NCBI GenBank assembly: GCA_963771175.1
Contig: CAVYSY010000030.1
Coordinates: forward strand, 32,001-96,000
From: an uncultured delta proteobacterium
GTDB lineage: Bacteria; Myxococcota; Myxococcia; Myxococcales; Myxococcaceae
Direction: 5' to 3'
DNA length: 64,000 bases
Position numbers and translations under genes: made by a program. Below, piece after piece: positions 1 to 64,000 of the stretch (positions within the stretch are counted from its first letter, which is position 1; every line of letters begins with the position of its first letter). The notes beneath the pieces are model-generated. The model saw nothing but the letters and a program-made list of their open reading frames with translations. It did no database searches and was not told the origin of the DNA.

Positions 1-480
1 GTCCACCTCAACGTGGACCTCGCGCGCTCCAACGTGCAGCGCACGGCCGCGTGGCCGGTGCTGCTGGGCAACCTGCTGCGCGAGGCTCGGCGCGCCCAGG
101 AGGGCTTCCCCCGGCGGCAGCTCTCCCTCGGCGAGCCCCTGTCGTTGGTGACGGTGGCGGGCGCTCGCTACACGCTGGCGGGACCCGAGGGGAACCGCCC
201 CCTCTTCGGCGCGGGCGCCTTGAGCCTGCCCCCGCCCGCGGTGCCCGGCCGCTACGTGCTGGAGCGGGACGGCGAGCCGGTGGATGCGGTGGAGGTGCTC
301 GCGCTGGATGCCCGCGAGTCGGACCTGCGCGGGCGTGGCGAGGGCGACAGGCCCGCTGAAGCCGAGGGCGATGACGACGGGGGCGAGTCCTCTTCAGGCC
401 GGGCGCGCTGGCCCCTGCTGGTGCTGCTGGCGGCGCTGCTCGCGGACTTCTCCCTCACCCGGCGCGCGGAAGCGAAGTGA
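1..480 (+). CDS. 3' end of a probable BatA/VWA-type membrane protein (partial, runs off the window start)
   Basis: Open frame from base 1; 'SNVQRTAAWPVLLGNLL', 'PGRYVLE', 'ESDLR' and a C-terminal TM segment (WPLLVLLAALLADF) resemble BatA/VWA protein C-termini. Confidence 0.6.
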   Translation, partial: VHLNVDLARSNVQRTAAWPVLLGNLLREARRAQEGFPRRQLSLGEPLSLVTVAGARYTLAGPEGNRPLFGAGALSLPPPAVPGRYVLERDGEPVDAVEVLALDARESDLRGRGEGDRPAEAEGDDDGGESSSGRARWPLLVLLAALLADFSLTRRAEAK

Positions 481-1501
481 GCAACTCTCCGCCTTCGGGC
501 ACGAGGAGCGACTCCACCGCCGCTCGCGCCTTCTTGAAGCGCTCGTCCCACGAGCCGCTCAGCTTCACGTAGCGTCGGCCCCGCGAGCGCAGGGCGTTCT
601 CGCAGCTCTCGAGGAACGAGGTGCGTTCGTCCGGCAGGTAGCGCACCGGGTCCGCCACCCACGGCACATCCACGTCCGTCAGCAGGTAGAGGTCGTAGTC
701 ACGGCGCTCCGCCTCCTGGAGGATGGGCGCCGGGCACTCGCCGAAGAGCACCTCGCTCCAGATGCTCGTCTCCAGCACGTCGGTGTCGCAGATGAGGACC
801 CGGTTCGCGCTCCGCGCCAGCGCGTCCTCCGCCGCCGCCTGCCCCCGTGCGATGCGCGGCATGTCCGCCAGCTCCACCTTGCCTCCCCGCGGCTCCAGCA
901 GCAGTCGGGCGTACTCCGGCACCATCACCGTCTTGAAGTGCTCCGCCAGTTGCTTCGACAGCGTCGTCTTCCCCGTCGACTCCGGGCCGAAGACGCACAC
1001 TCGCCGAGCGAAGTAGGGCCGCACGCACCTCGGCAGGTAGTCCCAGTGTTTCCACGGGTCATTCCGGATTGCCGTGCCACTCACCGGCACCGCCCCCCGC
1101 GCGATGTCCACCGGGATGAACTCGGCCCCCAACACCTCGGCCAGCTTCGCGCCGTACTCCTCGGAGGCGAACACGTAGTCCGGCCGGCCCGGCAGCACCC
1201 GCCGCAGGCTGTCTCGCCAGATGTCCCAGAACTGGGGGTGCTCGTGGGGGTACTGCGGGTTCTCGTCCGTCAGGTGCACCACCCGCGTGTCCGGGAAGAG
1301 CTCGCGCATCCACCCGTGGCGCAGCTCCCCGGGAATGGGCTCGGCCTTCAGCGTGCCCACCACCACCGTGAGGTCCGCCACGTACTCGCGCGCGAACTCC
1401 ACCAGGAAGACGTGCCCGAGATGCGGCGGCATGAACTTCCCGAGCACCATGCCCGTCCCCTGGCGCACGCTGCTCGCCCCTCGAATGCTCCTCGTGCTCA
1501 T
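455..1501 (-). CDS. nadR: NadR-like bifunctional NMN adenylyltransferase / ribosylnicotinamide kinase without the HTH domain
   Basis: GKFMPPHLGH (HxGH nucleotidyltransferase), SGTAIR, Walker A GPESTGKTT, PEYAR, ICDTD, DVPWVADPVR; ATG at 1501 overlaps the upstream stop (ATGA). Confidence 0.88.
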   Translation of the reverse strand: MSTRSIRGASSVRQGTGMVLGKFMPPHLGHVFLVEFAREYVADLTVVVGTLKAEPIPGELRHGWMRELFPDTRVVHLTDENPQYPHEHPQFWDIWRDSLRRVLPGRPDYVFASEEYGAKLAEVLGAEFIPVDIARGAVPVSGTAIRNDPWKHWDYLPRCVRPYFARRVCVFGPESTGKTTLSKQLAEHFKTVMVPEYARLLLEPRGGKVELADMPRIARGQAAAEDALARSANRVLICDTDVLETSIWSEVLFGECPAPILQEAERRDYDLYLLTDVDVPWVADPVRYLPDERTSFLESCENALRSRGRRYVKLSGSWDERFKKARAAVESLLVPEGGELLTSLPRAG

Positions 1502-4500
1502 GCTGTGCCCTCTGCTTCCCGCGCGAACGTATACCCAAGATAGGTGTGCAGCAGCGCCTCGGTGACCGGTGGGCACGAGAGCCCCGAGCCCTCCAGCCCC
1601 GCGCGCGCGTGCTCCATGCCGAATTCCGCCCCCGTCGCCTGGAAGAGATCCATCGTCCGGTGTCGCTCGAAGGCGCCCCCGGACAGGCCCCGGCAGAGCG
1701 CCAGGTACGCGGCGGCCTCGGATGAGCCCACCTCCTCCCGTGCGAGCGCGGCGAGCCGGGCCCGCCACTCCTCCTCGGAGACGGTGGCGAGGGGGATTCC
1801 AAAGGAGCGCAGGGCGTCCACCAGCACGGGCAGCGACAATGGCCGGGGATTGGCGAGGTGGAAGGTGGACGAGCCCTCCGCCGGGGCCGCGTGCAGGGAC
1901 AGGTGGGCCACCGCCGCGGCGGCGTAGTCCACGGGGGTGATGTCGACCGCGAGCCCCTCGCCCGCACCGCGCGGGATGCAGCCGAGCGAGGCCACCCCTC
2001 GGAAGAACAGGGACAGGAAGTCGCTCGCGGAGGCGCGCCCCGTGCGCGTGTCGCCCGTGATGAGGCCCAGCCGGTAGTACGTGATGGGCCCGGCCTCGCC
2101 CCGAGCGGAGCGCAGGAGCGCCTCGGCCGCCCACTTGCTCTGCGCATACCCGCCGAAGATGCGCTGGGGGCCCTCCAGTGCGTCCGTCTCCTCCAGGCGC
2201 CCGGTATTCCTGTCCGTCGACACGAACACCGACAGGGTGGAGATGTGGTGCAGCGACTTGCGTGCCCCTTCCGCCTGCAGGCGCAGCACCTGCTCGGTGC
2301 CTCCGACGTTCGCCTCGCGCAGCGCGCGGTACGGGAGCACCATGTTGACGTGGGCCGCGCAGTGGTAGATGTGGCCGACCTCGCGAGTGAGCCGCTCCCA
2401 CTCGAGCTCGTCGAGCCCCCAGCGCGGGCGTGCCAGGTCTCCCCGGAGCGCTACCAGACGCGCGGCCTCCTCCCGCGAGGGCGGCGTGCCTTGTGCCTCG
2501 AGTGCGCCCAGCAGGCGCTCCCGGGCTTCCTGGTCATCCCGGGCCCGCACGAGGCAGAGCACCCGGGCCTTGGTGCGCCGGAGCAGCTCGTGCAGCAGCC
2601 GCGAGCCGAAGAACCCCGTGGCTCCCGTGAGCAGCAGGTCTCCACCAGGAGATGCCGCTGGCCGCTCGCGGGCGGTGTGCAGGAGGGCCTCCCAACCGGG
2701 CCCCAGTGCGACGTCCGCGCGCAGTTCGTCCGCGCTCATGCCTCCATCCGTGGACGGCTGCTCCGGTCCTCCGGCTCCCATGTGGGCCAGCAGCTCGGAG
2801 ATGGTCGGGTGCGCGAGCATCGCGGCTGGACGGAGGGGGAGCCCGAGCGCCTCGGCCGCCGCGACGACCTGAAGCACCCCGAGCGAGTCCCCGCCGAGCG
2901 CGAAGAAGTCGTCCGTCACGCCCACGGGCGCCACGCCCAGCACATCCTCCCAGAGCTCACACAGCAGCCGCTCCGGCCCGGTGGCGGGAGGGACCACTCC
3001 GTCCGCCTCCCGCCGGGCCGAGAGTGGCAGGCGCGAGAGCACCTCGAAGTCCACCTTCCCCGTCACGGTGCGGGGCAGGCGCTCCAGCGGCTCGAAGCGC
3101 TGCGGTAGCATCCACCGGGGCAGCACGCCCGACAGGTGCGCGCGCAGCGCGTCCGGCGCGGGAGTCTCCCCGGGGAGGCGGGGCACGACGAACGCCACCA
3201 GCACGGCGCGCGCCTTCTCCCCGTCCGGGACGAGCGGGCGCTTGAGGACCGCCACGTCTTGGATACCTGGATGGCGCAGCAGGTGCGCCTCCACCTCCTC
3301 CGGCTCGATGAGCAGGCCCCGGAGCTTGAGCTGGCGATCCACGCGGCCGAGGAATTCCAGCTCCCCGTTCGGGTGCTCCACCACACGGTCGCTCGTGCGG
3401 TAGAGGCGCTCGCCGCCCCGCTCGACGAAGCGGGCCGCGGTGAGCTCGGGGCGGTTCACGTACCCGCGCGCCAGCCCCACGCCTCCGAGGTACAGCTCCC
3501 CGGGAGTGCCCGGTGGCACGGGCTCGCCTCGCGCATCGAGCACATGCCAGGACATGTTGGGAATGGGCTGACCGAGCAGCGGGCGCGTCCACGTCTCCGG
3601 ATCGCACGCGCAGAGGCTGGTGCAGATGGTGGCCTCGGTGGGGCCGTAGACGTTCACCACGCGCAGGTGACGTGCCCAGCGTCGGACCACCTCGGGAGGA
3701 CAGGGCTCTCCGCCGATGACGAGGACCCGCAGGGTGGCGGCCAGGGCCTCCGGCTCGAACATCCGCAGGAGCGAGGGGGGCAGGTCCGCGTGCGTGATGC
3801 GCCACCCGTTGAGCAGCGCCACGAGTCCCGGCCCGGGCTGGAGCGCGTGCGCGGGTGGCAGGCAGAGCGTCGCGCCGGACAAGAGCGCCGTGCCGATGTC
3901 GGACAGCGACGCGTCGAAGCTCGTCGACAGGTAGAGGATGGCGCGGCTCGTCTCGTCGAGCGCGAAGGCTTCGATCTGCGCGAGCAGCAGGTTGACGAGC
4001 CCCCGGTGCGGTACGAGCACGCCCTTGGGTGTACCCGTGGTGCCGGAGGTGTAGATGACGTAGGCGAGGTCCTCGGGGTGCGAGGACCCGCTCGGAGTCT
4101 CGCCGGTCGGAGCGCTCTCCGGCACGTCCTCGAGCCGCACGACGCGGGCCTCCACTCCTTCCAGCCGGGGCTCCGCACCCCGCCGCGCCACCACCAGCCC
4201 GAGCCCGCAGTCGCGCGCCATGAAGTCAATCCGCGCGGGGGGCAGCGTGGGCTCCAACGGCACGAACGCCGCTCCCGCGGCCCACACACCCAGCAGGGCG
4301 ATGACGTACTCGGGGGACTTCTCGAGGAACAACCCGACGATGCACTCGGGTCCCGCCCCGAGCCGCCGCAGGTGCGCCCCGAGCGCGGTGGCACGCTGGA
4401 GCAGCTCCGCGTAGGTGAGGCGGTTGCCCTCCGACTCCAGCGCCACCCGGTGGGGATGCGCGGCGGCGACGGCTCGGAAGTGCTCCCAGAAGGTGCCGGT

Positions 4501-4512
4501 GGGCGGGCTCAG
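1498..4512 (-). CDS. Stand-alone NRPS-like enzyme: adenylation, PCP and thioester reductase domains (A-T-R), about 1004 aa
   Basis: A motifs LTYAEL, YVIYTSGTTGTPKG, FDAS, NVYGPTE, GELYLGG, LYRTSD, GKVD; PCP FFALGGDSL; R domain LLTGATGFFG and GYAQSKW. Start placed at the CTG overlapping the upstream TGA, 6 nt after GGAGG; start codon uncertain. Confidence 0.92.
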   Translation of the reverse strand: MSPPTGTFWEHFRAVAAAHPHRVALESEGNRLTYAELLQRATALGAHLRRLGAGPECIVGLFLEKSPEYVIALLGVWAAGAAFVPLEPTLPPARIDFMARDCGLGLVVARRGAEPRLEGVEARVVRLEDVPESAPTGETPSGSSHPEDLAYVIYTSGTTGTPKGVLVPHRGLVNLLLAQIEAFALDETSRAILYLSTSFDASLSDIGTALLSGATLCLPPAHALQPGPGLVALLNGWRITHADLPPSLLRMFEPEALAATLRVLVIGGEPCPPEVVRRWARHLRVVNVYGPTEATICTSLCACDPETWTRPLLGQPIPNMSWHVLDARGEPVPPGTPGELYLGGVGLARGYVNRPELTAARFVERGGERLYRTSDRVVEHPNGELEFLGRVDRQLKLRGLLIEPEEVEAHLLRHPGIQDVAVLKRPLVPDGEKARAVLVAFVVPRLPGETPAPDALRAHLSGVLPRWMLPQRFEPLERLPRTVTGKVDFEVLSRLPLSARREADGVVPPATGPERLLCELWEDVLGVAPVGVTDDFFALGGDSLGVLQVVAAAEALGLPLRPAAMLAHPTISELLAHMGAGGPEQPSTDGGMSADELRADVALGPGWEALLHTARERPAASPGGDLLLTGATGFFGSRLLHELLRRTKARVLCLVRARDDQEARERLLGALEAQGTPPSREEAARLVALRGDLARPRWGLDELEWERLTREVGHIYHCAAHVNMVLPYRALREANVGGTEQVLRLQAEGARKSLHHISTLSVFVSTDRNTGRLEETDALEGPQRIFGGYAQSKWAAEALLRSARGEAGPITYYRLGLITGDTRTGRASASDFLSLFFRGVASLGCIPRGAGEGLAVDITPVDYAAAAVAHLSLHAAPAEGSSTFHLANPRPLSLPVLVDALRSFGIPLATVSEEEWRARLAALAREEVGSSEAAAYLALCRGLSGGAFERHRTMDLFQATGAEFGMEHARAGLEGSGLSCPPVTEALLHTYLGYTFAREAEGTA

Positions 4513-5363
4513 GATGCGCCTCCGGCGGGAGCCGCCGCGGGGTGGACGTACTCCTCGAGCGTCGAGCCGGTCGAGCGGTTGTCCACGTCGGGAGCACCGA
4601 GACCCTGGCGGTGATCCTCGAGGTGGACGGAGCGGAAGTCGACGCTGAAGCGTGTGCGCCCCGAGGCGTGTGGTCGCGTGCGGTGCAGGTGCGCCGCGGA
4701 GAAGACGAGCACCTCGCCCGTCCGGCACGCGAAACCCCGCTCCTGGAGCCCGTCGAGTGGGACGAGGGACGTGGGGTACGCGGCGCTCGCCGCTCGCTTC
4801 GGGTTCTGCCACCCCGCCTGGGTGCGCCACGTCTGGTAGTCGAAGGTGGAGGAGGAGTTGGGCACCGGCTGGTCGAAGGCCTCGGGGAAGAAGGTGAACG
4901 TCTCCTCCTCGGTGCCGTCGTGGAGCGCGAGCCACCAGTTGAGCTGTGCCCGAGGATTGGCGTACCAGGTGTCGCGGTGGGCGAAGTAGACGGGCGCGGC
5001 CGCTTCAATCTCATGCCCCCGGTGCAGGACGCCGCGGAGCCGCGGCTTGTCGAGGGCGTACTCGTCCGGCGCCTGTCCCGCCGCCGCCAGCACCGCGCGA
5101 GCGCCCGCGAGGAAGCGCGCCTCCCCGGTCAGCACCTGGCGCACGCGCCCCAGGCGCTCGAGGTGCTCCGCCGCCGGTAGCCGGAACTGCGCCTCGCGCG
5201 GGTCTCCCACGTCCTGGAAGGTCTCCGCGAGCAGCTCGAAGACCTCGCGCGCCAGCCGCATCGATGCCTCGCTCGGGGCCAGCTTGAAGAGGGCCCCGGC
5301 GTAGAGCGCTTGCCGGAACTCCGTGGGGCGGGAGGGCGGTGGGGCGAAGGGGAGGGGGCTCAT
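4509..5363 (-). CDS. Fe(II)/2-oxoglutarate-dependent oxygenase-like protein (PhyH/StrG-like fold)
   Basis: HxD (HRDTWY), NWW, distal His in AHLHRT, then RFSVDFR typical of DSBH oxygenases. Confidence 0.7.
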   Translation of the reverse strand: MSPLPFAPPPSRPTEFRQALYAGALFKLAPSEASMRLAREVFELLAETFQDVGDPREAQFRLPAAEHLERLGRVRQVLTGEARFLAGARAVLAAAGQAPDEYALDKPRLRGVLHRGHEIEAAAPVYFAHRDTWYANPRAQLNWWLALHDGTEEETFTFFPEAFDQPVPNSSSTFDYQTWRTQAGWQNPKRAASAAYPTSLVPLDGLQERGFACRTGEVLVFSAAHLHRTRPHASGRTRFSVDFRSVHLEDHRQGLGAPDVDNRSTGSTLEEYVHPAAAPAGGAS

Positions 5364-5492
5364 GGACGCTCCGCCGAGGAAAGCACAAGGGAGGTGCTCC
5401 GATGAAGACGGGCCCCGGGGTCACCCCCCTTGGACGGCCAGACCCTGGTAGCATGGTGTACCTGTCTCCCCGGGAGCCCGGTTCCTCCACGC

Positions 5493-8242
5493 ATGAGCTT
5501 CTCCCTGCCCCAGGCGCTGGTGCTACTCGTGCCGCTGGGCCTCTTCCTGTGGAAGCGGGGCCGGCGCCCTGGCCCTCCCATGGCCCTGCGCTGGGCGCTG
5601 CTGCTGCTCACGGTGGGCGCGCTCGCCGGTCCCGAGCTGGTGCTCAGCCACGCGGGCAGTGACGTGGTGATGGTGGTGGACCGCTCGCGCTCCATGCCAG
5701 CGGACGCGGGACGGGTGGCCTCGGAGCTGGTGGGCCTGCTGGAGTCGCAGCGGCGGCCCGGGGACCGGGTGGGCGTCATCTCCTTCGGGCGCGAGGCTCG
5801 GGTGGAGCAGCCGCTGTCGCGAGGCGGGGCGCTTCGGCGGCTTCACCCGACCAGTGGACGCGGAGGCGTCGGACCTGTCGGCGGCGCTGGACTGCGGCGG
5901 GAGGCCTCATTCCTCCAGGCCGCACGGGCCGGGTGCTGGTGGTGTCCGACGGTCGGGCCACGGGCGCGGATGCTCGCGGCGCGGCCCGGCGACTGGCGGC
6001 CCGGGGCATCGCCGTGGACTTCCGCCACGTGGCCCGCGAGGACTCGCCGCTGGACCTGGCCGTCCTCTCGCTGGACGTGCCGGCCTCGGTGACGGCGCGC
6101 GAGCCCTTCCAGATGACCGGGGTGGTGCAGGCCTCGGCGCCCATCACCGGCACGGTGCGCCTGGAGCGCAATGGCCACGTATTGGTGAAGGGGCCCTTCG
6201 AGTTCCACACCGGGCCCAACCTGCTGCCCTTCCGCGACCTGGTGGACGAGCCGGGGCTGGTGGCCTACCGGCTGACGGTGGAGGCGCCGGGCGACGGAGT
6301 GGTGGAGAACGACGTCGGGCAGGCGGTGCTGCGCGTGGAGGGCCCGCCTCGGGTGATGCTGCTCACGGACCAGCCCGAGGGCACGCTCGCCAAGGCGCTG
6401 CGCTCGGCGGGGCTGCTGCTGGAGGTGCGCGCGCCCTTCCCCGTGACGATGGACGCGCTGGATGGCGTGGGCGCGGTGGTGCTGGAGAACGTGGACGCGA
6501 ACCGGCTGGGCGAGCCGGGGTTGAACGTGCTCGCCACCTACGTGGAGCAGGCCGGCGGCGGGCTGGTGATGACGGGCGGCCGGGCCAGCTTCGGCGAGGG
6601 CGGTTACCGCCGCTCTCCGGTGGAGCCGCTGCTGCCGGTGTCCCTGGAGATGCGCGAGGAGCAGCGCCGCACCGCGCTGGCCATGAGCGTGCTGATGGAC
6701 TGCAGCTGCTCCATGGGCATGCAGGTGCCGGACGGGCGCACGAAGATGGAGCTGGCCGCCGAGGGCGTGGTGGGGGCGCTCACGCTGCTCAACGAGAAGG
6801 ACGAGGCGTCCGTCCACATGGTGGACACCGAGGCGCACGAAATCTTTCCGCTGAGCCCGGTGGAGAACGGCCTGCCGCTGGACGAGGTGTCGCGGGGCTT
6901 CAGCGGCGGAGGCGGCATCTACGTGGGCGAGGCCCTGCGCGTGGGCCGGAAGGAAATCCTCCAGAGCGACAAGGTCACCCGGCACGTGCTGCTCTTCTCG
7001 GACGCGGCGGACTCGGAGGAGCCGGACGACTACCTGAAGACGCTGCGGGAGCTGCAGGGCGAGAAGGTGACGGTGTCCGTCATCGGCCTGGGGACGGAGA
7101 AGGACCCGGACGCGGAGCTGCTGAAGGAGGTCGCCGCGAGGGGTGGAGGCCGCATCTACTTCGCGGAGGACGCGACGAGCCTCCCGCGCATCTTCAGCCA
7201 GGAGACCATCGCCGTGGCGCGGGCCACCTTCGTGGACGAGCCCGCGTCGCTGGAGGCGGCGCCGGACCTGCCGCTGCTCGGGAGGCTGCCGGCGGTGGGG
7301 CTGCCCCAGGTGGGCGGCTACAACCTCACGTACCTGCGGCCGCGCGCGAGCGTGGCCCTGCGGACACTCGACGACAACGCGGCGCCGGTGCTGGCGCTGT
7401 GGCCGCGCGGGGCGGGGCGGGTGGCGGCCCTCATGGCGGAGGTGGACGGGGAGTTCACCGGCGAGCTGCGCTCCTGGAGCGGCCTGCGCGCGGCGCTGGA
7501 GGGCATGGTGCGCTGGACGATGGAAGGGGCGGGCGAGGCGGGCGAGGCGGTGGCGCGCTCGGAGCGGCGGGGCAACCTGCTGCGGGTGACACTGGACTTC
7601 GCGCCGGGAGAGGCCCTGCCGGGTGCGCTGCCCTCGCTGGTGCTGCTGCCTGGGGACGGGCGGGGCACGCCGGTGGAGGTGCCCATGCGCTGGGAGGACG
7701 AGGACCGGGTGGCGGCCGAGTACACCCTGCCGGGCAGCGGCACGTGGCACCCGGTGGTGAAGCTGGGGACGCGGGTGCTGCGGGCCCCTCCCGTGGCGCT
7801 GCCCTACGCGCCCGAGTTCGAGCCCGGCAACGCCCAGGAGGGACTGGAGGTGCTGCGCGCTGTCGCGGGCGTGGGCGGTGGCATGGAGCGGCTGTCCATG
7901 GCCGGCCTCTTCGCGGAGGCGCCGGAGTCGGAGGGGCGCGTGGTGCTGGCGCCGTGGCTGGTGGGGCTGGCGGTGGCGGTGCTGCTGTCGGAGGTGGCGG
8001 TGCGCCGCTTCCTCTCCGGTCCGAGGCCGAGGCGCGCGGTGGCTCCCTCGGCGGAGGCCGTGGTGGTGCCGGGCCTGTCGGCTTCGGCCGCCGTGCGCCC
8101 ACCCCCAAGGGAGAGTGGGAAGGGCACCGCGCCGGAGGCCCCAGCCGCCGCTTCGGGCGAGGCGACGCGCGAGACGGAAGGCGGCGTGGACTCGGCGCTG
8201 GAAGCCGCGCGGGAGCGGGCCCGGCGCCGCCTGAAGCGCTGA
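5493..8242 (+). CDS. Double-VWA domain membrane protein (two +1 frameshifts near 5820 and 5893, probably errors)
   Basis: N-terminal TMs; MIDAS DRSRS and DCSCS; GGGLVMTGG..SFG.GGY..SPVE.LLPV; HVLLFSD; C-terminal TM. Frames 5430..6092, 5854.. and 5933..8242 join. Confidence 0.85.
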
Positions 8243-8329
8243 GTGTGTTTCGCTCGATGATGGCCCAGGCGTAGAGTCGTCCGCCACCTCGGACAGAGGC
8301 GCGGGCCCGAGGTCGACAGGGGAGGGTAC

Positions 8330-9229
8330 ATGAGTCCCAAGAAGGTGGCCTGGGCACCGGGTGCCGGGTTCGAGGAGCCCTTCTGGCACCTCGCCGCACT
8401 CCAGGTCTCCTCGTTGTGGGAGGAGACCCGCGGCGAGGGCGTGGTGATCGCCATCCTCGATGGTGGGGTGGATGACGTCGTCGGCCTTCGGGGAGAGCGC
8501 ATCCAACATGTCGATTACCAGGGCCGGGAGAGCTCTCCCTGGGATGACAGCAACGGCCACGGGACCGCGTGTGCCAGCCTCGCCGCATCCAGCCACAAGC
8601 ACGCACCGGGCGTGGCTCCCGGGGCGAGCCTCCTCAGCATCAACGTCGCCGGGGTGAACGGAGAGCCCCTCCTCTACAAGGTGGAGTCAGGGCTGCGGGT
8701 GGCCATCGAGTCCGCGGACATCATCTCGTGCAGCTTCGTCATGCCGGAGGTCTCGCAGGCCATCTGGGATGTCCTCCGGGAGGCGCAGGCCCTCGGGCGC
8801 GTGGTGGTGGGCGCCGCTGGCAATGACGAGACGCTGACCTCCGCGTTTCCCGAGAACGTGCCCGAGGTCATCTCCGTGGCCGCGCTCTCGCGCCAGCTGA
8901 CGCCCCTCTCCGGCGGACGCTTCGGCCCGTTCGTCGACCTCGCCGCACCGGGTCAGGACCTCCGGGTGAGCACCTCCCTCGGCATCAAGAACTGGCGGGG
9001 CGCCACCTCCGGCGCGACCGCCCTCGTGTCCGGTGTCTGCGCGCTCGTGCTCTCCGCGGCGAAGAAGCACGGATTGAATGTCACCGAAGTCGGGCGCTCG
9101 CTCCCGGAGCTCCTCCTGTCCACCGCCACCGACCTGGGCGAGGTGGGGCCGGACGTCACGACTGGCGCCGGAATGATCAACCCCCCGAAGTTGCTGGAGG
9201 CGGTCCTCTCCCAACTTGGAGTCTCTTGA
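8330..9229 (+). CDS. Subtilisin-like S8 serine peptidase
   Basis: IAILDGGVD (Asp), NGHGTACA (His), AAGN, DLAAPG, GATSGATALVSG (Ser); no evident signal peptide. Confidence 0.85.
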   Translation: MSPKKVAWAPGAGFEEPFWHLAALQVSSLWEETRGEGVVIAILDGGVDDVVGLRGERIQHVDYQGRESSPWDDSNGHGTACASLAASSHKHAPGVAPGASLLSINVAGVNGEPLLYKVESGLRVAIESADIISCSFVMPEVSQAIWDVLREAQALGRVVVGAAGNDETLTSAFPENVPEVISVAALSRQLTPLSGGRFGPFVDLAAPGQDLRVSTSLGIKNWRGATSGATALVSGVCALVLSAAKKHGLNVTEVGRSLPELLLSTATDLGEVGPDVTTGAGMINPPKLLEAVLSQLGVS

Positions 9230-11328
9230 TGTCTCGAAGGCTTGCACGCCCGTTGTGCCTGGTGCTGTCCCTGTTCCTCGTCCCGCTCTCCGCGCGTGCG
9301 AACACCGCGAGCGAGGAGGAGTGCGCGGAGACCGGACGGCTCGTCATTCCCTCCGTCCCCCTGGAGCAGGACCGCTTCGCGTTGGCGCTGAACAGGTTCT
9401 GCGCGGACCTCCGGACGTCGAGGTTCGAGCCCGGCAACGTGACCGATCTTCCCCCCACGAGCCTCGCCCCGGCGCGAGCCGCCGAGCGGTTCGTGGTGGA
9501 GTCGCTGGTGGCCGCGGTCTCTTCCCTGGGCAATGACAAGGCCAGGGCCGGGGAGGCGGTCGCGTCGCTGAGCGCCCTCAAGAAGACGTGTGAGGCCATC
9601 GCCTTGCGGCGGCTCGAGGGTCAGGACATCCAGAACCTGAGGGCGTTCCACGGCCAGCTCCCCGAAGTGCTCTTCGTCATGGACCAGCTTGCCCTGAACC
9701 AGACGACGCTCCGGGGCCTCTTCACCGGGGTGAGCGGGCTCAAGTCCGGAGCCGAGGAGCTCGCCGCCGGGCCCTGGCAGGCACTGGAGGCGAACCTCGT
9801 CGCGGGAATGACGACGTTCGTGGTGGGACGCGCCAAGGCCGAGTCCATCCTCTACCTGTCTCAGCAGCTCAAGAAGACGCTGTGCGAGGGCAAGGCGCGG
9901 CCGTACTACCGCAACGTGTGCGTGGCCCTGGGCGATCTGGATGTGAAGCTCCAGCTCGCGGCCATGGGCGCCTACATCCAGGCCGCCGCGCAGCGTGACC
10001 TGGAGGATCTGCCCGATGCGCTCCTCGAGCAGACCGCCTGCAAGCCGTCCGCGCGCGTGCCCGAGCTGACCGCGGCCCGCCTGGGCCTGTCGTTCTACCG
10101 GGAGTCGAAGTCGAGCCGGCACCCCCTGGAGCTCTCGCGCAACCTCCAGCATGTGCAGCTCGCCTGTGCCACGGGGCCCTGCTCGGAGTTGATGGAGGTC
10201 ATCAAGGTGGGCTCCCGCCTGATGGAGGCCATCCAGCGGCAGAGTGGCTGGGAGCGACTGCCCCTGGCGGCCCCGGACGACATCAGGTGGCGGCACCATG
10301 CCCTCGGCACGCTGTTGTCGTTCGAGAAGCTCCAGCACATCACTCTCTCGGAGGGGGATTTCGCCACGGGGTTGAACTTCATCGACAGCGCGCTGCACGA
10401 GGTGGTGGACATCTCCTCGGCCATCCAGCAGCTCCGCGATGACCCGAAGGGCTCCAAGGCGTTGGACCTGGGAGTCCAGGTCTCGCGCTCGGTGTCCGTG
10501 TTCATCCAACTGGGAATCGAGGGCGGCCAGCGGTGGGCCGGGCTGAGCGCCACCCAGACGCGGCCGCTCCTGGTGGCGCGGGAGGTGGCGCGATTTGGCG
10601 AGCACGCGATGGATGACCTGCGGCCGGGTCCCCTCGCGCTGGCGCTGAGCGACCTGCTCGTGAGCCTGAGGACACACGTGCCGGAGCTCCAGCTCCCCCC
10701 GGCGGTGGGCCAGGTCATGCCCTTCGTGGTGGAGCTGGCGAACGCGACGACGAGCGATCATGTGGCCAAGGCGCTCGAAACGGCGGCGGCACCGGTGGGG
10801 GGCTACCAGGGCAAGTTCGAGCGCTTCACCGTGTCCCTCAATGCCCTGCTGGGGGTCTCCGGCGGCTTCGAGTGGCTGGATGACGGCACCCAGGTCACCA
10901 ACAGTCCCATCCTCGGCCTCATCGCGCCGGTGGGCGTGCATGCCGCCGGACCGGTGAGCGACAACGTGCACCTGGGCGTGATGGCCTCGGTCCTCGACCT
11001 GGGAAACCTGGCCGCTGTCCGGCTCGACAACGAGACCCAGACGGGGGCGACCCGCACGTCCGTGGAGAACCCGTCCCGGGTGAGCTTCGCGCAGGTGTTC
11101 GGGCCGGGCTTCTACGGGACGCTCGGGCTCGGGCTGGGGACGACACCCCGCTCGCCGTTCCTGATCGGCGCCGGAGTCTCCCTGGTCCCGGGTGGCCGTG
11201 AGGTGACCACCACCACCACGCGCACCACGCCCGAGGGCGGCGTGGAGACCGTGACCAGCACCACCACCGAGACGGCGGTGCGCGCCTCCATCTTCCTGGC
11301 GGTCGACGTCACCCTCCTCCCGTTCTGA
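9229..11328 (+). CDS. Secreted hypothetical protein with a possible C-terminal beta-barrel
   Basis: About 700-aa ORF; signal peptide (RRLARPLCLVLSLFLVPLSARA); TGATG coupling to the S8 gene; C-terminal amphipathic strands ending in Phe. Confidence 0.65.
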   Translation: MSRRLARPLCLVLSLFLVPLSARANTASEEECAETGRLVIPSVPLEQDRFALALNRFCADLRTSRFEPGNVTDLPPTSLAPARAAERFVVESLVAAVSSLGNDKARAGEAVASLSALKKTCEAIALRRLEGQDIQNLRAFHGQLPEVLFVMDQLALNQTTLRGLFTGVSGLKSGAEELAAGPWQALEANLVAGMTTFVVGRAKAESILYLSQQLKKTLCEGKARPYYRNVCVALGDLDVKLQLAAMGAYIQAAAQRDLEDLPDALLEQTACKPSARVPELTAARLGLSFYRESKSSRHPLELSRNLQHVQLACATGPCSELMEVIKVGSRLMEAIQRQSGWERLPLAAPDDIRWRHHALGTLLSFEKLQHITLSEGDFATGLNFIDSALHEVVDISSAIQQLRDDPKGSKALDLGVQVSRSVSVFIQLGIEGGQRWAGLSATQTRPLLVAREVARFGEHAMDDLRPGPLALALSDLLVSLRTHVPELQLPPAVGQVMPFVVELANATTSDHVAKALETAAAPVGGYQGKFERFTVSLNALLGVSGGFEWLDDGTQVTNSPILGLIAPVGVHAAGPVSDNVHLGVMASVLDLGNLAAVRLDNETQTGATRTSVENPSRVSFAQVFGPGFYGTLGLGLGTTPRSPFLIGAGVSLVPGGREVTTTTTRTTPEGGVETVTSTTTETAVRASIFLAVDVTLLPF

Positions 11329-11367
11329 GTCCAGCCACCCTGCCGCTCCAGTCCTATTCCTGACGTC

Positions 11368-11402
11368 TCCTGGACATTCCTCCTCATGAAGGAATTCCAG
11401 GA
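11368..11402. other. Imperfect inverted repeat (terminator or operator)
   Basis: TCCTGGA-C-ATTCCT ... AGGAAT-TCCAGGA in intergenic DNA. Confidence 0.4.
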
Positions 11403-11494
11403 AGTCTCCGGGCTGGTGCTAAGACGCGCGTCCTCCCCCTGTCGTGGGGTCGGGCTCCCCCCGCCCGGCTCCTTGGCCCCAACCGAGGCACGCG

Positions 11495-12544
11495 ATGAAT
11501 CTCCGATACACGTTGTTCTTGATGCCGGCGCTGTACCTGGCGGGCTGTGGCCCCTCCCAGGACGAGGTCGTGGTGGATGAGCTCACGGGCCAGGTGCTCG
11601 AGGAGGCCACGACCGAGTACGACATGCATCGGCTGCTCGAGGACTCGGACATCACCGGCGGGCAGTGGATTACCACCGCGCAGGTGCAGGCGTTCCTGCA
11701 GCAGAAGGGCTCGTACCTGGCCACCTACAAGGACCCTGCCTGGAGCAACAAGACGGCGGCGGCGCTCATCGTGGAGCGCTCCAAGGCGTACACCATCAGC
11801 CCGCTCTACATGCTGGCGCGCATCCAGACGGAGTCGAGCCTCATCACCAGCGGCACCTCCACCAATCTGGCCAAGGCCACCGGCTGTGGCTGCCCGGACA
11901 GCGGTGGGTGCACCGTGTCCTACGCGGGCTTTGGCAACCAGATTGAGTGCTCGGCCAAGAAGATGCGCGGCTACCTCACGGACCTGGAGGCGGGCCGGGC
12001 CACCATCTCCGGGTGGAAGCCGGGCGTGACGAAGAGCACCTCGGATCCGTGCTCGGTGACGCCGGTCAACAAGGCCACCGCGGCGCTCTACACGTACACC
12101 CCGTGGGTGGGCGCGTACGCCATCCAGTGCGGCCGCACCGACATCGGCGGCTCGTCGCTGGTGGCGGTGAAGTACAACCAGTTCAAGGGCGAGTACGCCT
12201 GGGGCACCGGCACCACCGTCACGTGCTACTCGGGCACGGTGGACGCCAACGTGGCCGTGGGCGTGTGCGTGCAGAGCTCCTCGGATGCCATCTGGCGGCA
12301 GTGCCAGGCCGACGGCACCTTCACCGCGGGCACCACCACCAAGCCCACCAACTGCACGGCCTCGTGGCCGTGGTGCAGCTCGGCCACGCTGGGCAGGTAC
12401 GTGCCGGCGCGCACGTGCGTGCAGTCCAGCGGCGACCTGCAGTGGCACCAGTGCGGCTCCGAGGGGGCGTGGCTGTCCGCGCCGAACGCGTCGACCACCG
12501 GCAGCGGCCCGGTGGGCACCTGCTACGCCTCCTACGCGCTCTGA
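11495..12544 (+). CDS. Lipoprotein with a putative lysozyme/SLT-like domain and two Cys-rich C-terminal repeats
   Basis: Lipobox LAGC; ISPLYMLARIQTESSLI, GCGCPD, YAGFGNQI, NKATAALYTYTPW; repeats C-x-S-x-T-x8-9-CVQSS-x-D-x2-W-x-QC. Confidence 0.65.
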   Translation: MNLRYTLFLMPALYLAGCGPSQDEVVVDELTGQVLEEATTEYDMHRLLEDSDITGGQWITTAQVQAFLQQKGSYLATYKDPAWSNKTAAALIVERSKAYTISPLYMLARIQTESSLITSGTSTNLAKATGCGCPDSGGCTVSYAGFGNQIECSAKKMRGYLTDLEAGRATISGWKPGVTKSTSDPCSVTPVNKATAALYTYTPWVGAYAIQCGRTDIGGSSLVAVKYNQFKGEYAWGTGTTVTCYSGTVDANVAVGVCVQSSSDAIWRQCQADGTFTAGTTTKPTNCTASWPWCSSATLGRYVPARTCVQSSGDLQWHQCGSEGAWLSAPNASTTGSGPVGTCYASYAL

Positions 12545-12562
12545 GGCCCCGTGCCTCCCATG

Positions 12563-12587
12563 GCCCGGGGCCCCGAGGGCTCCGGGC
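12563..12587. terminator. GC-rich hairpin between convergent genes
   Basis: GCCCGGGGCCC-CGA-GGGCTCCGGGC, 11-bp stem with one G-T pair. Confidence 0.45.
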
Positions 12588-13798
12588 TAGAAGGCCACGG
12601 GCAGGCGCTGCAGGCCATTCACGAGGATGCCGTCGCGCCAGCGCAGCTCGGCCGGGTCCACGGCGAAGCGCAGGCGCGGCAGGCGCTCCAGCATCAGATT
12701 GATGGCGATGGTGGCCTCGAGCCGGGCCAGCGGCGCGCCCAGGCAGAAGTGGATGCCGAAGCCGAAGGCGATGTGCCGGTTGGGCTCGCGGGTGATGTCG
12801 AACCGCTCCGGCTCGGAGAACTGCTCGGGGTCGTGGTCGGCCGCCATCAGCGAGGCCACCACGCCCTCTCCCTCGGGAATCACCTGGCCGCGGAACTCGA
12901 TGTCCTTCGGAGCGAAGCGGAAGGTGGAGGTCTCCACCGGGCCCCGGTAGCGCAGCATCTCCTCCACCGCCGAGTCGATGAGGGCCGGGTTGGCGCGCAG
13001 CCGCTCCAGTTGCTCCGGGTGCGTGAGCAGCGCCCAGGTGCCGTTGCCAATGAGGTTCACCGTCGTCTCGTGGCCCGCCACCAGCAGCAGGAAGAGCATG
13101 CTCATCAGCTCCATCGGCGAGAGCCTGTCTCCCTGCTCCTCGGCGGCCATCATCGCGGTGAGCAGGTCGTCGCGCGGGTCGGCCCGGCGGCGCGCCAGGA
13201 GGCCCTGGAAGTACTGGACGAACTGCATGCCGGCCCGCTGGATGGGCTCGAAGTTCCCCCCGACGGGTGGGGTGAAGATGGTGGTCGTCCAATCGCGGAA
13301 CTGGTCCCGGTCCTCTACCGGCACCCCGAGCAGCTCGGCGATGACGGTGATGGGCAGGGGGAAGGCGAAGGCGTCCAGCAGGTCCATGGAGCCATTCGCC
13401 TGGACCGAGTCCAGGAGCTGGGTGGCGATGGCGGTGATGCGCGGGCGCAGGTCCTCCACGCGGCGCGGGTTGAAGGCCTTGGACACCAGCGTGCGCAGGC
13501 GCGTGTGGTCCGGCGGATCCGCCATGAGCATGTGCTGGTTGAGCGCCTGCATCGTGTCGGTCCGGATCTGCCGGGCGCGCGACGCCTCGGGGAGCTTGCG
13601 CATGTCCTTGGTGAAGCGCGGGTCTCTCAGCAGCTCCACCGCGTCCTTGTAGCGGGTCGCCACCCACACCGGCAGCTGCTGGTGGGGGTCGAACAGCCGC
13701 ACCAGGGGCGCCTCCTCCCGCATGCGCGCGTAGAGGGGCAGGGGATTGGCGCGCGTCTCCGGCGCCCACAGGTCGTAGCGATTGGGGTTCGTGCTCAA
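12587..13798 (-). CDS. Cytochrome P450 (CYP107-like)
   Basis: DPPDHTRLR, AGHETT, EEMLR, HIAFGFGIHFCLG heme motif; TTG start after GGAGG. Confidence 0.95.
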   Translation of the reverse strand: MSTNPNRYDLWAPETRANPLPLYARMREEAPLVRLFDPHQQLPVWVATRYKDAVELLRDPRFTKDMRKLPEASRARQIRTDTMQALNQHMLMADPPDHTRLRTLVSKAFNPRRVEDLRPRITAIATQLLDSVQANGSMDLLDAFAFPLPITVIAELLGVPVEDRDQFRDWTTTIFTPPVGGNFEPIQRAGMQFVQYFQGLLARRRADPRDDLLTAMMAAEEQGDRLSPMELMSMLFLLLVAGHETTVNLIGNGTWALLTHPEQLERLRANPALIDSAVEEMLRYRGPVETSTFRFAPKDIEFRGQVIPEGEGVVASLMAADHDPEQFSEPERFDITREPNRHIAFGFGIHFCLGAPLARLEATIAINLMLERLPRLRFAVDPAELRWRDGILVNGLQRLPVAF

Positions 13799-13860
13799 GG
13801 TGTGCCTCCAGGGGGTGAAGCGAGGGGCCCGGCCCGTCCTCGCGCGACTCCCTGGATAGC

Positions 13861-15183
13861 CTAGAGCAGCGTCCCGCGCAGGATGAGGCTGGCGACGGTG
13901 AAATAGATGACGAGACCGGATACATCCACCAGCGTGGCCACGAAGGGCGCGGAGGCGCTCGCGGGGTCGAAGCCCAGCCGGCGGAGCAGGAAGGGCAGCA
14001 TGGAGCCGGAGACGGTGCCCCACATCACCACGCCCACCAGGGACAGGCCCACCGTCAGCGCCACCAGCAGGGCGTGCTCGCCGTAGCTGTGGAAGAGGGA
14101 CTGCCAGAGGAGGATGCGCGCGATGCCCACCGAGCCCAGGACGGCGCCCAGGGCCAGCCCCGCGCCCACTTCGCGCCGCATCACGCGCCACCAGTCGCGC
14201 AACCGCACCTCGGAGAGCGCCAGCGAGCGGATGATGAGCGTGGTGGCCTGGCTGCCCGAGTTGCCCCCGGAGCTGATGATGAGCGGGATGAAGAGGCTGA
14301 GCACCACCGCCCGGGCAATCTCCTCCTCGAAGTGGCCCATGGCCGTGGCCGTGAGCATCTCGCCCAGGAAGAGCACGAGCAGCCAGCCCGCCCGCTTCTT
14401 CAACATGGCGAGGAAGCCCACCTCGAAGTAGGGCGCGTCGAGGGCCTCCATGCCGCCCACCTTCTGGATGTCCTCGGTGGCCTCCTCCTGCACCACCTGG
14501 ACGATGTCGTCCACGGTGACGATGCCCTTCATCCGCTGCTCGGCGTCCACCACCGGAATCGCCATCAGCCCGTGCTCGGCGAAGAGCCGGCTGACCGCCT
14601 CCTGGTCGGTGTCCTCGGAGACGGTGATGAGGTCGCGGCTCATCACGTCCACCACGCGCTTGTCCGGGGCCGCCTGGAAGAGCTGGCGCAGTGACACCAC
14701 GCCCCGCAGGTGCTGCTGCCCGTCCAGCACGTAGGCGTAGTAGACCGTCTCCACCTTCTCGCGTGTCTGCTTGCGCAGGTAGCTGATGGCCTCGTCGATG
14801 GTCATCTCCGGCCGCACGCGCGCGAAGCGGGGATTCATCAACCCACCCGCGTCGTCCTCGGCGTAGGCCAGCAGGGCGTGCACCTCGCGGCGGGTGGTCT
14901 CGTCCAGCTCCCTCAGCAGCGGCTCCCGCGCCTCCCCGGGGGCGGACTGGATGACGTCCACCGCGTCGTCCGGGGCGAGCAGCCGCAGCCACGTGCGCCG
15001 CTCGCCCGGGGCCATGGCGAGGATGAGCTCCGCCTGCTCCTGCGAGGACAGCGAGAGGAAGAAGTCGTCCGCCGTGCCGTGCGGCACCAGCTTGAAGCTC
15101 TCCACGCGCTCTTCGCGCGAGAGCGCGGGCCAGGCATCACGCAATTCGTGCGGGAAGATGGGCTCGGGGTCCAGCGTCGCCAT
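13861..15183 (-). CDS. mgtE: Magnesium transporter MgtE
   Basis: AGGLM, CBS pair, EEATEDI, GGNSGSQA, DPASASAPFVATLVD. Confidence 0.95.
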   Translation of the reverse strand: MATLDPEPIFPHELRDAWPALSREERVESFKLVPHGTADDFFLSLSSQEQAELILAMAPGERRTWLRLLAPDDAVDVIQSAPGEAREPLLRELDETTRREVHALLAYAEDDAGGLMNPRFARVRPEMTIDEAISYLRKQTREKVETVYYAYVLDGQQHLRGVVSLRQLFQAAPDKRVVDVMSRDLITVSEDTDQEAVSRLFAEHGLMAIPVVDAEQRMKGIVTVDDIVQVVQEEATEDIQKVGGMEALDAPYFEVGFLAMLKKRAGWLLVLFLGEMLTATAMGHFEEEIARAVVLSLFIPLIISSGGNSGSQATTLIIRSLALSEVRLRDWWRVMRREVGAGLALGAVLGSVGIARILLWQSLFHSYGEHALLVALTVGLSLVGVVMWGTVSGSMLPFLLRRLGFDPASASAPFVATLVDVSGLVIYFTVASLILRGTLL

Positions 15184-15246
15184 GGCGGCTGCTCCTCTGC
15201 GCGGCGGGGCACCCTTCATCCAACTCCCGAGGATTGTCCAGCCCGT

Positions 15247-16643
<1,397 letters not shown>

Positions 16644-16647
<4 letters not shown>

Positions 16648-18107
16648 GCCTCAGCCCCCTGTGACTCCTGGGTCTCCTTTGGAAGGAAGATGGAGAAGCA
16701 ACTGCCCCGCCCGTGCTCACTGCTCACGGAGATCCACCCCCCGTGGTCCCGGATGAGCCCATAGGAGACGGACAGGCCCAGTCCCGTGCCCTCTCCCACG
16801 TCCTTGGTGGTGAAGAAGGGCTCGAAGATGTGGGGGAGCGTCTCCGGGGGGATGCCCTCGCCCTCATCCATCACGTCCAGCCGCACCCAATCGGCCTCCG
16901 GGCCACCCGGGTCCGATGGCGGCAGGGCACGCGCGGAGCCCAGGCTCACCCGCAGCGTGCCCGGGCGCTTCATCGCCTGGAGGCCGTTGACCACCAGGTT
17001 GGTGAGCGCCTGTTGAATCTGCCCGGCATCCACGTGCAGGTTCACCGGGCCCGAGGCCTCGAAGGCGAGGATGATGTTGCGTCGCGCGGCCAGGGGCCGC
17101 AGCAGCTTCAAGCTCCGTTCCACCAGCTCGGCCAGGTCCTCCGGGCTCCGCTGGGGCGTCCGCCGCCGGGCGAAGTCCAGGAGCTGGCGGATGATGCCCG
17201 ACATGTGCTGCACCTGCTGGGAGATGATGCGGGCGCACTCCTGTATCTCGTCTCCCGCGGCGTCTCCGGAGGCAATCATCTTCGCCCGGCCGAGCACCAC
17301 GTTGAGCGGGGTGCCCAGCTCGTGGGCCATGCCGGAGGCGAGCTTGCCCACCGTGCCCAGCCGATCCGCGTGCCGCAGGTGCTCGAGCGTGGCCAGGCGC
17401 GCCGCTGTCTCCGCCGCCACCTGCGCGCGCGCGGTCGCCAGCCCCGCCGCCATCTGGTTCATCGCGTCGGCCAGGGTGGCCAGCTCGTCCTTCTGCTTCA
17501 GGTTCACCCGCGCCTCCAGGTCTCCCTGGCCAATGCGGTGTGCCAGCCCCACGAGTTGCTCCACCGGGCGGCCCACCAGCCGGCGGCCCATGGCCATGGC
17601 CACCAGCAGGAAGGCCAGGGTGATGGCGCAAGTGGCCAGTGCCGTGCCCACCACTGTCTGGCGCACGTGCAGTCGCTGCTCCGTGAGGGGCTCGATGATC
17701 TCAATGGCGCCTCTCCTCGGACCGATGACCACCGGGGTGTAGGAGCGCAACAGGCCCGGTCCGATGTCGTCGTCCACCAGGGAGGTGTCCCGACCGGCGA
17801 GCAGCTCCTCCTGCTGGGCTCGCGGCAGCTCCCTCGCCTCCGGCGAGTCCAACCACAGCCAGCTCAGTTGCACCTGCTCCTGGAAGCGGTTGGCCTCCGC
17901 CAGCAGCGTGAGGGCCTGCTCCTCGCCCTCCGTCTCCCAGGCTCGGACGAAGGAGCCGCCCAGCGAGTGGCCGAGCAGGCGATGATCATGCTGCATGTCC
18001 AGCGCCGAGCGGGCCAGCTCTCGTTGGACCTCGACGGTCTCGAGCCCCGCGATGACGGCGAAGGCGAGCAGCACGAGGGCGAGGGTAATCTTCCGAGCGA
18101 GATTCAT
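16644..18107 (-). CDS. Membrane sensor histidine kinase with a HAMP domain
   Basis: Two TMs, HAMP, AHELGTPL H-box, DEGEGI, FFTTK, GTGLGL; overlaps the regulator gene by 4 nt. Confidence 0.95.
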
Positions 18108-18257
18108 TCGGCCTGGGTATCCGGGAGCGACCGTGGGCCCCAGAACAGCTCCTGCTCCACCAACAACTCGCACACCTGCCCTGGTCCACGGTCAGTGGGG
18201 GAGGGAAGAGGGCATGGGCCAGGATGGGGGTGCAAGCAGGAAAGGGGTCGCCTCCTG

Positions 18258-18273
18258 AGCATGGCCCGTGCCA
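18258..18273 (-). promoter_or_regulatory. Sigma-54 (-24/-12) promoter for the kinase/regulator operon
   Basis: Minus strand reads TGGCACGGGCCATGCT (GG-N10-GC). Confidence 0.7.
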
Positions 18274-18328
18274 CCAGGGCTTCTCCTCGGGCCCCCGGGA
18301 GGTGGTGGGGAAAACGGGCTCCGAGGCC

Positions 18329-18362
18329 TGGGGCACAATGCCCCGTGGGGCAGGATGCCCCG
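18329..18362. promoter_or_regulatory. Tandem 17-bp palindromic repeats, putative enhancer-binding-protein site
   Basis: TGGGGCAcaaTGCCCCG followed directly by TGGGGCAggaTGCCCCG. Confidence 0.65.
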
Positions 18363-18405
18363 TGCGTCCCACGGGGTGAGCCCCTCCGGGTCGGGTTGTT
18401 CACAC

Positions 18406-18421
18406 TGGCATGCGCCATGCT
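18406..18421 (+). promoter_or_regulatory. Sigma-54 (-24/-12) promoter for the single-domain response regulator
   Basis: TGGCATGCGCCATGCT (GG-N10-GC), 38 nt before the ATG. Confidence 0.65.
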
Positions 18422-18458
18422 GTGCAGGGGCTGACCCCTCCCGCTCTGGTCGTGCGCC

Positions 18459-18887
18459 ATGATGCCACCCCTGCCGTCCGAACCCCGCCCCCTGCGCATC
18501 CTCCTGGCAGAGGATGATGACGAGATGCGCGCGCTCCTCACGCTGGCGCTGGCGCGGGCGGGCTACGCGGTGGTGGCGCTGGAGGACGGCTTCGAGCTGG
18601 CCGACTACGTGGCGCTGACGCAGGTGTGTGGCGGTCCGTTGCTGCCGCCGGACGTCATCCTCTCGGATGTGCGGATGCCGGGGCGCACCGGGCTGGAGGT
18701 GCTCGCCCAGGCTCATGCGGCCGGGCTCTCCTGCCCGGTGATCATCCTCTCGGCCTTCGCGGACGACGAGACGCGGACGGAGGCGCGGCGACTCGGTGTG
18801 TGCGCCGTGCTGGACAAGCCGGTGGACCTGGAGGTGCTGAGGGATACCGTGGTAGAGGTGGCCCGCTCCGGGAGCAGGCCCCGCTGA
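18459..18887 (+). CDS. Single-domain response regulator
   Basis: ILLAEDD, SDVRMPG, LSAF, KP receiver motifs. Confidence 0.9.
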   Translation: MMPPLPSEPRPLRILLAEDDDEMRALLTLALARAGYAVVALEDGFELADYVALTQVCGGPLLPPDVILSDVRMPGRTGLEVLAQAHAAGLSCPVIILSAFADDETRTEARRLGVCAVLDKPVDLEVLRDTVVEVARSGSRPR

Positions 18888-18964
18888 TCCTCCGCTGGCC
18901 CACCGTGTGCAGTGGGTGGCTGATCCCACGAGGACCTTCCCGCTCCACCTCGCGCGCCCCCCGC

Positions 18965-21013
18965 ATGCCTCGCTCCCGTACGCTCGTCCTCGCGATCTCC
19001 GTTCTCCTCCTCCTGGCCGCCGGGGCCGCGGTCTGGCGTCCCGCCGCGGCCAAGACTCCGCCCGTCGCGCCCCCCCAGGCGCCAGTGGCCCAGGCGCCAG
19101 TGGCCTCGTCGCCCGCGCCAAAGGAGGAGCTCCTCTCTTCCGCCGCTGGCTACGTGGGCTCGGAGAAGTGCTCCGAGTGCCATGACGAGGAGCACGCCGC
19201 GTGGAGCAAGGACTGGCATGCCCGCGCGCTCTCGCCGGCCACTCCGCGCTTCGTGGTGGGCGACTTCGCCAACGCCCATTACAAGGGCGACTCCAGCGAG
19301 GCGTGGATGACCCGGCGGGACGAGCGCTCCTTCATGCGCACCCAGGGGCCCACCGGCGCCGTCTCCGAGTACCCGGTGGACTGGGTGGTGGGCGGCAAGC
19401 GGATGCAGGACCCCATCACCCGGATGCCGGACGGCCGCTGGCAGGTGCTGCCCATCTACTTCCACGTCACCGGCAAGGGCGAGTGGGTGGACTACTCCGA
19501 GTCCAAGCAGGGCGCGCTGTCGACGGACCACCCCTTCTTCTGGTCCAACTGGCAGCGCAACTCCCAGCACTCGTGCCTGGACTGCCACGTCACCGGCCTC
19601 AACACGCGCTACGACCGGCGGAGCCACCGCTGGAGCACCGGCTTCGCGGACGCGGGCGTGGCCTGCGAGAGCTGCCATGGCCCCGGCGCGCGCCATGTGG
19701 AGACGCAGCTCGAGAAGGACATCGTCCAGCCCTCGAAGCTCCCGCCGCAGAAGGGGATGGCCGTGTGCGCGCAGTGCCACGGGCCGCACCGCACGCTCTT
19801 CCCCCTGCTGGACGCGCAGCACCACTTCCAGCCCGGGGAGCGCTACGAGGACCACTACCAGCCCATGGTGGTGCTGATCAGCGGCAGCGATCGCTCCGGG
19901 GACTTCTTCGAGGACGGGCGCCCTAAAACCTCCAGCTTCGAGTACCAGGCCCTCTCCCAGTCGCGCTGCGCCATGCAGGGCGGCGCCACCTGCCTCACCT
20001 GCCACACCGCGCCCCACGTCCCGCACGCGGCCAATGAGGTGAAGCAGCCGAAGCACCCCACGCCGGGGGTGACGGTGGGCTCGGCGAGCTGCCAGGGGTG
20101 CCACGCGAAGGTGTTCGCCGAGGGGCAGAAGCACACGCACCATGCCTCGGCCGAGGCGCAGGACTGCGTGGCCTGCCACATGCCGCCGACCGTCTCGGGC
20201 GTGCTGGACCACCTGGCGGACCACGCCATCGACGTGCCGGTGCCGCGCAACACGGTGAAGCACGGCATCCCCAACGCGTGCAACGCGTGCCACACGCACG
20301 AGAAGGCCACGCCCGAGTCGATGGTGGAGGCCCTGGAGAAGTGGTGGCCCAAGGCGGGGCAGCGGCAGGCGCGGCGGCTGCGGCTGGCGGACGCCATCGA
20401 CGTGAAGACCGCGGAGGACAGCCGTCAGCCCCTGGAGCAGGTGCTGGCGGACAAGAAGGAGGCGCCGACCCTGCGTGGCGTGGCGGCCCGGTTGCTGGCC
20501 CAGCGCTTCCGCAAGGACGCCGTGCCCGCGCTCAAGGCGGCCCTGCCCACGGCCACGGACCCGGTGCTGCGCTCCGATCTCGTCGAGGCGCTGGCCGCGA
20601 CGGGCACGCGCGAAGTGGCGGACGTGCTCGCCCCGTTGCTGCAGGACAAGTCGCTCTGGGTCCGCCAGGCCGCGACCCTCCCGCTCGCCAGCGTGGGGGA
20701 CCCGCGCGGGCTCGCCGCCCTGGAGGCGCTGGCGCGCCAGCCGGAGTCGGAGGGGCTGCCGATGCCGCACGTGGTGCTCGGGCAGTTGGCCTTCCGACGG
20801 GGCGACCTGGCCACGGGGACCCGGGAGCTGGAGCGGTCCCTGGAACTGCAGCCGTACAATGTCGAGGTGCTGGTGCTGCTGGCGGACGCCTATGCCCGCC
20901 AGGGCGACATGCCGCGGGCGAAGGACCGGCTGGAGGAGGCGCTGCGATTCGACCCGCGGCACCGCGGCGCGAAGCAGCGGATGGGCCTCATGCAGCGCGG
21001 CCCGGGGCGCTGA
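18965..21013 (+). CDS. Periplasmic multiheme cytochrome c (8 CxxCH) with HEAT-like and TPR repeats
   Basis: Signal/TM segment; CSECH, CLDCH, CESCH, CAQCH, CLTCH, CQGCH, CVACH, CNACH; C-terminal helical repeats. Confidence 0.88.
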   Translation: MPRSRTLVLAISVLLLLAAGAAVWRPAAAKTPPVAPPQAPVAQAPVASSPAPKEELLSSAAGYVGSEKCSECHDEEHAAWSKDWHARALSPATPRFVVGDFANAHYKGDSSEAWMTRRDERSFMRTQGPTGAVSEYPVDWVVGGKRMQDPITRMPDGRWQVLPIYFHVTGKGEWVDYSESKQGALSTDHPFFWSNWQRNSQHSCLDCHVTGLNTRYDRRSHRWSTGFADAGVACESCHGPGARHVETQLEKDIVQPSKLPPQKGMAVCAQCHGPHRTLFPLLDAQHHFQPGERYEDHYQPMVVLISGSDRSGDFFEDGRPKTSSFEYQALSQSRCAMQGGATCLTCHTAPHVPHAANEVKQPKHPTPGVTVGSASCQGCHAKVFAEGQKHTHHASAEAQDCVACHMPPTVSGVLDHLADHAIDVPVPRNTVKHGIPNACNACHTHEKATPESMVEALEKWWPKAGQRQARRLRLADAIDVKTAEDSRQPLEQVLADKKEAPTLRGVAARLLAQRFRKDAVPALKAALPTATDPVLRSDLVEALAATGTREVADVLAPLLQDKSLWVRQAATLPLASVGDPRGLAALEALARQPESEGLPMPHVVLGQLAFRRGDLATGTRELERSLELQPYNVEVLVLLADAYARQGDMPRAKDRLEEALRFDPRHRGAKQRMGLMQRGPGR

Positions 21014-21116
21014 GCGGCCCAGCCTGGGGCCTCCATTTCAAGCAGGCAGCCGGGCGGGAGCTGGCGCGAGCGCATTGCGCATTCCGGGGAGATGGCGGAA
21101 GGATGCGGCCACTTCT

Positions 21117-21962
21117 TTGACCCCCTTCCTCTTCACCGTCGTGGTCTTCGTCGTGTCCCTCGGGGCGGGGCTGATGGGCTCGCTCCTGGGGCTCGGCGGT
21201 GGGCTCATCCTCGTGCCGGTGCTCACCCTGGTGCTCGGGGTGGACATCCGCTACGCGGTGGGGGCCTCCATCGTCTCCGTCATCGCCACCTCCAGCGGCG
21301 CGGCGGCGGCCTACGTGCGCGAGCGCCTCACCAACCTGCGCGTGGCCATGTTCCTCGAGCTGGCCACCACCGCCGGGGCGCTCACGGGGGCCTCGCTCGC
21401 GGGCTTCATCCGTGGCCGCTGGCTGTACCTCGTCTTCGGCATGGTGATGGCGTACTCGGCGCTCGTCATGCTCCGCAAGCTGCGCGGGGGCTCGTCCGCG
21501 GAGGGGGAGCCTCCCTCCGACGCGCTCGCCGACCGCCTGGGGCTGCATGGCAGCTATTGGGACGAGGAGACCGGGCGCGAGGTGCCCTACCGCGTCACCC
21601 GCCCGCTGACGGGCCTGGGCCTCATGTACGGGGCGGGCATGGTCAGCGGGCTGCTGGGCATCGGCTCGGGGGCGCTGAAGGTGCCGGCGATGGACCTCGC
21701 CATGGGCCTGCCCCTCAAGGTGTCCACCGCCACCAGCAACTTCATGATCGGCGTCACCGCCGCGGCCAGCGCGGGCGTCTACTTCGCGCGGGGCGACATC
21801 GACCCGTTCATCGCCGGCCCCGTCTGCGCCGGTGTGGTGCTGGGGGCCTTCGCCGGCTCGCGCTACCTGACGAAGGTGAAGGCCTGGTGGCTGCGCGCGC
21901 TCTTCGTGACGGTGCTGCTGTGGGTGGCCTTCCAGATGCTGCGCAAGGGAGTGAGCCCGTGA
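21117..21962 (+). CDS. TSUP (TauE/SafE) family transporter
   Basis: GSLLGLGGG, SVIATSSG, SGLLGIGSG, STATSNFMIGVTA; TTG start inferred. Confidence 0.9.
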   Translation: MTPFLFTVVVFVVSLGAGLMGSLLGLGGGLILVPVLTLVLGVDIRYAVGASIVSVIATSSGAAAAYVRERLTNLRVAMFLELATTAGALTGASLAGFIRGRWLYLVFGMVMAYSALVMLRKLRGGSSAEGEPPSDALADRLGLHGSYWDEETGREVPYRVTRPLTGLGLMYGAGMVSGLLGIGSGALKVPAMDLAMGLPLKVSTATSNFMIGVTAAASAGVYFARGDIDPFIAGPVCAGVVLGAFAGSRYLTKVKAWWLRALFVTVLLWVAFQMLRKGVSP

Positions 21963-22393
21963 GCGTGGAACCCGCCCGTTCCTCCACCCAGGTCGCCACG
22001 GAGGCGCTGGAGCAGGGCGCCGCCAGCCCGGAGCTGCTCATCAGCAACCTGCTGCGCTCCGGCGTCGTGCTCAGCCTCACGCTGGTGACGTTCGGCATGT
22101 CGCTGACCTTCTTCCACCACCCCGACTACTTCTCCTCGGAGCAGGCGCTCCAGCGACTCACCGCCCCGGAGCGCGGGCCGCATGACCTGTCGGACGTGCT
22201 GGCGGACGTGATGAACGCCCGGGGACAGGCCTTCGTGATGGTGGGGCTGCTCGTGCTGATGGCCACGCCGGTGTTGCGCGTGGCCCTCTCGCTGCTCGTC
22301 TTCAGCCGGCAGCGCGACCGGGCCTTCGTCACGGTGACGTCCGTGGTCCTCGGCCTGCTGCTGCTGTCCTTCCTGCTGGGCGGCGTGGAGTAG
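21959..22393 (+). CDS. DUF1634-like membrane protein
   Basis: ISNLLRSGV, GLLVLMATPVLRV; usual partner downstream of TSUP; GTGA overlap. Confidence 0.8.
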   Translation: MSVEPARSSTQVATEALEQGAASPELLISNLLRSGVVLSLTLVTFGMSLTFFHHPDYFSSEQALQRLTAPERGPHDLSDVLADVMNARGQAFVMVGLLVLMATPVLRVALSLLVFSRQRDRAFVTVTSVVLGLLLLSFLLGGVE

Positions 22394-22397
22394 GGCG

Positions 22398-25300
22398 TCA
22401 GTAGTCCTTGCTCCAGATGACGTCCGCGCCACCCTGCTCGGCGTCGCCATACTCCCCTTCGACGCTCCAGCGAGGGCTGAACTGGTACTCCAGCCGCACG
22501 GCGTTGTTGTTCTCCCGCCGGGTGGTGGACTGGTTCTGCGGGGTGCCGAGGCGGCCCCGGTAGCCCAGGTACAGGTCGTCCGTGAGGTACTTGCCCACCT
22601 CCAGCCGAGCGCCCGTGAGGCCCTCCTCGCCGGCCTCGATGGAGAGCACGTCCAGTGGCAGCTTCGCCGCCAGCGCCTTGCGCGCCTGCGAGGCCAGCAC
22701 CGAGCCCAGTACCGAGGCCACCTGCCCCTGGTCCATCGACGCGCCCGAGCCCACCTTCAGCGTGCGCCGGCCCGTGGCCAGCAGCGTGTAGATTTCCGTC
22801 TCCGGCAACGGCGGCTCGCTGGTGGACTTGATGGTGAACTCCTTGCCCTGCCCGCGGACGTTGACGAACACCTTCACCCCGGCACGCTCGTTGTTGTACT
22901 CGGCGGTGGCGTTGATGTACGGCGTGAGCGCCGGGCCGGTGAAGCGGAGCTGGCTGGAGTTCTGCACCGTGAAGCGCCGGCCCATCACCTCCACCTCGCC
23001 GCGCAGCACGCGCACCTCGCCGTAGATGGAGGTGGTGTCCGCGTACTCGATGCGCAAGTTCTCCGACAGGCCGAGCTCCGCGTTGACGTCCGTGCCGTGA
23101 ATCCAGATGTTCTTCGGGGCATTCACGTTCACCCAGTACTTGAGCTGCGCCTCCGCCTCCTCCTCGGCCGAGCCGGCGCCGCCCTGGGCCGTGCCCGTGG
23201 CGGGCGCACCCTTCTTGCGCTTGCGCTTCTCCAACGGCACCCCGTTGCGCACCAGGACGATGCCCTCGGGCCTGTCCAGCGCCTGGACGTCCTTGCGCCT
23301 GGCCTCGGGCAGGGTGATGTGGGCCTCGGGGATGGTCACGTTGCGCAGGTTGACGAGCTCGTTGGACACCTCGCCCTCGATGTTGGTGCGCAGGGTGAGC
23401 TCGGCCAGGAGCTGGTCGTCGATGACAAGCGGGAAGTCCTTCAGCTCCCCCTGGCCGGTGAGGGCGAATTGGCCGGACCTGGTGCGGTTGGCCTGGGCGG
23501 TGAGACTCAGGGTGCCGCGGCCGCTGCGAGCGGAGAGCTCGGAGAGCTTCATGCTCTCGTTGTCGACGTCGAGCGCCACCTGGATGTCCCGGTACTCGCC
23601 GTAGCTCTCCAGGGCGAGCTGGCCGTCCTTCCAGTGGATGTTGCCGCGGAAGATGGGGTCGCCGACGGTTCCCGTCAGGTGCGCGTCCGCCTGCAGCATG
23701 CCGCCGAGGGTGCGCACCATGGGGAGCTGCGAGCCGGACAGGAAGGACAGGTCGAACTGCCGCGCGTCCAGGTCCACCTCCAGGGGCGCGCGGTCGAAGG
23801 ACACGCCCTGCCGCAGCGTGGGCAGGGACAGCTCCTGCGTCGCCTGGCCCCGCACCAGCAGCGTGCCGCCGTTGGGCGAGGTGAGGAGCGCGTCCAGCAC
23901 GGAGCGGGCTTCATCGTAGGTGTAGTGGAAGCGCGCCTGGCCGAGAGCGAACTGACGGACGCCGAGCTGCTGCAGGCCGGCGGTGAGCTCCAGCTCGGGG
24001 TCGTTCAGCGTGCCACGCGCGGCCAGCTCCAGCGAGATGGCGCCCTGGACGAGCTGCTGGGGCGTGCCGGTGGTCGGCGGCGGAACGGCCATGGCCTGCA
24101 GCTCGCTCATGGGAATGGGGCCGCCGCGGGCCTTGAGCGTGAAGGGCACGTGCCCCACCACCTCCTGGTCCTGCAGCGCGGCGATGGGCGCGTCGACGGT
24201 GGCGTCCAGGTCCACCAGCAGCGTGTTCTCGCGCCGTACGGTGAGCTGGAGCTTCACATCCGAGGCGCTCGTGAGCAGGGCGAGGTTGCCGTCGAGAGGC
24301 TCGAGGCCATCCACCGTCGCCCGCCGGGCGTCCACCTTCAGCTCGCCCACGGGGGCCAGCAGCGGGCCGGTGAGGTTGGCCGCCAGCGACACCATGCCGC
24401 TCGGCCCGGTTGGCCAGACCGAGCTGAGACAGCAGGCCCAGGGGCGCCTCCGTCACGCGCGCCTCCATGTTGCGCATGGGCGTCTCCATCACCTGCGCCG
24501 CCGTGGGCGGGTTCGACAGGAGCTGGCCCAGGGTGAAGGGCGTCTCGAGCGCGGCGTAGGCCTCCGAGCCGATGCCCTGGAGGTCCAGGCGCGCGCTGAG
24601 CCAGCCGTCCTTCTCGTCGGAGCGGGCGGTGAGCTCGATGCCGAGGGGTTGGGCGCGCAGCTCCGGAGGGAGCGCGCCGGGGGCGAGCACCACCGGGGGC
24701 GGCTGCTGGGGAGGGACGCCCCAGTAGCGGAGCTGCGAGCCCTTCAAGGAGAGCGCCAGGCGCGGGTCGTTCGCCATTCCCTGCAACTTCATGCTGCCGG
24801 AGAGGATGCCGGTGGCGGACTCCGGCTGGCCGGCCATGCGCAGCGCGGGGCCGATGTCCACGCGGTCCATCGTCACCGTCAGGGACACGGGCTCGCGGCG
24901 GCGCTTCATCAGCCCCTGCACCGGCACGTCGAAGTCGGCGGCGACGCGGCCGGCGGGAGCGTTCGCGGCGAAGGTGCCGGTGGCGCGGTCTCGCACGTAG
25001 CGGCCCTGGAGGTCGAAATCCAGCTCCGCGTACTGCTGGTAGCGCCCACCCCGCAGGGTGAGGTTCACCTGGGCATCCGGTCGGGGCAGGCGCCCGCTCA
25101 CCGCCACGGTGCCGGCGAGCTGTCCGTCCAGTTGCAGCGACGGGGGCAGGAAGGCCTTCGGCAGCATTCCGAGGTCGAAGGCCCGCAGCTCCGTGGCCGC
25201 GTCGAGGCGCTCGCCCACCTTCAGCAGAGACAGCGAGAGGCGCTGGGGCCCCGAGGTGAGAGTCAGAGGCGCATGGGGCGTCGCCACCGCCACGCGGCCG

Positions 25301-27081
25301 TTGCTCCAGCCCACGTGCGTGGGGTCCTGGAGCGTCCAGCCTGCCTCGGGGTAGCGCAGGGTGAGGGCGTCGAGCTCGAGGCCCTGGCGGTCCTTGTCCA
25401 CGGTGCCCCGCAGCGAGACGAGGAGATTCGTCGCGCCCCCGGTGCTCACGGTGGCCTCCAGCGCCCGGCCCTGGGTGGCGAGCGAGGCGTGGAGGTCCTC
25501 GAAGGTGCGGCCGCCAGTGGTCAGCGTGGTGGCCTTCAGCGTGGCGTTCGTGGTGAGGGGATGGGTGACGTCCGGCACGCGGGCGTCCAGCGTGAGGCCC
25601 TGCACGGCCGTGTCCGCCCAGGCGAGCGCCTCGAAGCCGCCCGAGGCGGTGACGGCGGGCTGGCGGGCGGGGCCGGAGACGGTGAAGTCCAGGGCGCCGT
25701 GGCCCGAGAGGGGCAGGGGCTTGCCGTCACCCAGTCGGCCCACGGTGTTGGCGAAGGTGTCCAGGTCGGAGGCGACGAGCCGGCCCTCGAGCCGGAGGTC
25801 CTTCAGCGTGCCTCCGCCGCTCGCGGTGAGGCTGGCACCGGGGGCCTGGGCCTGGAGCTGGGAGAGAGTGAAGGTGCCGTTCTTCGCGCTCGCGTGCAGC
25901 TCCACCGGCCCGAGCGGCCGGCCGGCGATGCGCGAGGGCGGCACGGTGAGGTCCACCGTTCCATCGAGCGTCTCCAGGCTCTTGCCGCCGCCGGTGACGC
26001 GCAGGTCCGCCCCGAGCTTGGAGCTCGGCCCGCCGCCCAGCAGCTTCGCGAGGTCCAGCTCGCGCACGCGGGCGGTGAGGCCGTCCGTGCGGAGCCGCGC
26101 CATGTCGAGAGAGCCCTCCACCTCGGCGGTCCCCCCGGCGGCCTGGCCGTCCAGGTCCACCCGGAGCGTGTCCCCCGCCTGGGCCACGGTGCCTGAGAGG
26201 GTGACGGGAGCGGTCACGGGGTACGAGGGCAGGAAGGCGCGTGCCGTCTCCGGCGCGAGGGTGAGCTGCTTCACCTCGGCGCGGGCCTGCTTCTCGCCCT
26301 CCAGCCCGCCCTTCGCCTGGAGGGTGAGCCCCGGGGCGGTGAGGTCCACGTCCGCGTTCAGCTTGCCGTCCTCGCCCTGGCCCTGGAGGGAGAGGCGTAC
26401 CGGGCCCGCGAGGGGACGGGCGAGGCTGGCGGTGGCATCGAGCTTCACCTCGAGCGCCTCGGTGGCCGCCGCCCAGGAGGCCGCGCCGTTGGCATCGAGG
26501 TCGTCGAGGCGTACCTCGCGCGTGCCCTCGGGTGCTTGCACCGTGTAGTCGACGGAGCCGTCCTCCAGGTGGACGTCCTTCAGGGTGAGGCGCAGGGTGC
26601 CGCGCGGCGCGTTGGGCGGCTCCTCCGGCTTGGGCTCCCGGGGGGCGATCGCGCGCGAGAGGTTGAGGCCACGCTCGTCCTGGCGCAGGTAGAGGTGGGG
26701 CTGCTCCACGCGCGCGGAGCGGAGGACGATGTGCTTGCGCAGCAGGGGGGCGAGCGCCAGTCGCGCCTCCACCCGGTCCACCTCCGCCACCAGTTCGCCC
26801 TCGGGGTCGTACAGCTTCACCCCGGTGAGGACGAGGGAGTTCAGGCCCAGCTCGAGCCCCCCTACCTCCAGGCGGCCGGAGAGCTGGGTGTTCGCCTGCT
26901 CGACAACCAGGGCGCGCACGCGCACTTCGCCCGCCGGCGAGGTCAGGTAGAGGAGCGCACCGACGACGAGCACCAGCACGAGTCCGAGGACACCGAGCAG
27001 GCTCCACAGGAGCCACCGCCCCCGGCGCCGCGGGGGCGGAGCGGAAGGGCTCTCAGGACCGGGGCCGTTGCCGCTGCTCAA
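22398..27081 (-). CDS. tamB: Translocation and assembly module TamB-like protein (frameshift near 24403)
   Basis: N-terminal TM, long beta-rich body, C-terminal LEVGKYLTDDLYLGY...RLEYQFSPRW...WSKDY; directly after the Omp85 gene. Confidence 0.85.
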
Positions 27082-29316
27082 AACGCCTCTCCAATCGACA
27101 GGAAGAAGGTGCAGAGACCTTCCGGGGCCCCCGCGTATTCCTTGCCCACGAATCTACCCGTGACGGGGTCCTTCTCCTCCGTTCCGCCCAGGCCGAAGCA
27201 GTCCCCCAGTCCGCCGACGGTGGTGGCTCCTCCGGTGGTTGGGTCGAAGATGGGCAGGGGCCGACCGACGTTCAACCGTCGGGCGAGATCCAATCGCAGG
27301 GGCCCGACGATGGTGAGGTAGCGCACACCGATGCCCACCGCCTGGTAGTGGTAGTCCCCGAAGACACGGCTGCTCTCCTCGCGGACGTCGTCCCGGCGGG
27401 AGCCGAAGTTCAGCGGACCGGCGCCAGCGAGGCCGGAGTCGTGGAAGGCGACGAGCACCAGATCCCCGAACAGCTTGTAGCGCAGCTCCACGGTCGTCTC
27501 GAGGAGGCTGTTACCGCCGATGGGGACGACCCGATCCGGGGGCTGCTCCGCGTCCGGGTTGCTGATGTTCATGGGGGAGAGCCGCTGGCTGTTGAAGCCG
27601 CGCATGGAGGAGCCGCCGCCCGCGAAGAAGCGGTTGACGATGGCGCTCTCCTCGCGGATGCGCTCGCCCGTCTCGTTGGTGGTGATGGGGGTGAGGAGCG
27701 TGCCCATCCGCAGCCGCGCCGCGAGGGTGATGCGATCCTTCGCGCCGAACGTCTGGTAGACGCGCATGTCCGGCAGCACGCGCAGGAAGGTGAAGTCTCC
27801 CTGGAGCGGCCCACCGCCCTCCTGCAGCGACAGCGTGGCGTAGTAGCCGCGGCTCGGTGCGATGGGATCATTGCGCCGGTCCCACTCGGCCACCTGCTCC
27901 AGGTAGCTCACCGAGATGTTGCAGGTGTCCTCCAGGCTCGTGCCCGCGGGGCAACCCAACACGAGGGTGGGCACGGTCGTCTGGTCCTCCAACCCCCGCT
28001 GTCCTTGGAGCCGGTAGAGCTCCAGGTTGTAGGTGGAGAAGAGGGACAGGTACGGCTGCGGTCGCCAGACGACGCCGCCCCGTGCTCGCCCGCCAATGTA
28101 ATTGTACGCCTGCTCCAGCCCGCGCTCCGCGACGAGGGAGGCCTGCAGGCTCAGGTCCCGAGCGAGGAATCGGGGTTGCTCGAATTGGATGGAGAGCTGG
28201 CCCAGGGGGCCATGGGGCGTGCTGAGGTTGGGCTCGTCTCCCTGGCCATCTCCATTCGTATCGATTTTGTCGAAGGCGGCGGTGATGTTGGGGATGAAGG
28301 CGTAGCCCACCCGGCCGCTCACGGTGAGCCGGCGCAGACCGCCAAAGAAGTTGCGGTTCGTCCACTCGCCCAGCACGCGGATTTCCTGTCGGGCCGCGTC
28401 CACGCCGATGCCGCCACCCAGACGGATGGAGCGGAAGGGCGCCTCGCGCACGTCCACCACCACCGGCACCGTGAGGTTCTCCCGGTCTGGCGAGCCGCGG
28501 TTGACCTTCACCGCGCCGAAGACGCCCATGCGGAAGACGCGCGACTGCGCCTCGGCCAGGGCCGACTCGCTGTACCAGTCACCCTTGCGCACCGCGCCCT
28601 TGGTCTGCTCGATGATGCGCTTGGGCGCCACCTGCGGGTTGGCGTCCGTGGCCACGAAGATATTGCCGAAGCGGTAGCGCGGGCCCGGTGTCACCTGCAG
28701 GTCCACCTGGGCTCCCCGCGTGACCAGGTCCACCCGGACCTCGCCGCCCACCTCCGCCTCGGCGTAGCCCAGCTCGCGCAGTCGCTGCCGCACCGTCTCC
28801 TGTCGTCGACTCCCAGTCCGCCTCGCGGAACACCTTCCCCTGCACCAGCGGCAGCTCCGTCAGCGCCTTCTCGCGGTGCTCCGGTGGCAGCTCCTCCATC
28901 CCCGTCACGTTGAGGGCGATGACATGGGTGGGCGCCCCCTCGCGCACCTTCACCTCCAGCGCGACGGCGTCCTCTCCCTCGGGCCGCACGTTCTCGGAGA
29001 CGACCTCGGCCTGGTAGAAGCCCTGCGACTGGTAGTAGCGCTCGATGCGCCGTAGGTCCGCCTGCCACGCATTGGCGTCGAAGTAGTTCGGCGGGACGAA
29101 GGGGTTGAGCGGCTCCCACCAGGGCGTCTCGCTGGTGACGATCTTCTCCTTGATGTCGGAGGCTCTGACCTGGTCGGTGCCCTCGATGTCGAGGTCCACC
29201 ACCTTGGGCTGGTCCGGCTGCCGGGCGGCGCCCGAGGAGGTCGCGCACCCGGCCGCGAGGGCGAGGAGGACGAGGACGGGGAGGTATTGGTGGCGATGTG
29301 AGTCGGCGACGTCCAC
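27078..29316 (-). CDS. tamA: Omp85/TamA-family outer-membrane protein (frameshift near 28802)
   Basis: Lipobox LAAGC, POTRA domains (DLRRIERYYQSQGFY), RFFAGGGSSMRGF, GIGVRYLTIVGPLRLD, C-terminal IGEAF. Confidence 0.85.
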
Positions 29317-29479
29317 GGTGGGTTCATAACCTGGACGTCACCCTGTTGACTCGCAAGGTGTGCGGGGTCTCGTGCAGCGGACACTGGACACGCCTCGGAC
29401 GCGCGCTCTGTCTGGTGGCACGCGGTGAAGAGCCCTTGGAGCGTGCATCACGGGCCCGTCTGCTCCACAGTGGCGCCGT

Positions 29480-29802
29480 ATGCCATGGCGAAACAGAGGA
29501 CTCCTGGGCGCGGCGGCACTGGTGGCACTCAGCGCGTGCGGCGTGACCGAGGGCGAGGCGGTGCGGCTCAAGGAAGGCGCGAAGCTGTTCCCCGAGGATA
29601 TGCCGGAGCAGTACAGGTATTGCTCCACCCTGGGCTGCGCCTTTGAGGGACAGGCCTGCCTGGAGGTGTTCTTCGAATACGGTCGTTCCCCCGCGCTGTG
29701 CCTCTTCCTGGACGTGTGCGACAAGCTCGATTGCGAGAAGGAGGGGGGCGCTGCGCCATCTTCGATGGCTTCCCCGGCCAGGTGAAGTGCATCCGCGACT
29801 AG
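29480..29802 (+). CDS. Small Cys-rich lipoprotein (likely frameshift in the G-run near 29745)
   Basis: Lipobox LSAC; several Cys; corrected end FDGFPGQVKCIRD*. Confidence 0.55.
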
Positions 29803-29833
29803 GGCGTGGGGCCCATGCGCGGGGCCCTCGTGC

Positions 29834-30232
29834 TCAGGGCGTGCCCGCGTCGGGGCTGGTGGTCTCCTCGCAGGCGTAGACGGCGTCCCAGGCCTCGCGG
29901 CACGTGTCGAACTGGGTGAGGGTGCGCCCGCCGCCCTCCTTGGGGACACAGAACCAGGAGTGGTCCGCGCCGCAGCCATAGGCCTGCACCAGGTTCGTGC
30001 GGCAGGCCTCCTGGGCGGCGTCGATGTCCCGCTCACAGGTGCGGACGCAGTCGTCCCAGTAGTGGTCGTCGGACGCCTCGCAGGAGGACGCCCCCTGGGT
30101 GGGGACGGCCTGGATTTGCCCGTAACAGTAGCGCTGGCAGAGCCGCAGCTCGGAGGTGGGCTGCTCCAGGCAGGCGCTTCCCAGGGCCGCGAGGCCCGCC
30201 GTCAGCAGAGGCGCGAGGAGGCGAGTCTTCAT
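29834..30232 (-). CDS. Small Cys-rich lipoprotein
   Basis: MKTR signal, lipobox GSAC, about 10 further Cys, DAGT tail. Confidence 0.7.
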   Translation of the reverse strand: MKTRLLAPLLTAGLAALGSACLEQPTSELRLCQRYCYGQIQAVPTQGASSCEASDDHYWDDCVRTCERDIDAAQEACRTNLVQAYGCGADHSWFCVPKEGGGRTLTQFDTCREAWDAVYACEETTSPDAGTP

Positions 30233-30297
30233 GGCAGGTCCCTGGGTAGCGAGGCACCGGGCGCCCGCGGGGGCGGCCCGGGCTGGCGGAGTGGGCT

Positions 30298-31849
30298 TTA
30301 GCGACGGGCCGAGGCGGTGAGGAGGCCGAGCCGCTCGGCCGCCGAGCGCGTCTCCGGGGTGGTGAGGAGGTCCTCCACGTCCTGGGCGATGCGGTAGGCC
30401 CAGTTGGTGTCACTCATGGTGCCCGGCAGGTTGATGCGGTCGCGCGTGCCGAGCACGTCCTGCCAGGGCAGCACGCACAGGTCGCTGCCCGCGTTGAGCG
30501 CGGAGGCCAGCATGGCGCGGTGCACCTCGGGGGTGAACTCGCGCGTGGCCGCGACGCCCTGGAACTCGGGGTAGACGCGCGCGGTGCCCAGGCGCTCCTC
30601 CTCGGAGGCCGCCTCCCACCACTCGGCCACCGTCTCGGTGTCGTGGGTGCCGGTGGTGACGAGCGACACGGCGGGGAACTGGTGCGGGTCGCGGTAGTGG
30701 CTGTCGTCGCGCTCCCAGCGCATCACCCGGTAGCCCGGCAGCCCCAGGTCCTTGAGGATGGTCGCGGACGAAGGGGGGAATGACGCCCAGGTCCTCGGCG
30801 ACGATGCCCGCGTCCTCCGACAGCAGGCGGAAGTGCCGCTCGCCGAGCGCTCTTCCACGGCCTCCTCGGTGTCGGGGATGAAGCGGCCGGTGGGCGTCTT
30901 CTCGTCGCGAATCCACTGGCGGAAGTAGCCCACCGCGTGGTCCACCCGGCGCAGGTCGTAGTAGCTGGCCGCCTTGGTGGCGCGCGACTTGAGCCAGCCG
31001 TAGTCGTCCTTCTCCATCTGCTCGAAGTCGAAGTAGGGCAGGCCCCAGTCCTGGCCCGTGGCGGAGAAGTCGTCCGGCGGCACGCCCAGGCGCGCGTCGC
31101 GCCGCAGCACGTCCCGGTGCGCCCACACGTCCGCGCTGTCCTGGCCGATGATGAAGGGCTCGTCGCCGCACAGGAGGATGCCGCGCGCCTTGGCCAGCGC
31201 GCGCACCGCGTTCCACTGCACCTCGGCCACCCACTGCAGCCAGGCGTGGTAGCGCACCTCGCGCTCCAGCCGCGCCGCCTCGGCGCCCAGCGCGTCCGGG
31301 TGCCGGTTGCGCAGCGGCTCCGGCCACTCCCACCAGGCGCTGCTGGTTCCGCTCGTGGGAGATGGCGGTGTAGAGCGCGTAGCTCTCCAGCCACTCGCCC
31401 TGCTGCTGGCGCCACGTCATGAACTCCTGGGCGCGCGGGCTGTGGGGCCACTCGGTGCGCTCGAAGTGCTCGAAGCAGCGCCGGAAGGCGGCGTCCTTGA
31501 GGCGGAAGACGAGGTCGTAGCGGACGCGGGGCGCGGCGCGCGCCTCGTCCAGCATGCGCTTGTCCTCGTCGGAGAGCGCCGCCTCGCCGCCGGTGGCGTG
31601 GAACTCGGGCAGCATCTCCAGGTCGATGAAGAGCGCGTTGAGGCCGAACGCCGAGCGCGTGGAGTAGGGGCTGGGGTCTCCCGGGGCCGTGGGCAGCAGC
31701 GGCAGCAGCATCAGCAGCCGCTGGCGCGCCGCCTCCATCCAGTGGAAGAGGCCATCGAGCCCGCCGAAGTCGCCGATACCGAAGTCGGTCTTCGAGCGGA
31801 GGGAGAAGAGCGGAAGGAGGAGACCGGAGATGCGGCCGGTGGAAGCCAT
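30298..31849 (-). CDS. malQ: 4-alpha-glucanotransferase (GH77), several frameshifts
   Basis: FGIGDFG, SPYS, DSADVW, GVPPDDFSATGQDWGLP, RVDHAVG, AEDLG, TGTHD, RINLPGT..NW. Confidence 0.9.
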
Positions 31850-32006
31850 GGTGGGCGCACAATGCACCACGTCCCCGCGCCTGTGAACTGTCCTGGCGCG
31901 CAGACGGGGGATTCCGTGCAGGCTTGCTTCCCGGGGGAGCGCCGGGCCCCGGGCGCCACCCCGGGCATTGACGGAGGGACGGGCCGGCGGCATCCGTTCC
32001 TCCGCC

Positions 32007-32589
32007 GTGCGTCTTCCCTCCTCCTTCTATGCGCGCCCCGCGCTCACCGTCGCCCGAGAGTTGCTGGGCGCCCAACTCGTCCTCGACGAGGGCGGCTGGC
32101 GGCGCGTGGGCCGCATCGTGGAGACGGAGGCCTACGTGGGCGAGCACGACCTCGCCTGCCACGCCTCCAAGGGGCGCACCCCGCGCACCGAGGTGCTCTT
32201 CGGGCCGCCAGGGCGGGCCTACGTCTACCTCATCTACGGCATGTACCACTGCTTCAACACCGTGACGGACGCGGAGGGGGTGGGCGTCGGCGGTGCTGGT
32301 GCGGGCGGTGGAGCCGGTGGAGGGCCTGCCTCCAGAGGCCCGGACGGACGGGCCGGGGCGGCTGTGCCGGGCCCTGGGGCTGTCGCTGGCCCACAACCGC
32401 TGGGACCTGCAGAGCGCACGCTCCACCTCGAGGCGGGGCCACCGGTGCCCGAGGCCCGAGGTGGAGCGGGGTCCGCGCATCGGGGTGGACTACGCCGGAG
32501 CGTGGGCCCTGGAGCCCTACCGGCTGTGGGTTCGGGGCAGTCAACACGTGAGCCGTCCACCCCGGAGACGGCGCCGCGAGCGCGCTTGA
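32007..32589 (+). CDS. mpg: DNA-3-methyladenine glycosylase (MPG family), frameshifted
   Basis: [50 protein letters not shown]. Confidence 0.88.
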
Positions 32590-32626
32590 CGCGGGGCGTG
32601 GCTGGACTGGGAGGGTGCGCCGCACG

Positions 32627-33250
32627 ATGTCCGACGAGGCCGTCAAGGAAGAGGATCCGGCAGCTGGCGCTGCTCGCGGGCCCAGGCCGGCGACATCAGC
32701 GCCTTCGAGGCGCTGGTGGAGGCCCACCGGGACAAGGTGTACGGGCTGGCGCTGCGGATGACCCGCTCCGAGGCGGATGCCGCGGAGATCACCCAGGACA
32801 CCTTCCTGTCCGCCTACCAGCACCTCAAGGACTTCCGCGGGGATGCGGCCTTCGGCTCGTGGGTGCACCGCATCGCCGCCAACCACGCCCTGATGCGGCT
32901 GCGGCACCGCCGGGTGGTGCAGGCGGCCGAGGAGGAGCTCCAGGGCCCGGAGTTCACCGAGCGGGGCAGCCTGGCCGAATACCCCCCCCAGCGACTGGAG
33001 CCGCGAGCGCCGAAGGGCAGGCATCCTGGACGCCGAGCTGGGGCGGGCCATCCAGGAGGCGACCGACCGCCTGCCCGAGGGGTACCGGGAGGTCTTTCTC
33101 TTGAAAGACGTGGAGGGGCTCAGTTACGAACAGATCGCCGAGGTGACGGGGGACTCCATCCCCGCCATCAAGAGCCGGCTGCACCGGGCGCGGCTCGCGC
33201 TACGCGACGCCATCGATCGGTTCTACAATCAGGGCAACACCAGCGCGTGA
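32627..33250 (+). CDS. ECF sigma factor, frameshifted
   Basis: [60 protein letters not shown] across frames. Confidence 0.85.
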
Positions 33251-33311
33251 AACCCATCAGGGGGCTGGGCATCTTCGTAGGTACACGAGGCAGGCCGCGG
33301 CCGAGGTCCGG

Positions 33312-33552
33312 ATGTACACGTGTAAAGACTCCATCAACCTCCTGCTGGACTTCCTCGACGGCGAGATACCGCCCGAGGAAGCGAAACATCTGCGCGAGCA
33401 CCTCTCTGGCTGCGCGCCGTGCATGGACTTCCTGCGCACCTACAGGGCCACGCCGGGTCTGTGTCGGCGAGGCGCTGGCCCAACAGATGCCGCAGGAAGT
33501 GTCGGCCAAGCTGACCGAGTACCTGCGCGCCCGAATCAAGTCCGCCTCGTGA
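33312..33552 (+). CDS. Zinc-finger (zf-HC2) anti-sigma factor, frameshifted
   Basis: MYTCKD..LLDFLDGE..HLSGCAPC (HxxxCxxC). Confidence 0.8.
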
Positions 33553-34626
33553 AGCTCAACCTGAAGTCCCTGTCCTTGCCGGAGCTTGCAGCAGGCACTC
33601 TCGCCCGCGGAGCCGCTCGCCTCACCGCGGTGCGCAAGGTGTTCGCCTCCGTCTTCGCCCATGGGGCCTCCTCGCTGGAGGAGGTGTGCCAGCGCGCCCC
33701 AGGTGCCGCGCCGCGTCGCGGAGCTGCCTCCGGGCGCAGCGCGGAGACTGACCCGGCTGGAGGTGGTGGAGCGCCGCCGGCCGACGACGGCTTCGTGAAG
33801 TACCTCTTCGACTCGCCCCTGGGCGGGCCGGGTGGAGGCGGTGCGCATCCCCATCTTCGACGAGAAGTACGTGGTGTGCGTCTCGCAGCCAGGTGGGCTG
33901 CGCGCTGGCCTGCGACTTCTGCATGACGGGCAAGCTGGGCTTCCAGCGCAACCTGCGCACCTGGGAGATTCTGGACCAGGTGCTGCAGATTCGCGCCGAG
34001 GCGGACCGGCCCGTGCGCGGCGTGGTGTTCATGGGGATGGGCGAGCCGCTGCTCAACTACACGGAGACGCTGCGCGCGGCGCAGCATCCTCTGCCACCCG
34101 GCGGGCTTCGCCATCGCCGGCCCGTCCATCACCTTCTCCACGGCGGGCATGGTGCCGGCCATCCGGCGCTACGTGCGCGAGGGGCACCCGTACCGGCTGG
34201 CCTTCTCGGTGACGAGCGCCATCCCGGAGAAGCGGGCGAAGGTGCTGCCGATCGAGAAGGGCGCACCCGCTGCCGGAGCTGGTGGACGCCATCCGCGAGT
34301 ACGCCGCCGTGCGGCGCGAGCGGGCGATGATCGCCTACGTGGCCATCAGCGGCTTCAACCTCGGGCGCGAGGACGCGGTGGCGCTGAAGGAAGCGTTCGA
34401 GGGCATCCCCATCAAGGTGGACCTCATCGACGTGACGGACCCGACGGGGAAGTACCTGCCGCCCACGCCCGAGGAGCTGAAGGCGTTCCGGGACCACCTG
34501 CAGATACTGGGGGCGCCCATTGCCCGGCGCTACTCGGGGGGCAAGGAGATTGGGGCGGCCTGCGGGACGCTGGCGGCCTCACAATATGGCGGCGTGGTGC
34601 TGCCGCCGCCGGGGACCCCTGGTTAA
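33549..34626 (+). CDS. RlmN/Cfr-family radical SAM protein, several frameshifts
   Basis: [37 protein letters not shown]-terminal IGAACGTL. Confidence 0.8.
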
Positions 34627-34637
34627 TCTGGCGGTAC

Positions 34638-35252
34638 ATGGTCGAGTACTTCGACAACCTCATCACGCACATCGGCCTGCTGGGGCTGCTGGTGCTCGGG
34701 CTGGCGGCGGCGGTGGAGTACGTGGTGCCGCCGTTTCCCGGGGACACCATCACCCTGCTGGGCGGGGTGTATGCGGTGCGGGGCGAGCACCCATGGCCCC
34801 TGGTGTTCCTCGTGGTGGTGGCGGGGAGCGTGTTGGGGGCGTTCATCAACTACCAGCTGGGACGGTGGCTGGTGGGGCGCTTCGAGCGGCGGCCGGGAGA
34901 GGCGTTTTTCGGCATCACGCACGCGAGGCTGGAGTCGGTCCAGTCGCAGATGCGACACAAGGGGCCGTGGCTGCTGCTGGCCAACCGCTTCATTCCAGGG
35001 GTGCGGGGGTTGATTTTCGTGGCGGCGGGGGCGGCGCACATGCCGCGCAGCAATGCGCTGATTCTGGGGGCGCTGTCGGCGATGGCGCACACGGGACTGG
35101 TGCTGGGGCTGGGCGCGGCGGTGGGCGGCAACCTGGAGCAGCTGGAAGAGCTGATGTGGCGCTACCAGCAGGCGATCCTCGGACTGGTGGCGGTGGGCGT
35201 AGTGGCGGTGGTGGTGCGGGCCCTGGCGAAGCGCAAGACGCCGGCCACCTGA
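34638..35252 (+). CDS. DedA family membrane protein
   Basis: EYVVPPFPGD, GSVLGA..NYQLGR, RFIPGVR. Confidence 0.88.
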   Translation: MVEYFDNLITHIGLLGLLVLGLAAAVEYVVPPFPGDTITLLGGVYAVRGEHPWPLVFLVVVAGSVLGAFINYQLGRWLVGRFERRPGEAFFGITHARLESVQSQMRHKGPWLLLANRFIPGVRGLIFVAAGAAHMPRSNALILGALSAMAHTGLVLGLGAAVGGNLEQLEELMWRYQQAILGLVAVGVVAVVVRALAKRKTPAT

Positions 35253-35279
35253 GGGCGATTGGGAATTCGTGAGCAGCCT

Positions 35280-35639
35280 ATGAGTGCGCAGGCCTCGAGA
35301 CCTCCAGGGCGCGAACATCCGGTGTTCGTATTGGATGTGTTGATGGGGATTCGGGAGGAGGCCCGGAGCGGGCGCCCCTTCTGGTTCTTCTTTGGGGCCG
35401 AGAGCGCCGAGGCGATGTGGGCCTATATCGCAGGCTACGTGAGTTGCTGTTACCGCAACGGCTTCACCGACGAGGAGTGGGGTCGGTTCGTGGATTGGCT
35501 CGCGGATGTGAAGCACGAATTTCCCGAGGGTGGAGGTTGGGTGAAGAAGTTCCTCGACGACTGCGGCGGCGACCACGGCAAGGCGATGATGAAGTTTCTC
35601 GACCTCGTCGCGGAGTTCTGCTCCACGCAGAGGGGCTGA
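35280..35639 (+). CDS. Small hypothetical protein (aromatic and acidic)
   Basis: Protein-like ORF with somewhat lower GC; no recognised family. Confidence 0.55.
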   Translation: MSAQASRPPGREHPVFVLDVLMGIREEARSGRPFWFFFGAESAEAMWAYIAGYVSCCYRNGFTDEEWGRFVDWLADVKHEFPEGGGWVKKFLDDCGGDHGKAMMKFLDLVAEFCSTQRG

Positions 35640-35803
35640 GCGCCAGCGCACCGCGCTCAGGGCGGAATAGTGCAGTGCACTGGAGGTCCGTGCGGTGGGC
35701 TGAGCCCTGTCGACGTCACCTGAACGACAAGGTGAAGCGGTTCATCCTCATGGTGCATGAGGGGGCGTTGAGCGTGCGAGCGGGCCCGCGTTAACTGGCG
35801 GCC

Positions 35804-37932
35804 ATGCTCCGTTCCCGCCCCTGGTTCCTCCTCCTCGTGGCGTTCGTGCTCGCTGGCGGCTGTCAGTGTGACGAGCCGCCCGTGAGCGGGTCGCGTGGGG
35901 GCTTCCGAGTGGAGCAGGAGGTGCTCGACTTCGGTCGGGTACTCGAGGGCGACACGGGGCGCGGCTCGGTGCAGGTGTTGGGCACGGGCCGCGCCAGTGT
36001 GACGGTGTCCGCCTCGGTGCGCGGCGGTCCCTTCTCCCTGCCTCGAGCCCGAGGTGTCCGTTCCGGGTGCCGGCTCGGCCTCGGTGGAGGTGCTGTTCCT
36101 CGCGGGGAATGGCCCGGCGGAGGGCACGCTGGTGCTGTCGGCGGACGGTCACTCGCAGGAGGTGGCCCTGCGGGGCGAGGGCGTGCGGCCGTTGGCGTGC
36201 GTGCCCTCGGCGCAGTGCCGCCAGTCCCGTTTCGAGCTGGAGCCGGGCGTGTGCGTGGAGTCGGTGGTTCCGGATGGGACGGCGTGCATCCCCGGGAGCC
36301 GCTGCCAGGAGCGCGGGCATTGCCAGTCCGGGGTGTGCGTGGGCTCGCCGCGCTCGTGCGATGACGGCAATCCCTGCACCCGTGATGCGTGCGCGCCGGA
36401 GATGGGTTGCGTGACCTCGCCGGTGACCTGTCCCTCGTCCGGCAATCCCTGCCGCGTGGGGGTCTGTGACCGGGAGGAGGGTTGCACCGAGGTGGATGCC
36501 TTGGACCTGACCGTCTGTGGCAAGGTGGACTGCATCTCCGCCCGGCTGTGTGTCTCCGGCACCTGTCAGGATGTGCCCACTCCCGAGGGCTTCACCTGTT
36601 CGCCCGCCACGCCGTGCCAGGGCGAGGGACACTGCAGTGCCGGCAAGTGCGTGCGCCCGGACGCGGGGGAGCTCGCCCCGGCCTTCGTCCAGGAACTCGG
36701 CGGCGAGCCGTCCTCCGAGCCCGGCGGACCGGTGCTGCTCACGCACGGCGGAGCCCTCTTCGCCTCGGTGTGCGGTGGAGATGCCGGCTGCCGGCTGGTG
36801 TCGTACACGAGCAACGGTTTCCTGCGCTTCGAGACGCCCTACCCGGATGGTGCGGCGCGCACGCTGCTCGCCGTCTCGGACGCGGGCGTGGTGTTGCACG
36901 AGCCGGGTGCCCTCGAGTCCTACGCGTCCGCGGGGACGGGCGCCTCGCTGTGGCGCGTCCCTCTCATGAGTCTCGAACCGCCAGCGGGCGATGGGGGATG
37001 GGTTCCCTCCACGGGCGCGGGGCGCACCGCACTCGGCTCCGAGGGCGAGGTGGTGTCGCTCGTGTCGTGGGCACCGCCGTCGGACATGGCGGATGGTGGC
37101 GTGGCGGGGGACGCGGGAGGACGCGCGACGCTCGTGGTGCTCGCCTCGGATGGGGGCGTGCTGCGCTCGGGTCCGGTGACCGGCTTCGCGGGAAGTGCGC
37201 GGGTGGCGCTGGACTCGCGAGGGGACGTCTTCCTCTTCGCCGCGGGCGGGCCGTTGGCTCGCGCCGAGCCGGAGGATGGCGGCGCGGGCTTCCTCCTCGT
37301 GCCGCTGCTCGCGGAGATGCCGGAGGCGGGGGCCTCGCTCGCCGTGGCGGGGGGGCGGCTCTTCGCCGGGACGCGGGCCTTCGTGGACGCGGATGGAGGT
37401 CTGTCCGGCACGGCGGACTGGGAGACGGCGGGGCGGGTGACCCGGCCACTCGACGAGCCCGTGCTGCTGCTGGCGGACACCGGATACGCCTTCGCCCGGA
37501 CCTGTCTGCGCCCGGACGGCACGTCGTGTACTCCGGACGAGGAGGGGCTCGTGCTGCGCGCGCTCGATGTTCGCGGTGGCTCGGTGCGGTGGGAGACCTC
37601 CGTGCTGCTGGACGAGGCTCCGGGGATGCTTCACGAGGCGACGCTGGTCCAGGGGGGCGCGGTGAGTACGGTGACGAGCGTGCGGCTCGCGGGGGGCTCG
37701 CGGTCCTACGTGCAGGTGTTCGCCAAGGGAGAGCGTCTCATGGCGTGCCCGCTGCCCGGCAATCCCCACGTGGCCGGTGCCGCGTACGCTGGAGCGCTTC
37801 GTCTACGTCGCGCTCGAGCGCGACGGCACCTGGTGGTTGGAGGCGTTCGACCTCGGGGAGCTCGTCACGGCGGAGACGCGTGGGTGGCCCCAGGGGGCCG
37901 GCGTCTCCGGCTCGCGGCGCGCGCGTCCCTGA
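35804..37932 (+). CDS. Cys-rich (EGF-like repeat) lipoprotein with Ig-like N-terminus and propeller-like C-terminus (frameshifts near 36050 and 37800)
   Basis: Lipobox AGGC, LDFGRV Ig-like start, CDDGNPCT repeats. Confidence 0.7.
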
Positions 37933-37935
37933 GGC

Positions 37936-40900
37936 TCAGCGCGTCTCTTCTTTCTCCTCCCTGTCCATCCACAGGTCCTCGAAGCGCACCTGCGGCGGCG
38001 TCTGGTGCAGTCGCAGCCCCTGCACCCGGCCGCTGGCCGCCGAGTGCTCGCGCAGGTGGAAGAGCGGGATGATGGGGCAGTCCTCGTAGGCGAGCTTCTC
38101 CGCGCGCAGGTAGAGCTGCTTGCGCTGCTCCGGGTCGATGGTGATGCGCGCCTCCGTCGTGAGCTTGTCCAGCTCCGCGTTGCGGTAGCCCAGCGAGTAG
38201 ACCGTCTGTGCCTTCGAGTTCAGATGGAAGTAGAGGAAGTTGTCCGGGTCCGGGAAGTCGGCGATCCACGCCAGGCGGAACGCGGGGAGCCGTCCTTCGC
38301 GACGCCGCTCCTCGAACTCCTCCGCGCGCAGCTCCACGTGCCGCAGCTCCACCAGCCCCGCCTCCACCAGCGGGCGGAAGAGGACGGCATCCTCCGCCGA
38401 GGTGTCGCGTCCCACCGCGTGGTAGAGGGTCAGCGGCAACACCCGCACTCCGGCCTCCCGCAGCAGTCGCTCGGCCAGGCCGATGTCCAGACACGGCTCG
38501 GGCTGCACGCCTCCGTCGTCCAGCAGCTCCGGTGGAGTGAGCATGCGGGCCACGCGCGCGCCCTTGTGGAAGCGATCCACCAGCCCCTGGAGATCCAACC
38601 CCGCCCGGAGGGCCTTGCGGACCCGCACGTCGTTGTACGGCGCCTCGCGCAGGTTGAAGCCGAGGAAGGCCGTGGATGGAGTGGTGCTGGTGACGACCTG
38701 CTGCCCTTCCTGCTCGAGCGAGTCCACGTGGGTGATGAACAGATGCGACACGAGGTCCACCTGTCCTTCCCGCAGCGCGGCCACGGCCTGCTCGCGTGAG
38801 TCCAGCAGGTGGAACTCGAGCCGGTCCAGCAGGGGCTGTTCCCTGCGCCAGTAGGTGGGATTGCGCTCGAACGTGATGAGGTTCGTGTCGATGCTCGACT
38901 GTCGGAAGGGGCCCGTGCCTATCGCCTGGCCATTCGAGCTCAACCGGGCCACCGCCGTGCCCGGCAGGGCCATGAGCTGGAGGAAGAAGGACTTGGGCTC
39001 CTCCAGTCGGATGTCGAGCGTCAGGTCGTCCAGCACCTCGAGGCCCGTCACCTCGCCGTGTCTTGCCCTCCGCGAACGCCTTGGCTCCCTCCACATCCTC
39101 CAGCAGGCCGCGCTCCGGCGACTTCACCGCTGGGTCCAGCAGCCGCTCGAAGTGGCGCTTCACGTCGCGCGCCGTCAGGGGCTGCCCGTCGTGGAAGGTG
39201 ACGCCCTTGCGCAGGTAGAAGCGGTAGCGGCGGGCCGAGGGGTCCGCCTCCCAGCGCTCGGCCAGGTCCGGCACCAGCACGCCATCGTCCAGCCGCAGAA
39301 GGCTGGAGAAGATGCAGCAGCTCATCTCCAGGAGCTGGCTGTCCATGGCGAAGAGCGGATCCAACCCGCCTCCCATGGCCCGGACGAAGGTCGTCTGGTG
39401 GATGCCCGCTCGGATCGTGCCTCCCGAGTGAGGTGCCGGCAGCCGGAAGCGGAACACCTCGCCGTCCAGACTTGCCGCCTCGTGGGCCAGTTGCTCCACC
39501 GTGCGGCTCAGCCCGTCGCCGATGCGGATGACCTGGAGCGCGTCCTGGCTCACCCGCGCCACCTCCTCGCCGATGGCCGTGTCCCCGCGCATCAACACGC
39601 CGTGCGCCGCGCGGATCTCCTCGATGGCCGCGCTCAGCCGCAACACCGCGTTGGACAGGTCCCGGCCCGTGCGAGCCTGACCCTCCGCCTTGTGCGAGGC
39701 CTCCTGTGCCAGCTTCGCCATCTGCTGCGTCTGGTGCACCAGCTCGCGCCCGTGCCCCGCCTGCTCGATGGCGGCGCGCGTCACGTCGTCCACGCGCCGC
39801 GCCACCCGGCGGCTGGCCTCCACCACCGTGGAGCCCTGGGCCTCCAGCCGCTTCGTCTCCGCCAGCGTGGCCTCCACCGCCGTGAAGGTTCGCTGGGTGA
39901 TGGTGCGGATTTCCTTCAGCGCCTCGGCCGCCCGGTCTCCCAACAGCACGCCCGTGCCGGCCTGCTCGCGGCCCTCCTTCACCAGTGACACCGTCGTGTC
40001 CACCTCCCGGCGGACGCCACCCACCATGGTGGCGATCTCCCGCGTGGAGCGAGCGGTGCGCTCGGCCAGGCCGCGGATTTCGTCCGCCACCACGCCGAAG
40101 GGACGCCCCTGCTCACCGGCCTGCGCGGCGATGATGGCCGCGTTGAGCGCCAGCAGGTTCGTCTGGTCGGCGATCTCCTGGATGACGTCGACGATGCGGC
40201 CAATCTGCGTGGAGCGCACCCCGAGCGAGTCCACCAGCTCCGCGGCCTTGCGGACCGTCTCCTCCACCCGGTACATGCCCTGGACGCACTCGGTGACGAG
40301 CACTTCGCCGCGCTCGGCGGTGGCCGTCACGTCGTGGGCGAGCTGATTCGTCTCCGTGGCGCGCAGGCGCACCGCGTCGATGCCCGTCTGCACCAGTTGG
40401 ACGAAGTCCTCCGCCTCGTTGGCGAAGCGCGCCAGCTCATCGCCCGAGGAGGCGATGTGGTGGAGCCGCTCGCTCATGGACTGCACCTGCTGGGTGGTGC
40501 GGTGCGAGAACTCGTCCAGTGCGAGCAGCGCCTCGGCCACCTGCCCGAGTCGCTCGGCCATCTCCACCAGCGAGCCATTCGTCTCCTGGGCGAAGCTCTC
40601 CAGTTGCGTCACGCGCTTGCCCGCGGCCTGGAGGCTCTGGCCCATGCTTTCCACCGACTCCTGCGAGCGCTCCACCGCCCCGCCCTGCCGGCGCGCGGCC
40701 TCCAGCAGCACGCGCACCTCCTCGGACACGCCCTGGCAGGTGCGGCGCACGTTGCCCGTCACCCGCTGCACCTGGCTGAGCGCGCGGCGCAGGGAGTAGA
40801 TGAGCCGGCGCACCTCTCGCTGATCTCCCATGCCGTCGTAGACGGCATTGGTGAGGTCCCCCTCGGCCAGCCGGCTGAGGATGTTGGTGCGCTCCTTGGC

Positions 40901-41095
40901 GCGCTCCATCGCCCAGACGAACCAGAAGGCGTAGCTCGCCGCCAGCAGCAGCAGCGGCGTGGCGACGAGCAGCACGGCCCAGCCGACGGGGGGGACCGGA
41001 TGGCCGGTGAAGACGTGGAGCAGCCCGCCGAGGGCGGCGGCAAGCAAGAGCCCCCCGACGACCATGAATGTGAAGAAATACTTTTTGGCGGCCAT
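37936..41095 (-). CDS. Methyl-accepting chemotaxis protein fused to a C-terminal family 5 (OppA/DppA-like) solute-binding domain (frameshift near 39057)
   Basis: Two N-terminal TMs; [34 protein letters not shown]; in frame with [24 protein letters not shown]; second frame has GTGPF and [12 protein letters not shown]. Confidence 0.85.
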
Positions 41096-41163
41096 GTGAG
41101 AACGGGAGTCACACCGTATCCCGCATTCTCGCCGCGATCTTCAATTCGGCACAGACTGAGGGG

Positions 41164-42186
41164 GTGCTCGCTCTCTTCTCCGTGCTCCTGCTCGCCCTGC
41201 CGGCGGGGAAAGGTCCGTCCGCTGCCACCTCCGAGGAGACCTCCCGCTTCGTCTTCGCCTGGCGGGGAGTGCCGGTGGGCACCGTCAGCCTCTCCCTCGC
41301 ACCCGAGGTGAAACGTTTCACCTACACCTCGCGTCACCTGCACACGCGGGGGGGACACAGGGGCGAGCGTGTGCGGGAGGTTTCCCTGGAACTGGGCTCG
41401 GGGGGCACCGTGGTGGGGCGCTCGAGCGTCCCCCAGGCCTTGTGGCTGTGGCGGGGGCCTCCAGCCCTCGGGTGTGTGACGGGACGGGAGGAGCTGTCCG
41501 GCCGGGAGGGACCCCACTGCGTCACCGCCGTCCGGGGAGACACGGTGGAGGGAACTGTGTTCGGCCAGCCCTTCACGGCCCGTTATGACGAGCGCGGCCG
41601 GATGGTGGCGATGGAGGTGGGGGAGTCGCGCTTCACCGAGGTCGCGCCCGGAGTGCGGTTGCGGCCCCCTCCCGAGCTCTTCGCGGATGGGCTGCCCGTG
41701 GAGGGGGAGACGGGCCCACTCGCCTTCTCTCCACCATGGCCGCTCGCGGGGCGTCCCTCCTGGCTGACGGCCTGGCGGGCGGGAGCGGCGCGAGCACTCG
41801 CGGAGGAGGTCCACGCCGCCTTTCCGGAGAAGGGTCCGGGGGAAGCGGATCTCCGCGAGGGCGGCGAGGGCGAGGCGGGAGGGTGCCTGGCCCATGCACT
41901 GCGCTTCGCGGCGCGGGCGGTGGCGCGCGGGCAGCGGGTGGCGTTGGTGCACGGGCTGCTCGTGGTGGACGGGGGGCCCGCCCGGCCTCATGCCTGGGTG
42001 CGCGTGGGCCTCGGGGGTGGGGGCACGTTGGACCTGGACCCCACCTCGTTGGACCCCGTCACTCCGGAGACGCACCTGCCGCTCGCCCTGACCGAGCCCG
42101 GCGGTGCCTCGGTGGAGGCCGGAGAGCGGTGGTTGGCGCTGCTGCGCGGCGAGCACCGCGTGGTGCGCCTCAGTCGAAGGGAATGA
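41164..42186 (+). CDS. Secreted transglutaminase-like protein
   Basis: Signal peptide; putative Cys-His-Asp triad GCLAHA / HAWV / LDPT. Confidence 0.7.
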   Translation: MLALFSVLLLALPAGKGPSAATSEETSRFVFAWRGVPVGTVSLSLAPEVKRFTYTSRHLHTRGGHRGERVREVSLELGSGGTVVGRSSVPQALWLWRGPPALGCVTGREELSGREGPHCVTAVRGDTVEGTVFGQPFTARYDERGRMVAMEVGESRFTEVAPGVRLRPPPELFADGLPVEGETGPLAFSPPWPLAGRPSWLTAWRAGAARALAEEVHAAFPEKGPGEADLREGGEGEAGGCLAHALRFAARAVARGQRVALVHGLLVVDGGPARPHAWVRVGLGGGGTLDLDPTSLDPVTPETHLPLALTEPGGASVEAGERWLALLRGEHRVVRLSRRE

Positions 42187-43195
42187 TGGACAGCTTCGCG
42201 CCCGCGGGAGCGTCCAGCAGCTCCTTGGTCTTCGCCGGCAGGTAGGCGCTCTTGTCGTCCAGCCGGGCCGTGGTGCGCACCGCGCGGAAGCGGTTGCGCC
42301 CCGACTCGCGCTCGAAGGAGACGAGCACGTCGTCCCCCTCCAGCTCGAAGTCCTCCTCGGCCAGCTTCACCGAGCGGTAGCGGCGCACCAGGGAGATGTC
42401 CGAGAGGTTGGCCTCGAAGTGGGGGCCGCCGTCGAACGGGTCGATGCGCTCCACGTAGCGGAAGCCGATGCGCTCCAGCATCCGCTGCACGCCCTGGGTG
42501 TCGGGGCCCACCTCGCCGAGCACCTTCTGCACGCGGTCGGGGAAGAGCGACGCGTAGATGTCCGAGGAGGGGAAGAGCTCCTTGATGAACTCCTTGTTCT
42601 GCCGGCTGAGGCGATCCGCCTCCTGGTAGGTGAGGCCGGTGAACTTCTTGCCGCACGCCTCCCACAGCAGGCTGCGCCCGTCGGGGAGCAGCGGCGGCAG
42701 CAGCTCGGCGAGCACCCGCGGGCGGAAGATCCGCCTGTGCATGGCCATGAAGAGGAAGCGCACGTAGGAGAGCTGCTTGCCGGGCTTGTCCGGTGTGGCG
42801 CGGTAGGGCGGGTCCACCACCAGGCCGCCGATCTCCGTGGGGCCCTCGTAGTTGTAGCCGATGGAGAGCACCTTGTGCCGGAAGTGCCGGTCGATGCTGG
42901 CCGAGTAGTGCTCGCGCTCGGACACGTCGAGGTAGATGTGCGGCGCCTCGTAGGTGCCGTGCTGCGCGATGATCATCGACGTGCCGATGATGAGCTCGTT
43001 GCGCACGTCCTCCAGGACGAAGAGGTATTCGCGCTCGAAGGGGTCCTTCACCTTGCCCGCGAAGCTCTTCACGGACTTGTCGATGATGGCCTCGAGCGTC
43101 TCTTCGTTGTTGGGCAGGTTGACGGTGTTGAGCACCGCGGCGAGCCGCTTCAGGCCGGGCAGATCGGTCTTCTGGACATCGCGCAGGACGAGCAT
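42170..43195 (-). CDS. astA: Arginine N-succinyltransferase
   Basis: VNLP, YLFVLED, TEIGGL, LSYVRFLFM, IDPFDGGP. Confidence 0.85.
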   Translation of the reverse strand: MLVLRDVQKTDLPGLKRLAAVLNTVNLPNNEETLEAIIDKSVKSFAGKVKDPFEREYLFVLEDVRNELIIGTSMIIAQHGTYEAPHIYLDVSEREHYSASIDRHFRHKVLSIGYNYEGPTEIGGLVVDPPYRATPDKPGKQLSYVRFLFMAMHRRIFRPRVLAELLPPLLPDGRSLLWEACGKKFTGLTYQEADRLSRQNKEFIKELFPSSDIYASLFPDRVQKVLGEVGPDTQGVQRMLERIGFRYVERIDPFDGGPHFEANLSDISLVRRYRSVKLAEEDFELEGDDVLVSFERESGRNRFRAVRTTARLDDKSAYLPAKTKELLDAPAGAKLSIIPFD

Positions 43196-43325
43196 GGGAG
43201 CACCTGGGTTCCCCCTGGAGGGGAAACCGCCGAAGGGGGGCACCATACACCAGCCCTGCATGCCGTCAGCCGCCCGCACGCCCTTCTGCTTCGACGCGTC
43301 GCGTCGAGCTGGCTCGCCTGGCCGG

Positions 43326-43499
43326 TTGACGGGTAGGACAGGCTGTCTCCTCCTCCAAGAAAGACAATCAATGGGAGTCGAACGCCCGGTTGATTGTCTG
43401 CTCTTCTGTCAAGGGAAAAGAAATAACAGTCGCTTGAAATAGAAGAGAAACGTGAGAGCGTGCGCCTGTCGTTGGCTGTCAAACATTCTGCCAAACATT
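43326..43499. promoter_or_regulatory. AT-rich divergent intergenic region with inverted and tandem repeats
   Basis: AGACAATCAA/TTGATTGTCT (43362-43371 / 43390-43399); CTGTCAAACATT-CTGCCAAACATT (43476-43499). Confidence 0.55.
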
Positions 43500-43513
43500 A
43501 GCGAGGGCGCGCC

Positions 43514-44494
43514 TTGGGAAAGCTCCTGGTTTTACTGCTCGCCGTACTGCTGCCGGGGCTGTCGTGGGCCGGCATTGTCTGGAAGGGAGATTTCGAGACG
43601 GGAGACACCTCCCAGTACTCGTCGTCGCAGCGGGTGAGCGCGGACCGGCTCCAGGTGGTGCAGTCTCCGGTGCTCCAGGGGCGCTACGCGCTCAGGGCCA
43701 CGGTGAGGCAGGGGGACGACCCCATCAACTCCAGCGGTAACCGCAACGAGCTCGTCTATCAGGGGGGCGAGAAGGAGGGCTCGGAGTACTACTACCGCTG
43801 GCAGGTGCTGTTCCCGACGGACTACCCCAGCGCGAAGACGTGGCAGGTCTTCACCCAGTGGCACCACGATGGCTGCTGCGGCTCGCCGCCGGTGGAGTTC
43901 TTCGTCTACGGCGAGGAGATCCGCTTCACGCTCACCGACAGCGTGACGCCATGGCAGACGAAGCTGGTGCGCGATGTCTGGCAGGACTTCATCCTGCACG
44001 TGAGGTGGTCGTCGGACCCGAACGTGGGATTCGTCGAGCTGTGGCACAACGGCCAGCTCGTGCTCTCCAAGTACAAGCACGCGACGATGTACGCGGGCGA
44101 CGGCATCTACCTGAAGCTGGGCCTGTACCGCAGTGACACCGTGCAGCCGGTGGGCGTCGTGTACCACGACGGTTTCGTGCAGGCGACGCAGCTCGCGGAC
44201 GTGCTGCCGTCCACGCCCCAGCCCCAGCCGGATGCGGGCACGCCGGCTCCGCCTTCCGACGCGGGCACGCCGGCTCCGCCCTCCGACGCGGGCACCGCGC
44301 CGAGCGACGCGCCGCCGGCTTCTCCGGACGAGGCGACGCCCCCCATCGTCCCCACGTTCCCCCAGCCCGGTGCCACCGACCCGATGTCCCCCGAGGCGCC
44401 CGCGCACTACGGCTGCTCGAGCACGAGCGGTTCGCTCTGGGTGGTGGCACTGCTGGGACTCGGGGGCCTGCTGCGTCGAGTCCGGCGCAGGTAG
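43514..44494 (+). CDS. Polysaccharide-lyase-like surface protein with a MYXO-CTERM-like tail
   Basis: Signal peptide, GDFETGD, RNEL, FTQWH, YLKLGLYR, Pro-rich linker, GCSST..TM..RRVRRR. Confidence 0.75.
   Translation: MGKLLVLLLAVLLPGLSWAGIVWKGDFETGDTSQYSSSQRVSADRLQVVQSPVLQGRYALRATVRQGDDPINSSGNRNELVYQGGEKEGSEYYYRWQVLFPTDYPSAKTWQVFTQWHHDGCCGSPPVEFFVYGEEIRFTLTDSVTPWQTKLVRDVWQDFILHVRWSSDPNVGFVELWHNGQLVLSKYKHATMYAGDGIYLKLGLYRSDTVQPVGVVYHDGFVQATQLADVLPSTPQPQPDAGTPAPPSDAGTPAPPSDAGTAPSDAPPASPDEATPPIVPTFPQPGATDPMSPEAPAHYGCSSTSGSLWVVALLGLGGLLRRVRRR
44231..44296 (+). repeat. 27-bp coding tandem repeat (DAGTPAPPS, about 2.4 copies)
   Basis: gatgcgggcacgccggctccgccttcc / gacgcgggcacgccggctccgccctcc / gacgcgggcacc. 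Confidence 0.85.
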
Positions 44495-44583
44495 GCCAGC
44501 GAGCCCGGTCTCGGGCGCACTCGGTGCTACCCGTCCTCGGGGGGGCGTCGTATGAGGAGGAGACCCCCGTGAGGAGACCCGAG

Positions 44584-46095
44584 ATGAGCGACGCGCGTGA
44601 AGGGGCGGTGCCCCACCTGAGCCCCGAGGAATTCCGGCGGCTGGGCCACCGGATGGTGGATTGGATCGCGGACTACTGGTCCCGGTTGGAGTCCTTCCCG
44701 GTGCGCGCGGCGGTGGCCCCGGGCGAGGTGCTGGCGAAGCTGCCCGAGCACCCGCCCGAGGAGGGCTTGGGCGGCGACGCTGGCTGGGAGGTCGTGTTCC
44801 GCGACCTGGAGCAGGTGGTGCTGCCCGGCATCACCCATTGGCAGTCGCCGTCCTTCTTCGCCTACTTCCCCGCCAACGCCTCGGGGCCCGCGGTGCTCGG
44901 CGAGCTGCTGTCCGCCGGCCTGGGCGTGCAGGGCATGCTCTGGTCCACCAGCCCCGCCGCCACCGAGATGGAGACGCGCGTGATGGACTGGCTGGCCGAG
45001 CTGATGGGGCTGCCGGCCTTCTTCCGCTCGGACTCGGGCACGGGCGGCGGCGTCATCCAGGGCACCGCCAGCGAGGCCACCCTGGTGGCGATGGTGGCGG
45101 CGCGCGAGCGGGTGCGGCGCAAGCTGGGCCGGGAGGCGGAGCTGGTGGCCTACACCTCCACGCAGGCGCACTCGTCCGTGCTGAAGGCGGCCATGCTGTC
45201 CGGTGTGGTGCGCGGCGTGTCGGACGACATCCACCTGCGCCAGCTCGGCACGGACGGCCGGTACGCCCTGCGTCCGGAGGTGCTGGAGCAGGCCATTCGC
45301 GAGGACCTCGCCGCCGGCCGCCAGCCCTTCTTCGTGTGCGCCTCGCTGGGAACCACCTCCTCGGGGGCCATGGACCCGCTGCCCGCCATCGGTGAGGTGC
45401 TGGAGGGCACGGGCTTCACCGCCTCGGGGGGCTGGCTGCACGTGGACGCGGCGTGGGCGGGCTCCGCGCTCATCTGCCCCGAGCACCGCGCCATGCTGGC
45501 GGGCCTGGAGGGGGTGGACTCCTTCGCCTTCAACCCGCACAAGTGGTTGCTCACCAATTTCGACTGCAACGCCTTCTACACGCGAGACCGCAAGGCGCTG
45601 CTGGATGCGCTGAGCGTGATGCCGGAGTACCTGCGCAACGCGGCCACCGCCAGCGGCGCGGTCATCGACTACCGCGACTGGCAGGTTCCACTCGGCCGCC
45701 GCTTCCGCGCGCTGAAGCTGTGGTTCGTGCTGCGCCACTACGGTGCCAAGGGGCTGCGGGCCTACATCCGCGAGCACGTGCGGCAGGCGGAGCTGTTCGA
45801 GTCCTGGGTAAAGGGGGACGAGCGCTTCGAGCTGGCCGCGCCGCGCTCGCTGGCCCTGGTGTGCTTCCGGCTGCGGCCGAGGCCGGGCGAGGAGCCCGCG
45901 GCCACGGACGCGCGCAACCGCCAGTTGCTGGAGCGGCTGAACGCGAGCGGCAAGGCCTTCCTCACGCACACCGTGCTGCCCGGGGTGGACGGCGCGCCGG
46001 CGCGCTACGTGCTGCGCATGGCCATTGGCGCCCCACGCACCGAGGAGCGGCACGTGCGCGCGGTGTGGGAGCAGCTCGCCGCGCTCGCCGACTGA
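44584..46095 (+). CDS. PLP-dependent aromatic-L-amino-acid decarboxylase (group II)
   Basis: PGITHWQSP.FFAYFP, SPAATEME, HVDAAWAG, FNPHKW, LGRRFRALKLW. Confidence 0.93.
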   Translation: MSDAREGAVPHLSPEEFRRLGHRMVDWIADYWSRLESFPVRAAVAPGEVLAKLPEHPPEEGLGGDAGWEVVFRDLEQVVLPGITHWQSPSFFAYFPANASGPAVLGELLSAGLGVQGMLWSTSPAATEMETRVMDWLAELMGLPAFFRSDSGTGGGVIQGTASEATLVAMVAARERVRRKLGREAELVAYTSTQAHSSVLKAAMLSGVVRGVSDDIHLRQLGTDGRYALRPEVLEQAIREDLAAGRQPFFVCASLGTTSSGAMDPLPAIGEVLEGTGFTASGGWLHVDAAWAGSALICPEHRAMLAGLEGVDSFAFNPHKWLLTNFDCNAFYTRDRKALLDALSVMPEYLRNAATASGAVIDYRDWQVPLGRRFRALKLWFVLRHYGAKGLRAYIREHVRQAELFESWVKGDERFELAAPRSLALVCFRLRPRPGEEPAATDARNRQLLERLNASGKAFLTHTVLPGVDGAPARYVLRMAIGAPRTEERHVRAVWEQLAALAD

Positions 46096-46107
46096 CCCTG
46101 AGCGGCG

Positions 46108-46410
46108 CTACTGTTCGATGGGCGGCTGCAGCACGCCGAAGCGCTCGATGCCCTGGCGCATGGCCGAGCGCACCGCGTCGAGGATGGCCTGGTCGGAGAA
46201 GTGCTTCACGACGAGGGCGCCAGGGGTGACGAAGGAGGGTGCCCGGTCGAGCTGGCTCCGCAGGTGGTCGAGGGTCAGCAGGGTCAGGCCGAAGCGGCGG
46301 CCGTCTCCCAGGCGGACCATGATGTCCAGGCTGCCTGCCTGAGGCAGGGTGAGGTCGTCGGCGATCAGGATGGAGGCGAGCTTCCCCTCCCCAATGTCGA
46401 TGGAGCGCAT
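46108..46410 (-). CDS. Small hypothetical protein
   Basis: Protein-like ORF (MRSIDIGEGKLASILIADD...) with GC-biased codons, filling the gap between genes. Confidence 0.55.
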   Translation of the reverse strand: MRSIDIGEGKLASILIADDLTLPQAGSLDIMVRLGDGRRFGLTLLTLDHLRSQLDRAPSFVTPGALVVKHFSDQAILDAVRSAMRQGIERFGVLQPPIEQ

Positions 46411-46540
46411 GGTGGACCGACCGTAGCCGCCCGCCAGCCGGGGAGGGGGGTTCATCGGCGCTTCCGTCCACCGGTGCACCATCCGGTGGGGGCTGCCGAC
46501 GCGGGGGAGACGGTATAGGTTCAGGGCAAGGGAGGAACGC

Positions 46541-47095
46541 CTGAAGTCACCTCGCAAGCCCACGAAAGAGGAGTTGCTCGCCGCGGTGGGGCGGACGATG
46601 CCGGACCTCATCAGCTCCGGGCTGAAGGTCCTCTTCTGCGGCATCAACCCCAGCGTGTACTCGGCGGTGGTGGGCTACCACTTCGCGCGGCCGGGCAACC
46701 GGTTCTGGCCGACGCTGCATGCCTCGGGCTTCACGGAGCGCCTGCTGGCGCCCTGGGAGCAGGAGGAGTTGCTCGCGCTCGGCTGTGGCATCACCAACGT
46801 GGTGGAGCGCGCCACGGTCTCCGCGGACGTGCTGACGGCCGAGGAGCTCGCCCAGGGCGGGCGGCGGCTGGAGGCGAAGGTGCGGCACTACCGGCCCCGC
46901 GTGCTGGCGGTGCTGGGCATTGGCGCCTGGCGCACGGCCTTCGGGCACCCGAGGGCTTCGTTGGGGCCGCAGCCGGAGACGCTGGGCGGGGCTCGCGTCT
47001 GGGTGCTCCCCAACCCGAGCGGCCTCAACGCGCACTACCGGCCAGCGGAGCTGGCGCGGCTGTTTCGCGAGCTGCGTGTTAATTTCCAGGGGTGA
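46541..47095 (+). CDS. mug: G/U mismatch-specific DNA glycosylase (start uncertain: CTG 46541 or TTG 46574)
   Basis: FCGINP, HFARPGNRFW, GITN, LPNPSGLNA. Confidence 0.9.
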   Translation: MKSPRKPTKEELLAAVGRTMPDLISSGLKVLFCGINPSVYSAVVGYHFARPGNRFWPTLHASGFTERLLAPWEQEELLALGCGITNVVERATVSADVLTAEELAQGGRRLEAKVRHYRPRVLAVLGIGAWRTAFGHPRASLGPQPETLGGARVWVLPNPSGLNAHYRPAELARLFRELRVNFQG

Positions 47096-48375
47096 TGTCG
47101 TCCACGTCCAAGGTCGCGCTCGTCCTGAGCTATCAGTACCCGGGTAAGTACGCGCTCACCGTCCTCGCGGGGGCGGTGGAGGGGGATGCGGTGGGGCAGC
47201 ACGTGTCCCTGCGCTTTCCCCGGGACCGGGAGTCGTTGCTGGCCACGGTGCGTCAATGCCACGACGAGGGGTACCGGGTGGTGGTGGCGTGGTCGTTCTA
47301 CTCGGCGAGCTTCCCCGCGGCGGCCGAGGAGCTGGCCTGGCTGCGCGAGCGGCTGGAGGGCCGCGAGGTGCTGTGCATCGCGGGTGGGGTGCATGCCACG
47401 GCGGAGACCGAGCAGACGCTGCGGGCGGGCTTCGACCTGGTGGGGGTGGGCGAGGGCGAGCCCATGTTGCTGGAGCTGCTCGGCCGGCTGGTGCGTGGGG
47501 AGGACCCCCGGCAGACGCGGGGCTTCGCGCGGCGGGTGGAGGGCCGGATGGTGCCGCAGGGGCGGGGAGAGGGCGTGGTGCTGGACACGTACCCGCCCTT
47601 CGCGGCGAAGCACTCGATGTTCGGGGCCATCGAGATAACGCGCGGCTGCATCTACGCGTGCCGGTTCTGCCAGACGCCGTTCATGAGCAAGGCGCGCTTC
47701 CGGCACCGGAGCGTGGAGAACATCGCGCACTGGGCGCGGGTGCTGCGCGAGACGGGCAAGCGGGACGTGCGCTTCATCACGCCGACGTCCATGTCGTACG
47801 GCTCGCCGGACGAGTCGGTGAACCTGGAGGCCCTCGAGCGGCTGCTGGCGGCGGTGCGCGAGGCGATGGGCCCCGAGGGGCGGGTGTTCTACGGGACGTT
47901 CCCCTCGGAGGTGCGGCCCGAGCACGTGACGCCCGAGGCGCTGGCGCTGCTCAAGCGCTACGTGGACAACGACAACCTCATCATCGGCGGGCAGTCCGGG
48001 AGCGAGCGGATTCTGCAGGCGAGCCACCGCGGGCACGACGTGGAGACGGTGGTGCGGGCGACGAGCCTGGCGGTGGAGGCGGGCTTCGTGCCGAACGTGG
48101 ACTTCATCCTCGGGTTGCCGGGGGAGGCTCCGGAGGACGTGAGGGCGACACTGGCACTGATGCGGCGGCTATCGGACCTCGGGGCGAAAGTGCACGGGCA
48201 CACGTTCATGCCGCTGCCCGGGACGCCGTACCGGGACGCGCCCCCGGGCTCGGTGGACGACGAGACGCAGCGGGAACTGGACCGGCTGGCCTCGCAGGGC
48301 CGCCTCTACGGTCACTGGAAGCAGCAGGTCAAACTGGCGAACGGAATCGCCGAGAGACGTCAGCCGAGGCGCTGA
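47092..48375 (+). CDS. B12-binding-domain radical SAM protein (TIGR04013-like)
   Basis: AGGVHAT, GEGE, EITRGCIYACRFCQTP, FPSEVRPE, FMPLPGTP. Confidence 0.85.
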   Translation: MMSSTSKVALVLSYQYPGKYALTVLAGAVEGDAVGQHVSLRFPRDRESLLATVRQCHDEGYRVVVAWSFYSASFPAAAEELAWLRERLEGREVLCIAGGVHATAETEQTLRAGFDLVGVGEGEPMLLELLGRLVRGEDPRQTRGFARRVEGRMVPQGRGEGVVLDTYPPFAAKHSMFGAIEITRGCIYACRFCQTPFMSKARFRHRSVENIAHWARVLRETGKRDVRFITPTSMSYGSPDESVNLEALERLLAAVREAMGPEGRVFYGTFPSEVRPEHVTPEALALLKRYVDNDNLIIGGQSGSERILQASHRGHDVETVVRATSLAVEAGFVPNVDFILGLPGEAPEDVRATLALMRRLSDLGAKVHGHTFMPLPGTPYRDAPPGSVDDETQRELDRLASQGRLYGHWKQQVKLANGIAERRQPRR

Positions 48376-48389
48376 GCCCCCGCTTCCTC

Positions 48390-49463
48390 TCATTCGACGA
48401 GCACCGTGGCTCCCGCGTCCTTGCCCAGGGGGAGGAGGGTCGCCCCGGCATGTTTCTCCAGGGCGCTGGCGAGCTCCTGCGCGTGCGTGGTGACGAAGAC
48501 CTGGCCCCGGCGGCTCGCGGCGGCGATGAGGCGGCCCAGCGCTGGCAGGAGCGAGGGGTGCAGGCTCGTCTCCGGCTCGTTGAGGGCGAGGAAGGGCGGG
48601 GGACGGGGAGAGAGCAGGGCGGCGAGCAGGCAGAGGTAGCGCAGCGTTCCGTCCGACAGCTCCGCCGCCTCCAGCGGGCGTAGCAGCCCGGGCATGTGCA
48701 TGTGGAAGGAGAAGCGCCCGGCCTCGCTGGTCAGCTCCAGGCTCGAGCCGGGGAAGGCGCTCTCCACGCCCGCGTGCAGGGCCTTGGGGTCGCCGATGTC
48801 CTGGATGGTCATCAGGGCCGCCGCCAGGTCCCTCCCGTCGTGCGCGAGCGCGGGAGTGCGCACGCCCACCTGGGCCTGGCGCAGGGGTGACAGCGGGTCG
48901 GTCCGGAAGTGGTGGTAGAAGCGCCAGCGGAGCAGCTCCGCCCGCAGCGCGCTCAGCATGGGGAAGCGGTGGGGCTCGGAGATTTGCGCCAGCACGGACT
49001 CCCCGCCCCAGAGCTGGGCCGCGAAGGTGGTGCGGTTGCCCTCCGCGTCACGGGCGAAGACGCTCGTGGCGCGGCGCTCGGCCATGACGTGCCGGCGCTT
49101 GCCCTCGTGGAGCCACACCGTCTCCTCCTTCACGTCCGGATCCAACGTGAAGGGCCCCTGGGGCGGCGGCACGAGCCCGCAGGACAGCTCGTAGGCGAGG
49201 TCATCCAGCCGCACGCCCACGGTGAGGCGCGCCGGGGCATTCTTCTGGCGCTGGCCCGCCCACAGGACGGAGGGCATCCCTCCCTCTTCCGCCAGCGTGC
49301 GCGAGAGGGTCCCCTCGGCGGCGGAGAGCAGCAGTTGCAGGGCGCGGTAGACGTTCGTCTTGCCGCTCCCGTTGGGGCCCACGACCACCGTGACGGGCGC
49401 GAGTGGGAAGCGCAGCTCGCGCACCGAGCGGTAGCCGGCTATCCACAGCTCACGGACGGACAT
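48390..49463 (-). CDS. ABC/SMC-type ATPase (AAA_21-like)
   Basis: GYRS, GPNGSGKTN, LSDGTLR signature, LNEPETSLHP, TTH. Confidence 0.85.
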   Translation of the reverse strand: MSVRELWIAGYRSVRELRFPLAPVTVVVGPNGSGKTNVYRALQLLLSAAEGTLSRTLAEEGGMPSVLWAGQRQKNAPARLTVGVRLDDLAYELSCGLVPPPQGPFTLDPDVKEETVWLHEGKRRHVMAERRATSVFARDAEGNRTTFAAQLWGGESVLAQISEPHRFPMLSALRAELLRWRFYHHFRTDPLSPLRQAQVGVRTPALAHDGRDLAAALMTIQDIGDPKALHAGVESAFPGSSLELTSEAGRFSFHMHMPGLLRPLEAAELSDGTLRYLCLLAALLSPRPPPFLALNEPETSLHPSLLPALGRLIAAASRRGQVFVTTHAQELASALEKHAGATLLPLGKDAGATVLVE

Positions 49464-49496
49464 ACTGGGTCAATGTAACCTGTCCGGGAGCGCGGG

Positions 49497-50189
49497 TCAG
49501 GGGTTGCCCGTGGCGTAGGCGAACAGCTCGATGGGAGTGGCGTAGTAGATCCACCCGAAGAAGCCGCCCACCGCCGAGTTCGAGGGGGGCTCGAAGTACG
49601 CCTTGTTGCGCACGCCGGCCAGGGCCAACGCCCCGCCAAGGGTGAGGGTCCACACAATCTGGAGGGTCGTGGTGACGGCGTAGGAGGCGATGATGAAGGG
49701 GATGTAGGCGGGGCCGAGCACCCGGGCCTGCAGCAGGTGCATCCGCTCGTGCTGGCCCGCGCCGCCGAGGTTCACCGTCCCAATGGTCTGGAGCACGCTG
49801 TGGCCGAAGCCGCTCGAGCTCCTCGGCTGGAAGCTGATCCACGCCTGCCCCTCGGAGTCCGTGCGCGAGGGGTTGCCGAAGAGGATGTAGATGAGGTTGC
49901 CGAGCACGAACCCGACGATTGTGTTGGGCAGGCTCCAGGTCAGGTCGACGAACAACTCGAGCCACCCGACGGCCGTCTCCAGGTCATAGATGCATAGGAT
50001 GCCCGCCTCCAGCCCGTAGAGAAGGCCGAAGCCGCCTCCGACGATGAGCGCGACCTTGGGCAGCTCCGAGACGACCTGGGGCGGGAGGAGGTCTCGCCAC
50101 ACCGGAAGCACGCTGATGATCAGCAGCAGCACGGTGGGAACGACGAGCGAGATGAGGAACGTGAGAAAGCCCTGCAGTGGTTTGGACAT
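49497..50189 (-). CDS. Membrane protein with an HExxH motif
   Basis: Multiple TMs; TIGTV..HERMHLLQ..LGP; PIELFAY. Confidence 0.6.
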   Translation of the reverse strand: MSKPLQGFLTFLISLVVPTVLLLIISVLPVWRDLLPPQVVSELPKVALIVGGGFGLLYGLEAGILCIYDLETAVGWLELFVDLTWSLPNTIVGFVLGNLIYILFGNPSRTDSEGQAWISFQPRSSSGFGHSVLQTIGTVNLGGAGQHERMHLLQARVLGPAYIPFIIASYAVTTTLQIVWTLTLGGALALAGVRNKAYFEPPSNSAVGGFFGWIYYATPIELFAYATGNP

Positions 50190-50368
50190 GAAGCCCCCTT
50201 GGGTCCGGTAGGACGCGGTCCTGGGGACGGATGTGAGTGGTGCCGGATGTGACGGGCCATGTCCGCACTCCCAGATTGGCGCCGTACCACCCAAGCGGGC
50301 GAGCCCTGTCGTCCCCCACGCCCGTGGTTTCTGGCCCATGGGTGTGGGACGGCTACTGTGGGGCCCCC

Positions 50369-51625
50369 ATGCGCTTCAAGTTCGTCCATGCGGCCGACCT
50401 GCATCTGGATACCCCCTTCCGCGGCATCTCCGCGGACTCGGCACTGGCGGGTACCTTCCAGCAGGCGACCTTCCGGGCCTTCTCTCGCGTCGTGGACCTG
50501 TGCCTGCGCGAGCACGTGGCCTTCCTGCTGCTGGCGGGGGACCTCTTCGACGCGAAGGACCGCTCGGTGCGCGCTCGGCTGGCGCTGCGGCGCGAGCTGG
50601 AGCGGCTGGACGCGGCGGGCATCCAGACCTTCATCGTCCACGGCAACCATGACCCGCTGAGCGGGGACACGGGGGCGCTCGGGCTGCCCGGCTCGGTGAA
50701 GGTGTTCGGCTCGGAGTGGGAGGAGGTGGAGGTGCGCCGGGAAGGTCGGCTGCTCTGCCGGGTGCAGGGCATCTCCTACCCGGAGGTGGAGGTGCGCGAG
50801 AACCTGTCCGCCCGCTTCCACCGGACGGCGCCGGACTTCACGGTGGGCCTGCTGCACGCCAACCTGGGCGGACTGGAGGGCCATGCCAACTACGCGCCCT
50901 GCACCGTGGAGGACCTGGGCGCGCGAGGCCTGGACTACTGGGCGCTGGGCCACGTGCACACCCGCGCCGAGTACGCGCTCGCCGGTGGCGCGGTGGCCGT
51001 CTACCCGGGCAACCCCCAGGGGCGGCACGTGAACGAGCCGGGCGAGCGCGGCTGCGTGCTGGTGGAGGTGGAGGAGGGCAAGACGCGGCGCCGCTTCGTC
51101 CCGGTGGACCGGGTGCGCTGGTACCGGTTGGAGGTGGCGCTCACGGGGCTCGGGTCGCTCGACGCGCTCGTGGGCGCGGTGATGGAGCAGGTGGACGCGA
51201 GCTGCCCGGAGGAGCTGGACGGCCACGCCGTGCGCCTCACGCTCACGGGCCGGGGCCCGCTGCATCGGGAGCTGTCCCGGCCGGACGCGCTCGGCCAGCT
51301 CGAAGCGGACCTGCGCGAGCAGCTCTCCCGGCGTCACCCGCCGGTGCTGCTCGAGTCCCTGCGCGACGCGAGCCGCCCCGAGCTGGACCTCGAGACGGTG
51401 CGCCTGGCGGGAGGCTTCACCGGGACGCTGCTGGCCGAGGCCGAGGTGCTCGCGGAGGACCCGGAAGCACTGGCCGCGCTGTGGGCGGAGGACACGGAGC
51501 TGCGCGCGCTGAGCCAGCGACTGCGGCGGCTGGGCGTGGACGCACTGGAGGAACCCCGGCCCGAGCTGCTGGAGCGGGCCGGCTTGCAGGTGGTGGAGCA
51601 GCTCCACGAGGAGGACGTGGCGTGA
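50369..51625 (+). CDS. Mre11/SbcD-like metallophosphoesterase (YhaO-like)
   Basis: HAADLHLD, AGDLFD, GNHD, YWALGHVH, YPGNPQGR. Confidence 0.9.
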   Translation: MRFKFVHAADLHLDTPFRGISADSALAGTFQQATFRAFSRVVDLCLREHVAFLLLAGDLFDAKDRSVRARLALRRELERLDAAGIQTFIVHGNHDPLSGDTGALGLPGSVKVFGSEWEEVEVRREGRLLCRVQGISYPEVEVRENLSARFHRTAPDFTVGLLHANLGGLEGHANYAPCTVEDLGARGLDYWALGHVHTRAEYALAGGAVAVYPGNPQGRHVNEPGERGCVLVEVEEGKTRRRFVPVDRVRWYRLEVALTGLGSLDALVGAVMEQVDASCPEELDGHAVRLTLTGRGPLHRELSRPDALGQLEADLREQLSRRHPPVLLESLRDASRPELDLETVRLAGGFTGTLLAEAEVLAEDPEALAALWAEDTELRALSQRLRRLGVDALEEPRPELLERAGLQVVEQLHEEDVA

Positions 51626-54600
51626 GCGGGGGACTGCGAATCGACGTGCTGAAGGTGCACGGCTTCGGGCACTTCTCCGACTACGCGCTGGAGCTGAAGC
51701 CGGGCCTCAACCTGCTGTACGGGCCGAACGAGGCGGGCAAGAGCACGCTGCTCGCGTTCCTCCGGACAATGCTGTTCGGCTTCGAGAAGCGGGGCCGCTC
51801 GGAGTCGCGCTACGAGCCCGAGGCGGGGACCTTCGGGGGCGAGCTGTGCGTGAGCACGAGCGTGGGTCCGCTGGTGGTGCGCCGGGTGGTGGATCGCCGC
51901 GGGAAGGCGGCGGTGACGGTGCTCAGCCCGGAGGGGCACGAGCTGCCCTCGTCCCGGCTGGACGAGGCGCTGGCGCACGTCTCCCGGGACTTGTTCTGCG
52001 AAGTGTTCGCCTTCAGCCTGGAGGAGCTGTCCACCTTCGAGAAGCTGGCCGAGGAGGATGGCGTCTCCCGGGCGCTCTTCGCCGCCGGGCTGCAGGGCGC
52101 GCGCCGGCTGCCGGAGGTGGAGAAGCACCTGGAGAAGCGGGCCGGAGAGCTCTTCAAGGTGAGCGGAAGGAATCCCGAGCTCAACCAGGTCCTCAAGCAG
52201 TTGGAGGAGGTGAAGGCGCGGCTCCGCGAGCTGGAGGACCGTCCAGCGAAGTACTTCGAGGAGCGCGAGCGGCTGGCCTCGCTGGCACGGCAGCAGGAGG
52301 AGACGGCGGCGCTCCAGGAGACCCTCTCGCGCGAGCTGGGGCGGTTGTCCCGGTTGGAGGCCGCGCTCGGAGAGCTGGGAGAGCTGGCGCGGCTGCGGGC
52401 GGAGCTGGCCGCGCTGCCGGACCTGACGGCCTTCCCGGAGAGAGGGGAGGCGCGGCTGGAGGAGCTGCTCCCGCGACTGCGGGAGACCCGTGCCCAGCAG
52501 GCCCGTGTGGAGGAGCTGCTGTCCTCGGCCGAGCTGGAGCTGTCCCGGCTGTCCGGGGCCTCGGCCGTGCGCGAGCGGGAGGAGGGGTTGCGCTCGGCGC
52601 TGGCCGCGTTCACCGCGAGGGGCGAGCTCCTGCGTGCGCTCCCGGGCCGCCGAGCGGCGCTCGAGGCGAGGCGCCGGGAGGTGGAGCAGGCCCTCGGGGG
52701 GCTGGGGCTGGAGGTGGACGCGGCGGGCCTGCTGGCGCTGGAGCTGGGCGCGGCGGCGCGGGGCACCCTGGAGTCCCTGGCGGACCGGCTGGCGAGGGCG
52801 GAGACCGAGCGGCGCGACGCGGAGGGGGCGCTGGGGCGGGCACGTGGGACGCTGGAGCGCCTCGACACCGCCCTGACGCGTCTGGATGCGGAGCGGGCCC
52901 GGCTTCCCGCCGTGGCCGTCGCGGAGGTCCGCCGCCGACAGGCGGCACTGGGGCGCCTGCGTCCCCTGCGCGTGGAGCGGGAGCAGGTGGTGGCCCAGCG
53001 CGCCGAGCTGCGGCAGCGGCTCGAGGCCCTGCGGGCCCAGGTCGAGCCTCCGCTCGGCGCGGCACCGGCGCTCTGGCCGGTGGTGGTGGGCGTGGTGGGG
53101 GCGGTGGTGCTGGCCCTCGGCCTCGGGCTGTACGCGGGGGCCGGAGCGGGAGTCCTCGCGCTGGTGGGCGCGCTGCTGCTCGTCGGCCCGCTGGTGCTCG
53201 GCCACCGGAGCGCGGTGAGCAACCATCAGCGCAATGAGGAGGCCCACGCCGCGCGCCAGCGGCTGCACGCGCAGGAGGTGGCCCGGGTGCAATCGTCCCT
53301 GGACGTCCTCGCGGGGCGGGGGGCCGGGCTGGAGCGCGAGCTGGTGGCGGCGGCGAGCGAGGCGGGCATTCCTCCCGGGGCATCCGTGGCCGAGCTCGGC
53401 GCGCGGGAGGAGGCCATGGCCGAGCTGCTGCGGCAGGCGGAGCGCCTGGAGCACCTCGGCCGGGAGTGCGAGGCCCGTCTGTCGGAGCGGGACGCGGTGG
53501 CGCGCGAGGCCCACGCCGCCGAGGACGCGGGACACCGGGCCGAGGCCCAGGTGCGGGTGCTCCAGGCGGAGCTGTCCGCGCTGCTCGCCGCTCGGCGCTT
53601 CCCCGTGGAGCTCTCACCGCAGCGGGCGCTGGCGTTGTGGCGCGACGCGGCCGAGCAGCGGCAGCGGCTGGCGGATTTGAGGGCGGACGAGCGGGCCCTG
53701 GCCACGGACGAGGCCGCCTGTGACGTGGTTGTCTCCCGGCTGCACGAGGAGGCCCGGGGCGCGGGACTCGCGGAGGGGCCCGTGGAGTCGGTGGCCGCCG
53801 GGGTGGCCACGGCGCTGGAGGAGCTGAAGGCGCGGGACGCGGAGGCGCGGGCCCTCCGGGCGCGGAGGGACGATTGGCACGCGGACAGGGCCCAGCTCGC
53901 GCGTCTTCGCGAGTCCGAGGAGCAGGCCCTGGAGGCGCTGCTGGCCCAGGGCGGGAGCGACACCGAGGAGTCCTTCCGTCAGCGGGCCCGGCAGGCGGAG
54001 CACTTCACCGGGCTCACCCGCCGCGTGCACGAGCTGACCTGGCGCATCGAAGCCGCCGCGGGTCTGGACGAAGCGGCGGCACGGGAGGCCCTCCAGGCGT
54101 TGGGCGGCGAGGAGCGACTGAAGGAGAGACTCGGGCTGCTGCGCATGCAGGAGCCCGCCTGCGCCGAGCGCCTGAAGGCGCTGCACACCGAGTACGGCGC
54201 CGCGCGGAGCCAGCTCGCGCAGTGGGAGAACGACGAGGAACTGGCCACGCTGCGCATCCAGGAGGAGCGGCTGCGGGCGCGGGCCGCGGAGCTGGCCTGG
54301 CGCTATGCCACGGACAGGCTGGGGCTGGCGCTGCTGGCCCGGGCGCGGAGGCGCTTCGAGGAGGAGCAGCAGCCCCGGGTCATCCAGCTCGCCTCCGAGC
54401 ACTTCGCGGAGCTCACGGGCGGCCGGTACCGCCGCGTGTTCGTCCCGGCGGGAGGCAAGCGCGAGCTGCGGGTGAGCGACGCGCGGCGGGACTGGAGCGC
54501 GGAGCAGCTCTCGCGAGGCACCCGCGAGCAGCTCTACCTGGCGTTCCGGCTGGCGGTCATCCAGGACTTCGGGGAGACGCGCGGGGCGCTGCCGCTCATC

Positions 54601-54842
54601 GTGGACGACATCCTGGTGAACTTCGACCTGGAGCGGACTCGGGGCACGCTGCGGCTGCTGGCGCGGCTGTCCGAGCACCACCAGGTCATCGCCTTCACCT
54701 GCCACCCGTGGCTGCGCGAGCGCTTCGAGGCCGAGGGCGCGCGGGTGGTGGAAGTGGCGGGGTCCGCACGCGCGGAGGCCGCGAACTCCCGGGGACAGTC
54801 CTCGGGAGCCGCGGCCTCGGTGGAGCAATCAACCGCCCGTTC

Positions 54843-54846
<4 letters not shown>
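51622..54846 (+). CDS. YhaN-like SMC/Rad50-type coiled-coil ATPase
   Basis: GPNEAGKST, long coiled coil with a central hydrophobic hairpin, [33 protein letters not shown] coupling. Confidence 0.88.
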
Positions 54847-56129
<1,283 letters not shown>

Positions 56130-56196
56130 GTCGGCTCCTCTCGAGCTGGATACAGAAAGGTGTGGAAGGAACTTCGGGTTGCGGGGAAACGGCCGC

Positions 56197-57826
<1,630 letters not shown>

Positions 57827-57849
57827 GCAAATCTCCTTGGCGTGGTGCG

Positions 57850-57966
57850 TTGTAAAAGTCGCCAACGCGCCAGAATCTGTGTCTTCCCCGACGTGGAGGG
57901 AAGTGCGTGTGAACGAAAGTAGACGGTTTTGTAAGGCTGTCAACAGGGTCGGGATTAAATTTGTAA
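57850..57966. promoter_or_regulatory. AT-rich aceB/pspC divergent promoter region with repeated TTGTAA
   Basis: TTGTAA at 57850, 57929 and 57961. Confidence 0.5.
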
Positions 57967-58077
57967 ATTGACCGACTTGAAAACGGGGAAGAAGGGGGGG
58001 GCGCAATGGGGGAGCAACCTGGGTCGTAGGGCGGAATGAGGCCAGGGGAGCACGGGCCTCTTTCGAGGAGAGGTTCC

Positions 58078-58443
58078 ATGGACGAGACGAAGCGGTGCGT
58101 GGCGTGCAGGATGGACCTCCAGGCCGAGGCGACCCGCTGCCCGCACTGCCGCGAGCGGCAGCCGGGGGCGGAGCCGATGCACCGAGGAGGGCCAGAGCGG
58201 GTGCTGGGCGGGGTGTGCACGGCGCTGGCGCGGCAGCTCGGGTTGGACGTGGCGCTGGTGCGGGTGGCGTTCGTGGTGGCGCTGGCTGTGTCGGGCGGGA
58301 CGGCGCTGTTGGTGTACCTGCTGCTGTGGGTGCTCACGCCGGCGTCGGCGACGGGAAGGGCGCCCGTGCAGCGACTGGTGGACTGGCTGTCCAGGGTGAC
58401 GAACGCGGCGGAGGACGAGCCCCGCGTGGAGCGCCGGGTCTGA
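58078..58443 (+). CDS. PspC-domain protein with an N-terminal zinc ribbon
   Basis: [31 protein letters not shown]. Confidence 0.85.
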
Positions 58444-58477
58444 AGCGGGTTCCCCCTCAGTAAGTTTGTAAAAGCAG

Positions 58478-58539
58478 CGCCCTCTCCCACCGGAGAGGGC
58501 GGTAGGCACGGTCATCCCGGAGTGGGCCCCGGGCTTTTT
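58478..58539 (+). terminator. Two hairpins followed by a T-run (intrinsic terminator or small RNA 3' end)
   Basis: CGCCCTCTCC-CACC-GGAGAGGGCG, then CCCGG...CCGGG-CTTTTT. Confidence 0.5.
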
Positions 58540-58551
58540 GATGCGTGTACG

Positions 58552-59034
58552 TCAGGGCAGCTTCGGCCAGATGGGGCGCGGCGCATCCGGGTTGACGTCG
58601 AGCAGGCGCACGCCATCCCCCTCCCGCACCGTGCCTCCGCGCAGCACCCTGGCGAGCTGCCCCCGCTGGCCCCAGGACTCCTTCAACAGGCCCGGGCGGA
58701 TGCGCTCGAGCTTCGAGCAGGGCACGCAGGGCTCGGTCAGCTCCACCACCACCTCCGTGCCCAGCGCCAGGCGCTGCCCCGCCGGGAGGGACTCCAGCGG
58801 CAGTCCGGAGATGACCACGTTCTCCTTCAGCGCTCCCACCCCGAGCCGCAGCGAGGCATGGGAAGCCTCATCCAGCAGCAGGAGCTGCCGCTTGCCATTC
58901 GGCTTCTTCTTCCCGTGGCGGTCGCCCACGAAGCCTCGGCCTTCGAGGGCCTGGGCCTCGGGGACGCGCTTCATGGGCGTTCCCCGCTCCTGGGCGAGCA
59001 GGAGTGCGCGGATGGTGCCGGTGGGAGTGTCCAC
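58552..59034 (-). CDS. MOSC domain protein
   Basis: [39 protein letters not shown]. Confidence 0.85.
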
Positions 59035-59141
59035 TTCCGGAATCCTGTCCCCGGACTCCTCCCACCGCAAGACGCATGCGGGGAGCGCTCGGCACGCGGG
59101 AGTCGGGCCCGTGCTATCGCCCCCGTCGAGGAGGCAGCCAC

Positions 59142-60540
59142 GTGAGCAACCAGAACGTTCGCATCGAGAAGGACACGTTCGGTCCCATCGAGGTCCCGGC
59201 CGAGCGCCTGTGGGGCGCGCAGACGCAGCGCAGCCGTCAGAACTTCGCCATCTCCACCGAGCGCATGCCGCTTGGCCCTCATCCGCGCCCTGGTGCTGGT
59301 GAAGAAGGCGGCGGCCCTCGCCAACATGGAGAACGGCACGCTGCCCAGGGACAAGGGCGAGGCCATCGTGAAGGCCGCCAACGAGGTGCTCGATGGCCAG
59401 CACGACGAGGAGTTCCCCCTCCTGGTGTGGCAGACGGGCAGCGGCACGCAGACGAACATGAACGTCAACGAGGTGCTGGCCAACCGGGCCTCGGAGCTGC
59501 TGGGCGGCGAGCGCGGCGAGCGCCGGAAGGTGCACCCCAACGACGACGTCAACAAGGGGCAGAGCTCCAACGACGTCTTCCCCACCGCCATGAGCGTGGC
59601 CGCGGCGGAGGCCGTGGTGCGCAACGTGCTCCCCGAGCTGCAGGCGCTGCGCGACGTGCTCGCGGAGAGGGCGGCGAAGTTCCGGGACATCGTGAAGGTG
59701 GGCCGCACGCACTTGCAGGACGCCACCCCGTTGACGCTGGGCCAGGAGTTCAGCGGCTACGTGGCGCAGCTCGAGCATGCGCGCAAGCACCTCGAGCTCA
59801 CCCTGCCGCACCTGTCCGAGCTGGCGCTCGGGGGCACCGCGGTGGGCACCGGCCTCAACGCGCCCAAGGGCTTCGCCGAGCGCGTGGCGCAGGAGCTCGC
59901 CCGCCTCACGGGCCACCCCTTCGTCACCGCGCCCAACAAGTTCGAGGCGCTCGCGGCCAACGACGCGCTGGTGCAGGCCCACGGCGCGCTCAAGGGCCTG
60001 GCCGCCGCGCTCTTCAAGATGGCCAATGACGTGCGCTGGCTGGCCTCGGGGCCGCGCTCGGGCATCGGTGAAATCACCATTCCCGAGAACGAGCCGGGCA
60101 GCTCCATCATGCCGGGCAAGGTGAACCCCACGCAGTCCGAGGCCATGACCATGCTGTGCGCGCAGGTGATGGGCAACGACGTGGCCATCTCCCTGGGCGG
60201 TGCCTCCGGCAACTTCGAGCTGAACGTCTTCAAGCCGCTGCTCATCCACAACTTCCTGCAGAGCTGCCGGCTGCTGGCGGACGGCATGCGCAGCTTCCGG
60301 CTCCACTGCGCGGTGGGGATCGAGCCGAACCTGCCGCGCCTGAAGGAGAACCTGGAGCGCTCGCTGATGCTCGTCACCGCGCTCAACCCGCACATCGGCT
60401 ACGACAACGCGGCCAGAATCGCCAAGAAGGCGCACAAGGAGGGCAAGACGCTCAAGGAGGTCGCGGTGGAGCTGGGCCTGCTCACCCCCGAGCAGTTCGA
60501 CCAGTGGGTGCGCCCGGAGAAGATGATCGGCAACCTGTAG
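59142..60540 (+). CDS. fumC: Class II fumarate hydratase (frameshift near 59270)
   Basis: [44 protein letters not shown]. Confidence 0.96.
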
Positions 60541-60591
60541 GGCCGAGTGGGAAATGGCCGAGCGCGAGGAGTGGGGGTATGGCTCCTCGCC

Positions 60592-60759
60592 ATGGATGCG
60601 AAGCCTCCCCCGACTCCTCCAGCTCCACCTCCCGGGCAGAGCAGCCCCGAGGTGGTGATGCGGACGTGCCCCAACTGCGGGGCCCAGCTCGAGGAGCGCA
60701 AGTGCAAGCTCCTCTGCACGCGCTGCGGCTACTACATGAGCTGCGCGGACTACTACTGA
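60592..60759 (+). CDS. Small zinc-ribbon protein
   Basis: [27 protein letters not shown] upstream. Confidence 0.7.
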
Positions 60760-60781
60760 GCCAGTCCGCGCCCGCTCACCG

Positions 60782-63104
60782 TCACGGGGGCGCGAGCTGC
60801 TTGAGGATGTTCACCGTGTCCACCGCGGCGGTGGACGGCGCGAGCGCCGTGTCCGCGATGCCGGACACCACGCGGGTGATGTTGTGGTCCACCACGCCCT
60901 CCTGGGCCCAGGTGTCCACCGTGGGGGCGGTGATGTAGACGGAGAAGGCGTGGTGGCCCGAGCCGGGCCGCTCGCCGATGACGTGCAGGATGGCCCGGCG
61001 CGAGTCCTTCTGCGGCAGCGAGCCGTACAGCATCTCGCCGATGCGGTAGCCGGCGCGCACCCGCCCCGACGTCACCACGACGGGCTCGGGTGCCACCTTG
61101 TAGCCCGCGGCCGTCAGCTCCGCCTGCAGCCGCTCCAGGTACGGCTCGAGGTGCCCATCGTCCGTGATCGCGAGGGCGTTGAGCCCGTCCGAGATGACGA
61201 TCTGCACGTCGTAGTGGCCCGCCTGCGCGTCCCGCAGCGTCTCGCAGCGACTCCAGCGCCGTCTCGGCGAGCTGCTCGCCCGAGGGCGGGTGGAGGATGT
61301 AGTCCGTGCGGTCCTTGGAGCCGGTGGCCACGGTCACCGCGCTGCGGGCAGCGCGGCTGGTGAAGGTCGGGGGCAGCTCGGCCCAGATGCACTGCTTCGC
61401 GTCGTCGTAGAGGGAGCGGATCTCGCCGGTCCAGCTCGGGTTCAGGTCCCACGCCTGGGTGCCGTGGCCCTCGGCCAGCCAGACGCCGCGCTCGCGCACC
61501 TCCGCCATCTGCGCCTGCCCTCGGCGAGGATCTCCGCGTCCGGGCGCGTGTCGCCCTTGCGCCGCCGGTACTGCAGGTACACCCAGGTCGGGTCACCGAA
61601 GTGCTCGGTGGGGCGGCCCGCGCGCGTCGATGACGCCGAGCTCCTGGAAGAAGGCCCACATCCGGTCGTCCACCTTGTAGCCGAACTTCTCGCGGATGCG
61701 CACGTGGTCCTGGAACGCCGGTGGTCAGGTAGCTGAGCATCGGGTCGTTCTTGGTCGGCAGCGCCATCAGGTAGGCGGGGTTGGCCGGCATGATCTGGTC
61801 CAGGCACCAGTCGAGGTCGTCGAGGTCGACCTCCATGTGCAGCGTCGAGCAGACGTCCAGGCCGATCATCAGCCCGTGCAGCTTGCCCATGACGATGTCC
61901 TCGAGGCAGCAGCGCACGAGCTGCTCGCGGGTGCGGAACACCTCGGGGCCGATGAAGCCGGCCACGTCGTTGAGGTGGACCCAGGGCGCGGCGGCGCGGC
62001 CGGCCCCGAGCTGCGGCCTCGGCCACGCGCTGCTTGAGCACGCGCGCGAAGCCGTACTTGCGCGACTCGTGCATCACCATGTCGAAGCCCTCGCCGTGAC
62101 CGTTGGTGCCGTCGGCGCCCTGGCCGGTCTCGAAGTAGAGGCCGTACTTGCCGGTGCGCTGCGCCGCGTGGGCCAGCATCTTGGGAATGGTGACGTCGAA
62201 CGTCGCGTTGGCGGCCTCGGTGCCGCCGAGGCTCTGGAACCAGAGCGCCGGTGGTGCCGGGCTGCAGCTTCTCCACCTCGGCCTGGATGTCGATGTGGGA
62301 CAGCACGCAGTGGGGCATGACGTCGGTGAGCCCGAACGTATCCAGCACGTCCTTCAGTGCGTTCTCCACCGCGGCCACCGAGGACACCTCGCTGGAGACG
62401 GGGTTGGTGCCGAGCACCACGTCGCCGACGGCGTAGGACCAGCCGTCGAAGACCTGCCAGCGGATGTCGTCCGGGTGGTCGGTGGGCGAGTTGGGCTGGA
62501 TGCGCGCGCCCAGGTAGCCCTTGGCGCCCACCTTGCTGCCGGGCAGCGGGTTGAAGAGCTTGCCGCCCACGGCGATCAGCTCCTCGTTGCTCATCAGCTT
62601 CACCACGCAGGCGATGACGTCGCTGCCGAGCCCGGGCATGTGGGCCTTGATGGCCTCCTCCGGCTGGTCGAGCAGGAAGGCCTTGAGGTCGCCCAGCTTC
62701 CAGCCCTCGAGGTTGGCGGCCATCGCGGGGTCCACGCCCTGCTCGATGAGCGTGAAGAGACCATCCTCGAAGAGCGGATGGGCGCGCAGCTCGCCGATGC
62801 GGGTGTGGTGCAGCAGGAGGCGGGCGTTGGCGCGCGAGGCGTCGTCCGCGGCGGCCAGGCCAGCGGCCTCATCGCCCTCCTTGTACGCGTTGGCCGCGCC
62901 GATGATCTGCCGGTAGAGGGTCTGGTCGAAGCCGCCCCGGGTGCGCTCGATGTAGCGGAAGACGCTCTCCCCCTCCTTCACCGAGGGGATGTACACGCCC
63001 GGCGGGGGTGGAGTCGTCGCGGGTGGCTTATCCTTCTTGCACCCGCTGAGGGCCAGCGCGGAGGCCCCGAGCATCAGCGAGGTCATGAACGTCCGGCGGC
63101 GCAT
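60782..63104 (-). CDS. eutB: Fused ethanolamine ammonia-lyase EutB-EutC with a Tat signal and lipobox (several frameshifts)
   Basis: MRRRTFM..ALSGC; EutB motifs RIQPNSPTD, GDVVLGTNP, CVLSH, YFETGQG, GFIGPE, GKLHGL..GLDVC, DPMLSY; EutC motifs DRTDYILHP..G, QIVISDGL, GRVRAG..IGE, IGERPG. Confidence 0.82.
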
Positions 63105-63296
63105 CTCCACCGGAATCCAGCGCTGGCGCGTGGGTGGAGGAACAGGGCCTCGTGGCATGACACGACGTGGCCGGACCCGATGCATCGTCTTCATGATGGC
63201 TCCCCTCGACGAATGGACTGGGAATTCTACGAGGAGCCCTGACACGACAAGCAAAACGGCTCTGTCCATTGATGGACAGAGCCGTGACCCCCGCGC

Positions 63297-64000
63297 CTAG
63301 TAGTAGCCGCAGGTATCCATCATCTGGCCACCGTTGCTGTCCGGCGTGCCGTCCAGGGACCAGTTGATGCTCACGCTGGCGCTGCCGAGGTTCGAAACGG
63401 AGCCAGAGGCATCCGCCGTGAAGGCGTACTTGTGGGTGCACTTGCTCTCGGCGATCCACTTGCCGGTGCCGCCGGTGGTGCCATAGCCGAAATCGTTGTC
63501 GCAATCACAGCTCCAGCCCAGGAAGCCCTGGCAGCTCGAGGCATAGCTGTAGCCGTACGGAGACGGCGCGCAGCTCGTGCTGCAGCGGATGCCGGACTGC
63601 TGCGCACCCATGACCTTGCGGACCAGCACGCCACCAAAGACATTCTTGTACTCGATGGTGTAGCCGTACCAGGTCCTGGACTTGTTGGTGGTGCTGGGGC
63701 TGCTCGCCAGACCGCAAACGGCGGTGGTGCCCATCTCACCGCTCGGCGCGGCGGCTCCCGGCTCCTCGACATCCTTGGGGCCCCAACCCTGGGCGGCCAG
63801 GCGCATCCGGTTCTGCGTCATGGACTCCATGAACATCACCGTGGGATCCAGCACCGTGCAGTAATTGGCGGAGGCCCAGCAGAACTCGAGGGCCTCGTGC
63901 TGCTTCGTCTCGGAACCGATGGTGGCGGAGACCGCCAGCTTCCGGTAGACGCCCTGGTTGACGGGACGGCTCGCCACCGTCTCGAAACCCATCGCGGTGT
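63297..64000 (-). CDS. Cys-rich hypothetical protein, probably secreted (partial, start beyond the window)
   Basis: Open frame to the window edge; Cys/Gly/Ser/Thr-rich. Confidence 0.6.
   Translation of the reverse strand, partial: TAMGFETVASRPVNQGVYRKLAVSATIGSETKQHEALEFCWASANYCTVLDPTVMFMESMTQNRMRLAAQGWGPKDVEEPGAAAPSGEMGTTAVCGLASSPSTTNKSRTWYGYTIEYKNVFGGVLVRKVMGAQQSGIRCSTSCAPSPYGYSYASSCQGFLGWSCDCDNDFGYGTTGGTGKWIAESKCTHKYAFTADASGSVSNLGSASVSINWSLDGTPDSNGGQMMDTCGYY

Follow-up and report, generated by a model that had tools for sequence, protein, structure and literature searches.

The genes for a PhyH-type Fe(II)/2-oxoglutarate dioxygenase, an NRPS-like enzyme with adenylation, carrier and thioester reductase domains (A-T-R) and a NadR-like protein, found side by side in a 64,000-nt stretch of DNA from an Archangium-like, uncultured delta proteobacterium (contig CAVYSY010000030.1; referred to as the window), are the conserved core of a gene cluster that is spread across phyla. 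In its full form, this cluster encodes a Zn-ADH, an AsnB-type amidotransferase, a class I methyltransferase, the PhyH-type oxygenase, the A-T-R enzyme and the NadR-like protein. The existence of fusion proteins, together with the recruitment of NAD genes in several lineages, indicates that the functional tie between the NRPS-like and the NadR-like enzyme is real, and the product of the cluster is probably a new NAD-like or nucleotide-activated small molecule. The first-pass annotation had not recognised the combination as a described cluster; likewise, full-text literature searches returned only general NadR papers and no description of an A-T-R/NadR-like cluster, which is apparently undescribed so far.

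The three genes lie on the minus strand between positions 455 and 5363 as tightly packed, intact open reading frames (GC3 of 0.90-0.93) and form one operon. The dioxygenase gene (4509..5363; 284 aa) comes first and is followed by the genes for the A-T-R enzyme (1498..4515; about 1005 aa) and for the HTH-less NadR-like protein (455..1501; 348 aa). The identities initially assigned to them were borne out by homologues and a structural model for the oxygenase, by Pfam and NCBIfam matches for the A-T-R enzyme, and by profile matches (Pfam/NCBIfam) and motifs for the NadR-like protein; the genes are, as had been stated, open throughout with their motifs in place. Both gene junctions had been described as 4-nt stop/start overlaps. 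At the first of these, the NRPS stop overlaps the ATG of the NadR-like gene (ATGA, 1498-1501). At the second, the position stands, with a 4-nt overlap between the NRPS frame and the end of the oxygenase gene (stop TGA at 4509-4511); the start, however, is not canonical, the codon being CTG (CTGA) rather than ATG, GTG or TTG. The A-T-R frame probably starts at this CTG (4512-4510), a non-canonical start in the host genome: the same site reads GTGA in an Archangium relative (L003) and CTGA in another locus (L002) and in the C47 copy, and the homology of relatives extends to residue 2-9 of the CTG-start reading. The gene map places an intergenic region, presumably containing the promoter, at 5364..5932, upstream of the operon and between it and a divergent VWA gene (5933-8242, plus strand); in a crude comparison of 11 upstream regions, no 5+5 dyad was common to Archangium and NrtR-linked loci. 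On the other side, a BatA/VWA gene outside the system, the 3' end of which occupies 1..480 on the plus strand, converges on the NadR-like gene with a 26-nt overlap. The same BatA/VWA flank adjoins the trio in a genome of the same genus (G311).

The A-T-R enzyme matches the Pfam families AMP-binding (E 1e-86), PP-binding (E 4e-14) and NAD_binding_4 (E 1e-59). Its minus-strand domains are an A domain (3055..4479; AMP-binding at residues 13-352, AMP-binding_C at 407-487), a carrier domain with the LGGDSL phosphopantetheine site (2782..2967; PP-binding at residues 517-578) and an R domain with the motifs TGATGFFG and YAQSK (1528..2634; TIGR01746 at residues 628-996). The A domain scores 395 bits against TIGR01733, above the curated cut-off of 317, and has both D235 and K517; the R domain reaches 316 bits against TIGR01746 (cut-off 213), and its Rossmann and YxxxK residues (G31, G34, G37, Y190 and K194) are invariant in 33 sequences. 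Neither the substrate of the enzyme nor the two- or four-electron outcome of the R domain can be read from the sequence. Taken at motif anchors, the specificity code of the A domain in the window is D-A-S-D-V-G-V-I-C-K. The first six positions read DASD[VIL]G in 70 of 71 rows and the whole code is nearly invariant across the cluster (DASD[VI]G.[VI]CK), which indicates that the A domain loads the same amino acid everywhere. We infer this to be a long polar or cationic amino acid; lysine is not assured, since E239 of the MxcG code is replaced by S, and a Gln-like specificity code is presumably also close to DASDVGVICK.

The oxygenase of the window has no Pfam match of its own at E<=0.01 and none to PF05721 (PhyH) at E<=0.1; among its homologues, 20 of 24 match PF05721 weakly at the latter threshold (best E 7.5e-7). 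The HxD...H iron triad and the 2OG-binding arginine (H129, D131, H227 and R238) are invariant in 24 oxygenase sequences. In the AlphaFold (AF2) model (pLDDT 93, pTM 0.90), the predicted fold matches the double-stranded beta-helix of solved PhyH-type Fe/2OG enzymes: Foldseek retrieved proline hydroxylase H11, EvdO2, PtlH, SyrB2 and EctD at E 3e-7 to 1e-5, and the probability was 1.00 for these and for PHYHD1 (TM 0.36-0.54).

The NadR-like protein consists of an NMN-adenylyltransferase-type domain (1007..1456, minus strand; GKFMPPHLGH, SGTAIR and an aromatic NMN loop) and a ribosylnicotinamide-kinase-type P-loop domain (539..1003, minus strand; GPESTGKTT and DTD), the latter matching AAA_28 (E 2e-38, residues 167-321). 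It matches TIGR01526 at E 5.5e-90 and misses the curated whole-protein cut-offs (301.9 versus 341.15 bits for TIGR01526; 143 versus 201 for NF005988). The absence of an HTH domain, noticed at the outset, follows from the match to the full-length NadR profile NF005988, which begins only at position 63 of 411; 15 residues of the protein precede the NMNAT motif. GKFMPPHLGH and SGTAIR align with the NadR structures 8x7f (E. coli-type) and 1lw7 (H. influenzae), the NMNAT residues G21, F23, P25, H30 and R146 are common to all five canonical NadRs, and the Walker A/B residues of the kinase (G172, S175, G177, T180 and D239) are likewise shared with canonical NadRs. The cluster proteins have twenty columns in common with five canonical or PnuC-linked NadRs, all catalytic motifs among them, and the NMN-loop aromatics agree with those of the E. 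coli and Caulobacter phage NadRs; only one column switches consistently between the two sets (A198 versus G). Judged from these alignments, the pocket does not look re-tooled. The nearest non-cluster relative is a PnuC-linked NadR from a phage, Caulobacter phage CcrSC (46% identity). In a phylogeny with PnuC-linked NadRs, as had been proposed, the cluster-linked proteins fall into a 45-row clade (SH-aLRT 96), and a PnuC-linked phage NadR (46-49% identical) and a PnuC-linked Tritonibacter NadR lie inside it. Given this nesting, genuine NR/NMN activity of the cluster enzyme is quite possible.

Co-occurrence was assessed in 80 loci retrieved by their oxygenase. The oxygenase, the A and R domains and both NadR halves were detected at E<=1e-5 in 61 of them and the trio at >=60 bits in 59, the trio-bearing loci spanning 11 named phyla; the recurrence for which a neighbourhood search had been suggested is thus confirmed. 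The NadR-like gene directly follows the R domain in nearly all loci. The pathway had also been called minimal, and this did not hold, the common form being a six-gene operon: all six genes (ADH-AsnB-MT-oxygenase-ATR-NadR) are present in 40 of the 80 loci, and the cultured strains Sulfidibacter corallicola and Acanthopleuribacter pedis carry the six-gene unit. Neither accessory enzyme is universal (ADH 48/80, AsnB 55/80). The host keeps ADH-AsnB on a contig separate from that of the trio, and the methyltransferase of the six-gene form was not found in its genome (81.7% complete). Within the genus, four of the five genomes with the oxygenase also have an unlinked AsnB orthologue and none of the 13 others does, although such kin are not independent.

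Physical linkage goes further in some lineages. Fusion proteins P0124-P0130 (1183-1362 aa) combine AMP-binding and NAD_binding_4 with 93-95% of the NadR-like protein, P0131-P0134 join A-T-R to the kinase half only, and the transition is in frame and stop-free from R to kinase in two loci (L038 and L039) and from R to NMNAT in a third (L050). Fusions of this kind, and adjacency in 59-61 of 80 loci from 11 phyla, speak against an ordinary NAD salvage gene that is co-regulated with an NADPH-hungry reductase and raises NAD(P) with no chemical link to the product. Such a gene would be expected to retain canonical motifs, as the NadR-like protein does, and both the R domain and the ADH require nicotinamide cofactors; catalytic amounts of NAD suffice for them, however, and PnuC, the usual substrate source, is absent, which makes this explanation quite unlikely.

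That no PnuC lies nearby had been noted for the window and extends to the entire host genome (81.7% complete), where the PF04973 profile found no match; tblastn with four PnuC proteins found none there and none in the 80 cluster loci. PnuC adjoins nine non-cluster NadRs and occurs in only one of five cluster-bearing genomes, on another contig. NadR homologues are encoded in one of two settings, next to the NR importer PnuC or next to this A-T-R enzyme. In the latter setting, NAMPT and NadM-Nudix are encoded in 5 of 80 loci, in the same operon and directly upstream of the A-T-R gene, a tandem NadD-NadD fusion in 9 loci and NADAR in 2, both inside or next to the cluster, and an NrtR-type regulator flanks 6 of 80 loci, other than those with NAMPT and NadM-Nudix. 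Neither NAMPT/NadM-Nudix nor NrtR is found beside the trio of the window; an NrtR homologue sits on contig C52. Cluster-bearing genomes also possess the standard NAD pathway, with NadA in the host and all five others, and NadC and NadE in all five genomes searched, host included. An alternative de novo route to nicotinamide and NAD, in which the AsnB-type amidotransferase could provide the carboxamide and to which the neighbouring NAD genes might belong, was already disfavoured and is highly improbable in genomes that keep the quinolinate pathway it would replace.

The same neighbours could instead mean that NAD+ is consumed as a substrate (an ADP-ribosyl, AMP or NMN donor), with the NadR-like protein and the recruited genes rebuilding NAD and clearing ADP-ribose. 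Recycling of nicotinamide, NMN and ADP-ribose is precisely what the recruited genes serve, NrtR-family regulators stand beside 6 loci, and the NadR-like protein keeps its canonical NR/NMN motifs. Yet no family represented among the six conserved proteins is known for NAD+ cleavage, a recycling enzyme fused to A-T-R is hard to account for, and the kinase half is kept everywhere though nicotinamide and NMN recycling do not need it; we therefore consider NAD consumption rather unlikely. Another reading is self-resistance or bypass: the module would produce a compound that inhibits pyridine-mononucleotide adenylyltransferase, at the NadD step, and the adenylyltransferases of the cluster (NadR-like, NadM, NadD-NadD) would be additional or insensitive enzymes. 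In its favour, the (Na)MN adenylyltransferase step is common to all recruited enzyme families, and the housekeeping pathway is present too. Still, the cluster has no conserved exporter, the same compact operon and A-domain code over 11 phyla are unlike typical antibiotic clusters, and fusion of a resistance gene to a biosynthetic enzyme is rare, all of which renders self-resistance improbable.

Our preferred reading, to which we give somewhat less than an even chance, is that the NadR-like enzyme phosphorylates and adenylylates a substrate supplied from within the cell by the reductase/oxygenase module. Co-occurrence, the R-NadR order, the fusions, the constancy of the code, the absence of PnuC, the extra pyridine-nucleotide genes and the co-distribution of AsnB argue for it. 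Against it count a NadR pocket with no sign of change, the PnuC-linked NadRs within the clade, the non-universal ADH and AsnB, and the lack of any conserved ribosyl- or phosphoribosyl-transferase (NAMPT being limited to 5/80 loci) and of a conserved transferase using an ADP-activated product. Following this reading, the A domain would activate an amino acid that is long and either polar or cationic (the code being closest to the Lys code of MxcG), the dioxygenase would hydroxylate it, probably while carrier-bound, and the R domain would release an aldehyde or alcohol, to be tailored by ADH, AsnB and methyltransferase where these are encoded. This internal product would stand in for the imported nicotinamide riboside of PnuC-NadR salvage; the kinase domain would phosphorylate it and the adenylyltransferase domain couple AMP, yielding an NAD-like dinucleotide or an ADP-activated 2-amino-1,3-diol. 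As a speculative route, a beta-hydroxy-glutamine aldehyde might cyclise with loss of two waters to 5-amino-2-pyridone, a nicotinamide-like base, which would account for the recruitment of NAMPT, NadM and NadD in some lineages. More tentatively, one particular amino acid may be turned by the NRPS-like reductase, aided by the Fe/2OG oxygenase, into a nicotinamide-riboside-like compound and then, by a dedicated and sometimes fused NadR-type enzyme, into a new NAD-like dinucleotide, a pathway so far unknown that would be present in at least 11 phyla. It is possible, with similar reserve, that this dinucleotide is a new cofactor, signal or antimetabolite and that A-T-R supplies the substrate as PnuC does in salvage.

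NAD metabolism counts as well charted, and the known role of A-T-R enzymes is to make aldehydes and alcohols; what is new, as far as the literature searched goes, is the conserved and sometimes physical coupling of NAD-building and A-T-R enzymes. Should the NadR-like enzyme act on the reductase product, the cluster would specify a new nucleotide derived from an amino acid, which could be a cofactor, a signal, a head-group donor or an NAD antimetabolite; should the pathway consume NAD instead, it would show small-molecule biosynthesis using NAD in a new way outside redox chemistry. In both cases, the six-gene unit, with its near-invariant A-domain code and natural fusion proteins, is sharply defined and testable.

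Several known systems resemble parts of the cluster. In chloramphenicol biosynthesis, the A-T-R NRPS CmlP and the beta-hydroxylase CmlA, acting on the tethered amino acid, lead to a 2-amino-1,3-diol; there too one amino acid is loaded, hydroxylated and reductively released with no peptide bond. CmlA is a diiron enzyme, whereas the cluster hydroxylase is of the PhyH-type Fe/2OG kind, and the cluster differs further in its substrate code, in its added kinase/adenylyltransferase and in its distribution over many phyla. The best NCBIfam match over the A-T-R enzyme is MxcG (NF038078; 608 bits), the lysine-specific C-A-T-R NRPS of myxochelin, with which it shares 37% identity and 5 of 10 specificity positions (DAEDIGTVVK in MxcG of the same genus versus DASDVGVICK). 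Assignment as MxcG was rejected: the score lies below the 2300-bit cut-off, true MxcG of the genus scoring 2718-2770, and the match covers profile positions 459-1434 only, with no C domain. HldE (ADP-heptose) and the Kennedy-type choline/ethanolamine kinases and cytidylyltransferases generate nucleotide-activated alcohols by a kinase step followed by nucleotidyl transfer. The NadR-like enzyme is analogous in this order of steps and in its PF01467-type nucleotidyltransferase fold; the cluster has no conserved downstream transferase. In the altemicidin pathway, SbzP draws on NAD as a building block for a natural product and so also ties pyridine nucleotides to secondary metabolism, but no PLP enzyme of the SbzP kind is among the conserved genes of the cluster. 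NadV-NadM (NAMPT and NMNAT-Nudix) operons under NrtR share their genes with five cluster operons and their type of regulator with six other loci; in the cluster, unlike there, these components are accessory (5/80 and 6/80). PnuC-NadR salvage, in which HTH-less NadRs with PnuC are known from phages as 'NARP3' (PMC13464706), has an enzyme of the same two domains, NMNAT and riboside kinase, which agrees in every catalytic motif and in its aromatic NMN loop, E. coli NadR being 29% identical to the protein of the window; in the cluster, by contrast, HTH and PnuC are missing and the partner of the NadR-like enzyme is an A-T-R enzyme, to which it is sometimes fused.

Positions 455-5363 of the window are occupied by three minus-strand open reading frames (GC3 0.90-0.93) in an assembly of 9.8 Mb, 72% G+C and 58 contigs, with a completeness of 81.7% and a contamination of 4.5%; Archangium is the name carried by the closest relatives of the window's proteins. 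The first gene (4509-5363, minus strand) encodes an oxygenase of 284 aa, the second (1498 to about 4512, minus strand) an adenylation-carrier-thioester reductase (A-T-R) enzyme matching TIGR01733 (395 bits), PP-binding (E 4e-14) and TIGR01746 (316 bits), and the third (455-1501, minus strand) a NadR-like protein of 348 aa. Both domains of the latter align with solved NadRs (8x7f, E 5.5e-40; 1lw7, E 7e-31), and the NCBIfam profile match bears out the first-pass annotation in that the HTH domain is absent. The assignment of the first gene to the 2OG oxygenases is likewise sound, though the protein is a distant member: it has no Pfam match of its own and no matching NCBIfam model. Its homologues number 158 at E<=0.001; PhyH is matched weakly by 20 of the 24 that were aligned, and H129-x-D131, H227 and R238 are invariant across the alignment. 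The AlphaFold model (pLDDT 93, pTM 0.90) resembles the PhyH-type Fe(II)/2OG proline hydroxylase H11, EvdO2, PtlH, SyrB2 and EctD (E 3e-7 to 1e-5, TM 0.36-0.54). When longer proteins carrying the oxygenase domain were sought, none scored, which is weak evidence.

The three genes had been described as joined by 4-nt stop/start overlaps. This stands for the A-T-R stop and the NadR start (ATGA); the overlap of the oxygenase stop with the A-T-R frame is correct in position, but the codon there is CTG (window 4510-4512). The overlap reads CTGA here, in a contig of another Archangium MAG (L002) and in a second copy on contig C47, and GTGA in the relative L003, so that the A-T-R enzyme likely starts at CTG or is translated by re-initiation. 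VWA/BatA genes flank the trio; one converges on it and the other is divergent from it. Synteny with the same-genus genome G311 is limited to the NadR-side flank, which places the P450, peptidase and other neighbours outside the system. The stretch at 12587-23900 holds a P450, MgtE, a sigma-54 two-component pair, a multihaem cytochrome with HEAT/TPR repeats, TauE/DUF1634 and a TamB-like gene, and no gene of this neighbourhood is conserved with the trio.

A species-level scan (one genome each) with the oxygenase alignment as query returned 187 relatives, of which the best 80 loci, mostly from MAGs, were kept; related loci among them are not independent. The trio does recur: by tblastn, 61 of these best 80 of 187 loci have the oxygenase, the A and R domains and both NadR halves inside 8 kb, and 39 keep the gene order of the window. 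Many of the 19 incomplete loci are interrupted by contig ends; a part is truly missing despite sufficient room in L007, L080, L042, L068 and several Obscuribacterales loci. Clustering of all remaining ORFs of the 80 loci revealed three further conserved genes, namely a class I methyltransferase (72/80), an AsnB-type glutamine amidotransferase (55/80; TIGR01536 427-436 bits, cut-off 267) and a Zn-dependent MDR dehydrogenase (ADH; 48/80), the usual order being ADH-AsnB-methyltransferase-oxygenase-ATR-NadR. At a threshold of at least 60 bits, the trio is found in 59 and all six genes in 40 of the best 80 of 187 loci. The trio thus sits at the heart of a bigger and broadly distributed cluster, encountered in 11 named phyla (Myxococcota, Planctomycetota, Pseudomonadota, Melainabacteria, Verrucomicrobiota, Acidobacteriota, Actinomycetota, Bacillota, Cyanobacteriota, Armatimonadota and Vulcanimicrobiota). 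No conserved transporter or condensation domain was present among the clustered ORFs of the best 80 of 187 loci, and in a Pfam scan ORFs inserted at single loci mostly had no match, exceptions being NADAR, a cation-efflux protein and an aspartyl protease.

The NadR-like gene directly follows the reductase domain in nearly all of the best 80 of 187 loci, and in some proteins the two are physically joined. Seven proteins of 1183-1362 aa (P0124-P0130) carry AMP-binding and NAD_binding_4 domains in one chain with most (93-95%) of the NadR-like protein, a precomputed PP-binding match being available for P0128-P0130, while in P0131-P0134 the A-T-R enzyme is fused to the kinase half alone. Two loci (L038 and L039) read from the reductase into the kinase in a single frame, the NMNAT half being encoded by the following gene, and at a third (L050) the reading from reductase to NMNAT is stop-free. 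Elsewhere in the cluster, the methyltransferase and oxygenase share one stop-free frame in L013, L025, L027 (about 7176-8816) and L022 (2078-3681); these loci, from Obscuribacterales and a single Kofleriaceae MAG, probably encode methyltransferase-oxygenase fusions. Outside the cluster, Flavobacteriia proteins of approximately 700 aa (P0135-P0242) unite DUF4301 (PF14134) and a NadR-type riboside-kinase domain (AAA_28) in one chain; in some sources they bear the name nicotinamide riboside kinase, and DUF4301 is another, unexplained partner of this kinase domain.

Homologues of NadR occur in two genomic settings, either beside PnuC or in the cluster. PnuC is the immediate neighbour of nine non-cluster NadRs, by annotation in Miltoncostaea, Leptospira, Caulobacter phage CcrSC and Aeromonas phage ST4, and by tblastn in Tritonibacter and four others. 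In the jumbo phage CcrSC (L111, 224-226 kb), PnuC, an HTH-less NadR and a nucleoside 2-deoxyribosyltransferase stand in a row. The reported lack of PnuC near the trio extends to the whole assembly, in which neither a Pfam search nor four PnuC protein queries found it; tblastn detected it in none of the best 80 of 187 cluster loci, and one of five other cluster-bearing genomes possesses it, on a separate contig. As PnuC adjoins non-cluster NadRs and is missing from the cluster loci, the A-T-R enzyme holds the place of the substrate-supplying partner.

Further pyridine-nucleotide genes have been added by independent lineages. Among the best 80 of 187 loci, five, which are related and hence non-independent, have NAMPT and NadM-Nudix immediately 5' of the A-T-R gene; a tandem NadD-NadD fusion adjoins the NadR-like gene in nine Melainabacteria loci; and NrtR-type regulators are the first gene or divergent in six. 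Two mutually unrelated MAGs carry a NADAR gene (PF08719, E 3e-50) either within the cluster or at its head (L048:12900-13487 and L077:3153-3704). Such genes would fit a pathway step that consumes NAD and calls for its local resynthesis, a reading that we regard as unlikely, though the best placed of the alternatives. Mere co-regulation of the neighbouring genes is less probable still. When dyads were counted in a simple way across 11 upstream regions, no shared NrtR operator emerged. Away from the trio, the assembly encodes an NrtR-type regulator beside an AraC-type one (C52:113094-113780, L084:7091-7780; NUDIX and NrtR_WHD, E 1e-29), which shares 68% identity with the NrtR linked to the cluster in L051. 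That the cluster provides another way of making NAD de novo is scarcely credible, as NadA is present in the assembly and all five other cluster genomes, NadC and NadE in five of five genomes searched, and NadD-like genes in all; the standard pathway is therefore not replaced by the cluster, and that role was rejected.

Judged from its sequence, the NadR-like enzyme still looks like an NR/NMN enzyme. Twenty conserved columns are common to 67 cluster-linked sequences and five canonical or PnuC-linked NadRs, including both NMNAT motifs, the R..W motif, Walker A, E196, D239 and R287; the sole column consistently switched is A198, which is G in the canonical and PnuC-linked proteins. According to the phage NARP3 paper (PMC13464706), NMN is held by an aromatic loop of NadR; this loop is conserved in the NadR-like protein and near-identical in the PnuC-linked NadR of the Caulobacter phage. 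This phage NadR is also the closest non-cluster relative of the window protein (46% identity). In quick trees, which all of ours were, 14 non-cluster NadRs were set apart by a single branch (SH-aLRT 88), but this clean split disappeared once two phage NadRs were added, and the PnuC-linked CcrSC and Tritonibacter NadRs were placed inside a 45-row clade (support 96) holding all cluster-linked proteins. Nesting among ordinary salvage NadRs is thus borne out in part: the closest outside relatives are genuine salvage enzymes, whereas the cluster-linked proteins, mostly 50-75% identical to the window's, form a tight group. When 151 Gammaproteobacteria-class genomes were searched with TIGR01526, four matches emerged, none above the cut-off, and the search served as a source of extra sequences only. 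Self-resistance to an adenylyltransferase inhibitor is a further reading of the cluster, which we consider improbable.

The A-domain specificity positions, located by motif on the Stachelhaus scheme, read DASD[VIL]G in 70 of 71 rows and DASD[VI]GV[VI]CK in most; such a nearly invariant code argues for a single substrate everywhere. An NRPS on contig C38 was rejected as the MxcG lysine reference, since its code is DAWCVAAVCK, and true MxcG genes of same-genus genomes (2718-2770 bits) were used instead. Their code, DAEDIGTVVK, has five positions identical and two similar to the cluster code, whereas the acidic E239 of MxcG is Ser in the cluster; glutamine codes (DAQDLGVVDK) come about as near. 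The amino acid used is probably long and either polar or cationic.

The Archangium cluster is split. ADH and AsnB orthologues lie side by side at C33 551080-554010, with HMM scores (415 and 946 bits) that fall within the span of true members, and in G311 the trio and the ADH-AsnB module are about 1 Mb apart. No methyltransferase orthologue was found in the assembly (81.7% complete), nor did a single-protein query find one in five Archangium genomes, this one included; an HMM match to the oxygenase ORF was false, the HMM being contaminated by methyltransferase-oxygenase fusions, and the best score otherwise was 35 bits. The oxygenase is present in 5 of 18 genomes of the genus, and an AsnB orthologue (at least 95% identical) in 4 of these 5 versus 0 of the 13 others, a co-occurrence that is suggestive only because the genomes are kin. 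The absence of the NadR-like gene from 44 other same-family genomes, in a sample of the order, and its grouping in quick trees with Armatimonadota, Actinomycetota and Planctomycetota rather than other Myxococcota point to patchy inheritance or horizontal transfer. The second copy of the trio, with its BatA/VWA flank, lies outside the window at C47:4320-11002; it is 98.7% identical to window 5419..-1262, and 11 gap openings disrupt all three reading frames. The start of C47 is colinear with L002 (92% over 8.9 kb), and the copy may stem from a duplication followed by decay, from a second strain in the bin or from misassembly. A housekeeping NadD match spread over two overlapping frames (C50:20593-21121) suggests indel errors in the assembly, so frameshifts elsewhere, such as those on C47, need cautious reading.

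The comparisons establish the operon structure, its conservation, the fusions, a single substrate code, the replacement of PnuC and the recruitment of NAD genes. In the pathway that we propose, the A domain would load an amino acid, which the PhyH-type enzyme would hydroxylate in loaded or free form; the R domain would release an aldehyde or alcohol, to be tailored by ADH, AsnB and the methyltransferase, and the NadR-like kinase and adenylyltransferase would convert the compound thus made inside the cell, first to a mononucleotide-like and finally to a dinucleotide-like product. It may take either of two chemical forms. In one, a 2-amino-1,3-diol would become ADP-activated; the CmlP/CmlA logic of chloramphenicol, which gives such a diol, is the model here. 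In the other, the product would be a cyclised nicotinamide-like base: for example, a beta-hydroxy-glutamine aldehyde could close on its amide nitrogen and, minus two waters, yield 5-amino-2-pyridone. Such a base would account for the recruitment of NAMPT, NadM and NadD, but it requires a ribosylating enzyme, which is not conserved in the cluster. This hand-off from the reductase/oxygenase module to the NadR-like enzyme, in either form, is the reading we favour, at a little under an even chance.

The first-pass annotation did not recognise the combination as a described cluster, and our search of the openly accessible full-text literature agrees: it turned up no cluster joining NadR, NMNAT or NAMPT to NRPS, thioester reductase, dioxygenase or asparagine synthetase genes. 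The nearest items are the NARP3 paper (PMC13464706), on a phage salvage pathway of PnuC and an HTH-less NadR, and general NadR papers such as PMC7221760. Every enzyme family is already known, while the combination, its breadth across phyla and the fusions appear undescribed. Among known systems the cluster belongs with the single-module A-T-R pathways, with a real chance that it represents something more novel.
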